NCBI GenBank assembly: GCA_964493715.1
Contig: CAZBPC010000010.1
Coordinates: forward strand, 278-64,277
Direction: 5' to 3'
DNA: 64,000 nt
From: an uncultured archaeon
Lineage (GTDB): Archaea; Asgardarchaeota; Lokiarchaeia; Sigyniarchaeales; SOKP01
A program made the position numbers and the translations under genes. The notes below the pieces were generated by a model. That model was not told the DNA's origin and searched no databases. It saw only the letters and a list, made by a program, of their open reading frames with translations. Positions 1 through 64,000 of the stretch are shown here, piece after piece; the stretch's first letter is position 1, and each line of letters starts with the position of its first letter.

Positions 1-46
1 TAAGACTTTTTAATGTTGAATCTATGATGTATGGTAAGATATATTA

Positions 47-75
47 ATTGTCATTTACTCTATTAGAATGACAAT
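47..75. promoter_or_regulatory. Inverted repeat ATTGTCATT-N11-AATGACAAT, candidate operator of the AbrB-PIN operon
   Basis: Perfect 9-bp arms at 47-55 and 67-75 read directly. It follows an AT-rich TATA-like stretch (38-48) and overlaps the first in-frame ATG (68). TA operons are commonly autoregulated through such palindromes. Confidence 0.35.
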
Positions 76-337
76 AGAATGTGAAATGATCATGACAGAA
101 AAGATAACTCAAAAAGTTTCTTCAAATGGGCGTATTGTAATCCCTAAGGAGTGGAGAGATAAACTGGCAATTGAGGATAAGAACGAAGTTGAGATGGAAT
201 TGAAAGAAGACAAGACTATATTGATCAAAAAGAAGATTCACCCGTTAGAAATTAATGACAACTTATTTGAGGGAGTTTCACCTTTTACAGAAGATGAATT
301 GAAAGAAGCGAAAAAATCGGTATTTCCAGGTGAGTGA
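68..337 (+). CDS. AbrB/SpoVT-family (swapped-hairpin) antitoxin
   Basis: Motif SSNGRIVIPKEWRDKLAIEDKNEVEMELKEDKTILIKK is typical of AbrB/MazE-type DNA-binding antitoxins. It ends 12 nt before the PIN ORF. The true start may be an internal Met (M7 or M9). Confidence 0.75.
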   Translation: MTIECEMIMTEKITQKVSSNGRIVIPKEWRDKLAIEDKNEVEMELKEDKTILIKKKIHPLEINDNLFEGVSPFTEDELKEAKKSVFPGE

Positions 338-349
338 CTAATAACCCAG

Positions 350-742
350 ATGGCTGTAGTCGATGCTCAAGTATTATTCTATTTTCATTATGATTATAAA
401 AAAATACCACTTCTGCTTCAAAAGCTGAAAAACGAAGTTATTAAAGGAGATTTCATGGTGATTATTCCCACCATCGCAATCTCAGAGTTATTTTGGAAGA
501 TGAGAAAAGCAGGAAAGATAAATGCTTTTAAAAAAGCTTTAGCCCGATGGGAAGCATCTGAGAATATTATTATTGATGATTTTGATTTAAAAATTATTAA
601 GCTGATGCTAAAAAACACGGAAAGTCATGAACTCCACGATGAGATCATAGCAATGACGTGTAGAAAATACAATACACACATTATTTATTCTACAGATGCA
701 AAATTTCGAGAAATTTTCAATTTAGAACTTAGATCCTGGTAG
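350..742 (+). CDS. vapC: PIN-domain ribonuclease toxin (VapC-like)
   Basis: 130 aa with an N-terminal VVDAQV Asp, then acidic residues in ISELF, HDEII and STDAKF at PIN-like spacing. Paired with an upstream AbrB antitoxin. Confidence 0.7.
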   Translation: MAVVDAQVLFYFHYDYKKIPLLLQKLKNEVIKGDFMVIIPTIAISELFWKMRKAGKINAFKKALARWEASENIIIDDFDLKIIKLMLKNTESHELHDEIIAMTCRKYNTHIIYSTDAKFREIFNLELRSW

Positions 743-834
743 TTACTATTTATAAATTATTAAAAAAAAGAAAATAAAAGCTACTCAGAATAAATATGAA
801 TATGGTGGGCGATTATATGGGTATGGGTGTTTAA

Positions 835-1077
835 ATGGGAAAAGTTGAAATTGACGATCGTGGGAGACTAACGCTACCATCAAAAATACGAGAAAAACTG
901 TTGATAAAGTCAGGGGATAAATTAACGATAAAGGTTAACATGGATAATTCTATTACAATTAAGAAAAGCCCTACTAAAGACCAGATTTTCAAAGATTTAG
1001 GTGGTTGTATTAATACTTCTAATGAAGAAAAAGTTACTCCGGAGATGATAAAAAGCATATGGAAACAAAATCCGTAG
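835..1077 (+). CDS. AbrB/SpoVT-family antitoxin-like protein with no adjacent toxin
   Basis: VEIDDRGRLTLPSKIREKLLIKSGDKLTIKV matches the AbrB/SpoVT looped-hinge pattern. No toxin-sized ORF follows before 1195. Confidence 0.7.
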   Translation: MGKVEIDDRGRLTLPSKIREKLLIKSGDKLTIKVNMDNSITIKKSPTKDQIFKDLGGCINTSNEEKVTPEMIKSIWKQNP

Positions 1078-1194
1078 TTTTTATTGAGATAATTGATCCT
1101 ATACCTTAAGAGGCATATATTTTCTAATATCTCCCCTTTCAGTTAAGATATTTACCGATTGATTTAATAATTTTGCTGAGTTTAATCTTATTAG

Positions 1195-1398
1195 GTGATG
1201 AATATTTCGAAAATTGATCAAATTATTGATGAATTAAATCAGTTCCCTGAAAAACTCTTGGAAGAAATTTTTGATTATGTTAAGTATCTAAAAGCCAAAT
1301 TAATTAAGGATAACATGGAAACTGCGATTGTAAGTGAATCGAGCTTGAAAAAAGATTGGTCTCGTTCAGAGGAAGACGAAGCATGGCAAAATTTGTAA
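1195..1398 (+). CDS. Small antitoxin-like protein upstream of MazF
   Basis: 67-aa acidic helical protein (QFPEKLLEEIFDYVKYLKAK) overlapping the MazF start by 16 nt. Assigned mainly by position. ATG at 1198 is an alternative start. Confidence 0.5.
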   Translation: MMNISKIDQIIDELNQFPEKLLEEIFDYVKYLKAKLIKDNMETAIVSESSLKKDWSRSEEDEAWQNL

Positions 1399-1715
1399 AG
1401 GGAGATATCGTAGTTATTCCTTTTCCCTTTTCTGATCTTTCTCAAGCTAAACGCAGACCAGCTTTAGTAATTAAAGATTTAATCGGTGATGATCTCATTT
1501 TATGTCAAATTACTAGTCATAGTATCGCTGATCAATATGCTATTTCTTTAGATGATGGAGATTTTCAAAGTGGTTCCTTGAAAAGAAAAAGCAATATAAG
1601 ACCAAACCGGATTTTTACGGCAGATACTCATATCATTTTGTATAAAATTGGACAAGTAAACAATGATAAATTAAAGGAAGTAGTGGAAAAGATTATTCAC
1701 ATCATTCAAGCATGA
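1383..1715 (+). CDS. mazF: MazF/PemK-family endoribonuclease toxin
   Basis: KGDIVVIPFPFSDLSQAKRRPALVI is the hallmark PemK/MazF N-terminal motif. I place the start at ATG 1383 (MAKFVKGD); the ORF track opens at 1356. Confidence 0.8.
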   Translation: MAKFVKGDIVVIPFPFSDLSQAKRRPALVIKDLIGDDLILCQITSHSIADQYAISLDDGDFQSGSLKRKSNIRPNRIFTADTHIILYKIGQVNNDKLKEVVEKIIHIIQA

Positions 1716-1759
1716 GGGATGATTAATCTATATAGAATGAGTTTAAAAAAAACTAAAAT

Positions 1760-2089
1760 CTATAGGGTAAAAAGCTTTTTAATTTTATTATTTACTTCAT
1801 GCTTTATAACGTTAGAAATTTGCCCTAATTCACCAATAATTAATTTTTTATCAATAGTAGCAATTTTATCCAAGTATATCGTTGAACTTACTTTTAAACC
1901 TGTCATTGAAAATGATTGATGATTCTTCTCCATGAATACATGATGAAATTCTATTGGTTTGGGTATAATAGAAGAAATAAAAGCAACTACCACATCATTT
2001 GGTCTTTCAAGAAGAACCAACGCTGGTCTCCTCTTAGTACTTGTTAAATTCGTGAATGGAAATGGTAATAATACGATTTTGCCTTTCAT
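1760..2089 (-). CDS. mazF: MazF/PemK-family endoribonuclease toxin (second copy)
   Basis: KGKIVLLPFPFTNLTSTKRRPALVL motif. 4-nt overlap with the upstream antitoxin ORF. Convergent with the first mazF. Confidence 0.8.
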   Translation of the reverse strand: MKGKIVLLPFPFTNLTSTKRRPALVLLERPNDVVVAFISSIIPKPIEFHHVFMEKNHQSFSMTGLKVSSTIYLDKIATIDKKLIIGELGQISNVIKHEVNNKIKKLFTL

Positions 2090-2328
2090 GTATATCGCTT
2101 TATTAGGTCTTGATCTGTATATAAGTCTGGTTCGTTTTCCAGAAATTCTTTTAGAGAATTTTCAGAAAGTTCATGTAATTCTTCAATCACGATTGGTCCT
2201 TCGTGTGATTCTAGTTCCTTCATGTATTTTTTAATCGCATTGCTTGCAATGAAAGCCCAGTTGATTTCAGGATGTTCTTCTATCTTTTTTGCTAACTCTT
2301 CTGGGAGTGAAATTTTTAATTCTGTCAT
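2086..2328 (-). CDS. Antitoxin-like protein of the second MazF module
   Basis: 80-aa acidic ORF whose stop overlaps the mazF start (ATGA-type coupling). No family motif recognised. Confidence 0.55.
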   Translation of the reverse strand: MTELKISLPEELAKKIEEHPEINWAFIASNAIKKYMKELESHEGPIVIEELHELSENSLKEFLENEPDLYTDQDLIKRYT

Positions 2329-2633
2329 TTCCTTTCATTTTCTATATGGAATTTTTTAAATTTATTCTTTTGGATTTTTATCAATAAGAAGCACTGGGAT
2401 TGCATAATAAACCCATATAATAAAAAAAATACAAGTTGACAATTATAGTATCTGTCTAGTATTTAAAATGTTCTTGTACGGATTCCACACTTATCCTACA
2501 ATTGAATGTAATCGTTATAATTGAACTTCACGTCGCTAACTTTATGGCATAACAGGATCTTCCGATCTTCCTTCGGGCAATCAATAATCAAATAAAGAAG
2601 AACATTTTATTATCATTTTTACATTAAGATCTT

Positions 2634-2849
2634 ATGGAAGTCCCAGAAAGAATTGTTATTGACTCAGAAAGATGCGCTGGAAAACCCTGTATTCGTGGAA
2701 CAAGGCTTTCAGTAGACTTTATTTTAGAATTATTAGCCTCTGGATGGAGTTTTACCCTAATTCAAGAAGAGTATTAAATAGAAAAAGAAGATTTACTAGC
2801 TGTACTACAATATGCCCATAAAATTATTAATGAAGAGGATGTATTTTAA
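2634..2849 (+). pseudogene. DUF433-family antitoxin-like gene interrupted by one in-frame TAA
   Basis: MEVPERIVIDSERCAGKPCIRGTRLSVDFILELLASGWSFTLIQEEY, then TAA at 2775-2777, then IEKEDLLAVLQYAHKIINEEDVF in the same frame. Together they match the full DUF433 pattern (GKPCIRGTR ... ED ... AL.YA). Confidence 0.6.
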
Positions 2850-3110
2850 ATCTCTTCTTAAAATCCATTGCTTTAGGAGCGTATATTCTTGTTAATTAGG
2901 AGGTAAATTGATGATTTTATCTATCAAATAATCATACTATTTGATTATTATCAAATAATTGATCCTATACCATAAAAGAATTGATGTGTAAGTATTAGTT
3001 ATAGGGATGATTGAATTAATAATTAAAAAATTTGAAAATAGTGATAGCAAACTTAATTAAATTGGGAATCTTTTTCTAAATCTATTCAGAATCAAGAAAC
3101 TAAGAAGGAT

Positions 3111-3500
3111 GTGATTATAATTCTTAATGATTTAGAGTTTGTTGAAGAAACTGACAAATACCTTAAATTTAAAGTCAGTGATTTGAGTATTGCAAAATTA
3201 ATAACTTTTTTAGTCGAATACGGCGAACGGGAAGAATTTCATTTATCTGAATTAGAACTATTATTATTTTCATTGAACTTGCTGCATCCAGAAGCTCAAT
3301 CAAAAATCAGACAAAATATTGATTTGATTAATGAATGTCTTAAAAACCAGCATTACTTATCATTTGAATGGGATTTCCATCATTTCTATAATAAAATTGC
3401 TGAAATTTTGAACTTGATAGATGGAAATAAAATTATCATTGGGGAATTCACAGCATATAAGGGTTCTCTTAAGACTGATTTTCAGATTCAACTTATTTAA
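3111..3500 (+). CDS. Hypothetical protein
   Basis: 129-aa ORF with a GTG start and no competing ORF. No family recognised. Confidence 0.4.
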   Translation: MIIILNDLEFVEETDKYLKFKVSDLSIAKLITFLVEYGEREEFHLSELELLLFSLNLLHPEAQSKIRQNIDLINECLKNQHYLSFEWDFHHFYNKIAEILNLIDGNKIIIGEFTAYKGSLKTDFQIQLI

Positions 3501-3573
3501 TTTGAAATCTTAACAAAAAAGGATGGAAAAAAAGGGAAATTGGCTATTTATTCCTTTTTGAAATTTTATGAGA

Positions 3574-3720
3574 CTAAAGAAATCGTATTTTTATGAGATT
3601 GAGGCTCTTCCCACAATTAGGACAATTGCCTCCAAACGTTTTTGGTTTAATTATTTTATCCCAATCAATTTCAACATTACAAAAAGGACATCTCTCGTTC
3701 CTAACTTCTACTTCTGTCAT
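3574..3720 (-). CDS. Small zinc-ribbon protein (48 aa)
   Basis: My own translation (too short for the ORF track): MTEVEVRNERCPFCNVEIDWDKIIKPKTFGGNCPNCGKSLNLIKIRFL. Two CxxC pairs. Lies 66 nt downstream of the MPN gene on the same strand. Confidence 0.45.
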   Translation of the reverse strand: MTEVEVRNERCPFCNVEIDWDKIIKPKTFGGNCPNCGKSLNLIKIRFL

Positions 3721-3786
3721 TAAGAATAAAAGAATAGCGTCTTATTCATAAATAAACAGAGGCTTATTATTTTCTAATATAAAAAA

Positions 3787-4737
3787 TTAGTATTTCTTAG
3801 CAATTTCAGCTAATTTATCGTTTAAGTTTGAAACTGTTTCGTGCCAAGAAGTTATGATTTCTTCCACTCGCGGTATTGTGAGGCTTATTTCTTTATATTC
3901 TAAGTATTTGGTAAATTCTTTCATGTTTTCAATTTTAATGAAAGTTTCAGCTACATATTGACGAATACTACGGATTTGATTCTGAAGAACATCTTGAATT
4001 CTATTAGACTCTCCTTTTCTAATGAGTGTTTGGATATATTCTTCTGTGCCAAGTAGCTTTGAGTTGAGTTCCTTGACTCGATCAGCAATGAATTGCTCGT
4101 AGGTACCTAAAAGATTTTCTTTAGGAAAGAATTTAGTTATATCTATGATGAATCTTTGTGTTTGAGCGATTAATTGATCCATTGACTCGAATCCTAATAT
4201 GTTGTAATCTGTTGGGGAGTATGATGCTACAATTCCTTTAGATACATCATCTAATCGGAATATTTTAAATCCAGGATCATTTTTGAGCTGAATTACAGGA
4301 TCTCCTTTTCTATTTGGCATTTCAATTTGGCGAAGAAGACGTTCGGGATTGAAAACTAATGAAATTGCTAATGGATTATTTGTTTGAAAACTCAAGGTCG
4401 TTTTAATATCAATATGACTCATCATTACTTTGAAACCTGGATGACTATGCCACCATCCAACGGTAAATTCTCCTTTTGAAAATGCTTCTTCATCAATAAT
4501 ATAGAGAGCTTCATAATCTTCATCACTCCACTTGTATTGATCAATAACTGCGTCTCTATCTAATTCTTGATGCATTATTGGATAAGTCTCCGTAATGATA
4601 ACATCATCTCCTTCGTTTTTTCCAATAAAGATACCGCTAACTTCTAGCCAATCATCTCTTGGAATCTTTTGATTGGCAAATCTTACAGTTGCTGCCACAA
4701 TGGTATTATATGCTACTTTGGGGATTATAACAGTCAT
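3787..4737 (-). CDS. JAB1/MPN/Mov34 metalloprotease (intact JAMM motif) with a helical C-terminal domain
   Basis: Glu in LEVSGIFIG (E32) and WWHSHPGFKVMMSHID, an exact H-x-H-x7-S-x2-D. The roughly 130-aa C-terminal region is helix-rich. Paralogous to 7509..8996 and 9000..10343. Confidence 0.85.
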   Translation of the reverse strand: MTVIIPKVAYNTIVAATVRFANQKIPRDDWLEVSGIFIGKNEGDDVIITETYPIMHQELDRDAVIDQYKWSDEDYEALYIIDEEAFSKGEFTVGWWHSHPGFKVMMSHIDIKTTLSFQTNNPLAISLVFNPERLLRQIEMPNRKGDPVIQLKNDPGFKIFRLDDVSKGIVASYSPTDYNILGFESMDQLIAQTQRFIIDITKFFPKENLLGTYEQFIADRVKELNSKLLGTEEYIQTLIRKGESNRIQDVLQNQIRSIRQYVAETFIKIENMKEFTKYLEYKEISLTIPRVEEIITSWHETVSNLNDKLAEIAKKY

Positions 4738-4904
4738 TCTTTCATCATCATAGTGTATTAATTCTTGATAACCTTATACCAGTACCCATATTTATCTTTA
4801 TTTTTTCAGAAGTTTCAAACACATTTATATTAAAAATCCACCATTATTACTCATATTAAATAAAAATATTTTTTGTAGTAATAACATTTATTAATTGATT
4901 AAAA

Positions 4905-5546
4905 ATGACAGAACAAGGTTTTATTCCTCTGAGTAGTCAGCTTGGAATACCAGGTACCTCTTATCGAATTCAATTAGGAGTGATCAACGATAAATGGGCA
5001 TCAAGACTTTTGAAAGGAAATGATATTATTGATTCATATATCTATAAAGACGAAGATGCTGGAGAACAAGGCTTTCCAAACCAAAATATGATTGTAGGAT
5101 GGGTATTAAGAACGATTGCCATCCCAAATATTAATCCTCACCAAATCATGAAAACCACTCAAGTTTTGGTAAAACAAGCAAGGGAAAAAAAGGATCAACA
5201 AAAAGTTATAGCACCTGTTTCGGAAACACGAGAGGTTGAGTTAGAAAAGGTGCCTGAAAATGAATTAAAAAGACCGAAAGTTCAAGGTTGGGTCAAAGAA
5301 GATGGGATGAAATCTGCTGACGAGTTTGAAGTTGAAAAAAGAGAAGCTTTTCAATTAAGACTAGCGGCCAAGAAAGAAGAAGAAAGGCTGAAAGCAAGTG
5401 CTTCGGGATCAACAGCCCATACAACTAGACAGCTTCCATCTATTCCAAAAGCTCAAGGAGCAGAACCTTCGAAATTCTGCCCCTCTTGTGGGAAAGATTT
5501 AGATTGGAAATTCTGTCCGTATTGTGGCGAGAAATTACCTCACTAG
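4905..5546 (+). CDS. Hypothetical protein with a charged linker and a C-terminal double CxxC zinc ribbon
   Basis: C-terminus FCPSCGKDLDWKFCPYCGEKLPH. Lys/Glu-rich middle region. N-terminal domain not recognised. Divergent from the MPN gene. Confidence 0.6.
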   Translation: MTEQGFIPLSSQLGIPGTSYRIQLGVINDKWASRLLKGNDIIDSYIYKDEDAGEQGFPNQNMIVGWVLRTIAIPNINPHQIMKTTQVLVKQAREKKDQQKVIAPVSETREVELEKVPENELKRPKVQGWVKEDGMKSADEFEVEKREAFQLRLAAKKEEERLKASASGSTAHTTRQLPSIPKAQGAEPSKFCPSCGKDLDWKFCPYCGEKLPH

Positions 5547-5644
5547 TCATACATTCCATTTTATGATATTTTTATACAATTCTATTCTATGTATTTATTT
5601 TTCATAAGGCATACCTTATTAGTACTTTGAAATAATAAAACACT

Positions 5645-7384
5645 ATGTTTGATACCACAAATCTTAAGGATCCAATCTTAGCAGGACATGGTATTGCTAG
5701 ATTTTTAAGATCTCATGGGGTTACACGTGTTTTTGGAATTCCTGATGGTCATAGTTTAAGTTTTTACGATGGTATCTTAGCAACAGAAGGATTAGAACAT
5801 GTATTATTTAATGATGAACGCAATGCAGCATTTGCAGCTGATGCATATTCGAGAGTAATGGGAATGTTGGGTGTTTGCGACGCAGGAGCTGCGGGTTCAA
5901 TGAACTTTCCCATTGCTTTAGCAGAAGCGAAAGGTTCAGCGTCTCCAGTTTTAGCAATAGCCGGAGTTGTGAAATCGACTGATGTTTTAAAAAATATTCC
6001 ACATGATATCAATGTCACTAAAACACTTGAAGCGGTAACTAAATGGACTGGAACAGTACTTAACCCCGAAGATTTACCCCGTTTTCTGAAATATGCTGTT
6101 AAACAAGCGATTAATGGTAGACCAGGCCCTACAGCTTTGGTGATCGCTGAAGATGTGATGAATTCAAATGAAATAAAAATAAAGGAATTCATGCCTAGGT
6201 TCGGGGGAAGTTGTTCATTAAATAGTTGTCGAGCTATGGCAACATCTAGTGAAATAGAACAAGCAGTTTCAATGATTGAAAACTCAAGACAACCTGCAAT
6301 TTATTGTGGCTCAGGAGCGTTAATATCAGGAGCTTTTGAAGAAGTAAAAACGCTTAGTAATATCCTTCTTGCTCCTGTTTTTTCTACGATTTCAGGTAAA
6401 GGTATCATGACTTCTAGTCAATCACCTGAAAATCTTTACTTTGGCACCATTGGTTTATTTGGAGAAAAACCTAATCACAAATTTATACGTACTAAATCAG
6501 ATTTATTGATAGTAGTTGGAAATCGCCTTACTGAAGATGATACGGCTAATTTCAAAGTCCCCTCCAAAAGAATGGAAATGATACAAATAGATGTTGATCC
6601 TAGTGAGATTGGATTGTCATACAATCCATGGGGTATCATCGGTGATCCAAAAGAATCATTAAAGTTAATAATAGATACATTAAAAATTCATAAAAGTTTA
6701 AATGGAGAAGTTTTAAAAAACCGCCTGAAAAATATTGATATACTTAGAAATGATCATTTACGTTACCGAGAATCTGATAATATATTATGGATGAATGCTG
6801 ATCCTATTAAACCTCAAAGAATTTTGAAAAGCATTTCCGATATTATGGGAAAAGATGATTATTTAGTCACTGATGCAAGTGCAAGTTCTAGATGGATCGG
6901 TCCATATTTTCCTGTGAAAAAGATTGGGCGTCGGATAATTTCTCCTCGCGGTGTTGGACCTACTGGTTTTGGAATTGGAGGATTAATCGGAACTTGTATA
7001 GCATCAAAACAGCTAAATTCCAATAGATCCAATTCAAAGACGATCTTATTTACAGGAGATGGCGGATTGATGAATGGGGGTATTTCTGAATTTGAAACAA
7101 TTAAAAAATTAGATCTTAACTGCATAATTGTAATAATAAATAACTTTTCACTTGGATTTATAAAATTTGGCCAAGCTATGCTTTTTAAACATAGATATTA
7201 CGAAACAGATCGCCCTAAAACAGATTTTGCAAAGATTGCTGAAGCTTTTGGAGGTAAAGGATATCACGTAGATAGACTTAGTGAATTAGATCATACTTTA
7301 AAAGATGCATTTAAAGGAGAAGGTTTCAAATTAGTCGATATCTCCGTCGATCCTAAGGAGTTTCTTCCTCCTAATTTCTATTAA
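5645..7384 (+). CDS. Thiamine-diphosphate-dependent enzyme (acetolactate synthase large-subunit-like family)
   Basis: 579 aa. N-terminal pyrimidine-binding region with Glu (NDERNAAFAADAYSR). C-terminal ThDP motif GDGGLMNGG...IIVIINN. Substrate cannot be assigned. Confidence 0.75.
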   Translation: MFDTTNLKDPILAGHGIARFLRSHGVTRVFGIPDGHSLSFYDGILATEGLEHVLFNDERNAAFAADAYSRVMGMLGVCDAGAAGSMNFPIALAEAKGSASPVLAIAGVVKSTDVLKNIPHDINVTKTLEAVTKWTGTVLNPEDLPRFLKYAVKQAINGRPGPTALVIAEDVMNSNEIKIKEFMPRFGGSCSLNSCRAMATSSEIEQAVSMIENSRQPAIYCGSGALISGAFEEVKTLSNILLAPVFSTISGKGIMTSSQSPENLYFGTIGLFGEKPNHKFIRTKSDLLIVVGNRLTEDDTANFKVPSKRMEMIQIDVDPSEIGLSYNPWGIIGDPKESLKLIIDTLKIHKSLNGEVLKNRLKNIDILRNDHLRYRESDNILWMNADPIKPQRILKSISDIMGKDDYLVTDASASSRWIGPYFPVKKIGRRIISPRGVGPTGFGIGGLIGTCIASKQLNSNRSNSKTILFTGDGGLMNGGISEFETIKKLDLNCIIVIINNFSLGFIKFGQAMLFKHRYYETDRPKTDFAKIAEAFGGKGYHVDRLSELDHTLKDAFKGEGFKLVDISVDPKEFLPPNFY

Positions 7385-7508
7385 TTTACGAAAATTTATA
7401 TACAAAATTTGAAGGTGCCTAAAGAAAAAATTTCAAAATTTAAATGACTTAAACTATATATTTATTAAAGTCAACTACAAAATAAAAATTTAAATTCGAT
7501 GAGATAAT

Positions 7509-8996
7509 ATGCCTAAAATTGGCGAAGAATTCCCAGTAATTATCAAATCATTAGCTTATTATAAAATGATTGTTCATGTGCTCCGTTTTGGTTCAAAGGT
7601 AATAGATCCAAATCAATGTAAAGAAGTAATGGGAGGATTAATTGGTTATATCAAAACTGAAGGAGATAAAGAATTTTTAGTAATTGAAGATGCCGTTCCA
7701 GTTTCCCATGGAGGTGCGATCGAAGTGCGATATTCTTCAGAACAATTAGGAGCTTTTGAGAGAATAGATAGTCGCGTCTTTGAAAAGTTTGGAGATCTTG
7801 GGTGGTTTAGTTGTGGTTGGTATCATTCACATCCTAATCTTTCACCATTTTTCAGTGGGACTGATATACAAAATCAATTATTTTGGCAAGCTAGGAATCC
7901 TGCAGGAGTGGGACTCGTTTTTGATCATGCTCTTTTAGAAAATCAGGGAAATCTAGGATTTAAGGCTTTTAGATTAGATGATCCATCAAAAACTAGGAAT
8001 ACAAATTATCATGAAGTAAAGGTGATGGTTGAGCCCCCCAATGATGTCAATTATTACAATAAAATAATTTATTTAATCGGAAATGTTTATTCTAAAGAAG
8101 TTCCAATATTGGAGCTAAATGAGACAACGAATTTCTTTGATGACATTTTTATTCCTAGTAATGAGCAATTAATGATAAAAAAACCAGAATTAAATGAAAA
8201 TCAATTGATAAATTCATTTAAAGAGGGTATTTCAAGCTTTATAGAACAATCAATGGTTCCCTTGATTACTGTTTTGAATGCGTGGAGCCAGGAAAATCTT
8301 AAAAAATCGTTCCAAAATAGCGTAAAAATGAGAAAAGACATAATTGAGTTAAAATCCAGCTTGAGTCAAGGCATGACGAGTATTCAAAAAACATTCAACA
8401 ATTCACTTCATGATGAATTGGAAGAATTGGATAATTTTGTTGATGATCGACTTGATATTTTTGATGAAAAACAAAATAATCTTCGAGAAAAGATTACAAA
8501 ATTAGAAGGAGATATTCAAATTCTCATAACTAACGCTTTACAAGAAGGTTTAACACATTTAAATGAAGAAATTCTTAATAATTTTAAGAAATCTTCATTA
8601 TTGTTATTGGAAATAGATAAAAAACAATCTAATATCATCAATAATCTCGAAAATAGTAATATAACACTTCAAGAAATGATAAAAACCTTAGAACCATCAA
8701 AGATTAGAATTGTTGGAGAATTTGATAATATAAATGATTCTATCCTTGAGAATGTCAAAAAGAAATTGAAGTTAACAGAAACTAAATTTGAATCACTTGA
8801 AGATGAACCAAAAAAACTCCTATCTGATCTGAAAGCTGCGATTTTGGTATTAGAAGGTTCAAAAGACCCAATCAATCTTAAAATTGATAGACTAGAATTG
8901 GATAAAAAGAATTTACATGAAAAATTAAAAGAGTTAAGGACAGAAAACGCTGAACTATTGAAAAAAATTAAAGAATTTGAAAAGAAGGGTGAATAA
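7509..8996 (+). CDS. MPN+ (JAMM-intact) protein with a roughly 300-aa coiled-coil C-terminal region
   Basis: E39 in KEVMGGLIGY. GWYHSHPNLSPFFSGTD gives H106-x-H108-x7-S117-x2-D120. From about residue 200 the sequence is heptad-like and E/K/L/N/I-rich. Confidence 0.85.
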   Translation: MPKIGEEFPVIIKSLAYYKMIVHVLRFGSKVIDPNQCKEVMGGLIGYIKTEGDKEFLVIEDAVPVSHGGAIEVRYSSEQLGAFERIDSRVFEKFGDLGWFSCGWYHSHPNLSPFFSGTDIQNQLFWQARNPAGVGLVFDHALLENQGNLGFKAFRLDDPSKTRNTNYHEVKVMVEPPNDVNYYNKIIYLIGNVYSKEVPILELNETTNFFDDIFIPSNEQLMIKKPELNENQLINSFKEGISSFIEQSMVPLITVLNAWSQENLKKSFQNSVKMRKDIIELKSSLSQGMTSIQKTFNNSLHDELEELDNFVDDRLDIFDEKQNNLREKITKLEGDIQILITNALQEGLTHLNEEILNNFKKSSLLLLEIDKKQSNIINNLENSNITLQEMIKTLEPSKIRIVGEFDNINDSILENVKKKLKLTETKFESLEDEPKKLLSDLKAAILVLEGSKDPINLKIDRLELDKKNLHEKLKELRTENAELLKKIKEFEKKGE

Positions 8997-8999
8997 AAC

Positions 9000-10343
9000 A
9001 TGCATAATAACAATGAGAGTAAAGAAAATGTCGATATACAAGCTGTGGCTTTTAGAAAGATGATATTTCACGTGCTAAGGTTTGTGAATGAAATTAAAGA
9101 TGAACCAGTAGAAGTATTAGGCTTAATTATTGGCAATTTTAGTTCTGAAAAGGGTAGCTTGGCTATCACAGATTCAATTCCTTTATTACATGGAAATAAT
9201 GTAGAATTAGGCTTATCTCAAGAGCTCTATGATTTATTTGAACAAGTAAAAGCATCTCATGATTCAATTATCGGTTTTTATGTTTCTCATCCAGGTTATG
9301 GTTTATTCTTGACTGATTCTGATAAGAAGATTCAACATTATTTCCAAACTGAAGATAATCCAAATGCAATCTGTATAGTATTTGATCATGCTCAAATTGA
9401 TGATAATTTTGGTGTGAAAATTTTTAAATTTAAAGACTACAATAATCCAGAAGAAATTATTGAAATTATCCCACATATCCTTGTTCCTGACAGTCTCGAA
9501 TACTTCAAATGGGTCCAAGAACTAATTGAAAATTATCAAAGAAAAGAACCAATTATTATTAAAGAATATCTTGAAACTCAAAAACCACTTCTCGAAGAAT
9601 TACAGGAGATACCTCAATTACCTGACATTAATGATGAATCAAAAGAAAAACCATCTTCTCAAATGGAAAATTCGATAATTGGTATTCGAACTGGTGCAAG
9701 TACGCTTGCTGATACGTTTGTAAACAATTATTTAAATCAGTTGGATGTATGGCTAAATGATATAGAAGAAGGGAGTCTAAAAGGCGGAGATTTCATCCAA
9801 AGTTCTTTAAATCAGCTTAAAAATACAATTGGAAAAGGTTTAGAAGGTTTGGAAAATTATTTTCAAAAAAAGTTTAACGAAATCTCAGCCGTATTTGTTG
9901 ATGGAATAACTGAATCTTTAGAATCAAGAATCAAAAATCAAAATGATCTAGAAAATTACATAACTTCTATTATTGATAACGTTATTAATAATTCTAACGA
10001 GGTTATCGAGCAAAAACTTAATGAGTTAACAAATGTTGTTGGATCCCAAGTCAACCAATTAGATGAGTTAGTTATGAATCATGATAAAAATGCCAATCGA
10101 ATAGTTGAACTAATTGAAAACAACAAGAATAAAATATCATCACTTTATTCCATATTAGATGATTTTTCGGTAGATGTGATTAATAAGCTAGATACATCCA
10201 ATTCCCAATTTGAGAAGGCAATATTGAATGCGATTGAGAATCAAGGTATAAATTTCGTATCAATCAATGAAAAATATGGAGAAATAGAATTACTTATTGA
10301 AAGGCTCCAAAATCTTATATCTGATTTCAGACAGATGAAGTAA
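9000..10343 (+). CDS. MPN- (degenerate JAMM) paralogue with a coiled-coil C-terminal region
   Basis: Same fold signature (FHVLRF, VEVLGLIIG, IVFDHA), but the motif reads FYVSHPGYGLFLTDSD. The first His is Val (V95) and the Ser is Thr (T105). Starts 3 nt after the MPN+ stop. Confidence 0.8.
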   Translation: MHNNNESKENVDIQAVAFRKMIFHVLRFVNEIKDEPVEVLGLIIGNFSSEKGSLAITDSIPLLHGNNVELGLSQELYDLFEQVKASHDSIIGFYVSHPGYGLFLTDSDKKIQHYFQTEDNPNAICIVFDHAQIDDNFGVKIFKFKDYNNPEEIIEIIPHILVPDSLEYFKWVQELIENYQRKEPIIIKEYLETQKPLLEELQEIPQLPDINDESKEKPSSQMENSIIGIRTGASTLADTFVNNYLNQLDVWLNDIEEGSLKGGDFIQSSLNQLKNTIGKGLEGLENYFQKKFNEISAVFVDGITESLESRIKNQNDLENYITSIIDNVINNSNEVIEQKLNELTNVVGSQVNQLDELVMNHDKNANRIVELIENNKNKISSLYSILDDFSVDVINKLDTSNSQFEKAILNAIENQGINFVSINEKYGEIELLIERLQNLISDFRQMK

Positions 10344-10360
10344 TTATTCTTTTTTTTACT

Positions 10361-10630
10361 TTAAAATTTTAAAGTAGCTAATTTAGCAACGTTTAACTTA
10401 TATTTAGGGATATTTGTATTGAGTCTTTTTAATTGATTTTGTTTAGCAAGATTATTTAAAATTCTTCCTATTCTATCTACACGGATGTTAATACCATAAT
10501 TTTCTTTTAGCACCGAATTAATTTTATATGATGAGAGAATCACCATATTTGAAATATTCTTGTCGCAAAGCATTTCAATTGCTTGACGAATTAGTGATAA
10601 TAGAGTTTCCTTATCGGGTTTACTTTCCAT
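10361..10630 (-). CDS. Hypothetical small protein (possible winged-helix)
   Basis: 89-aa ORF. Helix-turn-helix-like stretch RVDRIGRILNNLAKQNQLKRL. No family recognised. Confidence 0.4.
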   Translation of the reverse strand: MESKPDKETLLSLIRQAIEMLCDKNISNMVILSSYKINSVLKENYGINIRVDRIGRILNNLAKQNQLKRLNTNIPKYKLNVAKLATLKF

Positions 10631-10782
10631 AGGTAATATAATATATCTTGCAATCTTTTTAAAATTTTCAACTCTAATGAACTATACATAATAACCTAAT
10701 ATTGGGAATTTATTTAAGAAAAAAATCATTAATTAAAGATAATTTATATCTCTACGTTATTATTCGTATATATGGGGTTAAA

Positions 10783-13104
10783 ATGAAGGCAACAGAATAT
10801 TTAACTCAATCTAAAAGAAAGCTAAAGGAAGTTTCAAATAAAATCTTATATCAAGAAATTATTGTTGATGGTCAAGAACCACCAAAATTCTATTCTTATG
10901 AAAAGAAATTTATGGGTTTGTATGCTATTTTTCTTTTTTATTCATTCCTCATTTTATTTGCCATTAATTATCCTCGGCATGCTTTAGTCCTTTTTTTTAC
11001 AATTGGAAATCCTTTTGCATTTGGTAATGCCATTATAGGACTTTTCATCTCTCTTGCTATTCTATTCAGCATTGATAAAGTTCGTGTATTTATATTTGAA
11101 AGAAATACAGCTATTAAACAAGTAGTTCTTTATGTTGGATTAATGGCAGGATATCTTTTACTTTTTTCATTCTTAACTTCTACGGGGTTAAACTTTATGA
11201 GTTATTTATTAGGTTTGTCAACGGTTTGGCTAATTTTATTGAGTACTCGATTTTTTATGTATTCTCGTAAATTTGCCACTAAAATTGAATCTCGATTTAT
11301 TTCTAAATTTACAGTTACAAGGAGTTCAATTGCATTCATTGCTCCATATTTTATATTAGCTGTATTAGTTATTTTAGCTTTATTTTATCGAAGTTTATTA
11401 GTATTTCTATCACTTGATTTCTTTGCTATACCAGCTCCAGTAGAAGCTGTTTCAGTATACATCTTAGAAATGAGAGTAATAATGCCCCTTATTTACTTTA
11501 GTTTGATTCTAACGTTATTATTCATCTTATTTGAATTTGTATTTACACGTAGAAGAGCAGAAACAAAAAGAGCGGGTGTGTATGATAATTATACTTTTTC
11601 ATTAATTGTATTATTCATATTCTTTTTCCAATTACTTCAAGTTAGTATCTACTTGATTCTGCATGAAGAGACGATTTCTGCAATAAAAACAACCGTAGGT
11701 GCTACAAGTGCCACGGTTACTTACATATTTATTTTTGAATTTATAATTTCAATGTTCTTCCTCTATCGCATTGTAAAGAAATTAGGACGATCAATTGGAT
11801 GGCGATTATTAATATTTAAAAAAGATGGATTAATGGTATTGATTTTAGGTTGTGTTTATGCTCAGACGCTTTCTCGATATGCTCTTCAAAATCAAATACC
11901 ATATCAAGGTATTACAGTGGTAGGTCAAATATTCATGGCGGATAAATTTCTTGTTTCTATAATTATGATTATATTCCTTGGACTAACTTTATTGGTATAT
12001 TATTTGAAACCTCATGAAACTTCAATGTTTATTAGATTACAAAAAGAAACAGTCTCTGAAGAAGAAAAAGATTCCGATATCGTGCTGAAATTAATAAGGA
12101 GTGAATACATTCGAAGAGGTGAGGCATATCCCATCGAAATTCTAGAAAGAGAGTTAATTAAATCAACAAGACTTTCAAAACAAAAAGTTTATTCAATAAT
12201 CAACAAATTAGCTTCTGATAATATCGATATAAAGATAAGCAATAAGAAAGATGATTTAGGAATGACGCATAAATATCTTGATTTTGTCTCAGTGATAGAA
12301 AAATTCGATCGGAAAGGAGTAGCAGATAAGAAGGCAAAAAAGTATCTCAGTGAAAGATTATTTGACACCATGTCTAAAAAAGAAAAAACACTCAAATTAG
12401 GAGGAAATTTACAATCCAATGGTTCCTCAAATCAATTCTTGAATTCTTTATCTACTGACTATACCAAGAAACAATTAGATGAAAAAAATATAAAAACCCA
12501 ACAAAAAAGCACCACTTTTTCGTTCGCTCAGAAAGAAATTCCTCCTTCACTAAAGAACAATATTATACTCACAATAAAAAAGGAATATACATATAGAATC
12601 GAAAATGCGGATAAATATCCAGATTTTCATTTTTGTATTTCTGAAATAGCCTCTGAAATACAATCAGAAACAAGGATAACAGTTGGTGAACTCTATCCAA
12701 TACTTGAGACTATCAATGAATCAGACATCGAGTTTGAGTTGCTCGATAATCAAGAAGAACCTGATGATAAAATTATTAGTTTTTTTCCCATTGCGGATTA
12801 TGATTTAAGCTATATTATTTCAAATTTCCGTCCTGAAGAATATGTTAAAATAAAAATACGATTATTAAAGCAATTTCTAAAATTTTTTAACCGCAAAAAG
12901 GTTAAAGCTACTTTCACAAAATTAAAGAAAGAAATAACAGATAAGAATGACGTAGATAAATCCTGGAAGCAAATTTTGACAAGATTAGAAAATTACTTTA
13001 CAGATTATTCAAACACTCACATAAAACTTATCAACGGTGAAGGTGGAGAAAAAATATTTGATCAATTCCCAAAAAAAAATATTGACATTTTTGATTTTGA
13101 ATAG
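10783..13104 (+). CDS. Polytopic membrane protein with a roughly 370-aa cytoplasmic tail carrying two wHTH-like segments
   Basis: About a dozen hydrophobic segments in the first 430 aa, then a soluble Lys/Glu-rich tail. I prefer ATG 10783 (MKATEYL); the ORF track starts at TTG 10702. Confidence 0.6.
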   Translation: MKATEYLTQSKRKLKEVSNKILYQEIIVDGQEPPKFYSYEKKFMGLYAIFLFYSFLILFAINYPRHALVLFFTIGNPFAFGNAIIGLFISLAILFSIDKVRVFIFERNTAIKQVVLYVGLMAGYLLLFSFLTSTGLNFMSYLLGLSTVWLILLSTRFFMYSRKFATKIESRFISKFTVTRSSIAFIAPYFILAVLVILALFYRSLLVFLSLDFFAIPAPVEAVSVYILEMRVIMPLIYFSLILTLLFILFEFVFTRRRAETKRAGVYDNYTFSLIVLFIFFFQLLQVSIYLILHEETISAIKTTVGATSATVTYIFIFEFIISMFFLYRIVKKLGRSIGWRLLIFKKDGLMVLILGCVYAQTLSRYALQNQIPYQGITVVGQIFMADKFLVSIIMIIFLGLTLLVYYLKPHETSMFIRLQKETVSEEEKDSDIVLKLIRSEYIRRGEAYPIEILERELIKSTRLSKQKVYSIINKLASDNIDIKISNKKDDLGMTHKYLDFVSVIEKFDRKGVADKKAKKYLSERLFDTMSKKEKTLKLGGNLQSNGSSNQFLNSLSTDYTKKQLDEKNIKTQQKSTTFSFAQKEIPPSLKNNIILTIKKEYTYRIENADKYPDFHFCISEIASEIQSETRITVGELYPILETINESDIEFELLDNQEEPDDKIISFFPIADYDLSYIISNFRPEEYVKIKIRLLKQFLKFFNRKKVKATFTKLKKEITDKNDVDKSWKQILTRLENYFTDYSNTHIKLINGEGGEKIFDQFPKKNIDIFDFE

Positions 13105-13148
13105 CTTGAATGAATAAATAAAGCATATTTCATTTTATTTTTTGATAT

Positions 13149-14429
13149 ATGGTGGATAAAGTTAGATCTCAATCATTTTTTTCAAAATCGTTTCTTGGGT
13201 TATCATCCTTTCAAATGTTAGCCATGTTTCGTCGTGGGATGTTTTATACGTACTTATCAATATATTTTAGAAGCTTTTTGCTCCTTTCTGTAACTGAAAC
13301 AACTCTTTATGCCACTCTACCTATGTTAATGAGCGTAATCTTTCAAAATTTCGTGTGGGGCCCATTAAGTGATAAATTGCAAAGACGTAGAACATTGATC
13401 ATACTTGGAGAAATAATGGCAGGAATAGGCACAATATTGGTTTGGTTTTTCCATTATGGAATTTCAAATTTGTATGTTGCGGGATATGTGATTATCATTG
13501 GATTATCTATAATTGAGATCTTTTGGAGCATGAGTAATATTGCTTGGTCGGCTTTAATTAGTGATTTGTACCCCTCTATTGAAAGAAGTAAAATTATGGG
13601 AAGATTAACTAGTCTTGGAGGATTAGGGCGAGTTTTTGGTATTTCTATTGGAGGGATATTATATAATTATGGATTTGGTTTTCGAGATGGTCCATTATTT
13701 ATTGTTGCATCATTAGTAATGTTCATTTCCACATTTCCCATGCTATTAACACCGGAGGGTGGAATCCATCATCTGGTCGAGATAAATGAAACGGATACCG
13801 AATTAAACAATTCCGATAATGAATCTTACAAAAAAATCTTTATCATATTCATTATTTCCTTACTTCTCATTAATTTTGGAAGAAATAGTATTTCTGTCCC
13901 CTATTCCCAATTTCTTGTTTTGCCGACGGGATTTGCTGTAGATAGCATCATGCTTAGCTGGATTGCAAATACCAGATCGATTTCAGTTCTTTTAATTGGA
14001 TTTTCAGCGGGTTTTTTGAGCAAAAAACTAGGACATTCAAGAACCTTAATATTAGGATCATTAATAGCGATTTTTTCATTAGTTATTACCGCAATTGCCA
14101 CCAATTTAAGCATTATCTTTATAGGTAGCTTTTTAATGGGAACTGGAGAAGTTATTATTTACGCATCATCTTATGCGATTGCTTCTAACTTAATACCTGA
14201 AAAAATCAGAGCTAAATTATTCGGAGTTTATAATACTACATTTTTTCTGTCATGGGGTCTTGCTTGCACATTAATATCTGGACCAATGATAGATGCCTTG
14301 TTAAGTGCTGGTGTTCTTGAAACTTTAGCTTATCAAGCCGCAATTCTTTTAGGAGCGTTTATTACATTATTGGGTTTAACAATTTTTATTATTTTAGAGA
14401 TTATGTTGCATATTAAGAAAAAAAATTAA
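13149..14429 (+). CDS. Major facilitator superfamily transporter
   Basis: 426 aa in a 6+6 TM layout with a central loop. MFS loop motif GPLSDKLQRRRTLI between TM2 and TM3. Confidence 0.75.
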   Translation: MVDKVRSQSFFSKSFLGLSSFQMLAMFRRGMFYTYLSIYFRSFLLLSVTETTLYATLPMLMSVIFQNFVWGPLSDKLQRRRTLIILGEIMAGIGTILVWFFHYGISNLYVAGYVIIIGLSIIEIFWSMSNIAWSALISDLYPSIERSKIMGRLTSLGGLGRVFGISIGGILYNYGFGFRDGPLFIVASLVMFISTFPMLLTPEGGIHHLVEINETDTELNNSDNESYKKIFIIFIISLLLINFGRNSISVPYSQFLVLPTGFAVDSIMLSWIANTRSISVLLIGFSAGFLSKKLGHSRTLILGSLIAIFSLVITAIATNLSIIFIGSFLMGTGEVIIYASSYAIASNLIPEKIRAKLFGVYNTTFFLSWGLACTLISGPMIDALLSAGVLETLAYQAAILLGAFITLLGLTIFIILEIMLHIKKKN

Positions 14430-14446
14430 ACAAGAAAATTAATAAT

Positions 14447-15367
14447 CTAAATATGGTAAATGGGTTGATATATTTGTGCTTTTCGAACTTCTGGTGAATA
14501 TATTGACAGTAATATTGAAATAAATACCATTCCTGATCCACTAAACAAAAGCATCAAGAGAGAAAAGATATCATATTCTTCAAGAAGAAATATATAAATA
14601 ACAAAAAGTATATCAATAAAAGCTAAAAAAAATACAACCAATGTTAACTTGTAAGTCCAACTTAACGATTGATTCAATTCTTCTCCAGAATTATTTCTCA
14701 AATAGAGATTGGATTGATTATTTAGTGATAATTGTTTGAATATGGAAATTGAAGATTTAATTTCCCAATTGATATAATAATATAAGTGCCCTCTTTCATT
14801 TGCCTCATTATCAATCCTCTGAATTGAATATTTTTGAAGGTTAATAATATGGTGAAGAAAGCGATTTATTGCTTTGAATCTTAGTGCTTGCTTAGGTGTT
14901 TTGATACAATCTTCGGAGGTATAAATCCATAATTGAACCGCTCCTGTTCGAAAAATGTATGGGTAAAAAACAACAACACCAATCCCTGTAAAAGGATTTG
15001 TTTCTTGCTGTTTTTGATGTTTCATTTTAGCAGTAATTTGCATAATTTCAGTCCATTCTATTCTTTTATAATGAAATCTATAGAAAATTGTAAGACCATT
15101 TGGGTCAATTCGTAAATAATACCAAGTAAACATATAAACAAGGATGCTTAAACCTAAAAAGGCGAAAATAAAAAACCAGATCATTATAATACTAGTGGTT
15201 CGATTAAGAGAAAATTCAATATAAATAGCAAATACCATAAGGATGATAAAGACAATAATTTCTCCAAGTGCAATCTTAGAATAGAAACATTGAGCTTTTT
15301 GATTTCTTGGAGTAAATTCTTGAGGGGGCGTCGTTTGATTATTCATATTAAATAGACGAATCATCAA
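14447..15367 (-). CDS. Hypothetical membrane protein with a central bacterial-PH-like segment
   Basis: 306 aa. TM pairs at both ends. Middle region YLRIDPNGLTIFYRFHYKRIEWTEIMQI resembles bPH membrane-associated domains. Confidence 0.45.
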   Translation of the reverse strand: MMIRLFNMNNQTTPPQEFTPRNQKAQCFYSKIALGEIIVFIILMVFAIYIEFSLNRTTSIIMIWFFIFAFLGLSILVYMFTWYYLRIDPNGLTIFYRFHYKRIEWTEIMQITAKMKHQKQQETNPFTGIGVVVFYPYIFRTGAVQLWIYTSEDCIKTPKQALRFKAINRFLHHIINLQKYSIQRIDNEANERGHLYYYINWEIKSSISIFKQLSLNNQSNLYLRNNSGEELNQSLSWTYKLTLVVFFLAFIDILFVIYIFLLEEYDIFSLLMLLFSGSGMVFISILLSIYSPEVRKAQIYQPIYHI

Positions 15368-15545
15368 ATAATTGGAATCTAATCTTTAAACAATCAGTTT
15401 CTAAAAATAATTAGACTATATAAATGTAACCTAATTATCCTATTTTGACTTCGAAGTGATTAAAGTAAAAGAATTAAAGTAAATAACAGCTTAGTTAAGA
15501 GATAAAATATAGAACACTTTTAAAAATAGAATAAAAAAAAATTAA

Positions 15546-15713
15546 TTATTTACAACAATTTTCACAGACATATTCGTCGAGGCTGATAAAGCCGCACTCG
15601 GGTCCCATATAACATTCGTAAGTATGATTTTCTTCGTTGTATATCATACTATGGTCACAATGTAGAGGAATCGTTTCGCTAACCTTACCACATTTTGTAC
15701 ATTTTAATTCCAT
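15546..15713 (-). CDS. Small Cys/His-rich metal-binding protein, paralogue of the CopA C-terminal module
   Basis: My own translation: MELKCTKCGKVSETIPLHCDHSMIYNEENHTYECYMGPECGFISLDEYVCENCCK. It aligns with the last 56 aa of CopA (LKCxxC...PxHCxxxM...CxMGxxCG). Lies 20 nt downstream of copA. Confidence 0.55.
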   Translation of the reverse strand: MELKCTKCGKVSETIPLHCDHSMIYNEENHTYECYMGPECGFISLDEYVCENCCK

Positions 15714-15733
15714 TTTGTATAAACTCCTTAATT

Positions 15734-18700
15734 TTAATTTTCAATAATTTTCATGGGTTTACCATGGTGTTTTGGAATTGGCTGAGTTCCACATGAGGAG
15801 CCCATCCAACAAACTAATTGGTCATCTTCTTTATGCATAGGTTTACCACAATGTTGTGGTAAATCTTGCTGAAAGTCACATTCTACGCATTTTAATTTTA
15901 CCATTTTTTCTTCGACCTCCTTTTTATTAGATTTATTATTTTCTTCCTTAATTTCAATATATTTATCTGGTTCGTTCTTAAAATCCATTAAGCATGAATT
16001 ATTGCAAAAATAATATTTTTTCCCCTTATACTCATATTCAATCCAATCCTCTGGTTTTCCCTTCATTCCGCAAACTGGATCAGTTACAAGATTTTCTGAT
16101 GGTGTTTGCATTTGCATTAGTTTAGGATTAATATTATCAAAATTCATATATTTTTCCGGGTTAGATTTAAATTCTTTTTCACATCCAGCGCTACAGAAAT
16201 AATATTTTTTATCTTTGTATTTGTATTCAATTGATTGGCTTGGGATGATCTCCATACCACATATTGGATCAATTACCCTTTCTTCAGTCAATGACTTTAA
16301 TTCTTGTATTTGTTGTTTTGTTTTTGGTTCATAACGTTTTAAAAACAATGCATTAGTAACAACTGAAACAGAACTAGAAGCCATAAAAATAGCGGCTAAG
16401 TATGGAGGGAGAAAATTTCCTGTTATGGTGAATAATAGTCCAGCTGCCAATGGAATACCAATAATGTTATAAATTAGTGCCCAGAATAAGTTGGTGATCA
16501 TTTTTCGATATGTCTTTTTTGACAGATTAATTGCTGCCACTACATTTCTTAGATCTCCTCTCATCAGAACAATATCTGCAGTCTCTATCGCCACATCTGT
16601 CCCTGAACCTATTGCAATCCCAACATCTGCTTGTGCTAATGCAGGCGCGTCATTAATACCATCTCCTACCATGGCGACGTAAATGTTTTCAGCAGATTCT
16701 TGCAAATTTTTTATAGTGATAGCTTTTTCATTTGGTAATACTTCTGCTAATATATGGTTTTCATCAAATTTTAACTCTTTTCCAATGTTCATAGCAGTTT
16801 GTTTATTGTCTCCAGTTAACATATAAATGTCTAAGCCTTTTTTTCGTAATTCCTCAAGAGCATAAGGAGTTTGATCTTTCACTTTATCAGAAATTCCTAG
16901 TATTCCTTTCACTTGACTATCAATGCTAATTAGAATCGTTGTTATACCTCTTTGTTGGTATTCATTGAACATGTCTTTATATTCTGTAATTGAGATGTTA
17001 TTATCTTCAAATAATTTTTCATTACCTAAATGAACCTTTTTATTAGATACAATTGTGATAATACCTTTCCCCGGAATTGCTTCGAAATCAACAGGAGAAG
17101 TTAGTGATAAACCTCTCTGATTTGCTTCTTCAATAATAGACTGTCCAATTGGATGTTCCGATCCCATTTCAGCACTTCCTGCATAAAAAAGTAAGTCTTT
17201 ATCGCTCATACCTTCATTTTTTAAATCCTTTTCAGAATAAATAATAGATACTTTTGGTTTTCCTATTGTCAATGTTCCCGTTTTATCAAAAACAATTGAA
17301 TTAATATTATTTACAGCTTCTAAGGAATCCCCTCCTTTCATTAAAATTCCATTTTCTGCACCTTTTCCTGTACCTACCATTATTGCGGTTGGAATAGCTA
17401 ACCCCAAAGCACAAGGACAAGAAATAACAACAACGGAGGAAAATACTAATAAAGCAATCTCAAGGGTCTTAGCCGCAATAAAGTACCAATAAAGAAAAGC
17501 CCCAGTAGCAATAATTATTACAATAGGAACAAAATAATTACTAACCTTGTCTGCTAGGCGTTGCCTAGATCCTTTTCTTGCCTGAGCCTCTTTTACAAAA
17601 TCGATTATCTGAAATAAAAGAGTCTCCTTTCCAACCTTTTCAGTAATTATCTTAATTAAGCCTGTTTGATTTATTGTAGCGCCAATAACCTTGTCATCAA
17701 TGGACTTTTTAACATATTTACTTTCTCCTGTAATCATAGATTCATCAATCTTAGTCTTTCCTTCAATAACTCTTCCATCTACGGGTATTTTTTCTCCTGG
17801 TCTAACTATTAATTGATCACCGATTTCAATTTCTTCTATTGGAATTTCGATTTCTTTACCATCTCTAAATAGGGTAGCAGTTTTGGGTTGTAAGCCAATT
17901 AATTTCTTTATTGCTTCTGAAGCTTGTCCCTTAGTTTTATGTTCTAGGTATTTACCAACTAATATGAATGCAAAAATCATACTCATAGCATCATAAAATA
18001 CGTCTCCAGAAATAAAGAATGTAGTTAACAATGAATAAGCGTAAGCAGTCGTTGTTCCTAATACAATTAGAACATCCATATTTGTTGACTTGCTTTTTAA
18101 TGATTTATAAGCCCCTCCTAAGAAAAATGATCCAGAGATAGCATAGTTTGCAGTAGAGAGAATTGCTAAAATTAGATTCCGCGTAAATGTTGGTGGAATA
18201 ATAAAGTTTATAGGAGATATAATTGCCGCAAATATTATTGATATAATAAGAAGTCGTAATCGATATTTCATTTCTTTTTTATGTTGCTCAAGTTCTTTGT
18301 CCACAGCGCCAGCAGTTTTTTCGATTTTATATCCAAAATTCTTAATTCTTGAATAAATTTCTTGTTCGTTCAATTTTAATTCATTGAATTCAATGAAAAA
18401 TTTTAGCGCTTCAAGATTGCCTCTTACATTATATATTCCTTCAATTTCTCTGATTTTTTTTTCTAAATTTACGAATTCTTCCGGAGAAATAGAGCCAATA
18501 ACTTTAAGATCCATTTTAGCTAACGAAGCTTTGTATCCTAAATCTTTAATAGCTTTGTTGAATTCGTCATAATTAGTGATTTTTCCATTATATTCTACAG
18601 TAGCTTCTTCATTTGCGAAATTAACAACTGAGCTATTGACTCCATCAATATTTTTTAATTTTGTTTCAATTTTTAGGGCACAATTAGCACAAGTCATTCC

Positions 18701-18736
18701 ACCAAGCTTGATTTTAACTTTATCTTTAGATTCCAA
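15734..18736 (-). CDS. copA: Copper-translocating P1B-type ATPase with a C-terminal 2x TRASH/YHS plus Cys/His-rich extension
   Basis: N-terminal HMA GMTCANC, TGES, SCPCALG (CPC), DKTGT, SEHP and GDGINDAP. Residues 823-1000 add two DP[IV]CGM...YYFC..xC...F TRASH/YHS units and a Cys/His module. Confidence 0.9.
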
Positions 18737-18968
18737 ATATAATCGCTATTTTGGATTAGTTATTATAAGATTATTAAATTACTTTGAAATAGGTATGGAT
18801 TATAAATTGTAAATAAAAATACTCATTTTATTAAAAATAAGAAGAATTTGGGTCAATTTTAAATATAATATTATTATAATTATCCAAGTAAATGGACGCT
18901 CTCAATAGTTTAATATTTTAAGGTTTAATAAAAAATGCAAATTGAGGTCTAAAAGAATATAGGTTGAG

Positions 18969-19325
18969 TCATTTTTCTCGATATTTATTAATTGCATCAC
19001 GTAAGGCATCAGCAGCAAGATTACTACAATGCATTTTAATAGGAGGTAACCCATCTAAGGCATCGGCAACATCATTTTTAGTGATGCTATATGCCTCATC
19101 AAGAGTCTTGCCCTTTGCTAATTCTGTGATCATAGAGGACGTGGCGATAGCAGCCGCACATCCAAATGTTTGAAAGCTGATATCCTCGATAATCTCCTTT
19201 CCATTTTCTTTTTTGACTTTTATATAAATATACATCAGATCTCCACATATAGGATTCCCATGTTCACCCACAGCACTCGCATCTTTAAGTTCTCCCATAT
19301 TTCGTGGGGATTTAAAATGATCCAT
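18969..19325 (-). CDS. iscU: NifU N-terminal/IscU-like Fe-S cluster scaffold
   Basis: GNPICGD, FQTFGCAAAIATSS and MHCSNLAADAL give the three conserved Cys of IscU/NifU-N. Confidence 0.85.
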   Translation of the reverse strand: MDHFKSPRNMGELKDASAVGEHGNPICGDLMYIYIKVKKENGKEIIEDISFQTFGCAAAIATSSMITELAKGKTLDEAYSITKNDVADALDGLPPIKMHCSNLAADALRDAINKYREK

Positions 19326-19385
19326 AACTTTATCAGAATAAATGTTTGAGCACCTTATTCAAGTATTATCCAATTTAAATAAATA

Positions 19386-21773
19386 TTAATTCAATATTAG
19401 TAATTTCCTTTTTTTGGGTAAAGAAACTTTCTCGACACCTAATTCTTTAACATAATCCACGACTTCAATTAAATTCTTCGCAGATTGGTGGAAGAAGCAT
19501 ACTTCTTTAGGTTCTAAAGCTCTAACCATTTCAGCTAATTGATTTTTATCAGCATGAAGTTTTATTTGAAGTTGTGGTGCAAAAGTGTTTATTAGCATTG
19601 CTCGAAAGGGAACACTCCATGAATCCGTAAAGGTGATTTCTTGAGCTCCATTTATTAAATCAATTCCGGGTTCTTCATGAATTGAACCAGCAAGGTAAAC
19701 TAAATTATGAGGATTTCTCCCTACGACATTGATTATATTCCGAATAATACCATAGGACAAATCAGGAGGGTGACTGATGATAATATTATTTTTGTTTCTT
19801 AAAAAATCTAAATCTTTTAAACCAAACCATCTAAATTTTATTGAATTAAATGGATTTGCTTTATCTTTTATCAATTTAGAAATTGGTCCATAGATGTATT
19901 GATATCGATGATTGATAACTTGAATATTTTTTCTTACCATCATATCTACATAAATATTTGGACGTTTTGTGAATCCTCTTTGTCTCAATTGTAGCTTCCT
20001 AAAATATCTCCAAAATGTTAACATAAAAGTAATTGCTAAACTTGATGGGTCTGTCCCAATTAGCACGTTATCTTCATATTCTGCCTTTTGCTCCATGAAT
20101 AAAATTAAGCTATGAAACTGATCAGATATGTTCCCATGATCCTCTTTCGCACTGGTTCCATCGATTAACAAATAATCAATGGGTCTTGAAATTTGTTCTA
20201 AAAATCTTTTAGTGCCTGAAAAAGGAGTTATATCATTGTAAGTATAATCACCCGTATAAAGAAAGCGAAAATCGTTGATTTTTACCAATATCATTAACGC
20301 TCCAGGCATATGACCAGCATGGAAGAATGAAAGATAACAATTCTTATCTTGAAATTCGATTTTTTCACCATTCTCTACATAAATTACATTCTTAACTATA
20401 TTGCGATATTCTTCCTCCTCAACATCTTCAAGATTTTCTTGTTTTAAGAATTTTGAATCTCTCAAGAGAAATAGATCTAAAGTGATTCGAGAACTTAAGA
20501 TGGGAACGTCGGGATACATCTCTATTAGTCTCTTAAGTCCTGATACATGATCATAATGACTATGAGATATAAAAATTGCATCAATTTGAGGTTTTGTGGA
20601 AATGACTTCCTTTAATTCAATGACTTTGGGTTCTTCAGCTTGAAATTCTGGTTCTTCTCGTGTTAGTTCTTCCTCTTGAATTTCTTGATTTTCTGCTTCT
20701 TTAATTAATTCGGGTAAATTCTCGAGATAATCAAGAATATGTTGAAAATCATTATATTTCTTGATAGGGAAATTCGTATCTTGAGGTTCATTTTCTTCAG
20801 TATCTTCAGGTATATACTCTGAAATTCCACAATCAATCAAAATATTTAAATCCCCTAAACCTAGAATATGGCAGTTATGATTCGGTTTTAAGACAATAGG
20901 ATAAATAGATACTCTAATCTTTTCAGTTTTAGTTTTTGAGAGTGAGATACTATTAAAATAGGTTGAATCATACTTTTTTTCTATCTTATCAATTGCTAAA
21001 GATATTTCACTTTTTCCGACTGGCACTCCAGTGATATAGAAGTACCACCCATACTTCTTTACCAATTTTTCAAGATTATCATACATTTTATCTCCATTCA
21101 AAGCTTTTATTACTATAACCTTTTCTTCCTTATAATATATGATATTTCTAATCGATTTCTTTTCATCTATTGGTATTAATGTATTATTATTAAAAAAATC
21201 GTTTAATACATCCAATATATTCATTTGATTGATATTCTTTGATTTTATTAATTTAGCATATTGGAAATATTCTTTTGTATGATACAAAGAGCGCATATTT
21301 GTTTTTTCTTCAAGAAAGATAGTTAAATCTTCAAATAGAAAATCTTGTGAGGTTATAATCTCTTCCTTCTTCTGTTCTTTTTGCTTTTTTTTCTTATGAT
21401 CGGGTTTTTGCTTTTTTTCACGTTCAGCAACAAAGAAAAACCAACCATATTGGTTAATTAATTTATCGCGATTCCATATAATATCTTTTCCCGATGAGGT
21501 AATAAGAATGATAATTTTGTCCTTTGAGCAATGAATTACCTTAGAAATGGAATTTTTGGTCTTTTCAGAAATAAGAGTATCCTCAGAAAATAAATGGTTT
21601 ATCACTTCCATTATTGGCTTTTGCAAAATGCTCCTTTTTTCCATATACCCTAATTTATCCTTATAGATATTGATTTTATAAGATGAGCTTAATGTATCTA
21701 CCTCTTCAAGGATTATCGTTTTATCTGAAAATTTAAATTCCACTTTATCCATTAAAATAAAACAATTTTTCAA
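19386..21773 (-). CDS. Metallo-beta-lactamase-fold hydrolase with a duplicated N-terminal domain
   Basis: SHSHYDHVSGL (HxHxDH) and HAGHMPGA. The N-terminus carries two ~103-aa repeats (F13-V115 and F145-I247) ending YGWFFFV / YGWYFYI, joined by a Lys-rich linker. Confidence 0.7.
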   Translation of the reverse strand: MKNCFILMDKVEFKFSDKTIILEEVDTLSSSYKINIYKDKLGYMEKRSILQKPIMEVINHLFSEDTLISEKTKNSISKVIHCSKDKIIILITSSGKDIIWNRDKLINQYGWFFFVAEREKKQKPDHKKKKQKEQKKEEIITSQDFLFEDLTIFLEEKTNMRSLYHTKEYFQYAKLIKSKNINQMNILDVLNDFFNNNTLIPIDEKKSIRNIIYYKEEKVIVIKALNGDKMYDNLEKLVKKYGWYFYITGVPVGKSEISLAIDKIEKKYDSTYFNSISLSKTKTEKIRVSIYPIVLKPNHNCHILGLGDLNILIDCGISEYIPEDTEENEPQDTNFPIKKYNDFQHILDYLENLPELIKEAENQEIQEEELTREEPEFQAEEPKVIELKEVISTKPQIDAIFISHSHYDHVSGLKRLIEMYPDVPILSSRITLDLFLLRDSKFLKQENLEDVEEEEYRNIVKNVIYVENGEKIEFQDKNCYLSFFHAGHMPGALMILVKINDFRFLYTGDYTYNDITPFSGTKRFLEQISRPIDYLLIDGTSAKEDHGNISDQFHSLILFMEQKAEYEDNVLIGTDPSSLAITFMLTFWRYFRKLQLRQRGFTKRPNIYVDMMVRKNIQVINHRYQYIYGPISKLIKDKANPFNSIKFRWFGLKDLDFLRNKNNIIISHPPDLSYGIIRNIINVVGRNPHNLVYLAGSIHEEPGIDLINGAQEITFTDSWSVPFRAMLINTFAPQLQIKLHADKNQLAEMVRALEPKEVCFFHQSAKNLIEVVDYVKELGVEKVSLPKKRKLLILN

Positions 21774-21884
21774 TTAAAAAAACAATTTCCATTTTTTTCT
21801 AAATCAAAAATGATTTCTCACTATTTGAGTTGAAATTACATTTAAAATTTCAAATTTGATGGATTTTCAAAATTATTAATTGAA

Positions 21885-22289
21885 CTATTTGAATTTCTTG
21901 AATTTAATGTCAGATAACAGTTTGGTCATATCACTAATTGTATAATTCTTATTTTTCAATTTATTTGCAACATTTGGGAAGATTAATCCATCTAAGATGT
22001 CCTTATGATTATCTTTAGAAATTTCTATTCCGATAATATCTGGTAGTGTTTTATTTTCATACAACGCACTAGTAAGCTCTTGAAATCTTGGATTTAGGAA
22101 TTCTTCGATTCTTCTGCTAAACTTTACGGATACCAATGGAGCGACTGACATTAAATCAATGATTTCAGCTAGAATATAAATTTGGTTTTTACTTAAATTA
22201 GCAATTCCATATTCTTTTCCCTTTTTTTTATATTCATCCTTTATATAAAAGATATTATCTTTAAGAATATTATAATTATATTCGCTCAT
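21885..22289 (-). CDS. Hypothetical protein
   Basis: 134-aa ORF with no competing frame. No family recognised. Confidence 0.4.
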   Translation of the reverse strand: MSEYNYNILKDNIFYIKDEYKKKGKEYGIANLSKNQIYILAEIIDLMSVAPLVSVKFSRRIEEFLNPRFQELTSALYENKTLPDIIGIEISKDNHKDILDGLIFPNVANKLKNKNYTISDMTKLLSDIKFKKFK

Positions 22290-22461
22290 GAATTTTTAAC
22301 TAATAACTTATAGTATTAAGAATATTTAGAGCATTCTGTTTTAAAAACTTTTATAATATCATAGAGGATTATAGAGATTCTGCTTCCATTTTACTGCTGT
22401 TTTGGTTTAATAAACTGATAAGAAAAACACTTATCTAGATAAATACACTGAAGGATCTCAA

Positions 22462-23121
22462 TTAATTATATAGTTTTATTAATTTTGAAATATCAATTGG
22501 ACCATTAATATTTATTAAACTAACTAGATTATTATCTAATGGTTGAATGAGTTGTTCTACCGAAACATAATTTATTTTCCATTGTTTATCAATTAAATTG
22601 AGTAAACCGTAATTTTCATTCAATAAAATCTCTTTTGCACGTGCAAACCCTTTTTCTACGGGATAAATAGCAAAGAATGGCTCTAAAAAGCCATTTCCCC
22701 AACGAGGGATACAACAATCATAATTTTGAGATTGTTTTATCATAAATTCGATTACTTCAGCTTTAATCAGAGGCATATCACATGATAGAACGAATGCTTT
22801 CTCGAAATTGAGCTTTTTTAAATGCTTGAACCCTGAATAAATTCCAAGCATGGGCTTAAATATATTCTGATGCTTGAATATTTCCCTATCATCAACAATA
22901 AACTTAATATCTTCAGGGAAATCAATAATACCTCGGTAATCGTAAATTTGCTCTTGTGAATGGGCAACAAGATATACGTCTTGATCAATACCCGATAAAG
23001 TTTCAATTTGATGAAGAATTAGAGGTTTTCCGAGTACATTTATCACTGCTTTTTCAACTCCAAATCGATTGCTTTTTCCTCCAATAAGTATAAGAATAGC
23101 TAATTTCTTCTGATTTTCCAT
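22462..23121 (-). CDS. mobA: Molybdenum cofactor guanylyltransferase (MobA-like NTP transferase)
   Basis: ILIGGKSNRFG (GGxSxR[FM]G) P-loop-like motif near the N-terminus. SCDMP motif. About 220 aa, as expected for MobA. Confidence 0.7.
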   Translation of the reverse strand: MENQKKLAILILIGGKSNRFGVEKAVINVLGKPLILHQIETLSGIDQDVYLVAHSQEQIYDYRGIIDFPEDIKFIVDDREIFKHQNIFKPMLGIYSGFKHLKKLNFEKAFVLSCDMPLIKAEVIEFMIKQSQNYDCCIPRWGNGFLEPFFAIYPVEKGFARAKEILLNENYGLLNLIDKQWKINYVSVEQLIQPLDNNLVSLININGPIDISKLIKLYN

Positions 23122-23306
23122 AAAATTTCATCTTGTTTTTTATTGCTTAATTATGATTAATCGCTAAATACATCAATATTTATGTTTTTCTCACGCAATA
23201 GATCATAAAAATTTTACTTTGGCATTAAATCATAAATAAATTAACTTTATATGTTTTTATGTTTTTGATAATAATTATTTAAAGAGAATTAAGTTGGATA
23301 CGCTAC

Positions 23307-24608
23307 ATGAATCTACCGCTTTTAATATTCCTTTTTATTATATTTATAATTATATTAATTAGTTATTCCTCAAAGAAATTTGATTTTGTGGCTACATCTC
23401 TTCTGGGATGTTTTGTTGCAGGGACCGTAACTGGTTTGATCTATGGTTTAGATATAAATTACTTCATCGGACACATTGAGTTTGAAGCTCTGATTGTAAT
23501 ATTAAGCATGAGTATTATTACAAAAATCGCTCAAGATTCAAATATTTTAGAATATGTGGCCGTAAAGTTATTCAAAATATCAAAAGGGAATAGAAAAATC
23601 TTCTTTTACCTAATATGCATTATAACCACGCTTTTAGCTTCAATTATAAGTGATGTAGTTGTTGTTTTAATATTGGCACCGGTAGTGATTCGTTTATGTA
23701 GATTTTTAAATACTCGAGCAGGAACTTATCTACTTGGAATGACAATTTGTATTAACATTGGTTCAATAATCACTCCATTTTCATCTGGAGAAAACATAAT
23801 TATCTCAACTTATTTTCATTTAGACACCATGTATTTTATCGTATATTATTGGGGATTTTCTTTTTTTTTATTATTTATCACGATATTTCTAATGAATAGA
23901 TGGTATCTAAGAAAGGAACCAGAGATAAAGGAGGAACAAAAGAAATTTGTATTGGAATTAGTTGATGCAAATATCATGATAAGGAGTAGAAAAATGTTTT
24001 ACTTTAATAGCACCGTTATTATCATTACAATTGCTCTTTTTGCCATATTACCTTTACTTTACCTCACTGCGGGAGTGTCTGCGTTTTTTCTTATTTTGGC
24101 CAATAAAAAATTTACAAAAAAGCGAACCGGCGATTTGTTCAAAGACATAGAGTGGGAGATCATTTTCTTTTTTATTTCGCTTTATGTGGTAATAGCATGC
24201 ATGTTAGAAGCTGGGTTTAAAGAGATTTTTCAGAGCATCCCATTCCAATCCTTAAATCCCTTCATGTTAAGTTTGATTATCCTCGTTCTGGTCAGTCTTA
24301 TTTCGGGTTTTGTGGCAAACACGCCTACAGCATTAATTTTCATACCGATAATAGATTTATTAATACAAACGTTTCATTTTCCTTCAGTCCCCTTATATTT
24401 TGCTTTCATTATCGCCATTAATATCGGAGGAAACTTGATACCCCAGGGCGCTGCTTGTGATATGATGACCTTGAAGATTGCTCAGAATAATTCCGTCGAG
24501 AATTTGAATTTTAAGAGGCTACTGAAAGTAGGAGCTACGTTTGCGATTATCCATGTATTATTATCTATAATTTATTTATTTTTCTTAAGTCTATTTACTG
24601 CTAGTTAA
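23307..24608 (+). CDS. ArsB/NhaD-superfamily (citrate-transporter-like) permease
   Basis: 433 aa. Two hydrophobic halves separated by a charged loop (RKEPEIKEEQKK). Organisation typical of this anion permease superfamily. Substrate unknown. Confidence 0.5.
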   Translation: MNLPLLIFLFIIFIIILISYSSKKFDFVATSLLGCFVAGTVTGLIYGLDINYFIGHIEFEALIVILSMSIITKIAQDSNILEYVAVKLFKISKGNRKIFFYLICIITTLLASIISDVVVVLILAPVVIRLCRFLNTRAGTYLLGMTICINIGSIITPFSSGENIIISTYFHLDTMYFIVYYWGFSFFLLFITIFLMNRWYLRKEPEIKEEQKKFVLELVDANIMIRSRKMFYFNSTVIIITIALFAILPLLYLTAGVSAFFLILANKKFTKKRTGDLFKDIEWEIIFFFISLYVVIACMLEAGFKEIFQSIPFQSLNPFMLSLIILVLVSLISGFVANTPTALIFIPIIDLLIQTFHFPSVPLYFAFIIAINIGGNLIPQGAACDMMTLKIAQNNSVENLNFKRLLKVGATFAIIHVLLSIIYLFFLSLFTAS

Positions 24609-24610
24609 AT

Positions 24611-25732
24611 TTATAACTTTTTAAAGAAATCAATGATAATGAAAATGAATTCCATGATAAATATGAAAGTCAAGAGTATTTCTAAATATAATAGATATCC
24701 CTCTTTTTTATTCGTTTGTGCATTATTATAGATATTTCCAATTGATTCAAGGCGATGCCTGATGCTATCACTCCATTGCTTCAATTGGAACAGTTCTGAA
24801 AGTTCTAAATATATTTGAGCTAGAAAATAATTACCAATCAATTTTGAGACATTTTCAATATTATCTAATATAAATGCTAAATCATATTTTATTCTCAATA
24901 ATTTGCCTACTTTTTTATTTAACCTTCTAAGCTTGATTGAGCCAGAAGAAGAGAGCGTAAGAATATCTTCTTCAGCAATATTTAACCTTCTTTCTAGTAA
25001 TTTATCTAATACACGCAATCCAAGCAATTGATAATTAGCTAATTCAGCTACAAGTAAAATTTCTTCATAATCCTGATTAGGATCTAAAATAATACCATGA
25101 TCAAAATCTAAAATCATCAAATCGTTTTTTAAAAAAGAAAAAGAACTTCCTAAAGTCTCCTCAATTTGAGTTTCATGAAGATCTAAATTAGGATCTTCTC
25201 CCATTAACAAACAAGCTAAATATTTTTTATTGTTTTCAATTAATTCATTAGGATTGATGTCATCAGTTATACAATAAAACGTATATTTTTCATGTTCACC
25301 TTCATTCAATCCAAAATATGGTTCTTCAACATAATCATTAATTTGGAGAAAGACTTTCTCATTCTGGAGTCGTAAATATTGAATAATGTTGTATTCTCCT
25401 TCTTGCATAGAAAATTTCATTTTTCTTATACTGTGCAGTTCGGTTATAGGAAGATCTGTAAATTTTAAACGTGCTATTAATGAAATCACTCCATTTTCGT
25501 ATAATTTGATCTGAAGATCTACCTTACTTATGTATTTGGATCCAGTATTTATTTCTTGCTGTAAATTTAATGTAAGACATTCTGGAAAATCTACATATGA
25601 AGGTGTGTCTTTTGTTTTGATGATTTTTTTATCTTGGATACCTGGGAAAATCGAACTAGCCTTTTTAAGATAAATCTTTCTACCCACATTAGTTAAACGC
25701 ATAAAAATTACTTCACCATTCAATTTAGCCAC
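24611..25732 (-). CDS. Hypothetical protein with a single C-terminal TM helix (possibly DUF155/RMD1-like)
   Basis: 373 aa. Soluble body with a terminal hydrophobic helix LLYLEILLTFIFIMEFIFIIIDFF. The family assignment is tentative. Confidence 0.4.
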   Translation of the reverse strand: MAKLNGEVIFMRLTNVGRKIYLKKASSIFPGIQDKKIIKTKDTPSYVDFPECLTLNLQQEINTGSKYISKVDLQIKLYENGVISLIARLKFTDLPITELHSIRKMKFSMQEGEYNIIQYLRLQNEKVFLQINDYVEEPYFGLNEGEHEKYTFYCITDDINPNELIENNKKYLACLLMGEDPNLDLHETQIEETLGSSFSFLKNDLMILDFDHGIILDPNQDYEEILLVAELANYQLLGLRVLDKLLERRLNIAEEDILTLSSSGSIKLRRLNKKVGKLLRIKYDLAFILDNIENVSKLIGNYFLAQIYLELSELFQLKQWSDSIRHRLESIGNIYNNAQTNKKEGYLLYLEILLTFIFIMEFIFIIIDFFKKL

Positions 25733-25739
25733 TTAATTT

Positions 25740-26954
25740 CTAATTTATTTTGTGCTGTAAAGGAGAAATCTCTCTCAATCTTCCAATAATCGGGGGTAAT
25801 TTCTGTAGAAAATAATTTATATCATCTTCACTTGTAAACCTACCAATCGTAACTCTTAAGGAACCATGAGCATCTTGGGACGTTAATCCAATTGCAAGTA
25901 AAACATGGGATGGTTCTAAAGATTTTGAGGAACATGCTGAACCCGTAGAAGTTCCAATCCCTTCAAGATCTAAATCCAAGACAATTGACTCCCCTTCAAT
26001 AAATTTAAATCCGATATTAACATTATTAGGCAATCTCTGAGTTGGATGTCCATTCAAATATGAATCAGAAATATTGTCTAGCAAATATAAGATGATTTTA
26101 TCTCTTAATTTAGTTTGCCTAGTAATTTCCATGGGCATCTCCTCCTTGACTAATTCTACTGCTTTTGCAAATGCTGCAATCCCCGGTATATTAACTGTGC
26201 TTGGACGCATATCTCTTTCATGACCTCCACCGTACATGATTGGTTCAATGTACTTCCCCCAACCCTCTCTAATCCCTTTATTTCGTATATATAACATTCC
26301 AACTCCTTTAGGACCGTATAATTTATGAGCGGAAGCGGATAATAGATCAATATTTAATTCATTCACATCTATCGGGATTTTTCCAAAAGCTTGGACAGCA
26401 TCCGTGTGAAAAATTATTTCATGTTTTTTAGCAATTTCTCCTACTTTTTTTATTGGTTCAATTGTACCGATTTCATTATTAGCAAACATAATGCTAATAA
26501 GTATGGTATCATCTGTAATTGAATCTTCTAATTTTTTAGGATCTAGTAATCCAAAATGATCTACAGGTAACACGGATACTTTAAATCCTTCTTTTTCTAA
26601 CTGTTTACATGGATTTTGTATAGCATGATGTTCAATATTGCTTATTATGATATGATTCCCCCGCGATTTGTTTTTTCTTGCAACCCCTAATATTGCAATG
26701 TTATCAGATTCAGTACCCGAAGAAGTAAAAAATATATCGTTTCGTTCAGCATTTATTAACGAAGCAATAGTTTCTCGGGAGTATATTAATGTTTTAGCTG
26801 ATTTTTGCCCAACAGCATGCAAGCTAGAGGAATTACCATAGTTCTCTTTCATCTGCTTATTAAATTCTTCTATTACTCGAGGATCCATTGGGGTAGTTGC
26901 AGCGTAATCCAAATATATGTATTTTTTCTCCATTATTCTAAAGGGAAGTATCAA
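25740..26954 (-). CDS. nifS: Cysteine desulfurase (NifS/IscS class, PLP-dependent)
   Basis: YLDYAATTP, PLP-lysine context SASAHKLYGPKGVG and active-site loop STGSACSS. The start is more likely M8 (MEKKYIYLDY). Confidence 0.9.
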   Translation of the reverse strand: MILPFRIMEKKYIYLDYAATTPMDPRVIEEFNKQMKENYGNSSSLHAVGQKSAKTLIYSRETIASLINAERNDIFFTSSGTESDNIAILGVARKNKSRGNHIIISNIEHHAIQNPCKQLEKEGFKVSVLPVDHFGLLDPKKLEDSITDDTILISIMFANNEIGTIEPIKKVGEIAKKHEIIFHTDAVQAFGKIPIDVNELNIDLLSASAHKLYGPKGVGMLYIRNKGIREGWGKYIEPIMYGGGHERDMRPSTVNIPGIAAFAKAVELVKEEMPMEITRQTKLRDKIILYLLDNISDSYLNGHPTQRLPNNVNIGFKFIEGESIVLDLDLEGIGTSTGSACSSKSLEPSHVLLAIGLTSQDAHGSLRVTIGRFTSEDDINYFLQKLPPIIGRLREISPLQHKIN

Positions 26955-27052
26955 TATTTTGATCCACTATTGAAGAATAATAAGTTTTAAATCATTATTA
27001 ATTTTGATTAGAAATTATATGAATATTAAATTAGAGTGCAAGAGATTATTAT

Positions 27053-27613
27053 ATGTCTAAATTTAAAATCCTATGGGGAATAACAGGATCAGGTTATTTA
27101 ATTAAAGAATCAATAGATTTAATGAAGGAATTACAAGAAGATCCAAATATCGATGTAACAGTTATATTATCAAAAGAGGGGGCAGTAGTTGTAAAATGGT
27201 ATCGCCAATGGCTTTATTTGAATGAGGTAGTAAAGAAAATTTCAGTCGAGAAAACACCAAATAACCCATTCTATGCAGGACCATTACAAATTGGAAAATA
27301 TGACTTATTTATTATATGCCCCGTATCTGCCAATAGTGTAGCTAAAATAGCTTATGGAATTGGAGATACTTTAATCACCAATTGCATAGCTCAGGCTATA
27401 AAAGGAGGACAAACTGCTTATCTTTTGCCATCTGATCAAGATCTAAAGCCAATAACTACTACTAGACCAGATGGGAGCCCTTTAACGCTTAAAATCAGGG
27501 ATATAGAGATCGAAAACATTGAAAAATTACGAAAAATGGATGGTGTCGTTGTTCTTATCCATTTTTCTGAAATTAAAAAATTAATATCAGATATAATCGA
27601 AAATTTTGGTTAA
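27053..27613 (+). CDS. Flavoprotein-family protein (archaeoflavoprotein AfpA-like)
   Basis: 186 aa. N-terminal ILWGITGSGYL flavin-binding motif and PVSANSVAKIAYGIGD, both typical of the flavoprotein (HFCD/AfpA) family. Confidence 0.65.
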   Translation: MSKFKILWGITGSGYLIKESIDLMKELQEDPNIDVTVILSKEGAVVVKWYRQWLYLNEVVKKISVEKTPNNPFYAGPLQIGKYDLFIICPVSANSVAKIAYGIGDTLITNCIAQAIKGGQTAYLLPSDQDLKPITTTRPDGSPLTLKIRDIEIENIEKLRKMDGVVVLIHFSEIKKLISDIIENFG

Positions 27614-27623
27614 GGACAATGTG

Positions 27624-28058
27624 TTAAGAATTAAAAATGACGGGTAATATTGCGTTTTCTGGACATTGAGCTTGACATTTTAAGCACCCACGGCATCTCG
27701 CAACCTCATTGTACTTGAATTTTATAATTTCAATTTCCTTTTCTCCAAGTTTGATCTTATCTTTATAAAATAGATCGTGAGGACAATAGTCTGAAAGGCA
27801 TTCTTCGCACAATGTACATTTGTCATGATCTATCTTAATCGTAAGGACTTGCTCTGATTCCACAGAAGTGACAACTATAGCATTTCGTGGACAAACTTGA
27901 ACACACACCAAACAAGATTTACATTTATCATAATCAACTTTTCGAATCCCCCTATCAAAAACAATTGCTTTATTTTTACACGCTTTCAAGCATCTTTCGC
28001 AACGCAAGCATAAATCAGCATCAATTTGAACGGGAATAAATCGTTCCTTTTTTCTCAT
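27624..28058 (-). CDS. Polyferredoxin-like protein with four 4Fe-4S binding motifs
   Basis: Four CxxCxxC(xxxC) motifs: CLRCERCLKAC, CKSCLVCVQVCP, CTLCEECLSDYCP and CRGCLKCQAQCP. Confidence 0.85.
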   Translation of the reverse strand: MRKKERFIPVQIDADLCLRCERCLKACKNKAIVFDRGIRKVDYDKCKSCLVCVQVCPRNAIVVTSVESEQVLTIKIDHDKCTLCEECLSDYCPHDLFYKDKIKLGEKEIEIIKFKYNEVARCRGCLKCQAQCPENAILPVIFNS

Positions 28059-28179
28059 AGTTCTTGGGATAATGTTGCTTTAAGAATTTATGATTTTAAT
28101 AAATAAAGAAAATCGTTTAAAGTTGATTTTTATAAAATATTATATAGAAATTAGTCTTTCAAATATAAAAAAAATAAAT

Positions 28180-28974
28180 TTATTGATAGTATTGCGTATA
28201 TTCTTTTCTTGGGGTATCTGGGAGTTGTTGTGCTTGTTGGTATTGATGAGCTTTCTCCGCCAATTCTAACATTTTTTTCTTAATTTCTTTCCCCTCTTCT
28301 ATTAGTTTCGAAGTATCTATGTCTAGGTTATACATTTTATTTAACACCTCAATGATAGCAGCGCCACCTTCTGGTGTAGGAATCTCTAAAACAGGTGTGA
28401 ATAATGCAAAAGCTTGCAATCTACTTGATAAAGCTTCATTTAGTATAGTTGCCTCAGGGCCAACTATAATTCCTTTTTCAACCTTCTTTATATCATAAGA
28501 CTCCAATCGTTCAACAAGATCCTTTTCAGCGGCATAATATACGGGATAATCATCAATAATATCTCTCTGAGGAATGCCTTGAAAGACAACAATTTCATTT
28601 GCTCTTACATCCTCGGATAATGCCCAATTATTAATGGTTCTACTGAGATCGTTATATGCTGTTGATACTTGAAATGGAACTTCAGCGACTCCTACTATAA
28701 GATCATGAGATGGTGAATAATATAACCTGAATGGATGTTTTAGTACACCGTCATAAAATACGCTAATAGGTGGAAGATATTCCGAAGTTATAAATCCAAT
28801 CTCTTTAATGTCGGTTATTTGATCAATGAGAGCATTTGCTACGATGGGACCGATCAATCCTATTCCTGCAAAACCTAGGATCATAGTTGCACCTGGTTTG
28901 ATCTCAGTCATCGTATCCATGACCACTATAGTACTTTTTTTACCTTTTTCGCATATATACTCTTTTTTTACCAA
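28180..28974 (-). CDS. PAC2-family (proteasome assembly chaperone, PbaA/PbaB-like) protein
   Basis: N-terminal ATMILGFAGIGLIGPIVANALI is typical of the PAC2/DUF75 family. The C-terminus ends QYYQ, an HbYX-like Tyr-X end. Confidence 0.7.
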   Translation of the reverse strand: MVKKEYICEKGKKSTIVVMDTMTEIKPGATMILGFAGIGLIGPIVANALIDQITDIKEIGFITSEYLPPISVFYDGVLKHPFRLYYSPSHDLIVGVAEVPFQVSTAYNDLSRTINNWALSEDVRANEIVVFQGIPQRDIIDDYPVYYAAEKDLVERLESYDIKKVEKGIIVGPEATILNEALSSRLQAFALFTPVLEIPTPEGGAAIIEVLNKMYNLDIDTSKLIEEGKEIKKKMLELAEKAHQYQQAQQLPDTPRKEYTQYYQ

Positions 28975-29194
28975 TCCTTACACTTCTTTTTATTTGATTT
29001 GTTTTAAGTTCATGGTCGTTATAATATTTAGTGAATCTTAGATAATTAAAATTAATCTTATTATTTTTGACTAATAAAAATCAAGTTATTCTAATAATTA
29101 GCGATAAAAAACTCAACGAAATCAATTTACCATGATAAAGCTATTAAAAATAACAATATTATTATAAAGTAATAAGTTTCAAACATTCACAAAG

Positions 29195-29983
29195 ATGCTT
29201 TTAGAACTAGAGAACGTCACTATCGAGACATTTGATCAACAAAGAATAATTGTTAATAATGTATCCTTTGGAGTTAAAGAAGGATCTATTCATTCCATAA
29301 TAGGACCAAATGGATCTGGGAAATCCACTCTTGCCTATGCCATAATGGGATTATCAAATTATAAATTAGCTAATGGAAAGATTAAATTTGTAGGGCAAGA
29401 TATCACTAATAAAACAATTACTGAACGTGCTCAATTAGGAATTACATTGGCATGGCAAGAACCAGCACGTATCGAAGGATTATCTGTTGCAAAATATATC
29501 TCATTGGGTATGAAAGAAAAGTCTAGTGAAAAAATCAAGGAAATCCTCCAAATTGTTAATTTAGAGCCAGAAATTTACTATGATCGATGTATTGATGATT
29601 CATTAAGCGGGGGAGAACGGAAAAGAATAGAATTAGCAGCAGCAATAGCTATGCAACCTCGTTTGATTATTCTGGATGAACCTGATAGTGGTTTAGACGT
29701 GATTATTACAGAGGATTTCTGGAATATATTTAATAAAATTAAAGAATTAAATATGACAATTCTTCTAATCACACATAGAGAAGATATTGGAATGGTTGCT
29801 GACTATGGAACTCTTCTATGGAGAGGTGAAATGTTAATAACTGATGAATTTCCTAAAGTCATGCTTCAATATTGTAAGAAAGCAGGACTAAAAGAATTCT
29901 GCAAGAGAGCCCTATTCAAGAATGGTGCAAAATGCTTTGACGATGATTATATTGACAAAATTTTCGAAGGAGTAGATCTATAA
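29195..29983 (+). CDS. sufC: SufC-type Fe-S cluster assembly ATPase
   Basis: Walker A GPNGSGKST, signature LSGGERKR and Walker B LIILDEPDSGLD. The stop overlaps the sufB-like start (TAATGA). Confidence 0.85.
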   Translation: MLLELENVTIETFDQQRIIVNNVSFGVKEGSIHSIIGPNGSGKSTLAYAIMGLSNYKLANGKIKFVGQDITNKTITERAQLGITLAWQEPARIEGLSVAKYISLGMKEKSSEKIKEILQIVNLEPEIYYDRCIDDSLSGGERKRIELAAAIAMQPRLIILDEPDSGLDVIITEDFWNIFNKIKELNMTILLITHREDIGMVADYGTLLWRGEMLITDEFPKVMLQYCKKAGLKEFCKRALFKNGAKCFDDDYIDKIFEGVDL

Positions 29984-30942
29984 TGACTAATAATGAATAC
30001 CCCGAAGAAATTTTGCAGAGTTTGGAGGATTACAATATCGATATTCGTGATTTTCTCCCAGGTCACGGGAATGGGGCTAAATTATTGTTAGACTTCAACA
30101 AGATCTCAGGTATTGAGCAAGTTGAGGGAATATTATTAAAAGGGAGAGAAATAAAAAACGGGATAGTTGCTGATGTTATTATCAAGGAAGGGACCCATCA
30201 TGAAGAGCCTATTCATTTATGCTTTGGGGTCAATAAAGAATCGGGGATTCAAGAGATTTTTCCAAGAATTATTGCTGAGGATAATACTGATGTGAAAATT
30301 CAAGCCCACTGCAGTTTTCCAAAAGCAAATGGGTTGATCCATAAAATGTTTGGGCATTTTTATATTGGAAAAAATTGTAATTTTACATATAGCGAGACAC
30401 ATTATCATGGTGAAAATAGTGGGGCATTAGTAGCTCCAGTTGCAAATATGTATGTGGGAGAAAATAGTACCTTTGAAAATAATTTCAACTTGACAAAAGG
30501 AACCCCAGGAATAGTTAAGATCATGATTGACATATATGCAATGAGAAATTCAACAATCCGTTCTAACATTCGAGCTTTTGGAAAAAGTAAAAAGGATTCT
30601 ATTAGAATTAGAGATTCAATATTTCTTGAGGGTGAAAACGCTAAGAGTTTGATTAAAATGAAAGCAGCTGCTAGAGATGGGGGGGAAGTTTTAATGTACG
30701 GAATAACAGAAGGAAATGCGCCACACTGCAACGGGCATGTAGAATGTAATGAGATAGTATTAGGAAAAGGGTCAATTTGTAGAGCACGTCCATTTATTCG
30801 AGCGACAGACCCAACTTCAAGTGTCTCCCATGAAGCTTCATTGGGAAGATTTCCTCAGAAGTGGTTAGATGAGTTACAAGCTAAAGGATTAACAGAACAA
30901 GAAGCGACTGATATTCTAATTGAAGCAATGCTAAGTGAATGA
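29983..30942 (+). CDS. sufB: Short SufB/SufD-family Fe-S assembly scaffold
   Basis: 319 aa. C-terminal SHEASLGRFPQKWLDELQAKGLTEQEATDILIEAML matches the conserved SufB/D C-terminal block. Translationally coupled to sufC. Confidence 0.75.
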   Translation: MTNNEYPEEILQSLEDYNIDIRDFLPGHGNGAKLLLDFNKISGIEQVEGILLKGREIKNGIVADVIIKEGTHHEEPIHLCFGVNKESGIQEIFPRIIAEDNTDVKIQAHCSFPKANGLIHKMFGHFYIGKNCNFTYSETHYHGENSGALVAPVANMYVGENSTFENNFNLTKGTPGIVKIMIDIYAMRNSTIRSNIRAFGKSKKDSIRIRDSIFLEGENAKSLIKMKAAARDGGEVLMYGITEGNAPHCNGHVECNEIVLGKGSICRARPFIRATDPTSSVSHEASLGRFPQKWLDELQAKGLTEQEATDILIEAMLSE

Positions 30943-30978
30943 TAAATATTTAAAAAATAATAAAAACGTGTAAGAAAA

Positions 30979-31494
30979 ATGGCTAAAGGATTAAAGATAG
31001 GAGATGATGCTCCACTTTTCAGATTGGAGTCTTATAATGCAGGAGTTATTGATTTGGGAGAGTTAATAGGATCTCAGAAGATTGTGATAATATTTTCAAG
31101 ATATTTCGGTTGTCCAATATGTCAGGTCGACTTAAATAAACTCCTTATTAATGTGAATGATATTGAACAAAAACGAGCTAAGTTGTTATACATCACTCAA
31201 TCAAGTGAGGAAATAGCAAAAAAATTCATTAAGGAGAAAAATATTACATTTCCCGTGATTCCGTCTTCAAAAGAGGAATTATATGCTACTTATGGATTAG
31301 GGCTCATGACAGCAGGAGCATTTGCAAAAGTGAGAAGCAAACTAAAGGAAGCAAAACAAGAAGGAATTGAACATGGTGAATTTGAAGGTTGGGAAAAACA
31401 AGGTCCCGGTCAATTTGTTATCGATCAGAGCGGAAAGATAATTCACGAGCAATCAGGTTGGCTGGATATTCCATCCATACTTGAAGTTTTATAA
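30979..31494 (+). CDS. Thioredoxin-fold AhpC/TSA-like (peroxiredoxin-like) protein
   Basis: KIVIIFSRYFGCPICQ has a CxxC in the position typical of redoxin-family proteins. 171 aa. Confidence 0.6.
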   Translation: MAKGLKIGDDAPLFRLESYNAGVIDLGELIGSQKIVIIFSRYFGCPICQVDLNKLLINVNDIEQKRAKLLYITQSSEEIAKKFIKEKNITFPVIPSSKEELYATYGLGLMTAGAFAKVRSKLKEAKQEGIEHGEFEGWEKQGPGQFVIDQSGKIIHEQSGWLDIPSILEVL

Positions 31495-31527
31495 TAATTA
31501 ATTTTAAAAACGTTTTTATCAAAAAAA

Positions 31528-32154
31528 ATGAAGGAAACCTCAAAATATAGTTCATATCGTTTTGTTGGAACAATCAAGATCGATGAGATCATGCCTTGGT
31601 TTGACTTTGATAAAGGAAAACCTTGGGATGAAAGTGAAGTACCTTGGGTATTGGAAAATAAAGTAAGGAGGGAAATATTACTCAAACTCGCTCATCAAGG
31701 TCCTCAAGATTTTGAAGGTATATGCGAACAAATTAATTTTTCACCAAATCCATTGTTAATAAACCCTAAAGAATACAAAGTCAATGTGAATTATCAGTGG
31801 GATAGAGAAGTTATTCAAAATCACTTAATTATTCTTGAATGGTATGGATTAATTCAGTTAGATGGGCAAAAATATATAGTAACATTTCCAGTATTAACAA
31901 TTAATGATTTAGATATTTTAGAAAGATGCACAATAAAAATTGCTCACCATTGGATCGATATAATCCACAAATTGAAATTAGAATTAGAAGAACAAAACAT
32001 AAAATACGAAATATTAATAGAAAAAACTGTAGATCAACTATATTCCCTTCTTAAAAAGGATAAAATGCTTCCTAACACTCCCAATATCAAAAACATTTGG
32101 GCAGAACAACTTCGAGCTATTAAATTTGAAGATTGGGTGAAAATGAATTTCTGA
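31528..32154 (+). CDS. Hypothetical protein with an ArsR-like winged-helix segment
   Basis: VRREILLKLAHQGPQDFEGICEQINFSP resembles a wHTH. The rest is unassigned. Confidence 0.45.
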   Translation: MKETSKYSSYRFVGTIKIDEIMPWFDFDKGKPWDESEVPWVLENKVRREILLKLAHQGPQDFEGICEQINFSPNPLLINPKEYKVNVNYQWDREVIQNHLIILEWYGLIQLDGQKYIVTFPVLTINDLDILERCTIKIAHHWIDIIHKLKLELEEQNIKYEILIEKTVDQLYSLLKKDKMLPNTPNIKNIWAEQLRAIKFEDWVKMNF

Positions 32155-32663
32155 ATTTTTTTATTGATAAACCGAAAAAATTTTTTCGTGTACTTTTTTT
32201 TCTCATTTCTAATATATTCAACGGGTAATCTAAACATTACATCATAAGATATCATCACAATACTACGTCGATATCACTTAGTTTCAAAAGAAAAGCTCAT
32301 ATGATTTTTATATACATGTGGATATTTCTCCGGTAGTATCGAGATATTTCCATAAAATAGGATATGGAATTATTTTCTGTGTGTGATGACATTTGATAAG
32401 TTCTGATTTTGGTAGTGAGTTAACTCTAAATTTAAGAAGTCTATTTGATAATAATAGTCGTAATGAAGTTAAAGCTCAAGCAGACAATCAGCAAAGTAAA
32501 ACTGTTGCTGATAACCTAATTCTAATGAATGAGATTAAAGCAATATTACGAGAATGTAGTCATCTAAATCCAGAACAGCGATTGATGTATTGCCAGAGCC
32601 AAAGATATTTTATGAAACTCTATTTGAGGGAAGTAAATAAACAAGGATAAATTCAGAGAACTA

Positions 32664-33014
32664 TTAGAAAAATCCAATATGTCCAAGATTATTCCCATTT
32701 TCATCTAATGCATATATCAATCCCATTGAGACGGGCTGCTCGGTAGATTGACGCGTTTTTGCTACTGCCTTTAAAGTTTCAAGCTTTAATATAAAGGACC
32801 TGTTACATTTATGACACTTAATATGTATTAGTTTCGTTGATTTCTTCTCATCCTCATATTCTTCTTTTTTAAAAGGTTCAAGAAGATTGATATCCTTGTT
32901 ATCACAATTTTTTAAGAAACATTGATCGAGGCTTAACTTTTCCATTCCACGTCGTGCTAATGAAACATAGGCAGTACCTGGAATTTCACGCCAAAGGTCG
33001 TCACTTTCAGTCAT
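32664..33014 (-). CDS. Hypothetical protein
   Basis: 116-aa ORF with an ATG start. No family recognised. Confidence 0.4.
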   Translation of the reverse strand: MTESDDLWREIPGTAYVSLARRGMEKLSLDQCFLKNCDNKDINLLEPFKKEEYEDEKKSTKLIHIKCHKCNRSFILKLETLKAVAKTRQSTEQPVSMGLIYALDENGNNLGHIGFF

Positions 33015-33162
33015 ATTCTACTGAACGTACAATCACTTTTTATATTATTCATTATATTTTGCAAATTTGACAGCAGTGTTGGAATATATAATTGGTAGGA
33101 ATAAGCTTATTTATTAGTATTAACTTTTTTCTTCAACATATCTAAATTCAATTTGTTCAAAT

Positions 33163-33468
33163 ATGTCGAATAACGAAGGATTTTCTGAAGATATCTTAGA
33201 ACACGTTTCCAAGTTAGCTTTACTTGATCTAACTGAAGAAGAAAAAGAAAAATTTTCGCAACAGCTTACCGATCTACTTAATTATTTCAAGAAATTAAAT
33301 GATTTAGATACTTCTAATGTTGAACCTATGATTCACCCAATCGAAGGTTTAAAAAATGTATTTCGAGAAGATGAGACTTGGGATTCATTAACAAATAAGG
33401 AAGCACTACAAAATGCAAAAAATACACGCGAGGGATTTTTTAAGGCTCCTCGAATATTAAAGGATTAG
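33163..33468 (+). CDS. gatC: Asp/Glu-tRNA amidotransferase subunit C
   Basis: HVSKLALLDLTEEEKEKFSQQLTDLLNYFKKLNDLDTSNVEPMIHP is the canonical GatC pattern. About 100 aa. Confidence 0.85.
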   Translation: MSNNEGFSEDILEHVSKLALLDLTEEEKEKFSQQLTDLLNYFKKLNDLDTSNVEPMIHPIEGLKNVFREDETWDSLTNKEALQNAKNTREGFFKAPRILKD

Positions 33469-33469
33469 T

Positions 33470-34471
33470 TTACTCTTTATATTCCTTTGTTAAAAGCTCA
33501 ATGGCTTTTTCCATATCTTTTAATGCCCGCTTTCGTTCCTTGGGAGTCATATTATAAAAATCATCAGCTGAATCTCTTCCTATCTTTTCCGATTGTGCTG
33601 CAGGTTTAAATTTCTTATATACTAGCGCATTAATGTAGCGATCATAATATCCTATCGCTTTATTTAATTCTACTGAATCTTTAATTTTATCCCATAGTTC
33701 TAAAGTTTCAAGGGATCGAATCCCGATATCAATCCTAAAATAACTGATTGGAAAGAGAATTTTTCTTTTTATGCCGTATTCGATCACATTGATGTTCTCT
33801 TCATCGATATAAAGTTCCGGTAACTCTTCCTTGCTAAAAACGATATTATCACTCACAATATATAAATTTGCAGCATTACTAGAAGTACACACAAGACCTA
33901 CAGCAAACCCTTTTGCTAATCTTAACCGATTTATTAAATCCTCTAACTTTGAGCCTTTTATGTGAAGATTATCTACCTTGGATCCCTGAAATTCAAATTT
34001 AATCGTTTGAACCCCTTTTTCGTTAAGAGTTATGGTTGGAAATAGATTTTTTTCCCTCGAACGTTTATGGGCTTCCATTAAACTGTTAATAATCTTGTAA
34101 TCTAACTTAAGGTCAGGAATGACCTGTTTTTTAGCTTCTAAAAAAGCTGTCACTTCGAAGTCAGCAATTCCATAGAAAATTTTTTGATTGTTGATAATTT
34201 GATAGATAATTTTTATAATTGCATCAGTTAAAGCCTCGGGATCTTCTCGAATCGAATCATACTCAGTTGTTGTAAAGGTGTCTATTTGATCGGCTAAACC
34301 TTCTTCTTCATAGAATTGAGCCCAAGACATTTCAGTGTAAATATTACCCTCATTATAGAAATTATGATTAGTATCAATGCTGATGATAGATTTAGAACCA
34401 CCAAGTGATACTCCTTTAATTGTTCCCGAAGCAAGAATGCTATTAGGAGGATTATAAAAAGTAAGGGGCAA
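33470..34471 (-). CDS. Hypothetical protein
   Basis: 333-aa ORF with no competing frame. No family recognised. Confidence 0.45.
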   Translation of the reverse strand: MPLTFYNPPNSILASGTIKGVSLGGSKSIISIDTNHNFYNEGNIYTEMSWAQFYEEEGLADQIDTFTTTEYDSIREDPEALTDAIIKIIYQIINNQKIFYGIADFEVTAFLEAKKQVIPDLKLDYKIINSLMEAHKRSREKNLFPTITLNEKGVQTIKFEFQGSKVDNLHIKGSKLEDLINRLRLAKGFAVGLVCTSSNAANLYIVSDNIVFSKEELPELYIDEENINVIEYGIKRKILFPISYFRIDIGIRSLETLELWDKIKDSVELNKAIGYYDRYINALVYKKFKPAAQSEKIGRDSADDFYNMTPKERKRALKDMEKAIELLTKEYKE

Positions 34472-34516
34472 GGATTATTTCACATGTATTTTATTTTGAG
34501 TATTCTAATTGTCATT

Positions 34517-34801
34517 TTATGTATTATCACTTTTAATTTCTTTTGATTCATCCTTTTCTAATGTTTTTTCGCATTTATCAATATCAACTATTAATCTTCC
34601 TATTTCTAACATTAAATCTCTAAAAGTAATTTTTTCTTTTTCTGGAATACAAGATTCGTATGTATCTACTTTAAAAGAATTAATATCAATTCTATTAAGG
34701 TCAATAACTTGTTTTATATTTGTGCTTCTGCAACCTATTTTAGGAATATAAATTCTAGAAATATAAGTTAACCCGTTTTGTAGTAACGCGTTAGAATTCA
34801 A
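34517..34801 (-). CDS. Hypothetical small protein (uncertain)
   Basis: 94-aa ORF with a TTG start. Charged composition is more protein-like than the overlapping plus-strand ORF 34509..34751. Confidence 0.3.
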   Translation of the reverse strand: MNSNALLQNGLTYISRIYIPKIGCRSTNIKQVIDLNRIDINSFKVDTYESCIPEKEKITFRDLMLEIGRLIVDIDKCEKTLEKDESKEIKSDNT

Positions 34802-34904
34802 AAAATAAGATAATTTTAGATGAACAATTTTTTAAATTAAGATATCATATTAATAATTAAACACATTTTCCATATATGTAATTACTATGATTATTAGAGC
34901 ATAG

Positions 34905-36302
34905 GTGCAGATATTGAGTGATTATGATATAGTAATAATCGGTAGTGGTGTAGGTGGCACTGCTGTAGGGGCTCTTTTAGCTACTAAAAATTTAAATACG
35001 CTTGTTATCGAGCATAATGAAATGATCGGGGGCAGATGTAGTACTTATGAAAAAGATGGTTTCAAAATTGATGTTGGAGTCCATTCTTTTGCTAGATCGG
35101 ATAAAGGTCCACTTGGTAAAGTATTAGAGATGATTGGTATGAGGGGTGCCATCGATTGGAGCATATTAGGGCAAGGAGAGTCACGTTGGTATTATAAAGG
35201 TAATTTTTATGGATTTCCAGAAGATTTCAGGAAATTTATTCCTAAAGAAGAACTAATAAAATTACTAAGTCTAATTACTGAGGTTTCTAAAATGAAAGAT
35301 ACTAGTAGATTAGATGAAATTGATGTTAAATCGTGGTTAACTCAATATACGAACAATGCATTAATACATAGGTACTTTTACATCATTTCAGGATTGTATT
35401 TTGTAATACCCTATCATCAAGTTTCCACAGGGGAATTCATCAGATGTTTAACTTCCCTTAATAAGTATCAGAGAGTTGGTTATCCAAAAGGAGGATGTAT
35501 CTCGATTCCTTTAGCTTATGTTGAGGGAATAAAAAAGATGGGAGGTAAAATTTTAACAAAGACTACGGCAAACAAAATTGTGGTAGAAGACGGAAAAGTA
35601 AAAGGGGTTGAGCTTGATAATGGAGAGTTTATTTCCTCAAATATTGTTATCTCTAATGCTGGAATTAAAGATACAGTAAATACGCTAGTAGGAAGAGAGC
35701 ATTTCGAGAGTGCTTTTCTTCAGAAAGTAGATAATCTCTTATACTCGTTAAGTGCAATTACATTAAAACTTGCTCTAAAAAAGTCAATAACACCCTATAA
35801 AATGGTTGTATCTTTTAGTTCAGAAGACGTGGAAGAATATTATAGTCAAATGTCGAAAGGTAAAGTACCTAATGAAATTGACTTCTTTATTCCTATACCG
35901 TCAAATTATCATAGTATTATGGCTCCAAAGGAAAATCAATTACTAACTGCAGGTACGATAGTCCTTCGTGAAAATTTTAAAAAAAATAAAAAAGAGTGGA
36001 TCGAAAACTCTTTAACTACTCTTGAAAGAGTATTTCCAGGATTATCTAATAACCTTCTTTGGTATGATGTAACAACACCAGAAGATATTGATTTAATGTA
36101 TGGCAAACAAGGCGCTGTTGTAGGGATTGCCCAGACTAATAACCAATCAGGAATAAATAGACCATCGGTAGCTTTACCAATAGAGGGTTTATATATGGTT
36201 GGTGGAGACGCGGGTGGTTGGGGCATTGGTACTGAGCTTGCAGCTATGAGTGCTATTGAGTGTTCAAATGCAATCTTAGAGAAAGCTTTAAGCCAAAAAT
36301 GA
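34905..36302 (+). CDS. FAD-dependent oxidoreductase (phytoene desaturase/amine oxidase-like)
   Basis: N-terminal dinucleotide fold DIVIIGSGVGGTAVGALLA...VIEHNEMIGGR and C-terminal GLYMVGGDAG. GTG start. Confidence 0.75.
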   Translation: MQILSDYDIVIIGSGVGGTAVGALLATKNLNTLVIEHNEMIGGRCSTYEKDGFKIDVGVHSFARSDKGPLGKVLEMIGMRGAIDWSILGQGESRWYYKGNFYGFPEDFRKFIPKEELIKLLSLITEVSKMKDTSRLDEIDVKSWLTQYTNNALIHRYFYIISGLYFVIPYHQVSTGEFIRCLTSLNKYQRVGYPKGGCISIPLAYVEGIKKMGGKILTKTTANKIVVEDGKVKGVELDNGEFISSNIVISNAGIKDTVNTLVGREHFESAFLQKVDNLLYSLSAITLKLALKKSITPYKMVVSFSSEDVEEYYSQMSKGKVPNEIDFFIPIPSNYHSIMAPKENQLLTAGTIVLRENFKKNKKEWIENSLTTLERVFPGLSNNLLWYDVTTPEDIDLMYGKQGAVVGIAQTNNQSGINRPSVALPIEGLYMVGGDAGGWGIGTELAAMSAIECSNAILEKALSQK

Positions 36303-36389
36303 GGTCCATTAAAAAAGAGAATTTATTTTTTGAATAGTCTTTTTTGATTAGTTCCAATCGTAAATATAGGATTTAATCGAGGACATATT

Positions 36390-37026
36390 ATGGGAATTGA
36401 CATTGGTGTCAATAACCTTCTATTTACCTAAGCAACGTCGTATTATCCCCGATAATTTTAAAGGGAAGGTTATTAAGTCAATTAATCAATTTGCGAATAA
36501 ATAGATTGCACATTTAAACTCCATTTTAAAAAAATCTGGTTTAAAAGAACCTAACGCTCAAATGAAACTTATGTATCAGAAACGGGAAAATTGTATCCAC
36601 GATTTTTTCGACAAAAATACTCGGTACTTAATTAATCATTGTATTCAGCATAATATTGGCAGAATAATCATAGGATACAATCCAGGATGGAAACAATATG
36701 TTAAAATAGCTAAACGTAACACTCAGAACTCCGTCAATATTCCATTCCTTAGGTTAATTAAACTGATATTATACAAGGCATCACTGGTTGGTATTCAAGT
36801 AGATATAGTAGAGGAATCATACACTTCTCAAATTTGTTATAGGTGCGGGAGATGTAGGAAGACAAACAGGAAATATCGTGGATTATATGTGTGTGATGAA
36901 TGTGACCTCGTAATTAATTCTGATGTCAACAGAGCTATAAATATCGTTCATAAATTAGAAGCTGAAACATTTAAAGATTATTACGCCATGAATACGCTTT
37001 TCCGTCCAATTTCAATTAAATTTTAA
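36390..37026 (+). pseudogene. tnpB: Decayed IS200/IS605-family TnpB (5'-truncated, with stops and frameshifts)
   Basis: MGIDIGVNNL (RuvC-I) at 36390 is followed by stops. The frame-shifted pieces GKVIKSINQFANK and 36562..37026 carry ESYTSQICYRCGRC...CDECDLVINSDVNRAINI (zinc finger plus RuvC-III). The N-terminal portion upstream of the RuvC-I motif and any tnpA are absent. Confidence 0.75.
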
Positions 37027-37050
37027 TACCGAATTAAAAAATAAACCCGA

Positions 37051-37066
37051 ATCCACACATGTGGAT
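37051..37066. repeat. Imperfect palindrome ATCCACACATGTGGAT just 3' of the TnpB relic (possible IS right-end hairpin)
   Basis: 7-bp arms read directly, 25 nt after the tnpB stop. IS200/IS605 ends carry subterminal hairpins. Confidence 0.3.
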
Positions 37067-37107
37067 AGGAATAAAGGCGTTGTTTCGCCCCGACAAAAAA
37101 AAAGACA

Positions 37108-39726
37108 TCAATTATTCATGATTGGTAAACGAACAATAAAAGTTGAACCCTTATTTTTTCCTGCAGATTGTGCGGTTATCGTACCACCATGCAATTCTAC
37201 AATAGCTTTTGAAATGTGCAATCCAAGACCAGTACTTCCTAAATCTATATCTTCTTTATCATTATTGGAGGGATTTTCTATTTTAGTAAACCTTTTAAAA
37301 AGCTTTTCTATTTCTTCGTTTGTCAGTCCGATTCCAGTATCCTCTATTTTTAATTCAGCGTAATCTTCTCTTTTTTCTAATTCAATAAATATTTTTCCTT
37401 CATGTGGAGTGTATTTGATAGAGTTTGTTAGCAAATTAGTTAATGTTAATTCAATTCGTAAGGGATCTACTTTAACGATTAACTCATCAGGTAAAATTAA
37501 TTCGATTTTTTGATCTTTTTGGTTTGTGAGATAATTTAATTCGTTCACACAATTCCTTATGAGTTCAGATAGGTTGGTTTCTTTTTTTTCAAGTTTAACC
37601 ATCCGGGATTCTAATTTAGATACATTTAATAAGTCATCTACCAATTTTTTTAATCTTTTTGTTCCACTAAATGCCATTTCAAGCAGTTCAAGCACTTCCG
37701 TATCAAATCTATCCATATATAATGTATTTAATAATTGATACGCACCATATACTATCGTAATTGGAGTTTTTAATTCATGAGAAGCACGATCTATAAATTC
37801 ACGACGCATTCCATCTAATTCCTTCAGTTTTTCTTCGGCTTTCTTTTTTGATGAGATATCGAGCCCCATAACTATAACAAACACTTGATCTCCAATTTTC
37901 ATTAATGATGATTCTATATTCGCCCAAATTTGAGTTCCATCTTTCCGTAAAAGTTGAATATCTAAAGGTGGTATTGATTCTCCTTTAGAGATTTTACCAA
38001 GACGTTCAAGAAGCAAGGGAATGTATTCCTTTTGAACGATTAATAGGTTACTATATTTTTTACCAATGATATCCCTTCTTTCATAACCAATTAATCTTTC
38101 TAGAGCAGAATTACAATCAATGATCTTTCCAGAACGATCAATGAGTAAAATTGAAAATGGAGAATTCTGAAACAGAAATCGATATCTCTCCTCAGATTCT
38201 CGGAGATTTTCTTCAGCTTTTTTTTTCTCACTTGTATTATTGAATGATATCAAGTATGCTGGTTTTTCTTCGAAGATAATTTTTTTGTAATAAACATCCA
38301 TCCAAATTACCTTTCCTGATTTATTAAGTGCTCTTGCTTCATATGATCGAATCCCTTCAGGAAAATCTTCATCGGGTAAGGTTGCTAATTCAATTACTTT
38401 CTTCTTATCCCCCGGATGGATTGTTTTAAAGAATTCTCCAGATTTCCAACCATCCATTTCTTTTTTAGAATATCCTAATAAATCTACAAGAACATTATTG
38501 ACATATTTTACCTTATCATCCTGAATTATGCAAATTCCAAGTAAGCTTTGTTCAGCTATTGTTCGAAATTTCTCTTCTGATTCCTTAATTTTCTCTTCAG
38601 CTTCCCTCAAGTCCGTGATATCATGAAGAATACTTCGACCACCTATTATTTTACCTTCATTATATATTGGACTAACAAAGGAACGCATATGAATATAAGT
38701 ACCGTCCTTTTTCTTTAACCTTACAATTTCAGGTTTTACCTCTTCACCCTTAAATAACCGATTTAAAATTTCTATAACCGTATTTTTCTCATCTGGATGT
38801 AGAAACTGAAAAACAGTCAATCCTCTCTTAAAATCTTCCTTGGAATAACCAAAAATTTCTGATGCCACTAAATTGGTGTAGATAAGATTGAAATCTAAAT
38901 CAATTTCAAATATTACTTCGGGAAGTGTATTTGCAAGTTCTTTGTATCTTTTTTGGGATTCTTGAAGTTTCTCTTCATACTTTATGCGTTCAGTGACATC
39001 TCTTGAAATAATCAAAACCTTGTTCATACCTTTTGAATCTTTAAACACTTTTCCATTTGATTCAAACCATAAATAATCTCCGTCTTTTCTTTTAATTCTA
39101 GCTGTTGCGATGCCTTCTCCGGTTTTTAAAACTTTTCTAAAACTTTTGCTAATCAGTACTCGGTCTTCAGGATGGACTAAATTTAAAGCATTAGAGTTTA
39201 GAATTTCAGATTCAGTATAGCCCATTTTTTTCAATTGAACTTGAGTATTTAAGTATTCAACCTTAAATTCTGAGTTAACAACGATTATTAAATCAACTGA
39301 ACTTTCAGTTAGTAGTTTAAGTTTTCCGTCTGATTCTTTCAATTTTTCTTCCAAATCCTTTATAGTATTCAAATCTTGCGTGATTACTTGTATTAGTTGA
39401 TTATCTCCAACTTTTATTAGTGATGCAACGATATTTAGCCATAACTTTTTTCCTTTATGTGTTGATATCTGAATGTCTTTTGGACCATAATTTCTGCTTG
39501 CAAGTACTTCTCCAACAAGATCCTTCATTTCATTAATAACATTTTCAGGTGATTTAAAAAGTTCTGTAAAATGTTTATGATGAATTGACTCTTTCTTTAT
39601 ATCGTAAATTTCTTCAGCTTTTGAATTAATTTCGACAATTTCACCATTTGAATTTAATATTATTATGGATAGAGGAGAATCTTTGAAGAGTGACTGATAT
39701 TTAATTTCAAATGGTTGTGGAGTCAT
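37108..39726 (-). CDS. Multi-PAS sensor histidine kinase
   Basis: About five PAS/PAC-like repeats, H-box ASHELKTPIT, N-box LTNLLTNSIKYTP, G1 EDTGIGL and G2 GSTGLGLHISK. Confidence 0.9.
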   Translation of the reverse strand: MTPQPFEIKYQSLFKDSPLSIIILNSNGEIVEINSKAEEIYDIKKESIHHKHFTELFKSPENVINEMKDLVGEVLASRNYGPKDIQISTHKGKKLWLNIVASLIKVGDNQLIQVITQDLNTIKDLEEKLKESDGKLKLLTESSVDLIIVVNSEFKVEYLNTQVQLKKMGYTESEILNSNALNLVHPEDRVLISKSFRKVLKTGEGIATARIKRKDGDYLWFESNGKVFKDSKGMNKVLIISRDVTERIKYEEKLQESQKRYKELANTLPEVIFEIDLDFNLIYTNLVASEIFGYSKEDFKRGLTVFQFLHPDEKNTVIEILNRLFKGEEVKPEIVRLKKKDGTYIHMRSFVSPIYNEGKIIGGRSILHDITDLREAEEKIKESEEKFRTIAEQSLLGICIIQDDKVKYVNNVLVDLLGYSKKEMDGWKSGEFFKTIHPGDKKKVIELATLPDEDFPEGIRSYEARALNKSGKVIWMDVYYKKIIFEEKPAYLISFNNTSEKKKAEENLRESEERYRFLFQNSPFSILLIDRSGKIIDCNSALERLIGYERRDIIGKKYSNLLIVQKEYIPLLLERLGKISKGESIPPLDIQLLRKDGTQIWANIESSLMKIGDQVFVIVMGLDISSKKKAEEKLKELDGMRREFIDRASHELKTPITIVYGAYQLLNTLYMDRFDTEVLELLEMAFSGTKRLKKLVDDLLNVSKLESRMVKLEKKETNLSELIRNCVNELNYLTNQKDQKIELILPDELIVKVDPLRIELTLTNLLTNSIKYTPHEGKIFIELEKREDYAELKIEDTGIGLTNEEIEKLFKRFTKIENPSNNDKEDIDLGSTGLGLHISKAIVELHGGTITAQSAGKNKGSTFIVRLPIMNN

Positions 39727-39923
39727 CTTTATATTATGAAATCATCCTAAATAATTGAGTCAAGCTTGACATATAGATAAGAAAAGATTGATTATTTAAT
39801 TCTTTCTTAATGCGAATCTCACCTTTCCAATATTATAAAATTTTATCATATCAATTATTACTAGATTAATTAGCTTATTTGTAATCAACTTAATTATCCC
39901 ACAATCAAAATTATATAATTTTA

Positions 39924-41432
39924 CTATCGATTTTTTTTACGATATTCTGAATATTCGTATAGAATTTTTAGACATTTAGGTGGAGCATCCCACAAATCAA
40001 AAATGGGAATATTATAGGAAAGAAATTTTTGAAACCAAGAATATCGATACGGAAAGGGACCACTAAAATAAACAGGAATGGAGTACTTTTTCATTAGGAG
40101 CTTAATTGGCTTGATAATTGTTCGATCTAACATGAGACCCAGATTTTTCACGTTCTCGTCAACTTCCATTCCTGAATTTTCAATGGTTTCTATTACATCA
40201 TCAAAATCAAAAACGCCCCAAATAATTATCGCGTCAATTTCACCCGATTTCATTAACAATTTTGGAAATTTATAAAATATATTTAAAAAATTTACATCAA
40301 AAGTAACATCAATAGGATTATTAGCACTTGCTGTAAATGGTATTAACTCTGAAAACTCGTTCTTTAGCGACTTAGAAAATTCGGGGACCTCTAATCCATA
40401 CAATTCAGACGATTTCGCCATCATGGAACCAGACCCACCAGAATCCGTTATGATTCCTATTCGATTTCCTTTCATAAATATGTTATACTTCTGAGCAAAA
40501 GACAAAGTCCTTAAGTAATATAAGAAGTCTGTTATGGAATTAGTAGGGATTATTCCAGTCTCTTTGAAAACTGCGTCATAGATCCTTTGATTGCCAGCTA
40601 ATGAACCCGTATGACTCTTGATCGCTCTCTCTGCTGCTTTAGTTCCTCCAGTATATATGGCGACTATTGGTTTATTTGGTGTGATTTCTTTAGCCAATTT
40701 AATGAACTCTTTTCCCCTCTTTATCTCTTCTATATAAAGTCCGATTGCACCTGTTTGAGGATCATCCCTGAAATATTCTAAAATATCTACCATGTCAATA
40801 TTTCTTTCGTTGCCTACAGAAAGAGATTTACTAATCCTAACACCCATCTCTTTAGCATGCCAGAAAGTTTGGGCAGCGATAGTTCCTGATTGACTTATAA
40901 TCGAAATATTTCCTCGTTCAGGTATGGCATAAGGCCAAAAAGTGTTAAAATAAGCTTTTTTTTTCTCAGGAAATCCATACCATCCATTATATATTCCAAG
41001 ACAGTTAGGACCGACAAATCTCATATTGAATTTTTTTGAAATATCGTCTATTTTCGCGGATAATTCTAATCCATCTTTTCCGATTTCTCTAAATCCACCA
41101 GAAGTTATTACGAGGTTTTTAATTCCTTTTTCACCACATTCTATCATAACTTGAGGAACTGCTTTTGTAGGTAATATAAGAAATGCAAGATCAGGAGTGA
41201 CAGGAAGATCTAGTACTGATTTATAGGCTTTAAAGCCTTGAATTTTATCTAATCGTGGATGAACTGGATAAATATCAGTAATTCCCCCTCCCGCAATGAT
41301 ATTTCGAAGTTGCATCGAACCCATCGTAGTCAGCAAGTTGTTATTAGCCCCAAATACAGCTATACTTTTCGGGTTTAAAAGAGAATAAAGGAAATGATCT
41401 TTAAATGGTTCCATCTTATTAATTTCTGTCAA
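39924..41432 (-). CDS. ADP-forming acyl-CoA synthetase family protein, alpha-type domains only (CoA-binding/CoA-ligase)
   Basis: SIAVFGANNN, VGPNCLGI, ISQSGTIAA and KSHTGSLAG (phospho-His loop). No ATP-grasp domain in this ORF or its neighbours. Confidence 0.75.
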   Translation of the reverse strand: MTEINKMEPFKDHFLYSLLNPKSIAVFGANNNLLTTMGSMQLRNIIAGGGITDIYPVHPRLDKIQGFKAYKSVLDLPVTPDLAFLILPTKAVPQVMIECGEKGIKNLVITSGGFREIGKDGLELSAKIDDISKKFNMRFVGPNCLGIYNGWYGFPEKKKAYFNTFWPYAIPERGNISIISQSGTIAAQTFWHAKEMGVRISKSLSVGNERNIDMVDILEYFRDDPQTGAIGLYIEEIKRGKEFIKLAKEITPNKPIVAIYTGGTKAAERAIKSHTGSLAGNQRIYDAVFKETGIIPTNSITDFLYYLRTLSFAQKYNIFMKGNRIGIITDSGGSGSMMAKSSELYGLEVPEFSKSLKNEFSELIPFTASANNPIDVTFDVNFLNIFYKFPKLLMKSGEIDAIIIWGVFDFDDVIETIENSGMEVDENVKNLGLMLDRTIIKPIKLLMKKYSIPVYFSGPFPYRYSWFQKFLSYNIPIFDLWDAPPKCLKILYEYSEYRKKNR

Positions 41433-41623
41433 AATTAGACAACAATGTGAGGTTTTTCAATATAAATAATTAATTTTGGTAATTTAACTTAAAATATAGA
41501 TTTTTCATAAAAGCTAATAACCAACTATCACATAAATTAGAAGGATTTTTTTCTCAGCATTTTTCTTAACTTAAAAAGTTTAAATAGAAAGAGATTATTA
41601 TTAATTAAAAAAAGGAATGAAAA

Positions 41624-42490
41624 ATGCACGTAATTGCCTATTTTGGAATAATTCTCTTAATTTTCTTACGTTTAGTAGGTTTATTTATCGCTGTTGAATT
41701 TCTAAGGGTTCTTAAAGAATCCAAATTTAAACTTTTGATAATAGGATGGTTAATTTGGACACTAGCAGGATTTTCCGCACTACTTTTAGGGGTTGTAGAA
41801 AATAGCCTTTTAGCTAGCATTTTTCATCTTGTTAATGGTATCTCCACTTCATTATCAATTATATTCGTTATGATGGGCTTATTTACTTATTTCAGGGAAC
41901 TTTCGGTAAAAATGCTAGTAATTTTAAGTATTTTATTCATATCAATCCCTTTGATTGCATTCCTCTTTGGACTTTATTCTTTCGCTTATAATTTATCTTC
42001 TCTATCCCTTTTCTTGATTGTAATTTTTTTCAGTATAATACCGTTAAAAAACAGAGAGGATTTTAAAAATCGCATATCAAATAAATCATATTATTGGTAT
42101 TTAATTGTATTATTGACTTTTTATTCAATTACTATAAGTATGATTATTTTCTATTTCCAAGGGTATTCTTTTGGATTTTATTCCGAAGATTTTAGTATCG
42201 CAATGTTTTTTGACTACTTTTTAGGTTGTATAAGTACAATTGCTCTCATTATTTATTCTATTCATTTAGAATATGATATCTTAAACATTCAAAAATCTAT
42301 GTTGACAGATAAGTATTCACACGATTTGGGAAATATTATTCAAGTTATCTATAGTGCTACCGAATTGATTAAATTAAATGATGATTTAAATGATGAAAAA
42401 ATTAAAAATAAGTCTGAGAATTTAAATTTAATTCATAACAAATGTGAAGAAGCCGCAAAAATAATCAAAGATATCAGAGAAAACCAATAA
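41624..42490 (+). CDS. Membrane sensor with an H-box/DHp-like segment but no ATPase domain
   Basis: About 7 TM segments, then KYSHDLGNIIQVIYSATELIKL (H-box-like). The ORF ends after about 60 more residues with no N/G boxes. Confidence 0.55.
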   Translation: MHVIAYFGIILLIFLRLVGLFIAVEFLRVLKESKFKLLIIGWLIWTLAGFSALLLGVVENSLLASIFHLVNGISTSLSIIFVMMGLFTYFRELSVKMLVILSILFISIPLIAFLFGLYSFAYNLSSLSLFLIVIFFSIIPLKNREDFKNRISNKSYYWYLIVLLTFYSITISMIIFYFQGYSFGFYSEDFSIAMFFDYFLGCISTIALIIYSIHLEYDILNIQKSMLTDKYSHDLGNIIQVIYSATELIKLNDDLNDEKIKNKSENLNLIHNKCEEAAKIIKDIRENQ

Positions 42491-42507
42491 ATCTAAGATG
42501 ATTAAAG

Positions 42508-42873
42508 ATGGCTACAATTTTTCTTGTTGGCGATGATTTAGACATAATGACTCTCTTTGATAAGATGCTAACAAATTTAGGTCACAAAATTGTAGCCATA
42601 GCTTATAATGGTGAAGAAGCAGTTGATTTATTTCGTGAATTTCGAGAATTACCTGATCTCATATTGATGGATCACCGGATGCCAAAAAAAGATGGTATAA
42701 CAGCAGCGCAAGTAATTTTAAAATTAAATGAAAATAGTAAAATTCTTTTCTTAAGCGCCGATTATACCATAAAGGAAGAAGCTTTAGCTTTAGGAGCAAA
42801 AGACTTTATAGAAAAGCCAATCAATTTTGATAAACTCTTAAATATTATTGAAAAAATTATTTCAGAAAAATAA
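42508..42873 (+). CDS. Single-domain response regulator (CheY-like receiver)
   Basis: LVGDD acidic pocket, phospho-acceptor context DLILMDHRMPKKDG, LSA and conserved Lys in EKP. Confidence 0.85.
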   Translation: MATIFLVGDDLDIMTLFDKMLTNLGHKIVAIAYNGEEAVDLFREFRELPDLILMDHRMPKKDGITAAQVILKLNENSKILFLSADYTIKEEALALGAKDFIEKPINFDKLLNIIEKIISEK

Positions 42874-42880
42874 TTTAATT

Positions 42881-43093
42881 TTAAGAGATTATATAAAGTT
42901 TTATTTCCGCGGAGTAACTTGGGATTACTCCCTCATAACTAACAATTTGTTTTTCCTTTAAGTTTTTCAAGATAGGCATAACTCCTTCAAATTTTTCTTT
43001 AAATTAAGTTTGTAATTCCTTATAATTAAGTTCGGCTCCGTTTTCTCTCAATTCATCAATTATAAATTTTTCTTCTACTGAAAGTTCAACCAT
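42881..43093 (-). pseudogene. Small wHTH-like ORF interrupted by one in-frame TAA
   Basis: My own translation: MVELSVEEKFIIDELRENGAELNYKELQT, then TAA (43004-43006), then FKEKFEGVMPILKNLKEKQIVSYEGVIPSYSAEIKLYIIS. The sequence reads as one wHTH-like unit across the stop. Confidence 0.4.
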
Positions 43094-43134
43094 AATATTA
43101 AGGACAAATTCCAAGCATCTAAGTTCAAAATTAA

Positions 43135-43653
43135 TTATTTTTTTCCCGTCGAGCCAAATCCACCTAATCCTCTTTCAGAATCCTTCAATTCACTGACTTC
43201 GAGGACATCATACTGATGCATTTTAGATAAAATAATCTGGCAGATTCGATCTCCTTTATGTAGAACCACGTCTTTATTGGATAGATTAACGACAATAGCC
43301 ATCCATTCATTTCTATATCCAGAATCAATCGTACCCGGACTATTAACGATGCTTAATCCTTCCCACAATGCTAACCCGCTTCTTGGAACAACTTTAAAAT
43401 AATAGTTTTCAGGAATTGCGGTCGCAAATCCCAAAGGGCAGCCAATTCGCTCCAAAGGTTTAAGAATGTAGGAATCATCATCTAAATCGATTAATTTTTT
43501 CTCATTATCTGTTTTAATTATTCTTTTAAATCCCATTATACGAACATCAGCTCCAGCATCTCCATACTTGGAAGGATGCGGGATAATTGTGCCCTCTCTT
43601 ACCATTTTGAAAGGAATAACAAGTTTTTCAGATTGTTTTTGATCCTTCTCCAT
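43135..43653 (-). CDS. dut: dUTP diphosphatase (trimeric dUTPase family)
   Basis: GDAGADV, PRSGLAL, GTIDSGYRNE and C-terminal RGLGGFGSTG motifs. Confidence 0.85.
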   Translation of the reverse strand: MEKDQKQSEKLVIPFKMVREGTIIPHPSKYGDAGADVRIMGFKRIIKTDNEKKLIDLDDDSYILKPLERIGCPLGFATAIPENYYFKVVPRSGLALWEGLSIVNSPGTIDSGYRNEWMAIVVNLSNKDVVLHKGDRICQIILSKMHQYDVLEVSELKDSERGLGGFGSTGKK

Positions 43654-43809
43654 ATTTAATCAAGCTTTTAATATCGCTAATTTTAAAAAAGATTTGTTAT
43701 TAAAGATTAATTAAATTATGGGGAGAAAAAGATTATAAAATCATAAAGCATTTTAGAATCATAGTTTTTTAATTAAAAAAGTTCTAAGTTTGAATAGTGT
43801 GGATATAAC

Positions 43810-44265
43810 ATGCTTATAATTGACAGATATGATCCTCGATTAGATAAGGATGACTTAAAGGAAATTTTTGAAGATTTCATTGAAAATAAATCATATTTCT
43901 TTTCTCATTGGGAGAAATTTGAAACGGAGTTGAATCGACGGGTATTGGATCTCCAATATCGAAATTCGATGATTGTGGCAAAAGAAGGGGGAAAAATTGT
44001 TGGATGGGGAACCTATACGAAATTTCGAGATTATTTAGGTAATGATCGAGTAATTATACATCAAGTTATGACAAAGAAAGATGATTCATATAAAAAGGGA
44101 ATCGAGGAAAAAATCTTGCGTGAATTACAATTATATGTTAAGAAAACTGTTAAACTTGATAAAGTATATTATGTTTGTCCCGATTCTGATGGGGCTTTAC
44201 GGAGTATATTCATGAAATTAGGCGTGAAAAAGTCTAAGTTTGTATGGTATGAACGAGATTTTTAA
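43810..44265 (+). CDS. Possible GNAT-family acetyltransferase
   Basis: 151 aa. IVGWGTY beta-strand and a YKKGIEEKILREL segment resembling GNAT motif A. Weak. Confidence 0.35.
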   Translation: MLIIDRYDPRLDKDDLKEIFEDFIENKSYFFSHWEKFETELNRRVLDLQYRNSMIVAKEGGKIVGWGTYTKFRDYLGNDRVIIHQVMTKKDDSYKKGIEEKILRELQLYVKKTVKLDKVYYVCPDSDGALRSIFMKLGVKKSKFVWYERDF

Positions 44266-44295
44266 TCAAAATAAATTAATAAAGAACATAAAAAC

Positions 44296-45033
44296 TTGGA
44301 AAATATCAAGGACGTTTTCCTTAAAGTAGAAAAATTTAAGAAAAACGAAAATTTTGAAGCAGCAATAGAAATTTTAGAAAAATCATATGAAAGATTCCCC
44401 AATTCAGCAGAGGTTAAGAAGGAGCTTTTAAAAATCCTTTTTGAATTTGGAATTTACTTAAGTGATGAATTTAATTCACGATTTGAAGAATCTATAAATC
44501 AGTTTAAACGCTTAATTGAAATTGATCAAAATAATTATCGCGCACATTATAATCTTGGAATAGCTTATTTTAATATTGGTTTGTTTGAAGACGCTTTAAA
44601 AGCTTACAATAAAGCACTTGAAATAAAACCAGATTATGCATATTGCTATTATAATATCGGTTTGATTTATGAAGTCAGAAATGATTTAAAAAGAGCTTTA
44701 GAATATCACCAAAACGCTTTAAAAGCTGACCCCCAATTTAGATATGCTCTGCAAGCAGTTAAAGATATCAGAGAGCAATTAGATGAACACGCAGATTTTG
44801 AAGAAAACCCTGAAACATTAAATGAAAGATTAGAACAGTTAAAATCGTTATTTAAGATTTCAAAACGCGTTAAAATAGATTTAATTCAAGAAATTCTGAA
44901 ATTGTCAAAGTCAGAATTAATTGACCTGATGATAACTTGGGGGGAGAAATACCAATTTGTATTAGATGGTGAATATTTAGAAATCAATAAAGAGCACCTA
45001 TCTCCATTCTTAGATAATCTTGATCATATATAA
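44296..45033 (+). CDS. Tetratricopeptide-repeat protein
   Basis: Consecutive TPR units (AHYNLGIAYFNIGLFEDALKAYNKALEIKPDYAYCYYNIGLIYEVRNDLKRALEYHQNALKADP). TTG start. Confidence 0.8.
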   Translation: MENIKDVFLKVEKFKKNENFEAAIEILEKSYERFPNSAEVKKELLKILFEFGIYLSDEFNSRFEESINQFKRLIEIDQNNYRAHYNLGIAYFNIGLFEDALKAYNKALEIKPDYAYCYYNIGLIYEVRNDLKRALEYHQNALKADPQFRYALQAVKDIREQLDEHADFEENPETLNERLEQLKSLFKISKRVKIDLIQEILKLSKSELIDLMITWGEKYQFVLDGEYLEINKEHLSPFLDNLDHI

Positions 45034-45083
45034 CTGAATTTATAATCTCAACTAAATTTCCATTAAGTTTTTACATTAGTTTT

Positions 45084-45127
45084 TGTTCTAAAAAGTCCAA
45101 GATTCACACCTTTTATTTGTGACTAAT
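45084..45127. repeat. 44-nt direct repeat, copy A (39/44 identical to copy B)
   Basis: TGTTCTAAAAAGTCCAAGATTCACACCTTTTATTTGTGACTAAT compared by eye with 45971-46014. Confidence 0.7.
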
Positions 45128-45405
45128 CTGAAAAGTTTGGCGTAAGCAAAGGTTTTAGAAAAAATCAATAAAATTTTAAACGTGAATATCCTCTCCATTA
45201 TTTATATAATAGGTAGAAATTCAGGTAGATTTACATTAAAAAAAATGAAAATGTCATCGAGAAATCCGAAATTGCCAAAAAATTAATCGATTATGATGAA
45301 AAAATTTTATGGCAAGGTAATCCTGAAGGGAGGCGTTCAAAAAAAGATACTTATTACATCTCGAATAAGCGTATATTTTCGATAATTCCTGGTTATAACA
45401 CTATA

Positions 45406-45801
45406 ATGCATTCTTTTGATTATAGAATTGCTCAATATTTCGTGTCTGATATAGAATATTTCTTTATTATAGTGAAGAAAAAAGGAACTCCTATTATTTA
45501 TGATCTAATTTTCAAAACGCATCCCATCCAAAAGGAACATCATCTTAAAATGCTTGTTAATTGCAATGTAAATAAAGCTTTACCTTTCGATGATGAGTTC
45601 TATATAACCTTTATACTTGATAATGGTCGAGGTTGGGATTACAATAAGTACATTCCATTTGAATATTTAATACATATGGAAAGTATTACGGATATTGAAG
45701 ATATATCAATAGTGATTCGTGATACACTAGGTATAAAAGAAGATCCTTCACCTATGAATAATAAAAAGCTAGAAAGATTGGATTTTCATACATGGTATTA
45801 A
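45406..45801 (+). CDS. Hypothetical protein; the reading frame is open 5' to 45229 and encodes a bPH-like N-terminus without an ATG
   Basis: The upstream in-frame sequence IAKKLIDYDEKILWQGNPEGRRSKKDTYYISNKRIF looks coding. The only nearby ATG (45245) is out of frame. An A-run sits at 45236-45244. Confidence 0.45.
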   Translation: MHSFDYRIAQYFVSDIEYFFIIVKKKGTPIIYDLIFKTHPIQKEHHLKMLVNCNVNKALPFDDEFYITFILDNGRGWDYNKYIPFEYLIHMESITDIEDISIVIRDTLGIKEDPSPMNNKKLERLDFHTWY

Positions 45802-45860
45802 TCATAACTTCTTCTCTTATTAGTTGTGATGTATCTTAATATGTAATTAATGGTTAATAG

Positions 45861-45884
45861 AATGCTTTTTCTAAAAAAAGCATT
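45861..45884. terminator. 10-bp hairpin AATGCTTTTT-CTAA-AAAAAGCATT between convergent genes
   Basis: Perfect stem read directly, followed by a T-rich run on the plus strand. It overlaps the stop of the small minus-strand peptide ORF by 2 nt (45883-45884). Confidence 0.35.
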
Positions 45885-45987
45885 AACTTTTTATCAGCTT
45901 ATTGTGAATGATACATGCTCCAAGCAATATGATAAGAAATATAACGCCACCAATAATATATGCCGAATACTGTTCTAAAAAGTCCAT
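45883..45987 (-). CDS. Possible 34-aa single-TM peptide
   Basis: My own translation: MDFLEQYSAYIIGGVIFLIILLGACIIHNKLIKS. Its first codons and upstream region form repeat copy B. Confidence 0.3.
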   Translation of the reverse strand: MDFLEQYSAYIIGGVIFLIILLGACIIHNKLIKS

Positions 45988-46014
45988 GAATCACACCATT
46001 TATTTATGACGAAT
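45971..46014. repeat. 44-nt direct repeat, copy B
   Basis: TGTTCTAAAAAGTCCATGAATCACACCATTTATTTATGACGAAT. It covers the start codon (minus strand) and upstream region of the small peptide ORF. Confidence 0.7.
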
Positions 46015-46112
46015 ATAGATAACCTTCGCTTTTAAATTAAATCTTATAATATCTTAACTTTTCCAAAATTATAACAAAAGAAAATAAAAAAAAATATGGG
46101 ATATAAAGAGGA

Positions 46113-46319
46113 TTAGCGTTCAATCTGAAAATTAACTTGCATCCTCACGCGATAGATTAGTTTATTCTGGTCTTCCTTAACCTTCACGTCGCTTTCTATA
46201 ATTTGTATATTTCTAATACCTCTCAAGGTTTTTTTAGCCTCATCAAAGCCCACGCGTACGGCATCGGCCCAATTCTGTTCTGATGTGGCTACAAGCTGAA
46301 TTGATTTGTATACTGTCAT
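46113..46319 (-). CDS. Dodecin-family flavin-binding protein
   Basis: 68 aa. VYKSIQLVATSEQNWADAVRVGFDEAKKTLRGIRNIQIIESDVKV...YRVRMQVNFQIE matches the dodecin pattern and size. Confidence 0.8.
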   Translation of the reverse strand: MTVYKSIQLVATSEQNWADAVRVGFDEAKKTLRGIRNIQIIESDVKVKEDQNKLIYRVRMQVNFQIER

Positions 46320-46541
46320 GGTAATTTCCTTTTCCTATAATTGTATATTTTTTTATTGAATTGAATTAGGTAAGTAATTGTTGTTATATTTTACTATATA
46401 AATATTACGCAGATAAATCATTTATTTACAATAATTTGGGAGTTATTGGTGCTTAAATATGCAATAATTATTGTTAAGAAATTAAAAAGAATTAAAAAAA
46501 GAAATTGAGAAGGTTTAATCCAATTACTAGTAATTTATTAA

Positions 46542-47867
46542 TTAAACGTTTGGATTTTCTAATAAAATAGCGACTCCTTGACCTCCTCCGATACAAGCAT
46601 TCGCAATTCCATATTTACCATTCTTATCATTCATGATACGTGCAAGTGTACCAGTGAGTCTTACCATAGTCGATCCTAAAGGATGACCAATCGCGGTTGA
46701 ACCACCCATAATATTTACTTTATTTTCAGGAATGTTAAAATGTTTCATGCAGTTTAAAGCGACGATGCAAAAGGCTTCATTTATTTCCCAGAAGTCAATC
46801 TCATCTGCGGATAATCCTGCATGTTTTAGAGCCATTTCTGATGCAGGAACGGGTCCTCTACCCATAACTGAAGGATCTACACCGGCCCAACCAAGAGATT
46901 TGACAATTGCCATCGGTTTTATACCGCGTTTTTCAGCTTCTTTTGCTTCCATTAAAACGGCTGAAGTAGCACCGGCATTTAGTGGTGATGAATTTCCAGC
47001 AGTAATTACTCCTTCTGATTGTCTTTCTTCAAATCCTGGTTTTCCACTTTCTCGCTCTCGATAGCCAACTTTACCACCAATGTCTTCACCTCTAATATTT
47101 TCTTTCAAATAGAAAGGTTTAGATAACCGTCTTAAAGTAGCAACTCGATCTAATGAGGACTTACGAGGAGCTTGGTCTTTATCAATCATAACTTTTTCTT
47201 CTTCATTTCCTTCAACATGACCTTCAATTGGTATAATTTCTCCTTTAAACCATCCTGCTTCAGTATTATCTACTGCTAAATTATGACTTCGAACTCCAAA
47301 TTTATCTAAATCTTCTTTAGTAAAATGAGGGGTTTCTTGTTCATATAACTTTTGAGCAGTTTGGAGCATGTTAATTGTAGTCATGATATCATACTGAGGA
47401 CGATAATACTTATCTTTTTTATTTATCATTCCTAAGTATGGACGAGTCCAATCATTTTGCATTGGGATTCTGGTCATATGTTCAACACCCGTAGCTAATC
47501 CAATCTTTGAATAACCTGTCATTATTTCCATAGCTATAAATTGAAATCCTGCTCCAGCAGAACCGCATTGTTTGTCAACGAAAAATGCTGAAGTTTTATT
47601 GGGAAAATCTGCCATGAATAATGGAAGTCTACCACCATAAGTCCAACATTCCCAAACGCCCATTGCAGTGCCTACAGACACCTCATCAATATCATCTTTG
47701 GTAATTCCCTTATCTGCTAATCGTCCATCAAAAAATTTCATTAAAAGTTGAGCAAGTAGCTCATCGCCTCTCTGATCCCCGAAAACATCTCTTTCCGGTT
47801 CTTTAGGGCGAGATCTAGAAAACGCAGTTCTTGCATAATCAACTAACCATACTTCTTTAGTTTCCAT
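46542..47867 (-). CDS. Thiolase-family acetyl-CoA C-acyltransferase
   Basis: Active-site Cys context VDKQCGSAG, GHPLGST and C-terminal NACIGGGQGVAILLE. Confidence 0.85.
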   Translation of the reverse strand: METKEVWLVDYARTAFSRSRPKEPERDVFGDQRGDELLAQLLMKFFDGRLADKGITKDDIDEVSVGTAMGVWECWTYGGRLPLFMADFPNKTSAFFVDKQCGSAGAGFQFIAMEIMTGYSKIGLATGVEHMTRIPMQNDWTRPYLGMINKKDKYYRPQYDIMTTINMLQTAQKLYEQETPHFTKEDLDKFGVRSHNLAVDNTEAGWFKGEIIPIEGHVEGNEEEKVMIDKDQAPRKSSLDRVATLRRLSKPFYLKENIRGEDIGGKVGYRERESGKPGFEERQSEGVITAGNSSPLNAGATSAVLMEAKEAEKRGIKPMAIVKSLGWAGVDPSVMGRGPVPASEMALKHAGLSADEIDFWEINEAFCIVALNCMKHFNIPENKVNIMGGSTAIGHPLGSTMVRLTGTLARIMNDKNGKYGIANACIGGGQGVAILLENPNV

Positions 47868-48082
47868 AATTATTTTTACCTCAAGTAACGTTTGAATTAA
47901 TTTTTAATTGATAGTATATAAAACTTTTTAATAGTATATTAAACTTTTTGATAGTTTGGTTTAACTAGATTGATTATACAATTTTTCATATTGATATCCT
48001 TTATTGTTTAAATTGATAATTAATTTTGAATTTATCAAAAATTAGTAGAATTATTTTTATTATTGGTAATTTTAAATACAAT

Positions 48083-48493
48083 ATGTCTGGAAAAATTGAT
48101 GTTCCCTTAGTATCCATTATCGCTGGCAGTACATCAGATAAGGAGATATATGAGAAAGCAGAGGAAGTTTTCAAAGAAAATGGAATTAGATATGATTTTC
48201 AAGTGATTTCGGCTCACCGAGATCCAGAAAAATTAGATGAATATATAAGATCATCACCATCTAAAATATATATTGCTGTAGTTGGATTATCAGCGGCTTT
48301 ACCTGGCGTTATTGCATCTAAAACTGATAAACCTGTCATTGGAGTGCCAGTAAGTACAAAATTGGGAGGATTAGATGCTTTATTATCAATTGTACAAATG
48401 CCTCCTAAGATTCCAGTTGCTTGTGTTGGTATTGATAGGGGTGAGAACGCTGCTTATTTGGCTATCAGAATTCTCAACTTGTTAAAAAAATGA
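48083..48493 (+). CDS. purE: PurE (AIR carboxylase / N5-CAIR mutase family)
   Basis: [21 protein letters not shown] and [23 protein letters not shown] motifs. Start placed at ATG 48083 (the ORF track opens at 48026). Confidence 0.85.
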
Positions 48494-48500
48494 AATCCTG

Positions 48501-49214
48501 GTGAACCATATGATTGAAGATCCAATTGAAATAGGTAAGAAAAACGCTGCATTTAAAGCAGTCGAGGAAAACGTCAAAAAAGGAATGATTTTGGGAATTG
48601 GAAGTGGCTCTACAGTTGTATATGCTGTCATAAAAATAGCGGAGATTAATAAGGCTGACGATTTGAACGTGAAGTGCATCCCAACTTCTTTTCAGGCTCA
48701 TCAATTAATAATAGAAAATGGACTTCCTCTCGTTACTTTGGATCAGTATCCAGAAGTTGACTTAGATATTGATGGTGCTGATGAAATTGATAAAGCATTA
48801 AATTTAATCAAAGGAGGAGGAGGATGTTTAGTTCAGGAGAAAATTGTAGCTTCTTCATCAAAAAGATTAGTAATTATAGCGGATTATCGTAAAAAGTCAG
48901 AAAAATTAGGAGAAAATTGGAACAAGGGAGTACCAGTCGAAGTCATTCCTTTTGGATATGTCCCCATTTTGAAAAAGTTAGAAAAGTTAGAAGGTAGACC
49001 GAAACTAAGGATGGCTCAAGCAAAAGCAGGACCCTTGGTTACCGATAATGGAAATTTTATTATTGATGTTGATTTTGGTGCTATTGATAATCCATCTGAT
49101 ATTAATTTGAAGATTTTACAAATTCCTGGCGTTGTTGATACAGGTTTTTTCATAGGAATGACCTATAAAGCTTACATAGGACAAAAAGATGGAAAAGTTA
49201 TTGTTTTAAATTAA
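48501..49214 (+). CDS. rpiA: Ribose-5-phosphate isomerase A
   Basis: [19 protein letters not shown] and [16 protein letters not shown] motifs. ATG 48510 is an alternative to the GTG start. Confidence 0.9.
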
Positions 49215-49219
49215 ATATA

Positions 49220-49843
49220 ATGAAAAAGATCGCAGTTGCTGTTCATGCAAACTTAAAATTTAATCTTAAAACTCTTGAGGGATTAAGAGGGCTTGATTAC
49301 CTGCATGTTGATGTTTCAGATGGACAGTTTACACCGGTAAGGAACCTCGATTTGGATGTATTTAGAATAATAAAAGAGAGATATGATATTCCTATCATCG
49401 CACACATGATGGTGATTAACCCCGAAAATTATATTGATGATATAATAGAACATCTCGAAATCTTCACATTCCATTACGAAATTAATGGAGATAAATTAGA
49501 GATCATTAACGAAATAAAAAGAAGAAGTAAATTAGTAGGGATGGCTCTCAACCCAGATACAAAAATTACGAATATAATTCCTTATCTAAATTTAATAGAT
49601 TTAGTATTAGTAATGTCAGTATATCCTGGTGAATCAGGGCAAAAATTTATTCCTGCTTCAATCGAAAAAGTTAAAAATTTAGCTTCTTGCAAAAATAAAT
49701 ATAACTTTTTAATAGATATTGATGGTGGGATTAATATAGAAAACGCTACTGGATTAAATGTTGATATTTTAAGCAGCACGAGTACCATATTGAATGCTAA
49801 AGATCCTAACTTAGTAATAGAATTGTTAAAGCATTCAAATTAA
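49220..49843 (+). CDS. rpe: Ribulose-phosphate 3-epimerase-like TIM-barrel protein
   Basis: [30 protein letters not shown] and DIDGGIN match the Rpe metal/phosphate motifs. Starts 5 nt after rpiA. Confidence 0.75.
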
Positions 49844-49876
49844 TTTAAAAATTGAAAAAGAAAAAAAGAAATAAAT

Positions 49877-52800
49877 TTATTCTGTTATTTTCAATGATCT
49901 TCCACAGTTTGAACAAAACTTCTTCTGAGTCGCTAAAGGATAACCGCAATAGGGACAATATTCGAATGTAGATTTCTTTTCTTCCGATTGAGCTCTATAA
50001 GATGTCTCATCATAAGGGGAAGCATATGTACCCCATAGTTGAGGTTGAGACGTTGTTCTTCTTCTTCTGATGAACAGAAATAATAATAAAGCGATACCAA
50101 TAGCTACAATTATTCCTATGATTATAATCCAGGTCCAATCTATACCAGATCCCGCTTGAATTGATAAAATCAAGATAAAGTTTTCTGAAGCACCATCACT
50201 ATCAAATACAGTTAGTAATAAAATGGCAAGGTATCCTTCATCAGTGTCAAAATTGTAGTTTGTTTCAGTAGAGATAGATTTCGTACCCGTTATTGAGGAG
50301 TATTGAACTTCAAAGGGGATAATGAATGAACCCACTTGAGAATTGGATGTTGCTTGGTATTTGAATTCAGTAACAGGGAATGATCTAGGAAAAATAATTG
50401 AAATATATCCATCCTGTGTTGTAGACACAATGAAGAGGTTGACTGATACTCGCATTCCAGCACTATTACTATCTTCGAAGGACACGCTATCAAAAACACT
50501 TACGTTGAAATCAAATCGATTTCCTTGAGATGCGGTTACTACAAAAGTATTATTATCATTATGAGTATCTTCAAATCGAACATGTTGAGAGTTATCAATG
50601 CTGAACACGGATTTTGTCTCATCAAACTTAGGGGGGTTATTGATAATAGAAGAAAGAATTCTTGGTGAATTTGGATTAAGATAATTGGAATCTGGATCAG
50701 AAGGGATAATATATACTATAAAATCTCCAGAAGGATCACCAGGAATAGGAGTGTAAGTGGTAGAATAATTGGATGCTATATGGGTCATCGTATTAGTATT
50801 ATTTGTGGTCTGCTTTGTATTATAGTAAGAATATGTATAAGTTGCCATGTAAGCAATGACATCATAAATGTTATCATCTAATTGAGCATTGATATTTAAA
50901 GGTGAGAATCCCGTCCTTTCTACGGGGCTACTTACTGAAAAGCTGTTTATAAGAGGAATCTCTGTGGAATTATAATAAAGAAGCTTAATATTTTTATGAT
51001 ATGTTATCGTTCCTATTGTAATATTTACATTAATTATATAAGGAGTATAAGACGTGCTTGGCAATTCAAAAGTATTATTATAAGCAATCCCGTCACTAGT
51101 TGAGGTAGTCAAGATTTCCTCGTAATAACCACCATTCCGAATGGATATGTTTAAATGAGAATTTAAGTAACTAGATGAAATTGGGTCATTAGATACTTGA
51201 TCCCGCAAGAAAATCGTTAAATTGAGTTGAGGATTAGAGGTTCTTTCAGATTCTAATGCCAGGTTTATTGATATATTATCTTTCATTAAGAAGTATTCCA
51301 TCAAGTTAGATAATAATCTCGAGTGGTCGGGATTAGAATTAAAATCATCAAATAACCAATGAAGATCTCCAAATGCTACAAAACGACCTTTTCCCAAGGA
51401 ATTTCCATCAGAAACACTTACAACCTCTTTTCCATTTATGAAAGCTATTGAATCTGCCGCATTTGTTGTTGTAAATGTATTCCCATATTCCCATTTAAAA
51501 TCATTTACTCCACTAAATATTTGATGAGAGCTAAGATCATCTACAATTATGGGATCATATGAAGCACCAATTCCAAACCAAATCTCATTGATAATAGTTT
51601 CTTTGTTAACCGAGACATTCACATCTAAAACAGAGAAGAGTGAATTTATATTGTCAACGCATAACTCATTGTGACGCGTGCCAAGAAATAAGATATTCCC
51701 TCCATTATCATAGTAATTTTTCAAATTTTCCATTTCTAAAGAACTGTAAGGCAATATGGGTGTTTGTAGAACTATTAAATCATACTGTGAAACACGTTCT
51801 TCAGTAAGTATAGAATTATCAGCACTTTTGTCGTAGTACGGAGTCCAATATTGTGCTCCATAATCAATTGAGATGTTTAGATTCATCATCTCTTTCATTG
51901 CGTTATAAAAATCCACCTGATAATAAGAAAATGCAGGAAACCAATCATTTAAGCCATGATATGATTCCATCAAGATCTTATAATCAGGTAACCGCACATC
52001 AATCGTGACTTCGATAGAGTCAAAGAGAGTAGGACCACCAGTTATATTTAACATGAATGTTCTAATGCCAATGGAAGCATTCTGTTCAATTTTAATGCCT
52101 AATGAAATTACCATTTCACCAGCGCTTGAAAAATTAGCCTGTGATTTATCTAGAGATAAAATTAAACCATCAACTTCATTAGGGATATTAATTTCAAGAT
52201 CTTGACCTTTCCCAGAATAGAGCGTGATATTGAAAACTTGATAATCTCCTGGAAAATTTAAAAGATCATAAGGTTCTACCGGTAATTCATCCGGAAAGAG
52301 ATTAGCAGCATTATTTACATCCGAAAAAGTCTCATTTATATCGTGCAAATATTCCAATGACGCAGATACATTAATTATTCCCGCTCCATATTTTAAATAT
52401 TCGTGTTCTTCATTAGAAATTTTCCGTGCTCCTTCTAATAGCGCAATTCTAGCGGTTTCGGGAGTTATAGTCGGATATGCCTGTTTTAATACTGCAATTG
52501 CTCCTGATACTATTGGACATGACATACTCGTTCCACTCAAAGGAATGTAATCAGCATCCCCAGCAAAATCAAAATAATCACCAATATACCGCATTTCTTT
52601 TGAAATTACAGAATTAGGTGCCTCTGTTGAAATTAAATCAACTCCAGGAGCTACGACATCGGGGTACCCCAAATAAGACATTGTTGGACCCCAACTACTA
52701 AATGAGGCTAATGTATCCGAAGAATCTGTGGCACCCACTGAAATGATCTCTACTCCTGATGCAGGACTACCACCTGTGAAATATCCAGGACCATCATTAC

Positions 52801-53827
52801 CTGCTGCCGCTACTAATATCACGCTATTATTTACTATGGCAGACATAGTTAGCGTCATGGGATCATTTGCGTCTGGAAGACCTCCTCCAAAGCTCATGGA
52901 AATAATGTCTGCACCAGCTCCTCCACTCCCTTCATCTTTAACACACCAATCCACTGCATTAATGATATCTCCTTCTTCCAACCCTGAAAAGTTTCCTGCA
53001 CGAGCACTAATTAATGAAACTCCAGGTGCTACTCCTCTATATTGCCCACCTGATGCGCCTCCATCGCTTCCAATAAGTCCAGCCACATGTGTTCCGTGAC
53101 CATAGTCATCTATATCAACAAGAGGGCTTTCACCACTTACAAAACTTCTATTCATAACAAGATTAAGATCGGGATGATTATAAATTCCAGTATCGATAAC
53201 AGCTACTCTAACTCCCGTTCCATCATATGCAAGACTTTCAGCTCCAATTGCAGGAATCCACCAATTCGGATAACTACTCTTGCTTAGCGAGCTCGTTTCA
53301 GGGAGATCCGAATTGATATACGGATAATCATATAGTTGAGAGTTGTAGATCTTCTTGATGCTATCGATATTAGATAAAATTACCTCTTTTTTAGCTAACT
53401 CTTCTAATGATAATGATAAATATGCTCCGGAAATGATGTCGTAATTACCAAGAATTTCAAATTCATCGAAAACTGAATTTATAATGTCTAATCTATGATC
53501 TTTCTCGACATTCTCTTTGAAAATTATAATAATTTTGACTTTCTGAGATTTAGAATTTGAACTATTTGATAATAATTGGTTTAAATCTGAATCAAAAATA
53601 GAATTTTCAGCATGATTGTTCAAATTTGGTTTCAAGGAATCACTGGAAGCATAAACAGAATTCAATATTGATTGTAATTCTGGATTAATATTGACTCTTT
53701 TATAATTGATCTCATTGGTCATACTGTTACCTCTGGATGCCATAATTGGAATAAGAAGCATGCACACCATGATATAACATAGAATTAAACCTTGTTTTTT
53801 TAGTCTAAAATTTTTCATAGGTATCAA
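49877..53827 (-). CDS. Membrane-anchored subtilisin-family (S8) serine protease with a cytoplasmic zinc-ribbon tail
   Basis: N-terminal signal/anchor. Catalytic residues in VAVIDTGI (Asp), HGTHVAG (His), AAAGNDGPG (Asn) and SGTSMSCP (Ser). About 750 aa of Asn/Ser-rich extracellular region, then TM WTWIIIIGIIVAIGIALLLFLFI-RRRR and YCPYCGYPLATQKKFCSNCGRSL. Confidence 0.9.
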   Translation of the reverse strand: MIPMKNFRLKKQGLILCYIMVCMLLIPIMASRGNSMTNEINYKRVNINPELQSILNSVYASSDSLKPNLNNHAENSIFDSDLNQLLSNSSNSKSQKVKIIIIFKENVEKDHRLDIINSVFDEFEILGNYDIISGAYLSLSLEELAKKEVILSNIDSIKKIYNSQLYDYPYINSDLPETSSLSKSSYPNWWIPAIGAESLAYDGTGVRVAVIDTGIYNHPDLNLVMNRSFVSGESPLVDIDDYGHGTHVAGLIGSDGGASGGQYRGVAPGVSLISARAGNFSGLEEGDIINAVDWCVKDEGSGGAGADIISMSFGGGLPDANDPMTLTMSAIVNNSVILVAAAGNDGPGYFTGGSPASGVEIISVGATDSSDTLASFSSWGPTMSYLGYPDVVAPGVDLISTEAPNSVISKEMRYIGDYFDFAGDADYIPLSGTSMSCPIVSGAIAVLKQAYPTITPETARIALLEGARKISNEEHEYLKYGAGIINVSASLEYLHDINETFSDVNNAANLFPDELPVEPYDLLNFPGDYQVFNITLYSGKGQDLEINIPNEVDGLILSLDKSQANFSSAGEMVISLGIKIEQNASIGIRTFMLNITGGPTLFDSIEVTIDVRLPDYKILMESYHGLNDWFPAFSYYQVDFYNAMKEMMNLNISIDYGAQYWTPYYDKSADNSILTEERVSQYDLIVLQTPILPYSSLEMENLKNYYDNGGNILFLGTRHNELCVDNINSLFSVLDVNVSVNKETIINEIWFGIGASYDPIIVDDLSSHQIFSGVNDFKWEYGNTFTTTNAADSIAFINGKEVVSVSDGNSLGKGRFVAFGDLHWLFDDFNSNPDHSRLLSNLMEYFLMKDNISINLALESERTSNPQLNLTIFLRDQVSNDPISSSYLNSHLNISIRNGGYYEEILTTSTSDGIAYNNTFELPSTSYTPYIINVNITIGTITYHKNIKLLYYNSTEIPLINSFSVSSPVERTGFSPLNINAQLDDNIYDVIAYMATYTYSYYNTKQTTNNTNTMTHIASNYSTTYTPIPGDPSGDFIVYIIPSDPDSNYLNPNSPRILSSIINNPPKFDETKSVFSIDNSQHVRFEDTHNDNNTFVVTASQGNRFDFNVSVFDSVSFEDSNSAGMRVSVNLFIVSTTQDGYISIIFPRSFPVTEFKYQATSNSQVGSFIIPFEVQYSSITGTKSISTETNYNFDTDEGYLAILLLTVFDSDGASENFILILSIQAGSGIDWTWIIIIGIIVAIGIALLLFLFIRRRRTTSQPQLWGTYASPYDETSYRAQSEEKKSTFEYCPYCGYPLATQKKFCSNCGRSLKITE

Positions 53828-53932
53828 ATATGAACTTGGTTATTTATTTTTTCTTCTAATAACTCAAAAACCATAATTTTTTTTAAAAATTGTTTATTAT
53901 TATTAGTACTGTCGACATATCACCGAAAAAAT

Positions 53933-54035
53933 GGGCCTGTGGATTAGTCGCAGATAATGAAAAAAAAATTCTCTTTTTTTCTGCATCGCTTCCTTGGCAT
54001 GGAAGAGGCCGGGGGTTCAATTCCCCCCAGGTCCA
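53933..54035 (+). tRNA. tRNA-Ala(GGC) with a ~30-nt insertion (putative intron) in the D-loop
   Basis: Acceptor GGGCCTG/CAGGTCC with G3-U70 and A73. Anticodon arm CTTCC-TTGGCAT-GGAAG (53989-54005), variable AGGCC, T arm GGGGG-TTCAATT-CCCCC. 38 nt lie between the two D-stem strands where 8-10 are expected. No encoded CCA. Confidence 0.65.
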
Positions 54036-54150
54036 CTAATTTATATTTTCATTAAATTCTCGATATTCGAGTATAAAAGTGATGTATGGCAAAAAATAAA
54101 ATGTATTATGCAAGTATTAGTTAGATAATATGAGAGGATATATGAAAGGC

Positions 54151-54170
54151 CGTGAAATCCCGATTTCACG
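54151..54170. repeat. Near-perfect palindrome CGTGAAATC-CC-GATTTCACG downstream of the LRR gene
   Basis: 9-bp arms read directly, 34 nt beyond the LRR stop codon (minus strand). Function unknown (terminator hairpin or protein-binding site). Confidence 0.3.
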
Positions 54171-54203
54171 ATCATCTGAAAAATTTAAAAATAGGAATTA
54201 AAT

Positions 54204-55064
54204 TTATTTCGCATTCTTCCACTCTTTATAGGACGACAACAGATTTTTGACATCATCAATACCCATGACATCGTTTGAAAAACCACCCTCTATTGGATTA
54301 AATCCAAGGAAAAGAAGTTTGAGCTTTATAAGGTTATCCAAACCTTTGATTTCTGTAATTTGATTTCCGTCAAGATACAAATTTTCTAAGTTAATCAATT
54401 TATCTAGCCCTTTTATCTCCTTGATCTTATTATTATCAAAATGCAAGGTGTCAATTTTGACGAGGGAGTCTAATCCTTTAATCTCTTGGATTTGATTGTT
54501 ATCAAGAAATAACCACTCAAGATTTAATAGTTCATCTACCCCAGTTATCTCCGTTATCTGATTACGTCGAAGAATTAAAACCTTAAGATGTTCTAAATTA
54601 TTTAACCCTTCCATTTGTTTGATTTGATTCTTATTAATGTCTAACCGAAGAAGATTTATCTGCGAGTCTAAACCTTTTATTGTTGAAATTTTATTTTCAT
54701 TAAGCTCTAACCATGCAAGGTTTACTAATGAATCTAGTCCATTAATCTCGGAGATTTGATTATTATTCGCAAATATTCTATCAAGGTTTGTTAACGTTTC
54801 AATTCCTGCCAAACTTTTAATTTGATTGTTATTAAGAAACAGTTGTTTAATTTGGGGGATTTGATCCAACCCGTATAATTCTGTAAGCTGATTATTAGAA
54901 AGATCTATAGCCTCGAGTTTTTTCAGTTTTTCTAATCCCTGAATTTCCGAAATATTATTAATATTTAAGTTTGAAAGATTTAATCTAGGAAGACCTATTT
55001 CTACTTTTACTAACACTTTTTTACCTTTTACCTTTACTGATCCTAATCCCATTTTTATGCTCAC
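54204..55064 (-). CDS. Leucine-rich repeat protein (22-residue SDS22/internalin-like repeats)
   Basis: Ten consecutive 22-aa units of the form LxxLxxLxLxxNqIxeIxGLdx, e.g. LVNLAWLELNENKISTIKGLDS. No signal peptide is evident. Confidence 0.85.
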   Translation of the reverse strand: MSIKMGLGSVKVKGKKVLVKVEIGLPRLNLSNLNINNISEIQGLEKLKKLEAIDLSNNQLTELYGLDQIPQIKQLFLNNNQIKSLAGIETLTNLDRIFANNNQISEINGLDSLVNLAWLELNENKISTIKGLDSQINLLRLDINKNQIKQMEGLNNLEHLKVLILRRNQITEITGVDELLNLEWLFLDNNQIQEIKGLDSLVKIDTLHFDNNKIKEIKGLDKLINLENLYLDGNQITEIKGLDNLIKLKLLFLGFNPIEGGFSNDVMGIDDVKNLLSSYKEWKNAK

Positions 55065-55173
55065 ATAGTTGAGGAATAACTTTTGAAATCTATCTTAATA
55101 TTTGAATGCTTCTTTAAACCTTTTCCAACTTATAGTTTTTAAGAAATTATTAACTACGATATAATGAAAAAAT

Positions 55174-55896
55174 ATGAAGAATAATAAGAGAAAAATGAAA
55201 TCATATAGGATTGGAATTTTAGGTGGTATGAGTTATGAATCTACTATAAAGTATTATGATCTCATTTTAGAAAAGTATTATGAAAAAATGCATGATTATA
55301 ATTATCCCGAATTAATAATATTTAGCCTAAATTTTCAAAAAATAATTGATCTTGAACATAACGATGATAGAAAACGGTATATCAACTATTTAATAGAGGG
55401 GATCAATGCTCTAGAACAAGCAGGGTCTGATGTTATCATGATGGCAGCAAATTCACCTCATGCAGTTTATGAGGATTTAGTTCAATTAGCGAGAGTTCCA
55501 ATACTTAGCATTGTCAAAGCTACATTAGAGAAAGCACAACAAGAGAATTTAAAAAAATTATTACTACTAGGTATAAAATTTACCATGCAATCCACATTTT
55601 ATCAAGATGTTTTTGCTAAAGAAGGAATTGAGGTAATAACACCCTTAGATGAAGAACAGGATGAGCTAAATCGAATTATTTTTAAAGAATTAGTCGTTGG
55701 ACTTTTCAAAGGTGAATCTAAGAGTAACATAATAAGGATTATTAATAATTATAAAACTGATGGAGTTATTTTAGGATGCACTGAACTTCCTTTAATTATA
55801 AGTCAAATGGATACTCCAGTTAAATTATTAAATACTTTAAATTTGCACGTTGAAGCGGTTCTCAATCGATATTTCAAAATAATATCTACCAAATAG
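55174..55896 (+). CDS. Asp/Glu racemase-superfamily protein (YgeA-like) lacking the first catalytic Cys
   Basis: IGILGGMSYESTIKYY and ILGCTELPL are conserved. The first catalytic position reads MMAANSPH, where canonical aspartate racemases have CNTAH. Confidence 0.75.
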   Translation: MKNNKRKMKSYRIGILGGMSYESTIKYYDLILEKYYEKMHDYNYPELIIFSLNFQKIIDLEHNDDRKRYINYLIEGINALEQAGSDVIMMAANSPHAVYEDLVQLARVPILSIVKATLEKAQQENLKKLLLLGIKFTMQSTFYQDVFAKEGIEVITPLDEEQDELNRIIFKELVVGLFKGESKSNIIRIINNYKTDGVILGCTELPLIISQMDTPVKLLNTLNLHVEAVLNRYFKIISTK

Positions 55897-56015
55897 ACTT
55901 AGATTAACTAATAAATGTTGTTTTTACCGTCTGTAACCTTTTTTAAGTCCCAAATGCTATTTATCATATTAACTATTAAGGGTAATTTCTTATTGGACGC
56001 TTAAAACTAACTCAA

Positions 56016-58268
56016 GTGAAATTAAAAGACTTTGCTCCAATCATTTTAGTCATGGTACTGCTTTTTATTTCGACAGCTTGTGCTAGCATGCTAATTCCTA
56101 GTTATGCAACAATACAAAAAGAGTTTAAGATTAGCGAATCAGTAATTGCAATTCCAGATGCGTTCTTTGTCTTAGTAAGTGCTCTTTTTGCGTTAGTGTG
56201 GGGATATTACACTGATAGAATTAATCGAACAAAAGTAATCATGGCCGGTGCCTTTTCATGGACATTTGGAATGATGCTAACAGCATTTTCAAATTCTTTT
56301 TTCATGTTGATCATTTCAAGGGTTGCAAGTGGTGCAGGACTTGGGTGTGTTTTACCAGTTGGTTATTCTATTATCTCAGATGCCATTCCTCCAAAGGAGA
56401 GATCAGGATGGTTTGGTACATTAGCTATTTTAAGTTCTTTATCAAATGGAGCAGGGCAAGGATTATCATCATTTATCGGACCTATTTTAACATGGAGGTT
56501 TCCATTCATTTTGTTTGCTGGTATAAGTATAATCGTAATAATTGTTCTTTTTTTCGTGAAAATCCCACAAAGAGGAGCAAGTGAAGATGAGCTATTAGAG
56601 TTAGTAGAATTAGATTTGGAATATAGTTATAGAATTTCTAAGAAAGATCTGATAAACATTGTTAAACAAAAGTCCAATCGCTATCTAATTATTCAAGGTT
56701 TCTTTGCAATAATACCTGGCACAATTTTGGTATATTTTACAACATCAATGTTATCCCTTCAATTTTTTTATCAAATTCCTACTGAAATTAGATTACAAAC
56801 TTCTGCTATCTTTGCAGGGATGATAGGTATAGGTTATATACTTGGAAATTCCATATTTTCTCAATTAGGTGATTATCTTTTTCGGAAAAATAAAAAAAAT
56901 AGAGTTAGATTGGGAACAATATGTCTAATCCTTTCCATTCCATTTGCAATCGTCATGTTTCTTTCGTTGCAACCTATTGATGTTAGTCTCCTTGATATCA
57001 ACTATCCAGTACTACCAGAAACCATTCCAACTGGAGAAATGTTTTCCTTCATTCTTCAAACGATAGGGCAAATTTTCTTAACTTACCCAAGTTATATAGT
57101 TTTTCTGATATTTGCCCTTATTGGTTCAATGCTATCAGCAGGACCTGTTGCTAACAGGAATGCGGTAATGATCGACATAAACATGCCAGAGCATAAAGGA
57201 ACTGCTGCGTCCTTTTTTAAACTTTCAGAACTATTAGGGAAGGGTATCACGTTATTGGTCTCATATCCATTGATTACTTTCCTCGGAAGTATCTTTAATA
57301 TGTTGTTTATCTCAATATTCCTCTGGCTACCCGCTGCTGTTTTATGGATATTTGCTAGTAAATATGTAGAAAAAGATATGAATGATAAGACCAAAATCTT
57401 ATCAGAAAGGAAACAATTGAGTATAATAGATTACATTTTTGAATTAGAAATACAAATGGATCGAGCTGTGCAAAAATTTCAAGATTCAAAATACTACATT
57501 TTTAATGATCCTATAAAATTCAATAAATTAGTAGATGAGGCGATTGAAATATTAAATCATATCGAAAAATTAGGAAGATCTAGGAGCATAACTGAAATTC
57601 AAGAAAAAGCGAACAAATTGAACATAAAAGCAACGTCTATTAAGCAAATGGCAACTCAAATTTATTCTATTTTGCAGGGTGAGGAAATTAAACCCGCAGA
57701 AAAAGAATTACTAAATGAGGATCTAAGACAGATTGAACTTATGATTAGTGAAGGTGAAAAAAGTACCTTCGGTCAATTACAGATATATTACGAGGATGCT
57801 TACCTAAAGATTATTGAAGCTCGTCTTTTTCGAAAAAGTGATCTAATAAGGAGTCTTGATTTGATAAATAAAGCATTAAAAATCTATGAAAGAGTAAAAA
57901 ACTTATTAAATGAACGATTAGAAGCAATCAAAGATAATCTTGAGATTTCTGAAGAAGATCAATTTGTTTTTAAGAAAGAGAAAGAATTACTCGAAAAATG
58001 TACTAAATCATTAGATGCAACGAGTAAATTAAAAGAAGAATTTGAAGATCTTATCCAGCAACTTGAAGATAAAGGTATTATGCAACAAGATTTAGAAAAA
58101 ATCTCTAACTTGACTTTAGAATATGGAGTAGATCTAAATAAAATTATAATGGAAACTTTTGGGCAAGATGAAAAAATTGAAATGGCGTTCATTGATATTT
58201 TAACAAAAATTAGCAATATTTTTGATGAATACGATACTTGGAAGGATGTCGAAACAAAAATATTTTAA
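56016..58268 (+). CDS. MFS transporter fused to a roughly 290-aa helical/coiled-coil cytoplasmic domain
   Basis: N-terminal 12-TM MFS core with GYYTDRINRTKVIM loop motif. From about residue 455 the sequence is soluble, E/K/L/I-rich and heptad-like. GTG start. Confidence 0.75.
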   Translation: MKLKDFAPIILVMVLLFISTACASMLIPSYATIQKEFKISESVIAIPDAFFVLVSALFALVWGYYTDRINRTKVIMAGAFSWTFGMMLTAFSNSFFMLIISRVASGAGLGCVLPVGYSIISDAIPPKERSGWFGTLAILSSLSNGAGQGLSSFIGPILTWRFPFILFAGISIIVIIVLFFVKIPQRGASEDELLELVELDLEYSYRISKKDLINIVKQKSNRYLIIQGFFAIIPGTILVYFTTSMLSLQFFYQIPTEIRLQTSAIFAGMIGIGYILGNSIFSQLGDYLFRKNKKNRVRLGTICLILSIPFAIVMFLSLQPIDVSLLDINYPVLPETIPTGEMFSFILQTIGQIFLTYPSYIVFLIFALIGSMLSAGPVANRNAVMIDINMPEHKGTAASFFKLSELLGKGITLLVSYPLITFLGSIFNMLFISIFLWLPAAVLWIFASKYVEKDMNDKTKILSERKQLSIIDYIFELEIQMDRAVQKFQDSKYYIFNDPIKFNKLVDEAIEILNHIEKLGRSRSITEIQEKANKLNIKATSIKQMATQIYSILQGEEIKPAEKELLNEDLRQIELMISEGEKSTFGQLQIYYEDAYLKIIEARLFRKSDLIRSLDLINKALKIYERVKNLLNERLEAIKDNLEISEEDQFVFKKEKELLEKCTKSLDATSKLKEEFEDLIQQLEDKGIMQQDLEKISNLTLEYGVDLNKIIMETFGQDEKIEMAFIDILTKISNIFDEYDTWKDVETKIF

Positions 58269-58275
58269 AAATGAG

Positions 58276-58575
58276 CTAATTTAAGAATTCAGTAGTAAGC
58301 ATATCTTTAAGAGCATTTCTTTCTTCCAGAGGAAGATCATTTACATCTTTTCCACTACTGCAATAATGATCTGGACCGTGACTGTCCGAAAATAAATTTA
58401 CTAATAAGATTAGACAATTCTTTAGGTTTAACTCATCCGTTCGACTTTCGTTAAAACTAGTCATCAGTTTAATAAGGAGTTTACTGAGCCAAATTTTGTT
58501 CATATCAACTGGATTAACATCCTCACCAGTAATATTCCTATTATAAAAATCTAATATCTGATCTATGCAATCCAT
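58276..58575 (-). CDS. Hypothetical protein
   Basis: 99-aa ORF. No family recognised. Confidence 0.35.
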   Translation of the reverse strand: MDCIDQILDFYNRNITGEDVNPVDMNKIWLSKLLIKLMTSFNESRTDELNLKNCLILLVNLFSDSHGPDHYCSSGKDVNDLPLEERNALKDMLTTEFLN

Positions 58576-58825
58576 TATGCTATAAACCCATAACCCGTTT
58601 CGGAATTCATCTATTTAATGTAAAAATTCGAACATTTTTAAATGTATTCCTACTATACATGAGACTTCTAATATAAAAACATTTTTGATTTATTTTCACA
58701 AGAAGTGAGGGAAAATCATCATTTTTGATTTAATCATCAATCAAACGTAAAAAATGTGACTATGAGATACATAAAAAATATCTTCAAAGAAGTGAATTCA
58801 AGATGATATTGATAAAAAATAAGCT

Positions 58826-59383
58826 TTAAAGCTCTACTTCAATATTTTCTATGAAATGATCAATAGTTTGCTCAAGATCAATTAAACTATCAATATCCGT
58901 AATTTCAGAGCTCGCAACTTTATTAAGAAATTCTTTAAGTAGCTTTTCTTTTCGTTTATCTTGGGGAAAAATTAAGCTACTTTTGTAATGCTCCCAATCC
59001 AAAATTCCCGTAAAAATAATAAAGAGCGTTTCAATGTGGCTAAAATCCACGATGCCTTGTAATTTTTCCTTAGAAATAAGAGTCTTTGTATGATCTTTGT
59101 AAAATCCAGAAAGGTCGTCATAATAATTGGTAATTCGAGCAATATTATCTAATTGAGTTCGAAGGGCTGCTTGATTAATGGGACTATCTTCATCCCGGTA
59201 CATTATTTCAAAGTAACTATTAATGAAATCTTTCAATTTCTGGAGTTTTTGCTGGAACACTCTAGTTTTCACAATTCTTTCAAACATAGGAGATTCTTTA
59301 CTAGTATAGAACTTTAACTCGAACTTCATTATAGCTAAAATATCAAGAAATAACTCCTTTATTTCAAAATCATCGCTTGCCAT
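58826..59383 (-). CDS. Hypothetical helical protein
   Basis: 185-aa ORF downstream of the nucleotidyltransferase gene. No R-x4-6-H HEPN motif found. Confidence 0.4.
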   Translation of the reverse strand: MASDDFEIKELFLDILAIMKFELKFYTSKESPMFERIVKTRVFQQKLQKLKDFINSYFEIMYRDEDSPINQAALRTQLDNIARITNYYDDLSGFYKDHTKTLISKEKLQGIVDFSHIETLFIIFTGILDWEHYKSSLIFPQDKRKEKLLKEFLNKVASSEITDIDSLIDLEQTIDHFIENIEVEL

Positions 59384-59567
59384 GATTAATTCCTCAGAAT
59401 TATATCTAATTCGATCTAATTTTTAATAATTTAAGAAATTAACGATAAGGAATTTAGTATTAAATTGAAATATCTAAAATATTAAATTGGATCAAAATCT
59501 TAGCAGATTTAATAATCATTGATAATTATAATTCTAAGATCTTTTCAATAATGTTGATTTCCTCGGT

Positions 59568-60554
59568 CTAAAATTGTAAGGGAAAAGAGAACTTGGAGGT
59601 TGTAGTATTTGGGGGTTTTGATGGAATCCGAATTTCTTTTCTTTTAATTGTTTTTCTATATACAATTGCTTTTCCATGTATTTTAAGGATTCTAATTGGA
59701 CATCGCATCATAAACCTGAAATTATTCAGAGGAGAACCTCTTAGTGCCAAAAATTCATTGTAATATTTACGAGCTTTCTCCTGTTTCTTGGTTTTTTCAA
59801 AAGACACAAATCGATCTATAACTTGAGGAAGTGACCCTGTATCACCAAAACAATAAAAATTAGAAGCTTTTAATGACCATTTTATCGCTTCTAATTGATA
59901 TTTCATACCATTCAAGGCACGAAGAGGTCCAATTAAAATAGAAAAGAAAGAGATAAAGAGATTCATCGCCATACTTCTAAACATTTCGCGTATAGAAGTA
60001 TGAATGTTTGGTTTAATGATACCCCTGAGATCATCTCCATATAAAATTGTACTATTTTGAATTACATTACCAAGAACTATGTTCTTAGGAGCAAATATTG
60101 CTGAAAAGACTCGATTTACTCGGAATATCTTATGAAAAATCATTTCATTCCAAAATCGTTCTTTTGTAAGGAAATGACTTAGAAACATCCCCGTTGTGTT
60201 TTGAAGTACGCTAAGCGTGTAATGAAGAATATCAGATCGAGCGTCTCTAAAGTTATGTTTAATTTCTAAAGCAATAAAATATTTTTCAATATCTCGAATA
60301 TGTGAATTAGAGACCCTGTTTTTAAAGATGAATAATAAATCACAATCCGAAATAGAAGTATTTTCTTGATTTGGTCCTTGACTTCCAAACAAGACAATAG
60401 AAACAATTTTGTTAATTCCAATTTCTTTATTAATTAAGTTAACTATGTCCTTAATATATTTTTTAGATTGTAGGTTTATTCCTTCCAAGTTAGAAGAAAT
60501 CTTTTTCTTTATAGTCTCATCCGTTTCTGTTTCAGTAGTATTCGAATCTTGCAA
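59568..60554 (-). CDS. Pol-beta-superfamily nucleotidyltransferase-domain protein with an unassigned C-terminal domain
   Basis: IVSIVLFGSQGPNQENTSISDCDLLFIF gives the G[SG]-x(9-13)-DxD minimal NTase signature. 328 aa. Confidence 0.65.
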   Translation of the reverse strand: MQDSNTTETETDETIKKKISSNLEGINLQSKKYIKDIVNLINKEIGINKIVSIVLFGSQGPNQENTSISDCDLLFIFKNRVSNSHIRDIEKYFIALEIKHNFRDARSDILHYTLSVLQNTTGMFLSHFLTKERFWNEMIFHKIFRVNRVFSAIFAPKNIVLGNVIQNSTILYGDDLRGIIKPNIHTSIREMFRSMAMNLFISFFSILIGPLRALNGMKYQLEAIKWSLKASNFYCFGDTGSLPQVIDRFVSFEKTKKQEKARKYYNEFLALRGSPLNNFRFMMRCPIRILKIHGKAIVYRKTIKRKEIRIPSKPPNTTTSKFSFPLQF

Positions 60555-60626
60555 GATATTTCAAGTAAATTTTTCAATATTTAATTTTTTATGAACAACT
60601 TTTAGACACCAAGAGAGAATTTCATT

Positions 60627-61421
60627 TTATCTATAATATGAATCTGCACTTTTATCGTCCTCAATGGATCTCATAAAGTGTTCTGCTTGTTTTTTATATT
60701 TATCAACTACATCTTCCATTTCTTCAATTTTCTTATTTAATTCATCAAAATTCATATCAATTTTAAAGTAATCTTTGAGTAAAGTTACTAAGGCTTTGGA
60801 TGAACGTGGGTCTATTGTCATCATTGGCAATGGGAGCGTTTCAGCAAGCACACATATCCCTGGTGCAAAATTATTATGCCCCGCCCACGCAGGTAAGATT
60901 CCATTTGCTCCTGCAATAACACCTGTTTCCATCAATTTTGTATTATCATATTTAAGGAAAGAATCAACAATATTTGAATCTGTTCCACACACGTATACTG
61001 TGGGGATATCTCTAACTTTATCTGAAACCATTGCCCCAGTACTTAAATACATTTTAATTTTTCCCTTAGTTATTTTGTCCATTTCTTCACAAATTCTTTG
61101 AGAAAACTCAAAAACACCATATGACGTTTGAGGTTGATAATTTGCTGTTAAAATGAAAAAATCGTTGATGGTCTTCTCAGATTTGGGTTTATAATAAATC
61201 TTCGCGCTAGGAATTTCTAACATCCCATTTTCTACGTTAGATTTTGGAGGAAAATCATAACATGTGATATCTAAAAATTCTTCTGCTTTGATAGAATCTT
61301 TTATAGAAGTGATAGCAAGTTTAGCTACAAGGGCAATTCCGGGCCAGCCAACTAAAACCACAGGATCATGTAATTCTTCAGCATTAATTTCAAATTTCTG
61401 GTCTATTCTTATTTCCATCAA
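60627..61421 (-). CDS. PAC2-family (proteasome assembly chaperone-like) protein, second copy
   Basis: VVLVGWPGIALVAKLAITSI N-terminal motif. Same length (264 aa) as 28180..28974. C-terminus ends SYYR (HbYX-like). Confidence 0.7.
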   Translation of the reverse strand: MMEIRIDQKFEINAEELHDPVVLVGWPGIALVAKLAITSIKDSIKAEEFLDITCYDFPPKSNVENGMLEIPSAKIYYKPKSEKTINDFFILTANYQPQTSYGVFEFSQRICEEMDKITKGKIKMYLSTGAMVSDKVRDIPTVYVCGTDSNIVDSFLKYDNTKLMETGVIAGANGILPAWAGHNNFAPGICVLAETLPLPMMTIDPRSSKALVTLLKDYFKIDMNFDELNKKIEEMEDVVDKYKKQAEHFMRSIEDDKSADSYYR

Positions 61422-61431
61422 TATTTCTCCT

Positions 61432-62469
61432 TTAATTTGTTAAAAATTCTATTGATTCTCCACAGGATGGACAATATTTCAACTTAAAGTCCATGTGTTG
61501 TCCGCAGAATGGACAATATATTCCACTCTCAACGTACTCAGGTTGAGTTGGAGATATATAAACCCTTTGATAATTATCTGTTCTCTGATCATATCCTAAT
61601 CTTTTTCGGCTTTTCATTTGAATGAAAAGTGGCGTTAATAAACAAACAAATAGTGGCTCTAATAATATGAGTACAACGTCGTTCATTAAATTATAAATAA
61701 ATACCAAATCAAATCGCCGACTTGAGGGATTATACCATGAAACTAAAGTGGAATAATTCACAGGGAATGCTATTTCAATAATTAATTGATAAAATGTGTT
61801 TATGGTCAATATAATTAAATAAGAAACAATGAAAGTACCAATAATTTTCCAAAAAGCTCCCTTTGATAATATTTTTGCTTCTTTTATTGATCTTTCAGTA
61901 TTATCTAATTGATATGTGTAAATTGAGAATATATAAAATCCAAATATAACTATAGCAGGTATTACAAACATTAAGTTTCCAAGAGGAATGAATACACCTA
62001 ATATTAACAATACTATAATCATTTTTCGATTAAAAGCACCTTTCATTGATCCAATTAGGGATATTTTTTCACCAAAATAATTCTTATATAGATACATAGC
62101 AACAGAACACAGTCCTAATGTCGTAAATAGAGCACTAATGATATAATTCAATGTATCTATCCCCCAGGTAGTAAAAACATAAGTTAATATTGCATTTAAT
62201 TGCGATTGAGTAAGCGTTGTTGGATCTGCACTAAAAAGGGGGGTCACTGCAGCCTCCATTAAAATCAAGTCCCAATTTGCGTCTGTGAGTAATATTGTCC
62301 TTATTAATAAGGAAATAACGTAAAAAAAACTGATCGGTATAATAATCTTTAGCCAATTTTTTCCAAATAACTTAAATCCCGCCTTCAGTAACTCACTGAA
62401 GCCTTTGTTTGTTATTCTGGTTAACTCCTCTGGATCTTCAAACATAAACTTTAAAATTTTTCTAACCAT
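61432..62469 (-). CDS. Polytopic membrane protein with a C-terminal double CxxC zinc ribbon
   Basis: Six to seven TM segments, then YCPFCGQHMDFKLKYCPSCGESI at the extreme C-terminus. Starts 10 nt upstream of the PAC2 gene on the same strand. Confidence 0.6.
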   Translation of the reverse strand: MVRKILKFMFEDPEELTRITNKGFSELLKAGFKLFGKNWLKIIIPISFFYVISLLIRTILLTDANWDLILMEAAVTPLFSADPTTLTQSQLNAILTYVFTTWGIDTLNYIISALFTTLGLCSVAMYLYKNYFGEKISLIGSMKGAFNRKMIIVLLILGVFIPLGNLMFVIPAIVIFGFYIFSIYTYQLDNTERSIKEAKILSKGAFWKIIGTFIVSYLIILTINTFYQLIIEIAFPVNYSTLVSWYNPSSRRFDLVFIYNLMNDVVLILLEPLFVCLLTPLFIQMKSRKRLGYDQRTDNYQRVYISPTQPEYVESGIYCPFCGQHMDFKLKYCPSCGESIEFLTN

Positions 62470-62575
62470 ATAAATTTTTTAAATAAAAGTTATAATTATA
62501 ATGTTTCATTAGATATTCTTGAGGTATCTTGCAGTTAATGATTTAAAAAAATCTAAATAAACACCCCACTTTAAG

Positions 62576-64000
62576 ATGTACTCTCAAAAGCAACCAAGCC
62601 GAGAAATTCCTGGAATAATTTCTTATATGGATTTCTTTTCAACTAAGAAATTAGCATATTCATTATTTTTTAGCGTACCCGTATTGATTGGAATAGTATC
62701 ATTGATTTTGAACGCAATAAATGCAGGAATATGGAATTTTATTTACTTTTTTATAAACATTTCTATATTTTTTACGATCTCTGGTTCTGGAGCTATTTTA
62801 TCGATATCTTATTATGCTAAGAAAGCACCAATTTTAGGACCTCCTAATAAAGGAGGGTGGGGGCTTCAAATGAATTCTTTCTTTACTGGTATTATTGGAA
62901 TTTCATTAATTATTGGTCAAGTTTTGGTCATTTTTCTCAGAAATAACACTTTTCAAGATGCGCTTTTCATGTTGGGTACAGTTGTAGTTTATATCATCGC
63001 CTATGTCATCTATTTTTCATTCACGACCGCGGGAACATATGGTAATTTCGTTTTATCATTAGTTCAACCCATTATTGGAATCACCCTTTATGGAATACTA
63101 ACAGCTCAAATTTCAATAATTTTTTTTATTCGAGCTATTATATTTTTTTGTTTATGTGCTTTCATCTTTGCAGTTCCTTATGCTAGAAGCATGGTTCGAG
63201 TGAGTAATATCTATAGGGAACTCACTGGAATAGGGGGATATCCTTTTATCCGCGCATTCGTTTTATCAATGATGACAGATGGAAATGACGATCTCGTTGA
63301 AAGTTTTTTTGAGAACATAGGAATAGAATCAAACGTAAAAATCCAATATCTTTTTATTAGAGCTAGTAAATCAGAGAAATTAAAGGGATTGTTTGTCATT
63401 CCTCACGTTCATTTTGGTCCGTTTAAGACATGTGGTTCTTCAGATTTACCCGCAAAAATATATAAGCAATTTTCAAATATCCTTGGTATTACAGTATATC
63501 ACACAACGAATGATCATACTCAAAACTTAACATCGCAAAAAGAAGTTGATAAAATTATCTCACGTATTAAAGAAGATGTGAAGAAAATTGAGAAGATTGG
63601 AAGTGACAAATGGATAAATGAGATTGAGGACGTTTCACGTAAGATGTCAAATTCTGCTAAACTGATTGGAATTGAAATAAGTGAAATTCCTATCATTTTT
63701 TTAACCAGACATCCCTTACCTTCGGATGATATGCATGCTTCAATAGGGGAGCAGATTAGAAGTTATGCAAAATCAGAAGGATTCAGGGAAATAATCATTA
63801 TAGATTCTCATAATGCGATTATTGACGATGAGAACTTAATTAAGTTTGGATCAATTGAATCGAATGACCTGATTCGTGTTTCTCGAAATTTTATGAAGAG
63901 CATTAAAAACCAAAATGAAAAAAGTAGAAGTGTTGTACAATATGGTATTGCCAAAGATCCATTAAAAGAATTTACAGAAAAAGATGGAATTGGGCCTGGA
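62576..64000 (+). CDS. DUF2070-like archaeal membrane protein (3'-partial, runs off the window)
   Basis: ORF open from ATG 62576 to the window end (475 codons), absent from the ORF track because it has no stop. N-terminal multi-TM region, then a soluble domain with IPHVHFGPFKTCGSSDLP. The family call is from memory of DUF2070 architecture. Confidence 0.55.
   Translation, partial: MYSQKQPSREIPGIISYMDFFSTKKLAYSLFFSVPVLIGIVSLILNAINAGIWNFIYFFINISIFFTISGSGAILSISYYAKKAPILGPPNKGGWGLQMNSFFTGIIGISLIIGQVLVIFLRNNTFQDALFMLGTVVVYIIAYVIYFSFTTAGTYGNFVLSLVQPIIGITLYGILTAQISIIFFIRAIIFFCLCAFIFAVPYARSMVRVSNIYRELTGIGGYPFIRAFVLSMMTDGNDDLVESFFENIGIESNVKIQYLFIRASKSEKLKGLFVIPHVHFGPFKTCGSSDLPAKIYKQFSNILGITVYHTTNDHTQNLTSQKEVDKIISRIKEDVKKIEKIGSDKWINEIEDVSRKMSNSAKLIGIEISEIPIIFLTRHPLPSDDMHASIGEQIRSYAKSEGFREIIIIDSHNAIIDDENLIKFGSIESNDLIRVSRNFMKSIKNQNEKSRSVVQYGIAKDPLKEFTEKDGIGPG

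Follow-up and report, generated by a model that had tools for sequence, protein, structure and literature searches.

Two adjacent MPN paralogs with long helical tails form a conserved operon in Asgard archaea of the Lokiarchaeia type

Two adjacent genes of an Asgard archaeon of Lokiarchaeia type, here called A and B, encode proteins in which an MPN head and a linker precede a nearly unbroken helix of about 225-250 residues, as modelled by AlphaFold2 (AF2). The reading that we favor, at somewhat better than even confidence, is that A and B, as its two subunits, build a single soluble JAMM isopeptidase complex in the shape of a rod, and that this complex occurs in a Lokiarchaeia-type Asgard clade. 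The features are collected in Table 1, with positions in the window, the 64,000-nucleotide stretch of DNA that was analyzed.

Table 1. Features of the A-B pair and of gene C in the window
Feature	Position	Strand	Residues	Description and evidence
Gene A	7509..8996	+		MPN+ (JAMM) protein with long helical tail, 495 aa; AF2 model m7824eed6d7b9, mean pLDDT 75.5
A, MPN domain	7536..8093	+	~10-195	AF2 secondary structure, Foldseek, profile vs PDB
A, JAMM motif	7824..7865	+		H106-S-H108-x7-S116-x2-D119; catalytic Glu E39 at 7623..7625
A, linker	8100..8231	+	198-241	pLDDT <50; near-invariant motif PPILELNETxDLFGDI...KKPEL
A, helical rod	8232..8987	+	242-493	Single AF2 helix, periodicity, conservation profile
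A-specific ~25-residue block	8817..8891	+	~437-461	LSDLKAAIIxLExSKxPIxNKI; hhalign, conservation
Gene B	9000..10343	+		Paralogous MPN protein with long helical tail, 447 aa, zinc site degenerate in this genome; AF2 model m0c62628ab5f2, mean pLDDT 76.8
B, MPN domain	9030..9539	+	~11-180	AF2, Foldseek, profile vs PDB
B, degenerate JAMM motif	9282..9323	+		V95-S-H97-x7-T105-x2-D108; Glu E38 kept; alignments
B, linker	9591..9656	+	198-219	pLDDT <50; invariant motif L201-Q-E-I-P205
B, helical rod	9657..10337	+	220-446	AF2, periodicity, length statistics
Gene C	3787..4737	-		Third MPN+ paralog, 316 aa, JAMM intact; Pfam JAB 50.1 bits

The A and B ORFs share a reading frame and are separated by a spacer of 3 nt. 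BLASTP aligned the two proteins with 24% identity across ~420 aa (E 9e-25), and hhalign aligned 435 colinear columns with a probability of 100 (E 3.6e-68). Both scored above the gathering cut-off of 22.5 bits for Pfam PF01398 JAB (A 37.3 bits, B 41.3 bits). ORFs, Pfam JAB, BLASTP and hhalign agree with the preliminary description of this DNA, which had reported two paralogous MPN genes 3 nt apart. The paralogy spans the entire length of the proteins, beyond the MPN domain alone, and each of the two is the closest relative of the other. No TM-like segment was found in either protein.

Homologs of A (n=226, about 490-500 aa) and of B (n=107, 445-470 aa) are from Asgard archaea without exception, and the family comprises 115 clusters among 1.84 billion representatives. 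Co-occurrence in related genomes, on which the preliminary description had made its proposal depend, was found: A and B are adjacent in about 78 of 80 species-level Asgard genomes, separated by a median of 6 nt. The A-B junction is uninterrupted across species; the Z-A junction, by contrast, takes insertions. A and B are a tight two-gene operon in about 80 species-level Asgard genomes. Database annotation of the family reads only "hypothetical" or "RPN8/RPN11", and no published account of it was found in the searchable literature. The proposal that the pair is undescribed still stands, no later description having been found after a 2018 paper stated that an Rpn11-Rpn8-type organization was not known in archaea (PMC6043591).

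AF2 monomer models of A and B were built from 74-sequence alignments. Top Foldseek matches of the A head were BRCC36 (6gvw_B, 8.5e-11), CSN5 and Rpn11; in profile searches against the PDB, CsRpn11 was best at 1.9e-12, with BRCC36 (5cw6_A, 3.6e-10) and Rpn11 also matched. The Foldseek probability to Rpn11, CSN5 and BRCC36 was 1.00 for the models of both proteins, and both MPN domains are of the eukaryotic type. The zinc site of A is complete (E39, H106, H108, S116, D119), and all five positions, E-H-H-S-D, are invariant in 81 of 81 orthologs. The perfect JAMM site noticed earlier is thus present with its H-x-H-x7-S-x2-D spacing, but the serine and aspartate had been numbered one too high, as S117 and D120. 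Invariant as well are a segment resembling that of Rpn11 and CSN5, SHGGxIEV (H67-V73, within the MPN domain), and the linker residues E202, N204 and E205, though the linker is modelled at low confidence. The omega of the A linker is 0.10-0.22.

In the window, the zinc site of B is in the state E-V-H-T-D, with Val replacing the first His and Thr replacing the Ser; the alignments place these substitutions, already noted before, at V95 and T105. The top Foldseek match of the B head was Rpn11 (4o8x_B, 4.3e-12, TM 0.68 on the target). In the profile search against the PDB, Rpn11 (2.3e-13) and CSN5 (2.5e-12) were matched far better than Rpn8 (2e-5), and Abraxas and CSN6 were absent from the listed matches. 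B as an ortholog of Rpn8, CSN6 or Abraxas was rejected on this difference between Rpn11 and Rpn8, which therefore points to the inactive partner being an independent duplicate. By its profile matches, B is a duplicate of an Rpn11-like MPN+ enzyme, and the pair arose through duplication inside the Loki lineage. The preliminary idea of a eukaryotic-style MPN pair thus holds for the heads, which resemble Rpn11, CSN5 and BRCC36, but B does not correspond to the MPN- subunits of eukaryotes. UPF0172, the EMC8/9 family of MPN pseudoenzymes, was also matched by A and B (B 32.9 bits against a cut-off of 24.4); for both proteins JAB was the stronger Pfam match.

The inactivity of B is lineage-specific and polymorphic across the family. 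The full E-H-H-S-D site is kept in 32 of 78 B orthologs (41%), and over 12 patterns of degeneration are found in the other 46. There were at least 7 independent losses of the site; the state E-[IL]-R-T-T was reached twice independently, and the second His was changed to Arg three times. An MPN+ paralog beside a zinc-less one, as the preliminary description proposed, is therefore found in this genome and in 46 of the 78 species, but not family-wide. In the 32 species in which both sites are intact, both heads of the complex may be active, and the pair cannot be called MPN+/MPN- there. Purifying selection acts on the whole of B (omega 0.13-0.26). Its head evolves faster than that of A (distance 0.93 versus 0.52), and the head of A has the lowest omega among the domains of both proteins (0.07-0.10). 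The omega of the B head, 0.10-0.24, indicates that B is retained, not decaying. The zinc site of B is thus dispensable while the whole protein stays under purifying selection.

Evolutionary rates of A and B are tied to each other far beyond those of any neighboring gene. The raw correlation of 0.92 remained at a partial r of 0.84 once the species signal was removed, with 0.77 between the tails and 0.70 between the heads. Every other pair tested gave 0.49 or less, and A and C gave -0.16. Correlated rates of adjacent paralogs could also have other causes, such as a shared local recombination history or composition.

The tail of A is modelled as one helix, residues 242-493, with a pLDDT mostly of 76-92; that of B is modelled as two helices, 220-277 and 281-446. 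Both tails are thus drawn by AF2 as extended, with no fold-back bundles. The tails change fastest in sequence within the locus, yet their length is constant; the B rod is 227 +/- 4 aa across species. Along the A rod a conserved proximal module (P251, W259, ~245-313) is followed by a variable middle and a conserved distal part. The A-only block is the sole large gap on the B side of the hhalign alignment and the most conserved stretch of the A tail (conservation 0.77 at residues 441-450); L441 is invariant, and K442, A443, A444, I445, L448, E449, K452 and P454 are kept at 90% or more.

Hydrophobic residues make up 36-39% of the tails and recur with a period that peaks at 3.60 in A and 3.65 in B, with a power exceeding 300 of 300 shuffles. 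The power at period 3.5 is low over the full length, and with maxima at 3.60 and 3.65 a canonical left-handed heptad coiled coil was rejected. Heptad phase is constant only in local stretches (A 347-389 and 410-480). Autocorrelation peaks lie at lags 4, 7, 11, 14/15 and 18; those at 7 and 11 indicate heptads mixed with hendecads. The tails had been called heptad-like: the long helices and a real periodicity are there, but the period is not that of pure heptads. By this pattern the tails would fit a coiled coil with many stutters or hendecads; given the hydrophobic fraction and the period close to 3.65, they could also be a higher-order bundle or an amphipathic helix that binds a surface. There is no charge complementarity between the two tails, both of which are mildly acidic. 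No enzymatic fold was detected in them by Pfam, AF2 or profile search against the PDB.

Gene C, a third MPN gene missed by the preliminary inventory of two, is very highly conserved. It has its own insertion and an unrelated helical tail of ~130 aa, and hhalign matched it to A (2e-34) and B (2e-26) over the MPN domain only. Its zinc site is E-H-H-S-D in 60 of 62 sequences and E-H-H-T-D in 2 of 62, and specific co-evolution with A or B was not seen. The earlier statement that the window holds no Ub/SAMP, E1 or E2 gene was upheld to this extent: its ORFs of at least 120 aa yielded neither an E1 nor an E2 domain, and there was no small ORF with a GG terminus. In the conserved neighborhood of the loci examined, the pair is not linked to any gene for Ub, Ubl, E1 or E2, so the substrate is a guess from the fold family. 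PCI, BRE and MERIT40-like genes were likewise not found within the conserved block; such partners may be encoded elsewhere. An ATP-grasp amino-acid ligase lies inside the block in most species; in the window's own clade it is absent from the locus while A and B persist. A multi-pass membrane protein, M, is encoded two genes downstream of the pair in nearly all species, as a separate transcription unit with a partial r of 0.23-0.41. Other neighbors (chelatase-like, MFS, Cu-ATPase) look like inherited synteny.

Among known systems, the core of BRISC and BRCA1-A, BRCC36 with Abraxas or KIAA0157 (Abro1), has an MPN+ enzyme and a paralogous MPN partner, each with C-terminal helices. The helices of BRCC36 and its partner form a coiled coil with each other and are a few tens of residues long. 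The tails of A and B, whose pairing is putative, are roughly five times longer. B, unlike Abraxas, is a recent MPN+ duplicate that keeps its site in 41% of species; specific orthology is not seen, as Rpn11 and CsRpn11 score equal or better; and BRE- or MERIT40-like partners were not identified in the conserved block. Rpn11-Rpn8 and CSN5-CSN6 share with A and B the concept of an active/inactive pair, and Rpn11 and CSN5 are among the best matches. However, A and B have no adjoining PCI subunit genes, their C-terminal helices of 225-250 residues contrast with the short lid-bundle helices, and their inactive partner is independent in origin, with lineage-specific inactivation.

Within the archaea, a close parallel is the eukaryote-like, Rpn11-type JAMM protein CsRpn11 of Caldiarchaeum subterraneum (PDB 6fju/6fjv). 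It has about 200 aa, no rod and no inactive paralog, adjoins a Ub/E1/E2/E3 operon, and crystallizes as a parallel homodimer (PMC6043591). A and B, in contrast, are paired genes for proteins of 447-495 aa, unlinked to ubiquitin-system genes. Archaeal JAMM1-type desampylases (HvJAMM1 type), which share the chemistry of the JAMM metalloprotease family, are short, single-domain enzymes. A desampylase identity was rejected, as NCBIfam NF041370, whose cut-off is 130, scored 16.7 bits on B and 17.3 on C and did not match A. Prok-JAB scored 20.9 bits on A, under its cut-off of 25. The tails also recall the 11-mer helices of apolipoproteins A-I and A-IV, in that the hydrophobic period is close to 11/3 and the profiles are weakly similar. 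They differ in having no proline-punctuated 22-mers (B has 0 and A 4 prolines) and in having heptad stretches. PF01442 was not reported in A or B of the window at E <=0.1, and some B orthologs have faint precomputed matches. Apolipoprotein homology is unsupported, as the same profiles match MCP, the ZorA tail, NDC80 and designed bundles.

The single heterodimeric complex has to be weighed against other arrangements. A and B could be unpaired, each forming its own homodimeric or homo-oligomeric coiled-coil rod, as related enzymes, or an enzyme and a decoy, that differ in their roles and share an operon by chance. The parallel homodimer of CsRpn11 (PMC6043591) is a precedent, the 41% of B orthologs with a complete JAMM site could be enzymes themselves, the tails are not complementary in charge, and the block present in A but not in B leaves the rods imperfectly matched. 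We regard this as unlikely, though it is the strongest of the alternatives, since the high and specific co-evolution of A and B (0.77 between tails) is hard to explain without contact, repeated site loss in B and never in A fits a division of labor in one complex, and a gap of ~6 nt is conserved across species. A less probable proposal is that the tails are amphipathic 11-mer helices, like those of apolipoproteins or perilipins, that tether the MPN heads on a membrane or lipid surface. Their dominant period of 3.6-3.67 equals the 11/3 period of such helices, apolipoprotein A-I/A-IV profiles were matched weakly and repeatedly (to 3.7e-9 against the PDB; PF01442 faintly), the hydrophobic fraction is high and M lies nearby. 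The breadth of the profile matches, however, points to generic periodic-helix similarity; the locally constant heptad phase, strict length conservation and tail-tail co-evolution suggest a paired rod; and M is only modestly correlated and separately transcribed.

A JAMM peptidase acting on a substrate that is not ubiquitin-like, such as a different tag, peptide or isopeptide, or a precursor protein that has to be processed, is improbable too, a shade more so than the separate rods and less so than the lipid-bound tails. JAB domains outside the ubiquitin system are established among prokaryotic JAB families, ubiquitin-system genes are unlinked to the pair in all loci examined, and the ATP-grasp ligase could in principle make a non-ribosomal peptide tag. 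Against this, the heads are closest to the Ub- or Nedd8-specific Rpn11, CSN5, BRCC36 and CsRpn11, not to Prok-JAB or desampylases; the segment equivalent to Rpn11 Ins-1 is invariant; the ligase is missing where A and B persist; and the remaining neighbors resemble inherited synteny. It is very improbable that the proteins are mainly structural, a cytoskeletal or scaffold rod with MPN heads as protein-binding modules, as in Prp8, eIF3f/h and EMC8/9, and catalysis irrelevant. The tolerated site loss in B, the UPF0172 matches of both proteins and the long rods of fixed length would suit it, but the invariant catalytic residues and low head omega of A are then unexpected, and JAB outscores UPF0172 for both.

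The favored model of one complex takes A and B for a heterodimer, on the grounds of operon structure, paralogy and co-evolution. Equal amounts of the two chains would be produced, and they would pair in a parallel, in-register arrangement, their MPN heads next to each other in the manner of Rpn11-Rpn8 or BRCC36-Abraxas. The helices would form a coiled-coil stalk of mixed heptad/hendecad periodicity, about 33-37 nm long from helix geometry. It would have two strands, or four if two heterodimers came together. A would carry out Zn-dependent isopeptide cleavage at the C-terminus of ubiquitin or a ubiquitin-like tag, a role to which its invariant Ins-1-type segment lends support. B would be a scaffold or regulator; certain lineages may still use it as a second site of catalysis. 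Docking would fall to the linker motifs, ELNET of A and LQEIP of B, together with the distal block that only A carries; these would fix how far the heads stand from a partner or structure.

A broader reading is offered tentatively, as a possibility. The pair may correspond to the MPN+/MPN- DUB modules of eukaryotes but have evolved independently in archaea, and may be seen here during the making of its inactive partner; selection may have arrived repeatedly at one and the same zinc-free state (His to Ile/Leu, His to Arg, Ser to Thr, Asp to Thr). As a ~35-nm two-headed rod, the pair may keep a deubiquitinase at a set distance from an anchor, and it may be one member of a broader Loki/Helarchaeota radiation in which Rpn11-like MPN heads sit on helical scaffolds, including proteins with a TPR-like array, MPN and winged helix.

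Active/inactive MPN pairs are central to the proteasome lid, the COP9 signalosome, eIF3 and BRISC, and archaea were considered to lack them (PMC6043591). A and B are an archaeal operon-encoded pair of eukaryote-type MPN paralogs. Their weight for eukaryogenesis is limited, as the duplication occurred within the Loki lineage, the pair is documented in just one Lokiarchaeia-type clade and the ubiquitin role of A and B is putative. If true, the Loki/Helarchaeota MPN-scaffold radiation could bear on the origin of the PCI/MPN assemblies (lid, CSN, eIF3). MPN heads on long rods of fixed length, an unusual architecture, suggest a spatially tethered isopeptidase in Asgard cells. Since the site of A is always kept and that of B lost repeatedly, the rise of active/inactive MPN pairs can be watched in progress. 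The series of ~80 species, with B ranging from intact to variously and convergently degenerate, thus makes the step from a homodimeric enzyme to an enzyme-plus-pseudoenzyme reconstructable and biochemically testable.

The MPN+ gene A and the adjacent paralogous MPN gene B were found exactly where the preliminary description had placed their two ORFs, in a stretch with a G+C content of ~30%. Both proteins match the eukaryote-type JAB/MPN family PF01398 (A 37.3 bits, B 41.3 bits; curated cut-off 22.5). BLASTP aligned A with B across ~420 residues (E = 9e-25), and comparing the profiles of their ortholog families gave a probability of 100% and E = 3.6e-68 over 435 colinear columns. As judged from these alignments, A and B are paralogous along their entire length, from the first MPN strand to the end of the tail. 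A carries the complete JAMM site, consisting of E39, H106-S-H108, S116 and D119; its motif and spacing had been described correctly, with the last two residues numbered one too high. The corresponding positions of B are E38, V95-S-H97, T105 and D108, the Val in place of the first His and the Thr in place of the Ser being the changes reported earlier. In the window the A stop codon is followed by three bases and then by B in the same frame. Readthrough to a fusion protein was considered and rejected because spacing and frame differ among species (-32 to +6 nt and more).

Features of the A-B locus and of the remainder of the window
Feature	Coordinates	Strand	Description
MazE/AbrB-type + PIN	68..742		
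Second MazE-type	835..1077		
DUF2281 + PemK/MazF	1195..1715		
PemK/MazF + 80-aa partner	1760..2328	-	
Gene C	3787..4737	-	Third MPN+ paralog; 316 aa; intact JAMM site
Z	4905..5546	+	213 aa; N-terminal domain and C-terminal CxxC...CxxC zinc ribbon
TPP-dependent enzyme gene	5645..7384	+	Acetolactate-synthase-like; three TPP_enzyme domains; inserted between Z and A
Gene A	7509..8996	+	495 aa ORF
Gene B	9000..10343	+	447 aa ORF
S	10361..10630	-	89 aa; winged-helix-like by eye
M	10702..13104	+	800 aa; ~10-12 TM-like segments in residues 70-435
PAC2-family gene	28180..28974	-	Proteasome-assembly-chaperone-2-like; 111 bits
TnpB/Cas12f-like fragment	36562..37026	+	154 aa; TNB domain and end of OrfB_IS605; probably remnant of an IS200/IS605-type element
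Subtilase (Peptidase_S8)	49877..53827	-	1316 aa; hit to the IFT52 GIFT domain (33 bits vs cut-off 27.2); C-terminal zinc ribbon; unusual combination
PAC2-family gene	60627..61421	-	Proteasome-assembly-chaperone-2-like; 77 bits

AlphaFold2 monomer models built from 74-sequence alignments (mean pLDDT 75.5 for A and 76.8 for B) consist of an MPN head, a linker of low confidence and a very long helix. The head occupies residues ~10-195 of A and ~11-180 of B, the linker 198-240 and 198-219, and the helix 242-493 of A without a break and 220-277 plus 281-446 of B. A near-invariant motif, PPILELNETxDLFGDI...KKPEL, lies in the A linker and an invariant LQEIP in that of B; by their sequences the linkers are more than plain spacers. 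In both tails a conserved proximal module is followed by a variable middle and then by a distal part that is again conserved; the proximal module has an invariant Trp, W259 in A and W251 in B, and the two align with each other. Only one large difference separates the tails, a block of ~25 residues exclusive to A (consensus LSDLKAAIIxLExSKxPIxNKI, residues ~437-461), which is also the best-conserved part of the A tail. The tails had been called heptad-like. Averaged over each family, the tails do show a significant hydrophobic periodicity, above all 300 shuffles, but with maxima at 3.60 (A) and 3.65 (B) rather than 3.5. Autocorrelation peaks at lags 4, 7, 11, 14/15 and 18, and the heptad phase stays constant locally only, for example over A 347-389 and 410-480. 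Thus the tails are best described as coiled-coil-type rods rich in stutters or hendecads, which accounts for their weak matches to apolipoproteins, MCPs, the ZorA tail, NDC80 and designed bundles. No TM-like segments are present in A or B. Within the locus it is the tails that evolve fastest (mean distances 1.36 and 1.64); despite the rapid change they are fixed in length (227 +/- 4 residues in B). In two proteins recovered by HMMER search the tail is elaborated: P0296 (683 aa) has the conserved proximal-tail module (PL..LN.W...) twice, and P0275 (631 aa) contains a tandem array of four helical repeats of ~45 aa. Such module duplication appears to adjust the length of the rod.

The 226 homologs of A and 107 of B, nearly constant in length, are without exception from Asgard metagenome bins. 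HMMER, run exhaustively against 1.84 billion representatives, returned only 115 clusters at E <=1e-30, and in databases the homologs are named "hypothetical protein", "Mov34/MPN/PAD-1 family" or "RPN8/RPN11". With one genome scanned per GTDB species, 105 species had a relative of A. In almost all of the best 80 of these 105, B directly follows A, so the pair is conserved in related genomes. The distance from the A stop to the start of the B ORF has a median of 6 nt (IQR 2-6), and among these 80 no insertion ever separates the two. The upstream junction between A and the zinc-ribbon gene Z has a median of ~165 nt and has taken insertions in several lineages. The TPP-enzyme gene inserted there in the window is also present in two relatives, L007 (86% identity) and L008 (76%), but is missing from most others; elsewhere the junction is occupied by different insertions.

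The taxonomy of these relatives was based on record titles and neighbour identity. MAG labels of Hod-, Odin-, Thor-, Hermod- and Heimdallarchaeota would suggest a wide Asgard distribution, which was rejected. In these MAGs the AAA+-VWA neighbours share 94-95% identity with their counterparts in Promethearchaeia (Lokiarchaeia) bins, so the Hod-, Odin-, Thor- and Hermodarchaeota labels cannot be right and the pair is documented only in one Lokiarchaeia-type clade. Phylum labels inconsistent with the sequence occur on loci L002, L003, L010, L019, L037, L047 and other JBHL* assemblies, which have an 11-gene synteny in common.

Nearly all of the best 80 of 105 loci have a block in the order CC260 (a coiled-coil protein), Roadblock-like, ATP-grasp, AAA+-VWA, C, Z, A, B, S, M, MFS, PALP and Cu-ATPase. 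C, a third MPN+ paralog, had been missed in the preliminary description. Its JAMM site is intact in 60/62 species, most of its columns are 80-99% conserved, and it has an insertion of its own (RQIE..KKGDP..QLKNDPG) as well as an unrelated helical tail of ~130 aa. In most relatives C is the first of three co-directional genes, followed by the AAA+-VWA protein, a ChlI/ChlD-type putative cobaltochelatase that is always ~734 aa, and the ATP-grasp ligase. C and the VWA protein give a raw mirror-tree r of 0.84. The window has a toxin-antitoxin gene cluster at 68..2328, where most relatives carry the chelatase-like and ATP-grasp genes. Z, the small protein S and the membrane protein M are uncharacterised and flank A-B in nearly all species. 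The C-terminal ~365 aa of M form a soluble part with winged-helix-like stretches. No family matches were found for S, and an NCBIfam search of A, B, Z, S and M gave meaningless weak matches only. Co-evolution between S and M is moderate (partial r 0.49); that with A and B is weak (0.2-0.4). Specific co-evolution in the mirror-tree test, which can be inflated for adjacent paralogs, was found for A-B only. Together with the close identity of neighbour proteins between species (76-95%), the chelatase type of the VWA protein and the presence of plainly unrelated transporters, this argues against one large system, and the block is treated as synteny inherited among close relatives.

A retains all five JAMM residues in 81/81 species, B in only 32/78, for example in CP070805.1. 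The active/inactive pair described earlier is true of the window, with an inactive state that is polymorphic and not fixed. The remaining 46 B orthologs display more than 12 patterns, with the first His replaced by I, L, V, S, C or T, the second His by R, the Asp by T, E, G, S or A and the Glu by Q or D, and they fall into at least 7 separate clades of the tree. The E-[IL]-R-T-T state (positions Glu, His1, His2, Ser, Asp) arose twice independently, once in L061, L078, L039, L032 and L045 and once in L071, L035, L037, L031, L021, L055, L002, L029, L036 and L041. Trees of A, B, the chelatase-like gene, ATP-grasp and M agree in placing one group beside neighbours with an intact site and distant from the other group. 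Exchange of B between lineages was rejected as the cause, since all five genes give the same grouping. The His2 to Arg change alone (EHRSD, 9 species) is a third origin in a separate clade. The pattern suggests that a dispensable zinc site has been remodelled repeatedly, and in part convergently, rather than decaying at random; an Arg side chain may possibly fill the former zinc position. In the window's own clade A has a selection ratio omega of 0.12-0.15 (head 0.07-0.10) and B one of 0.13-0.26 (head 0.10-0.24); neighbouring genes have 0.07-0.15. Thus the zinc-less head of B is kept under purifying selection, ~1.5 to 3 times more relaxed than that on the A head. On these omega values and an intact ORF in ~78/80 species (best 80 of 105), the idea that B is a decaying pseudogene was rejected.

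The arrangement considered slightly more likely than not is a two-headed A/B heterodimer with a long stalk, with A as the zinc isopeptidase and B as a scaffold or regulatory partner. A and B would be co-translated and would assemble in parallel and in register as a heterodimer, or as a pair of such heterodimers, carrying two MPN heads on a stalk that helix geometry would put at ~33-37 nm. B may still be active where its site is intact, and the linker motifs and the distal block of A are candidate docking sites. Separate homo-oligomers of A and of B would have a precedent in the homodimer of Caldiarchaeum subterraneum Rpn11 (PMC6043591) and would suit both the B orthologs with an intact site and the lack of tail charge complementarity, a test of hetero-pairing that is uninformative here, both tails being mildly acidic with no correlation. 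However, tail-tail co-evolution is hard to square with separate assemblies, which are considered unlikely. It is quite improbable that the tails are amphipathic helices lying on a lipid surface: their 11/3 period and the nearby membrane protein would fit, but the profile matches are generic and co-evolution with M is weak.

The best sequence and structure matches of the A and B heads are Rpn11, CSN5, BRCC36 and the Caldiarchaeum Rpn11, and A has an invariant Rpn11-like segment, SHGGxIEV. A purely structural role for the pair is contradicted by the invariant catalytic residues of A and is most improbable. By fold family only, the substrate would most likely be ubiquitin or a ubiquitin-like tag. 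Neither the window nor the loci examined have a Ub, E1 or E2 gene linked to the pair, as would be expected if the substrate were something other than ubiquitin, a reading regarded as rather unlikely.

In concept and layout the closest known system is BRCC36-Abraxas/KIAA0157, in which MPN+ and MPN partners are joined via C-terminal coiled coils, followed by Rpn11-Rpn8 and CSN5-CSN6. Unlike these modules, the A/B tails are roughly five times longer and the inactive state is not fixed; no PCI- or BRISC-type partners were found near the pair. It is also not a JAMM1-type desampylase (NCBIfam 16.7-17.3 bits vs cut-off 130). The parallel drawn earlier with eukaryotic MPN+/MPN- pairs does not extend to orthology, as the B profile matches Rpn11 (2.3e-13) far above Rpn8 (2e-5). 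The two proteins are more closely related to each other than to any other, and thus the inactive partner arose by Asgard-internal duplication. According to Fuchs et al. (2018, PMC6043591), an organisation of the Rpn11-Rpn8 type was not known from archaea. No description of an MPN-rod pair family was found in the literature searched, which included papers on Asgard ubiquitin and ESCRT.

The Rpn11-like MPN subfamily is also fused to TPR/SNAP-like solenoids, in Helarchaeota/Lokiarchaeota MAG proteins found outside the window by the HMMER search (P0305, P0339, P0334, P0342, P0323 and P0297). P0305 combines a TPR-like array, an intact MPN+ domain and two winged-helix-like segments. Matches to RPN7 (PF10602) are borderline in P0342 (30.5 bits) and P0323 (29.4 bits) against a cut-off of 29.6, and P0339 has weak MIT and Paf67/eIF3l matches. 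TPR cross-hits are common; the putative occurrence of MPN and PCI-like elements in a single chain could bear on the origin of the lid, CSN and eIF3.
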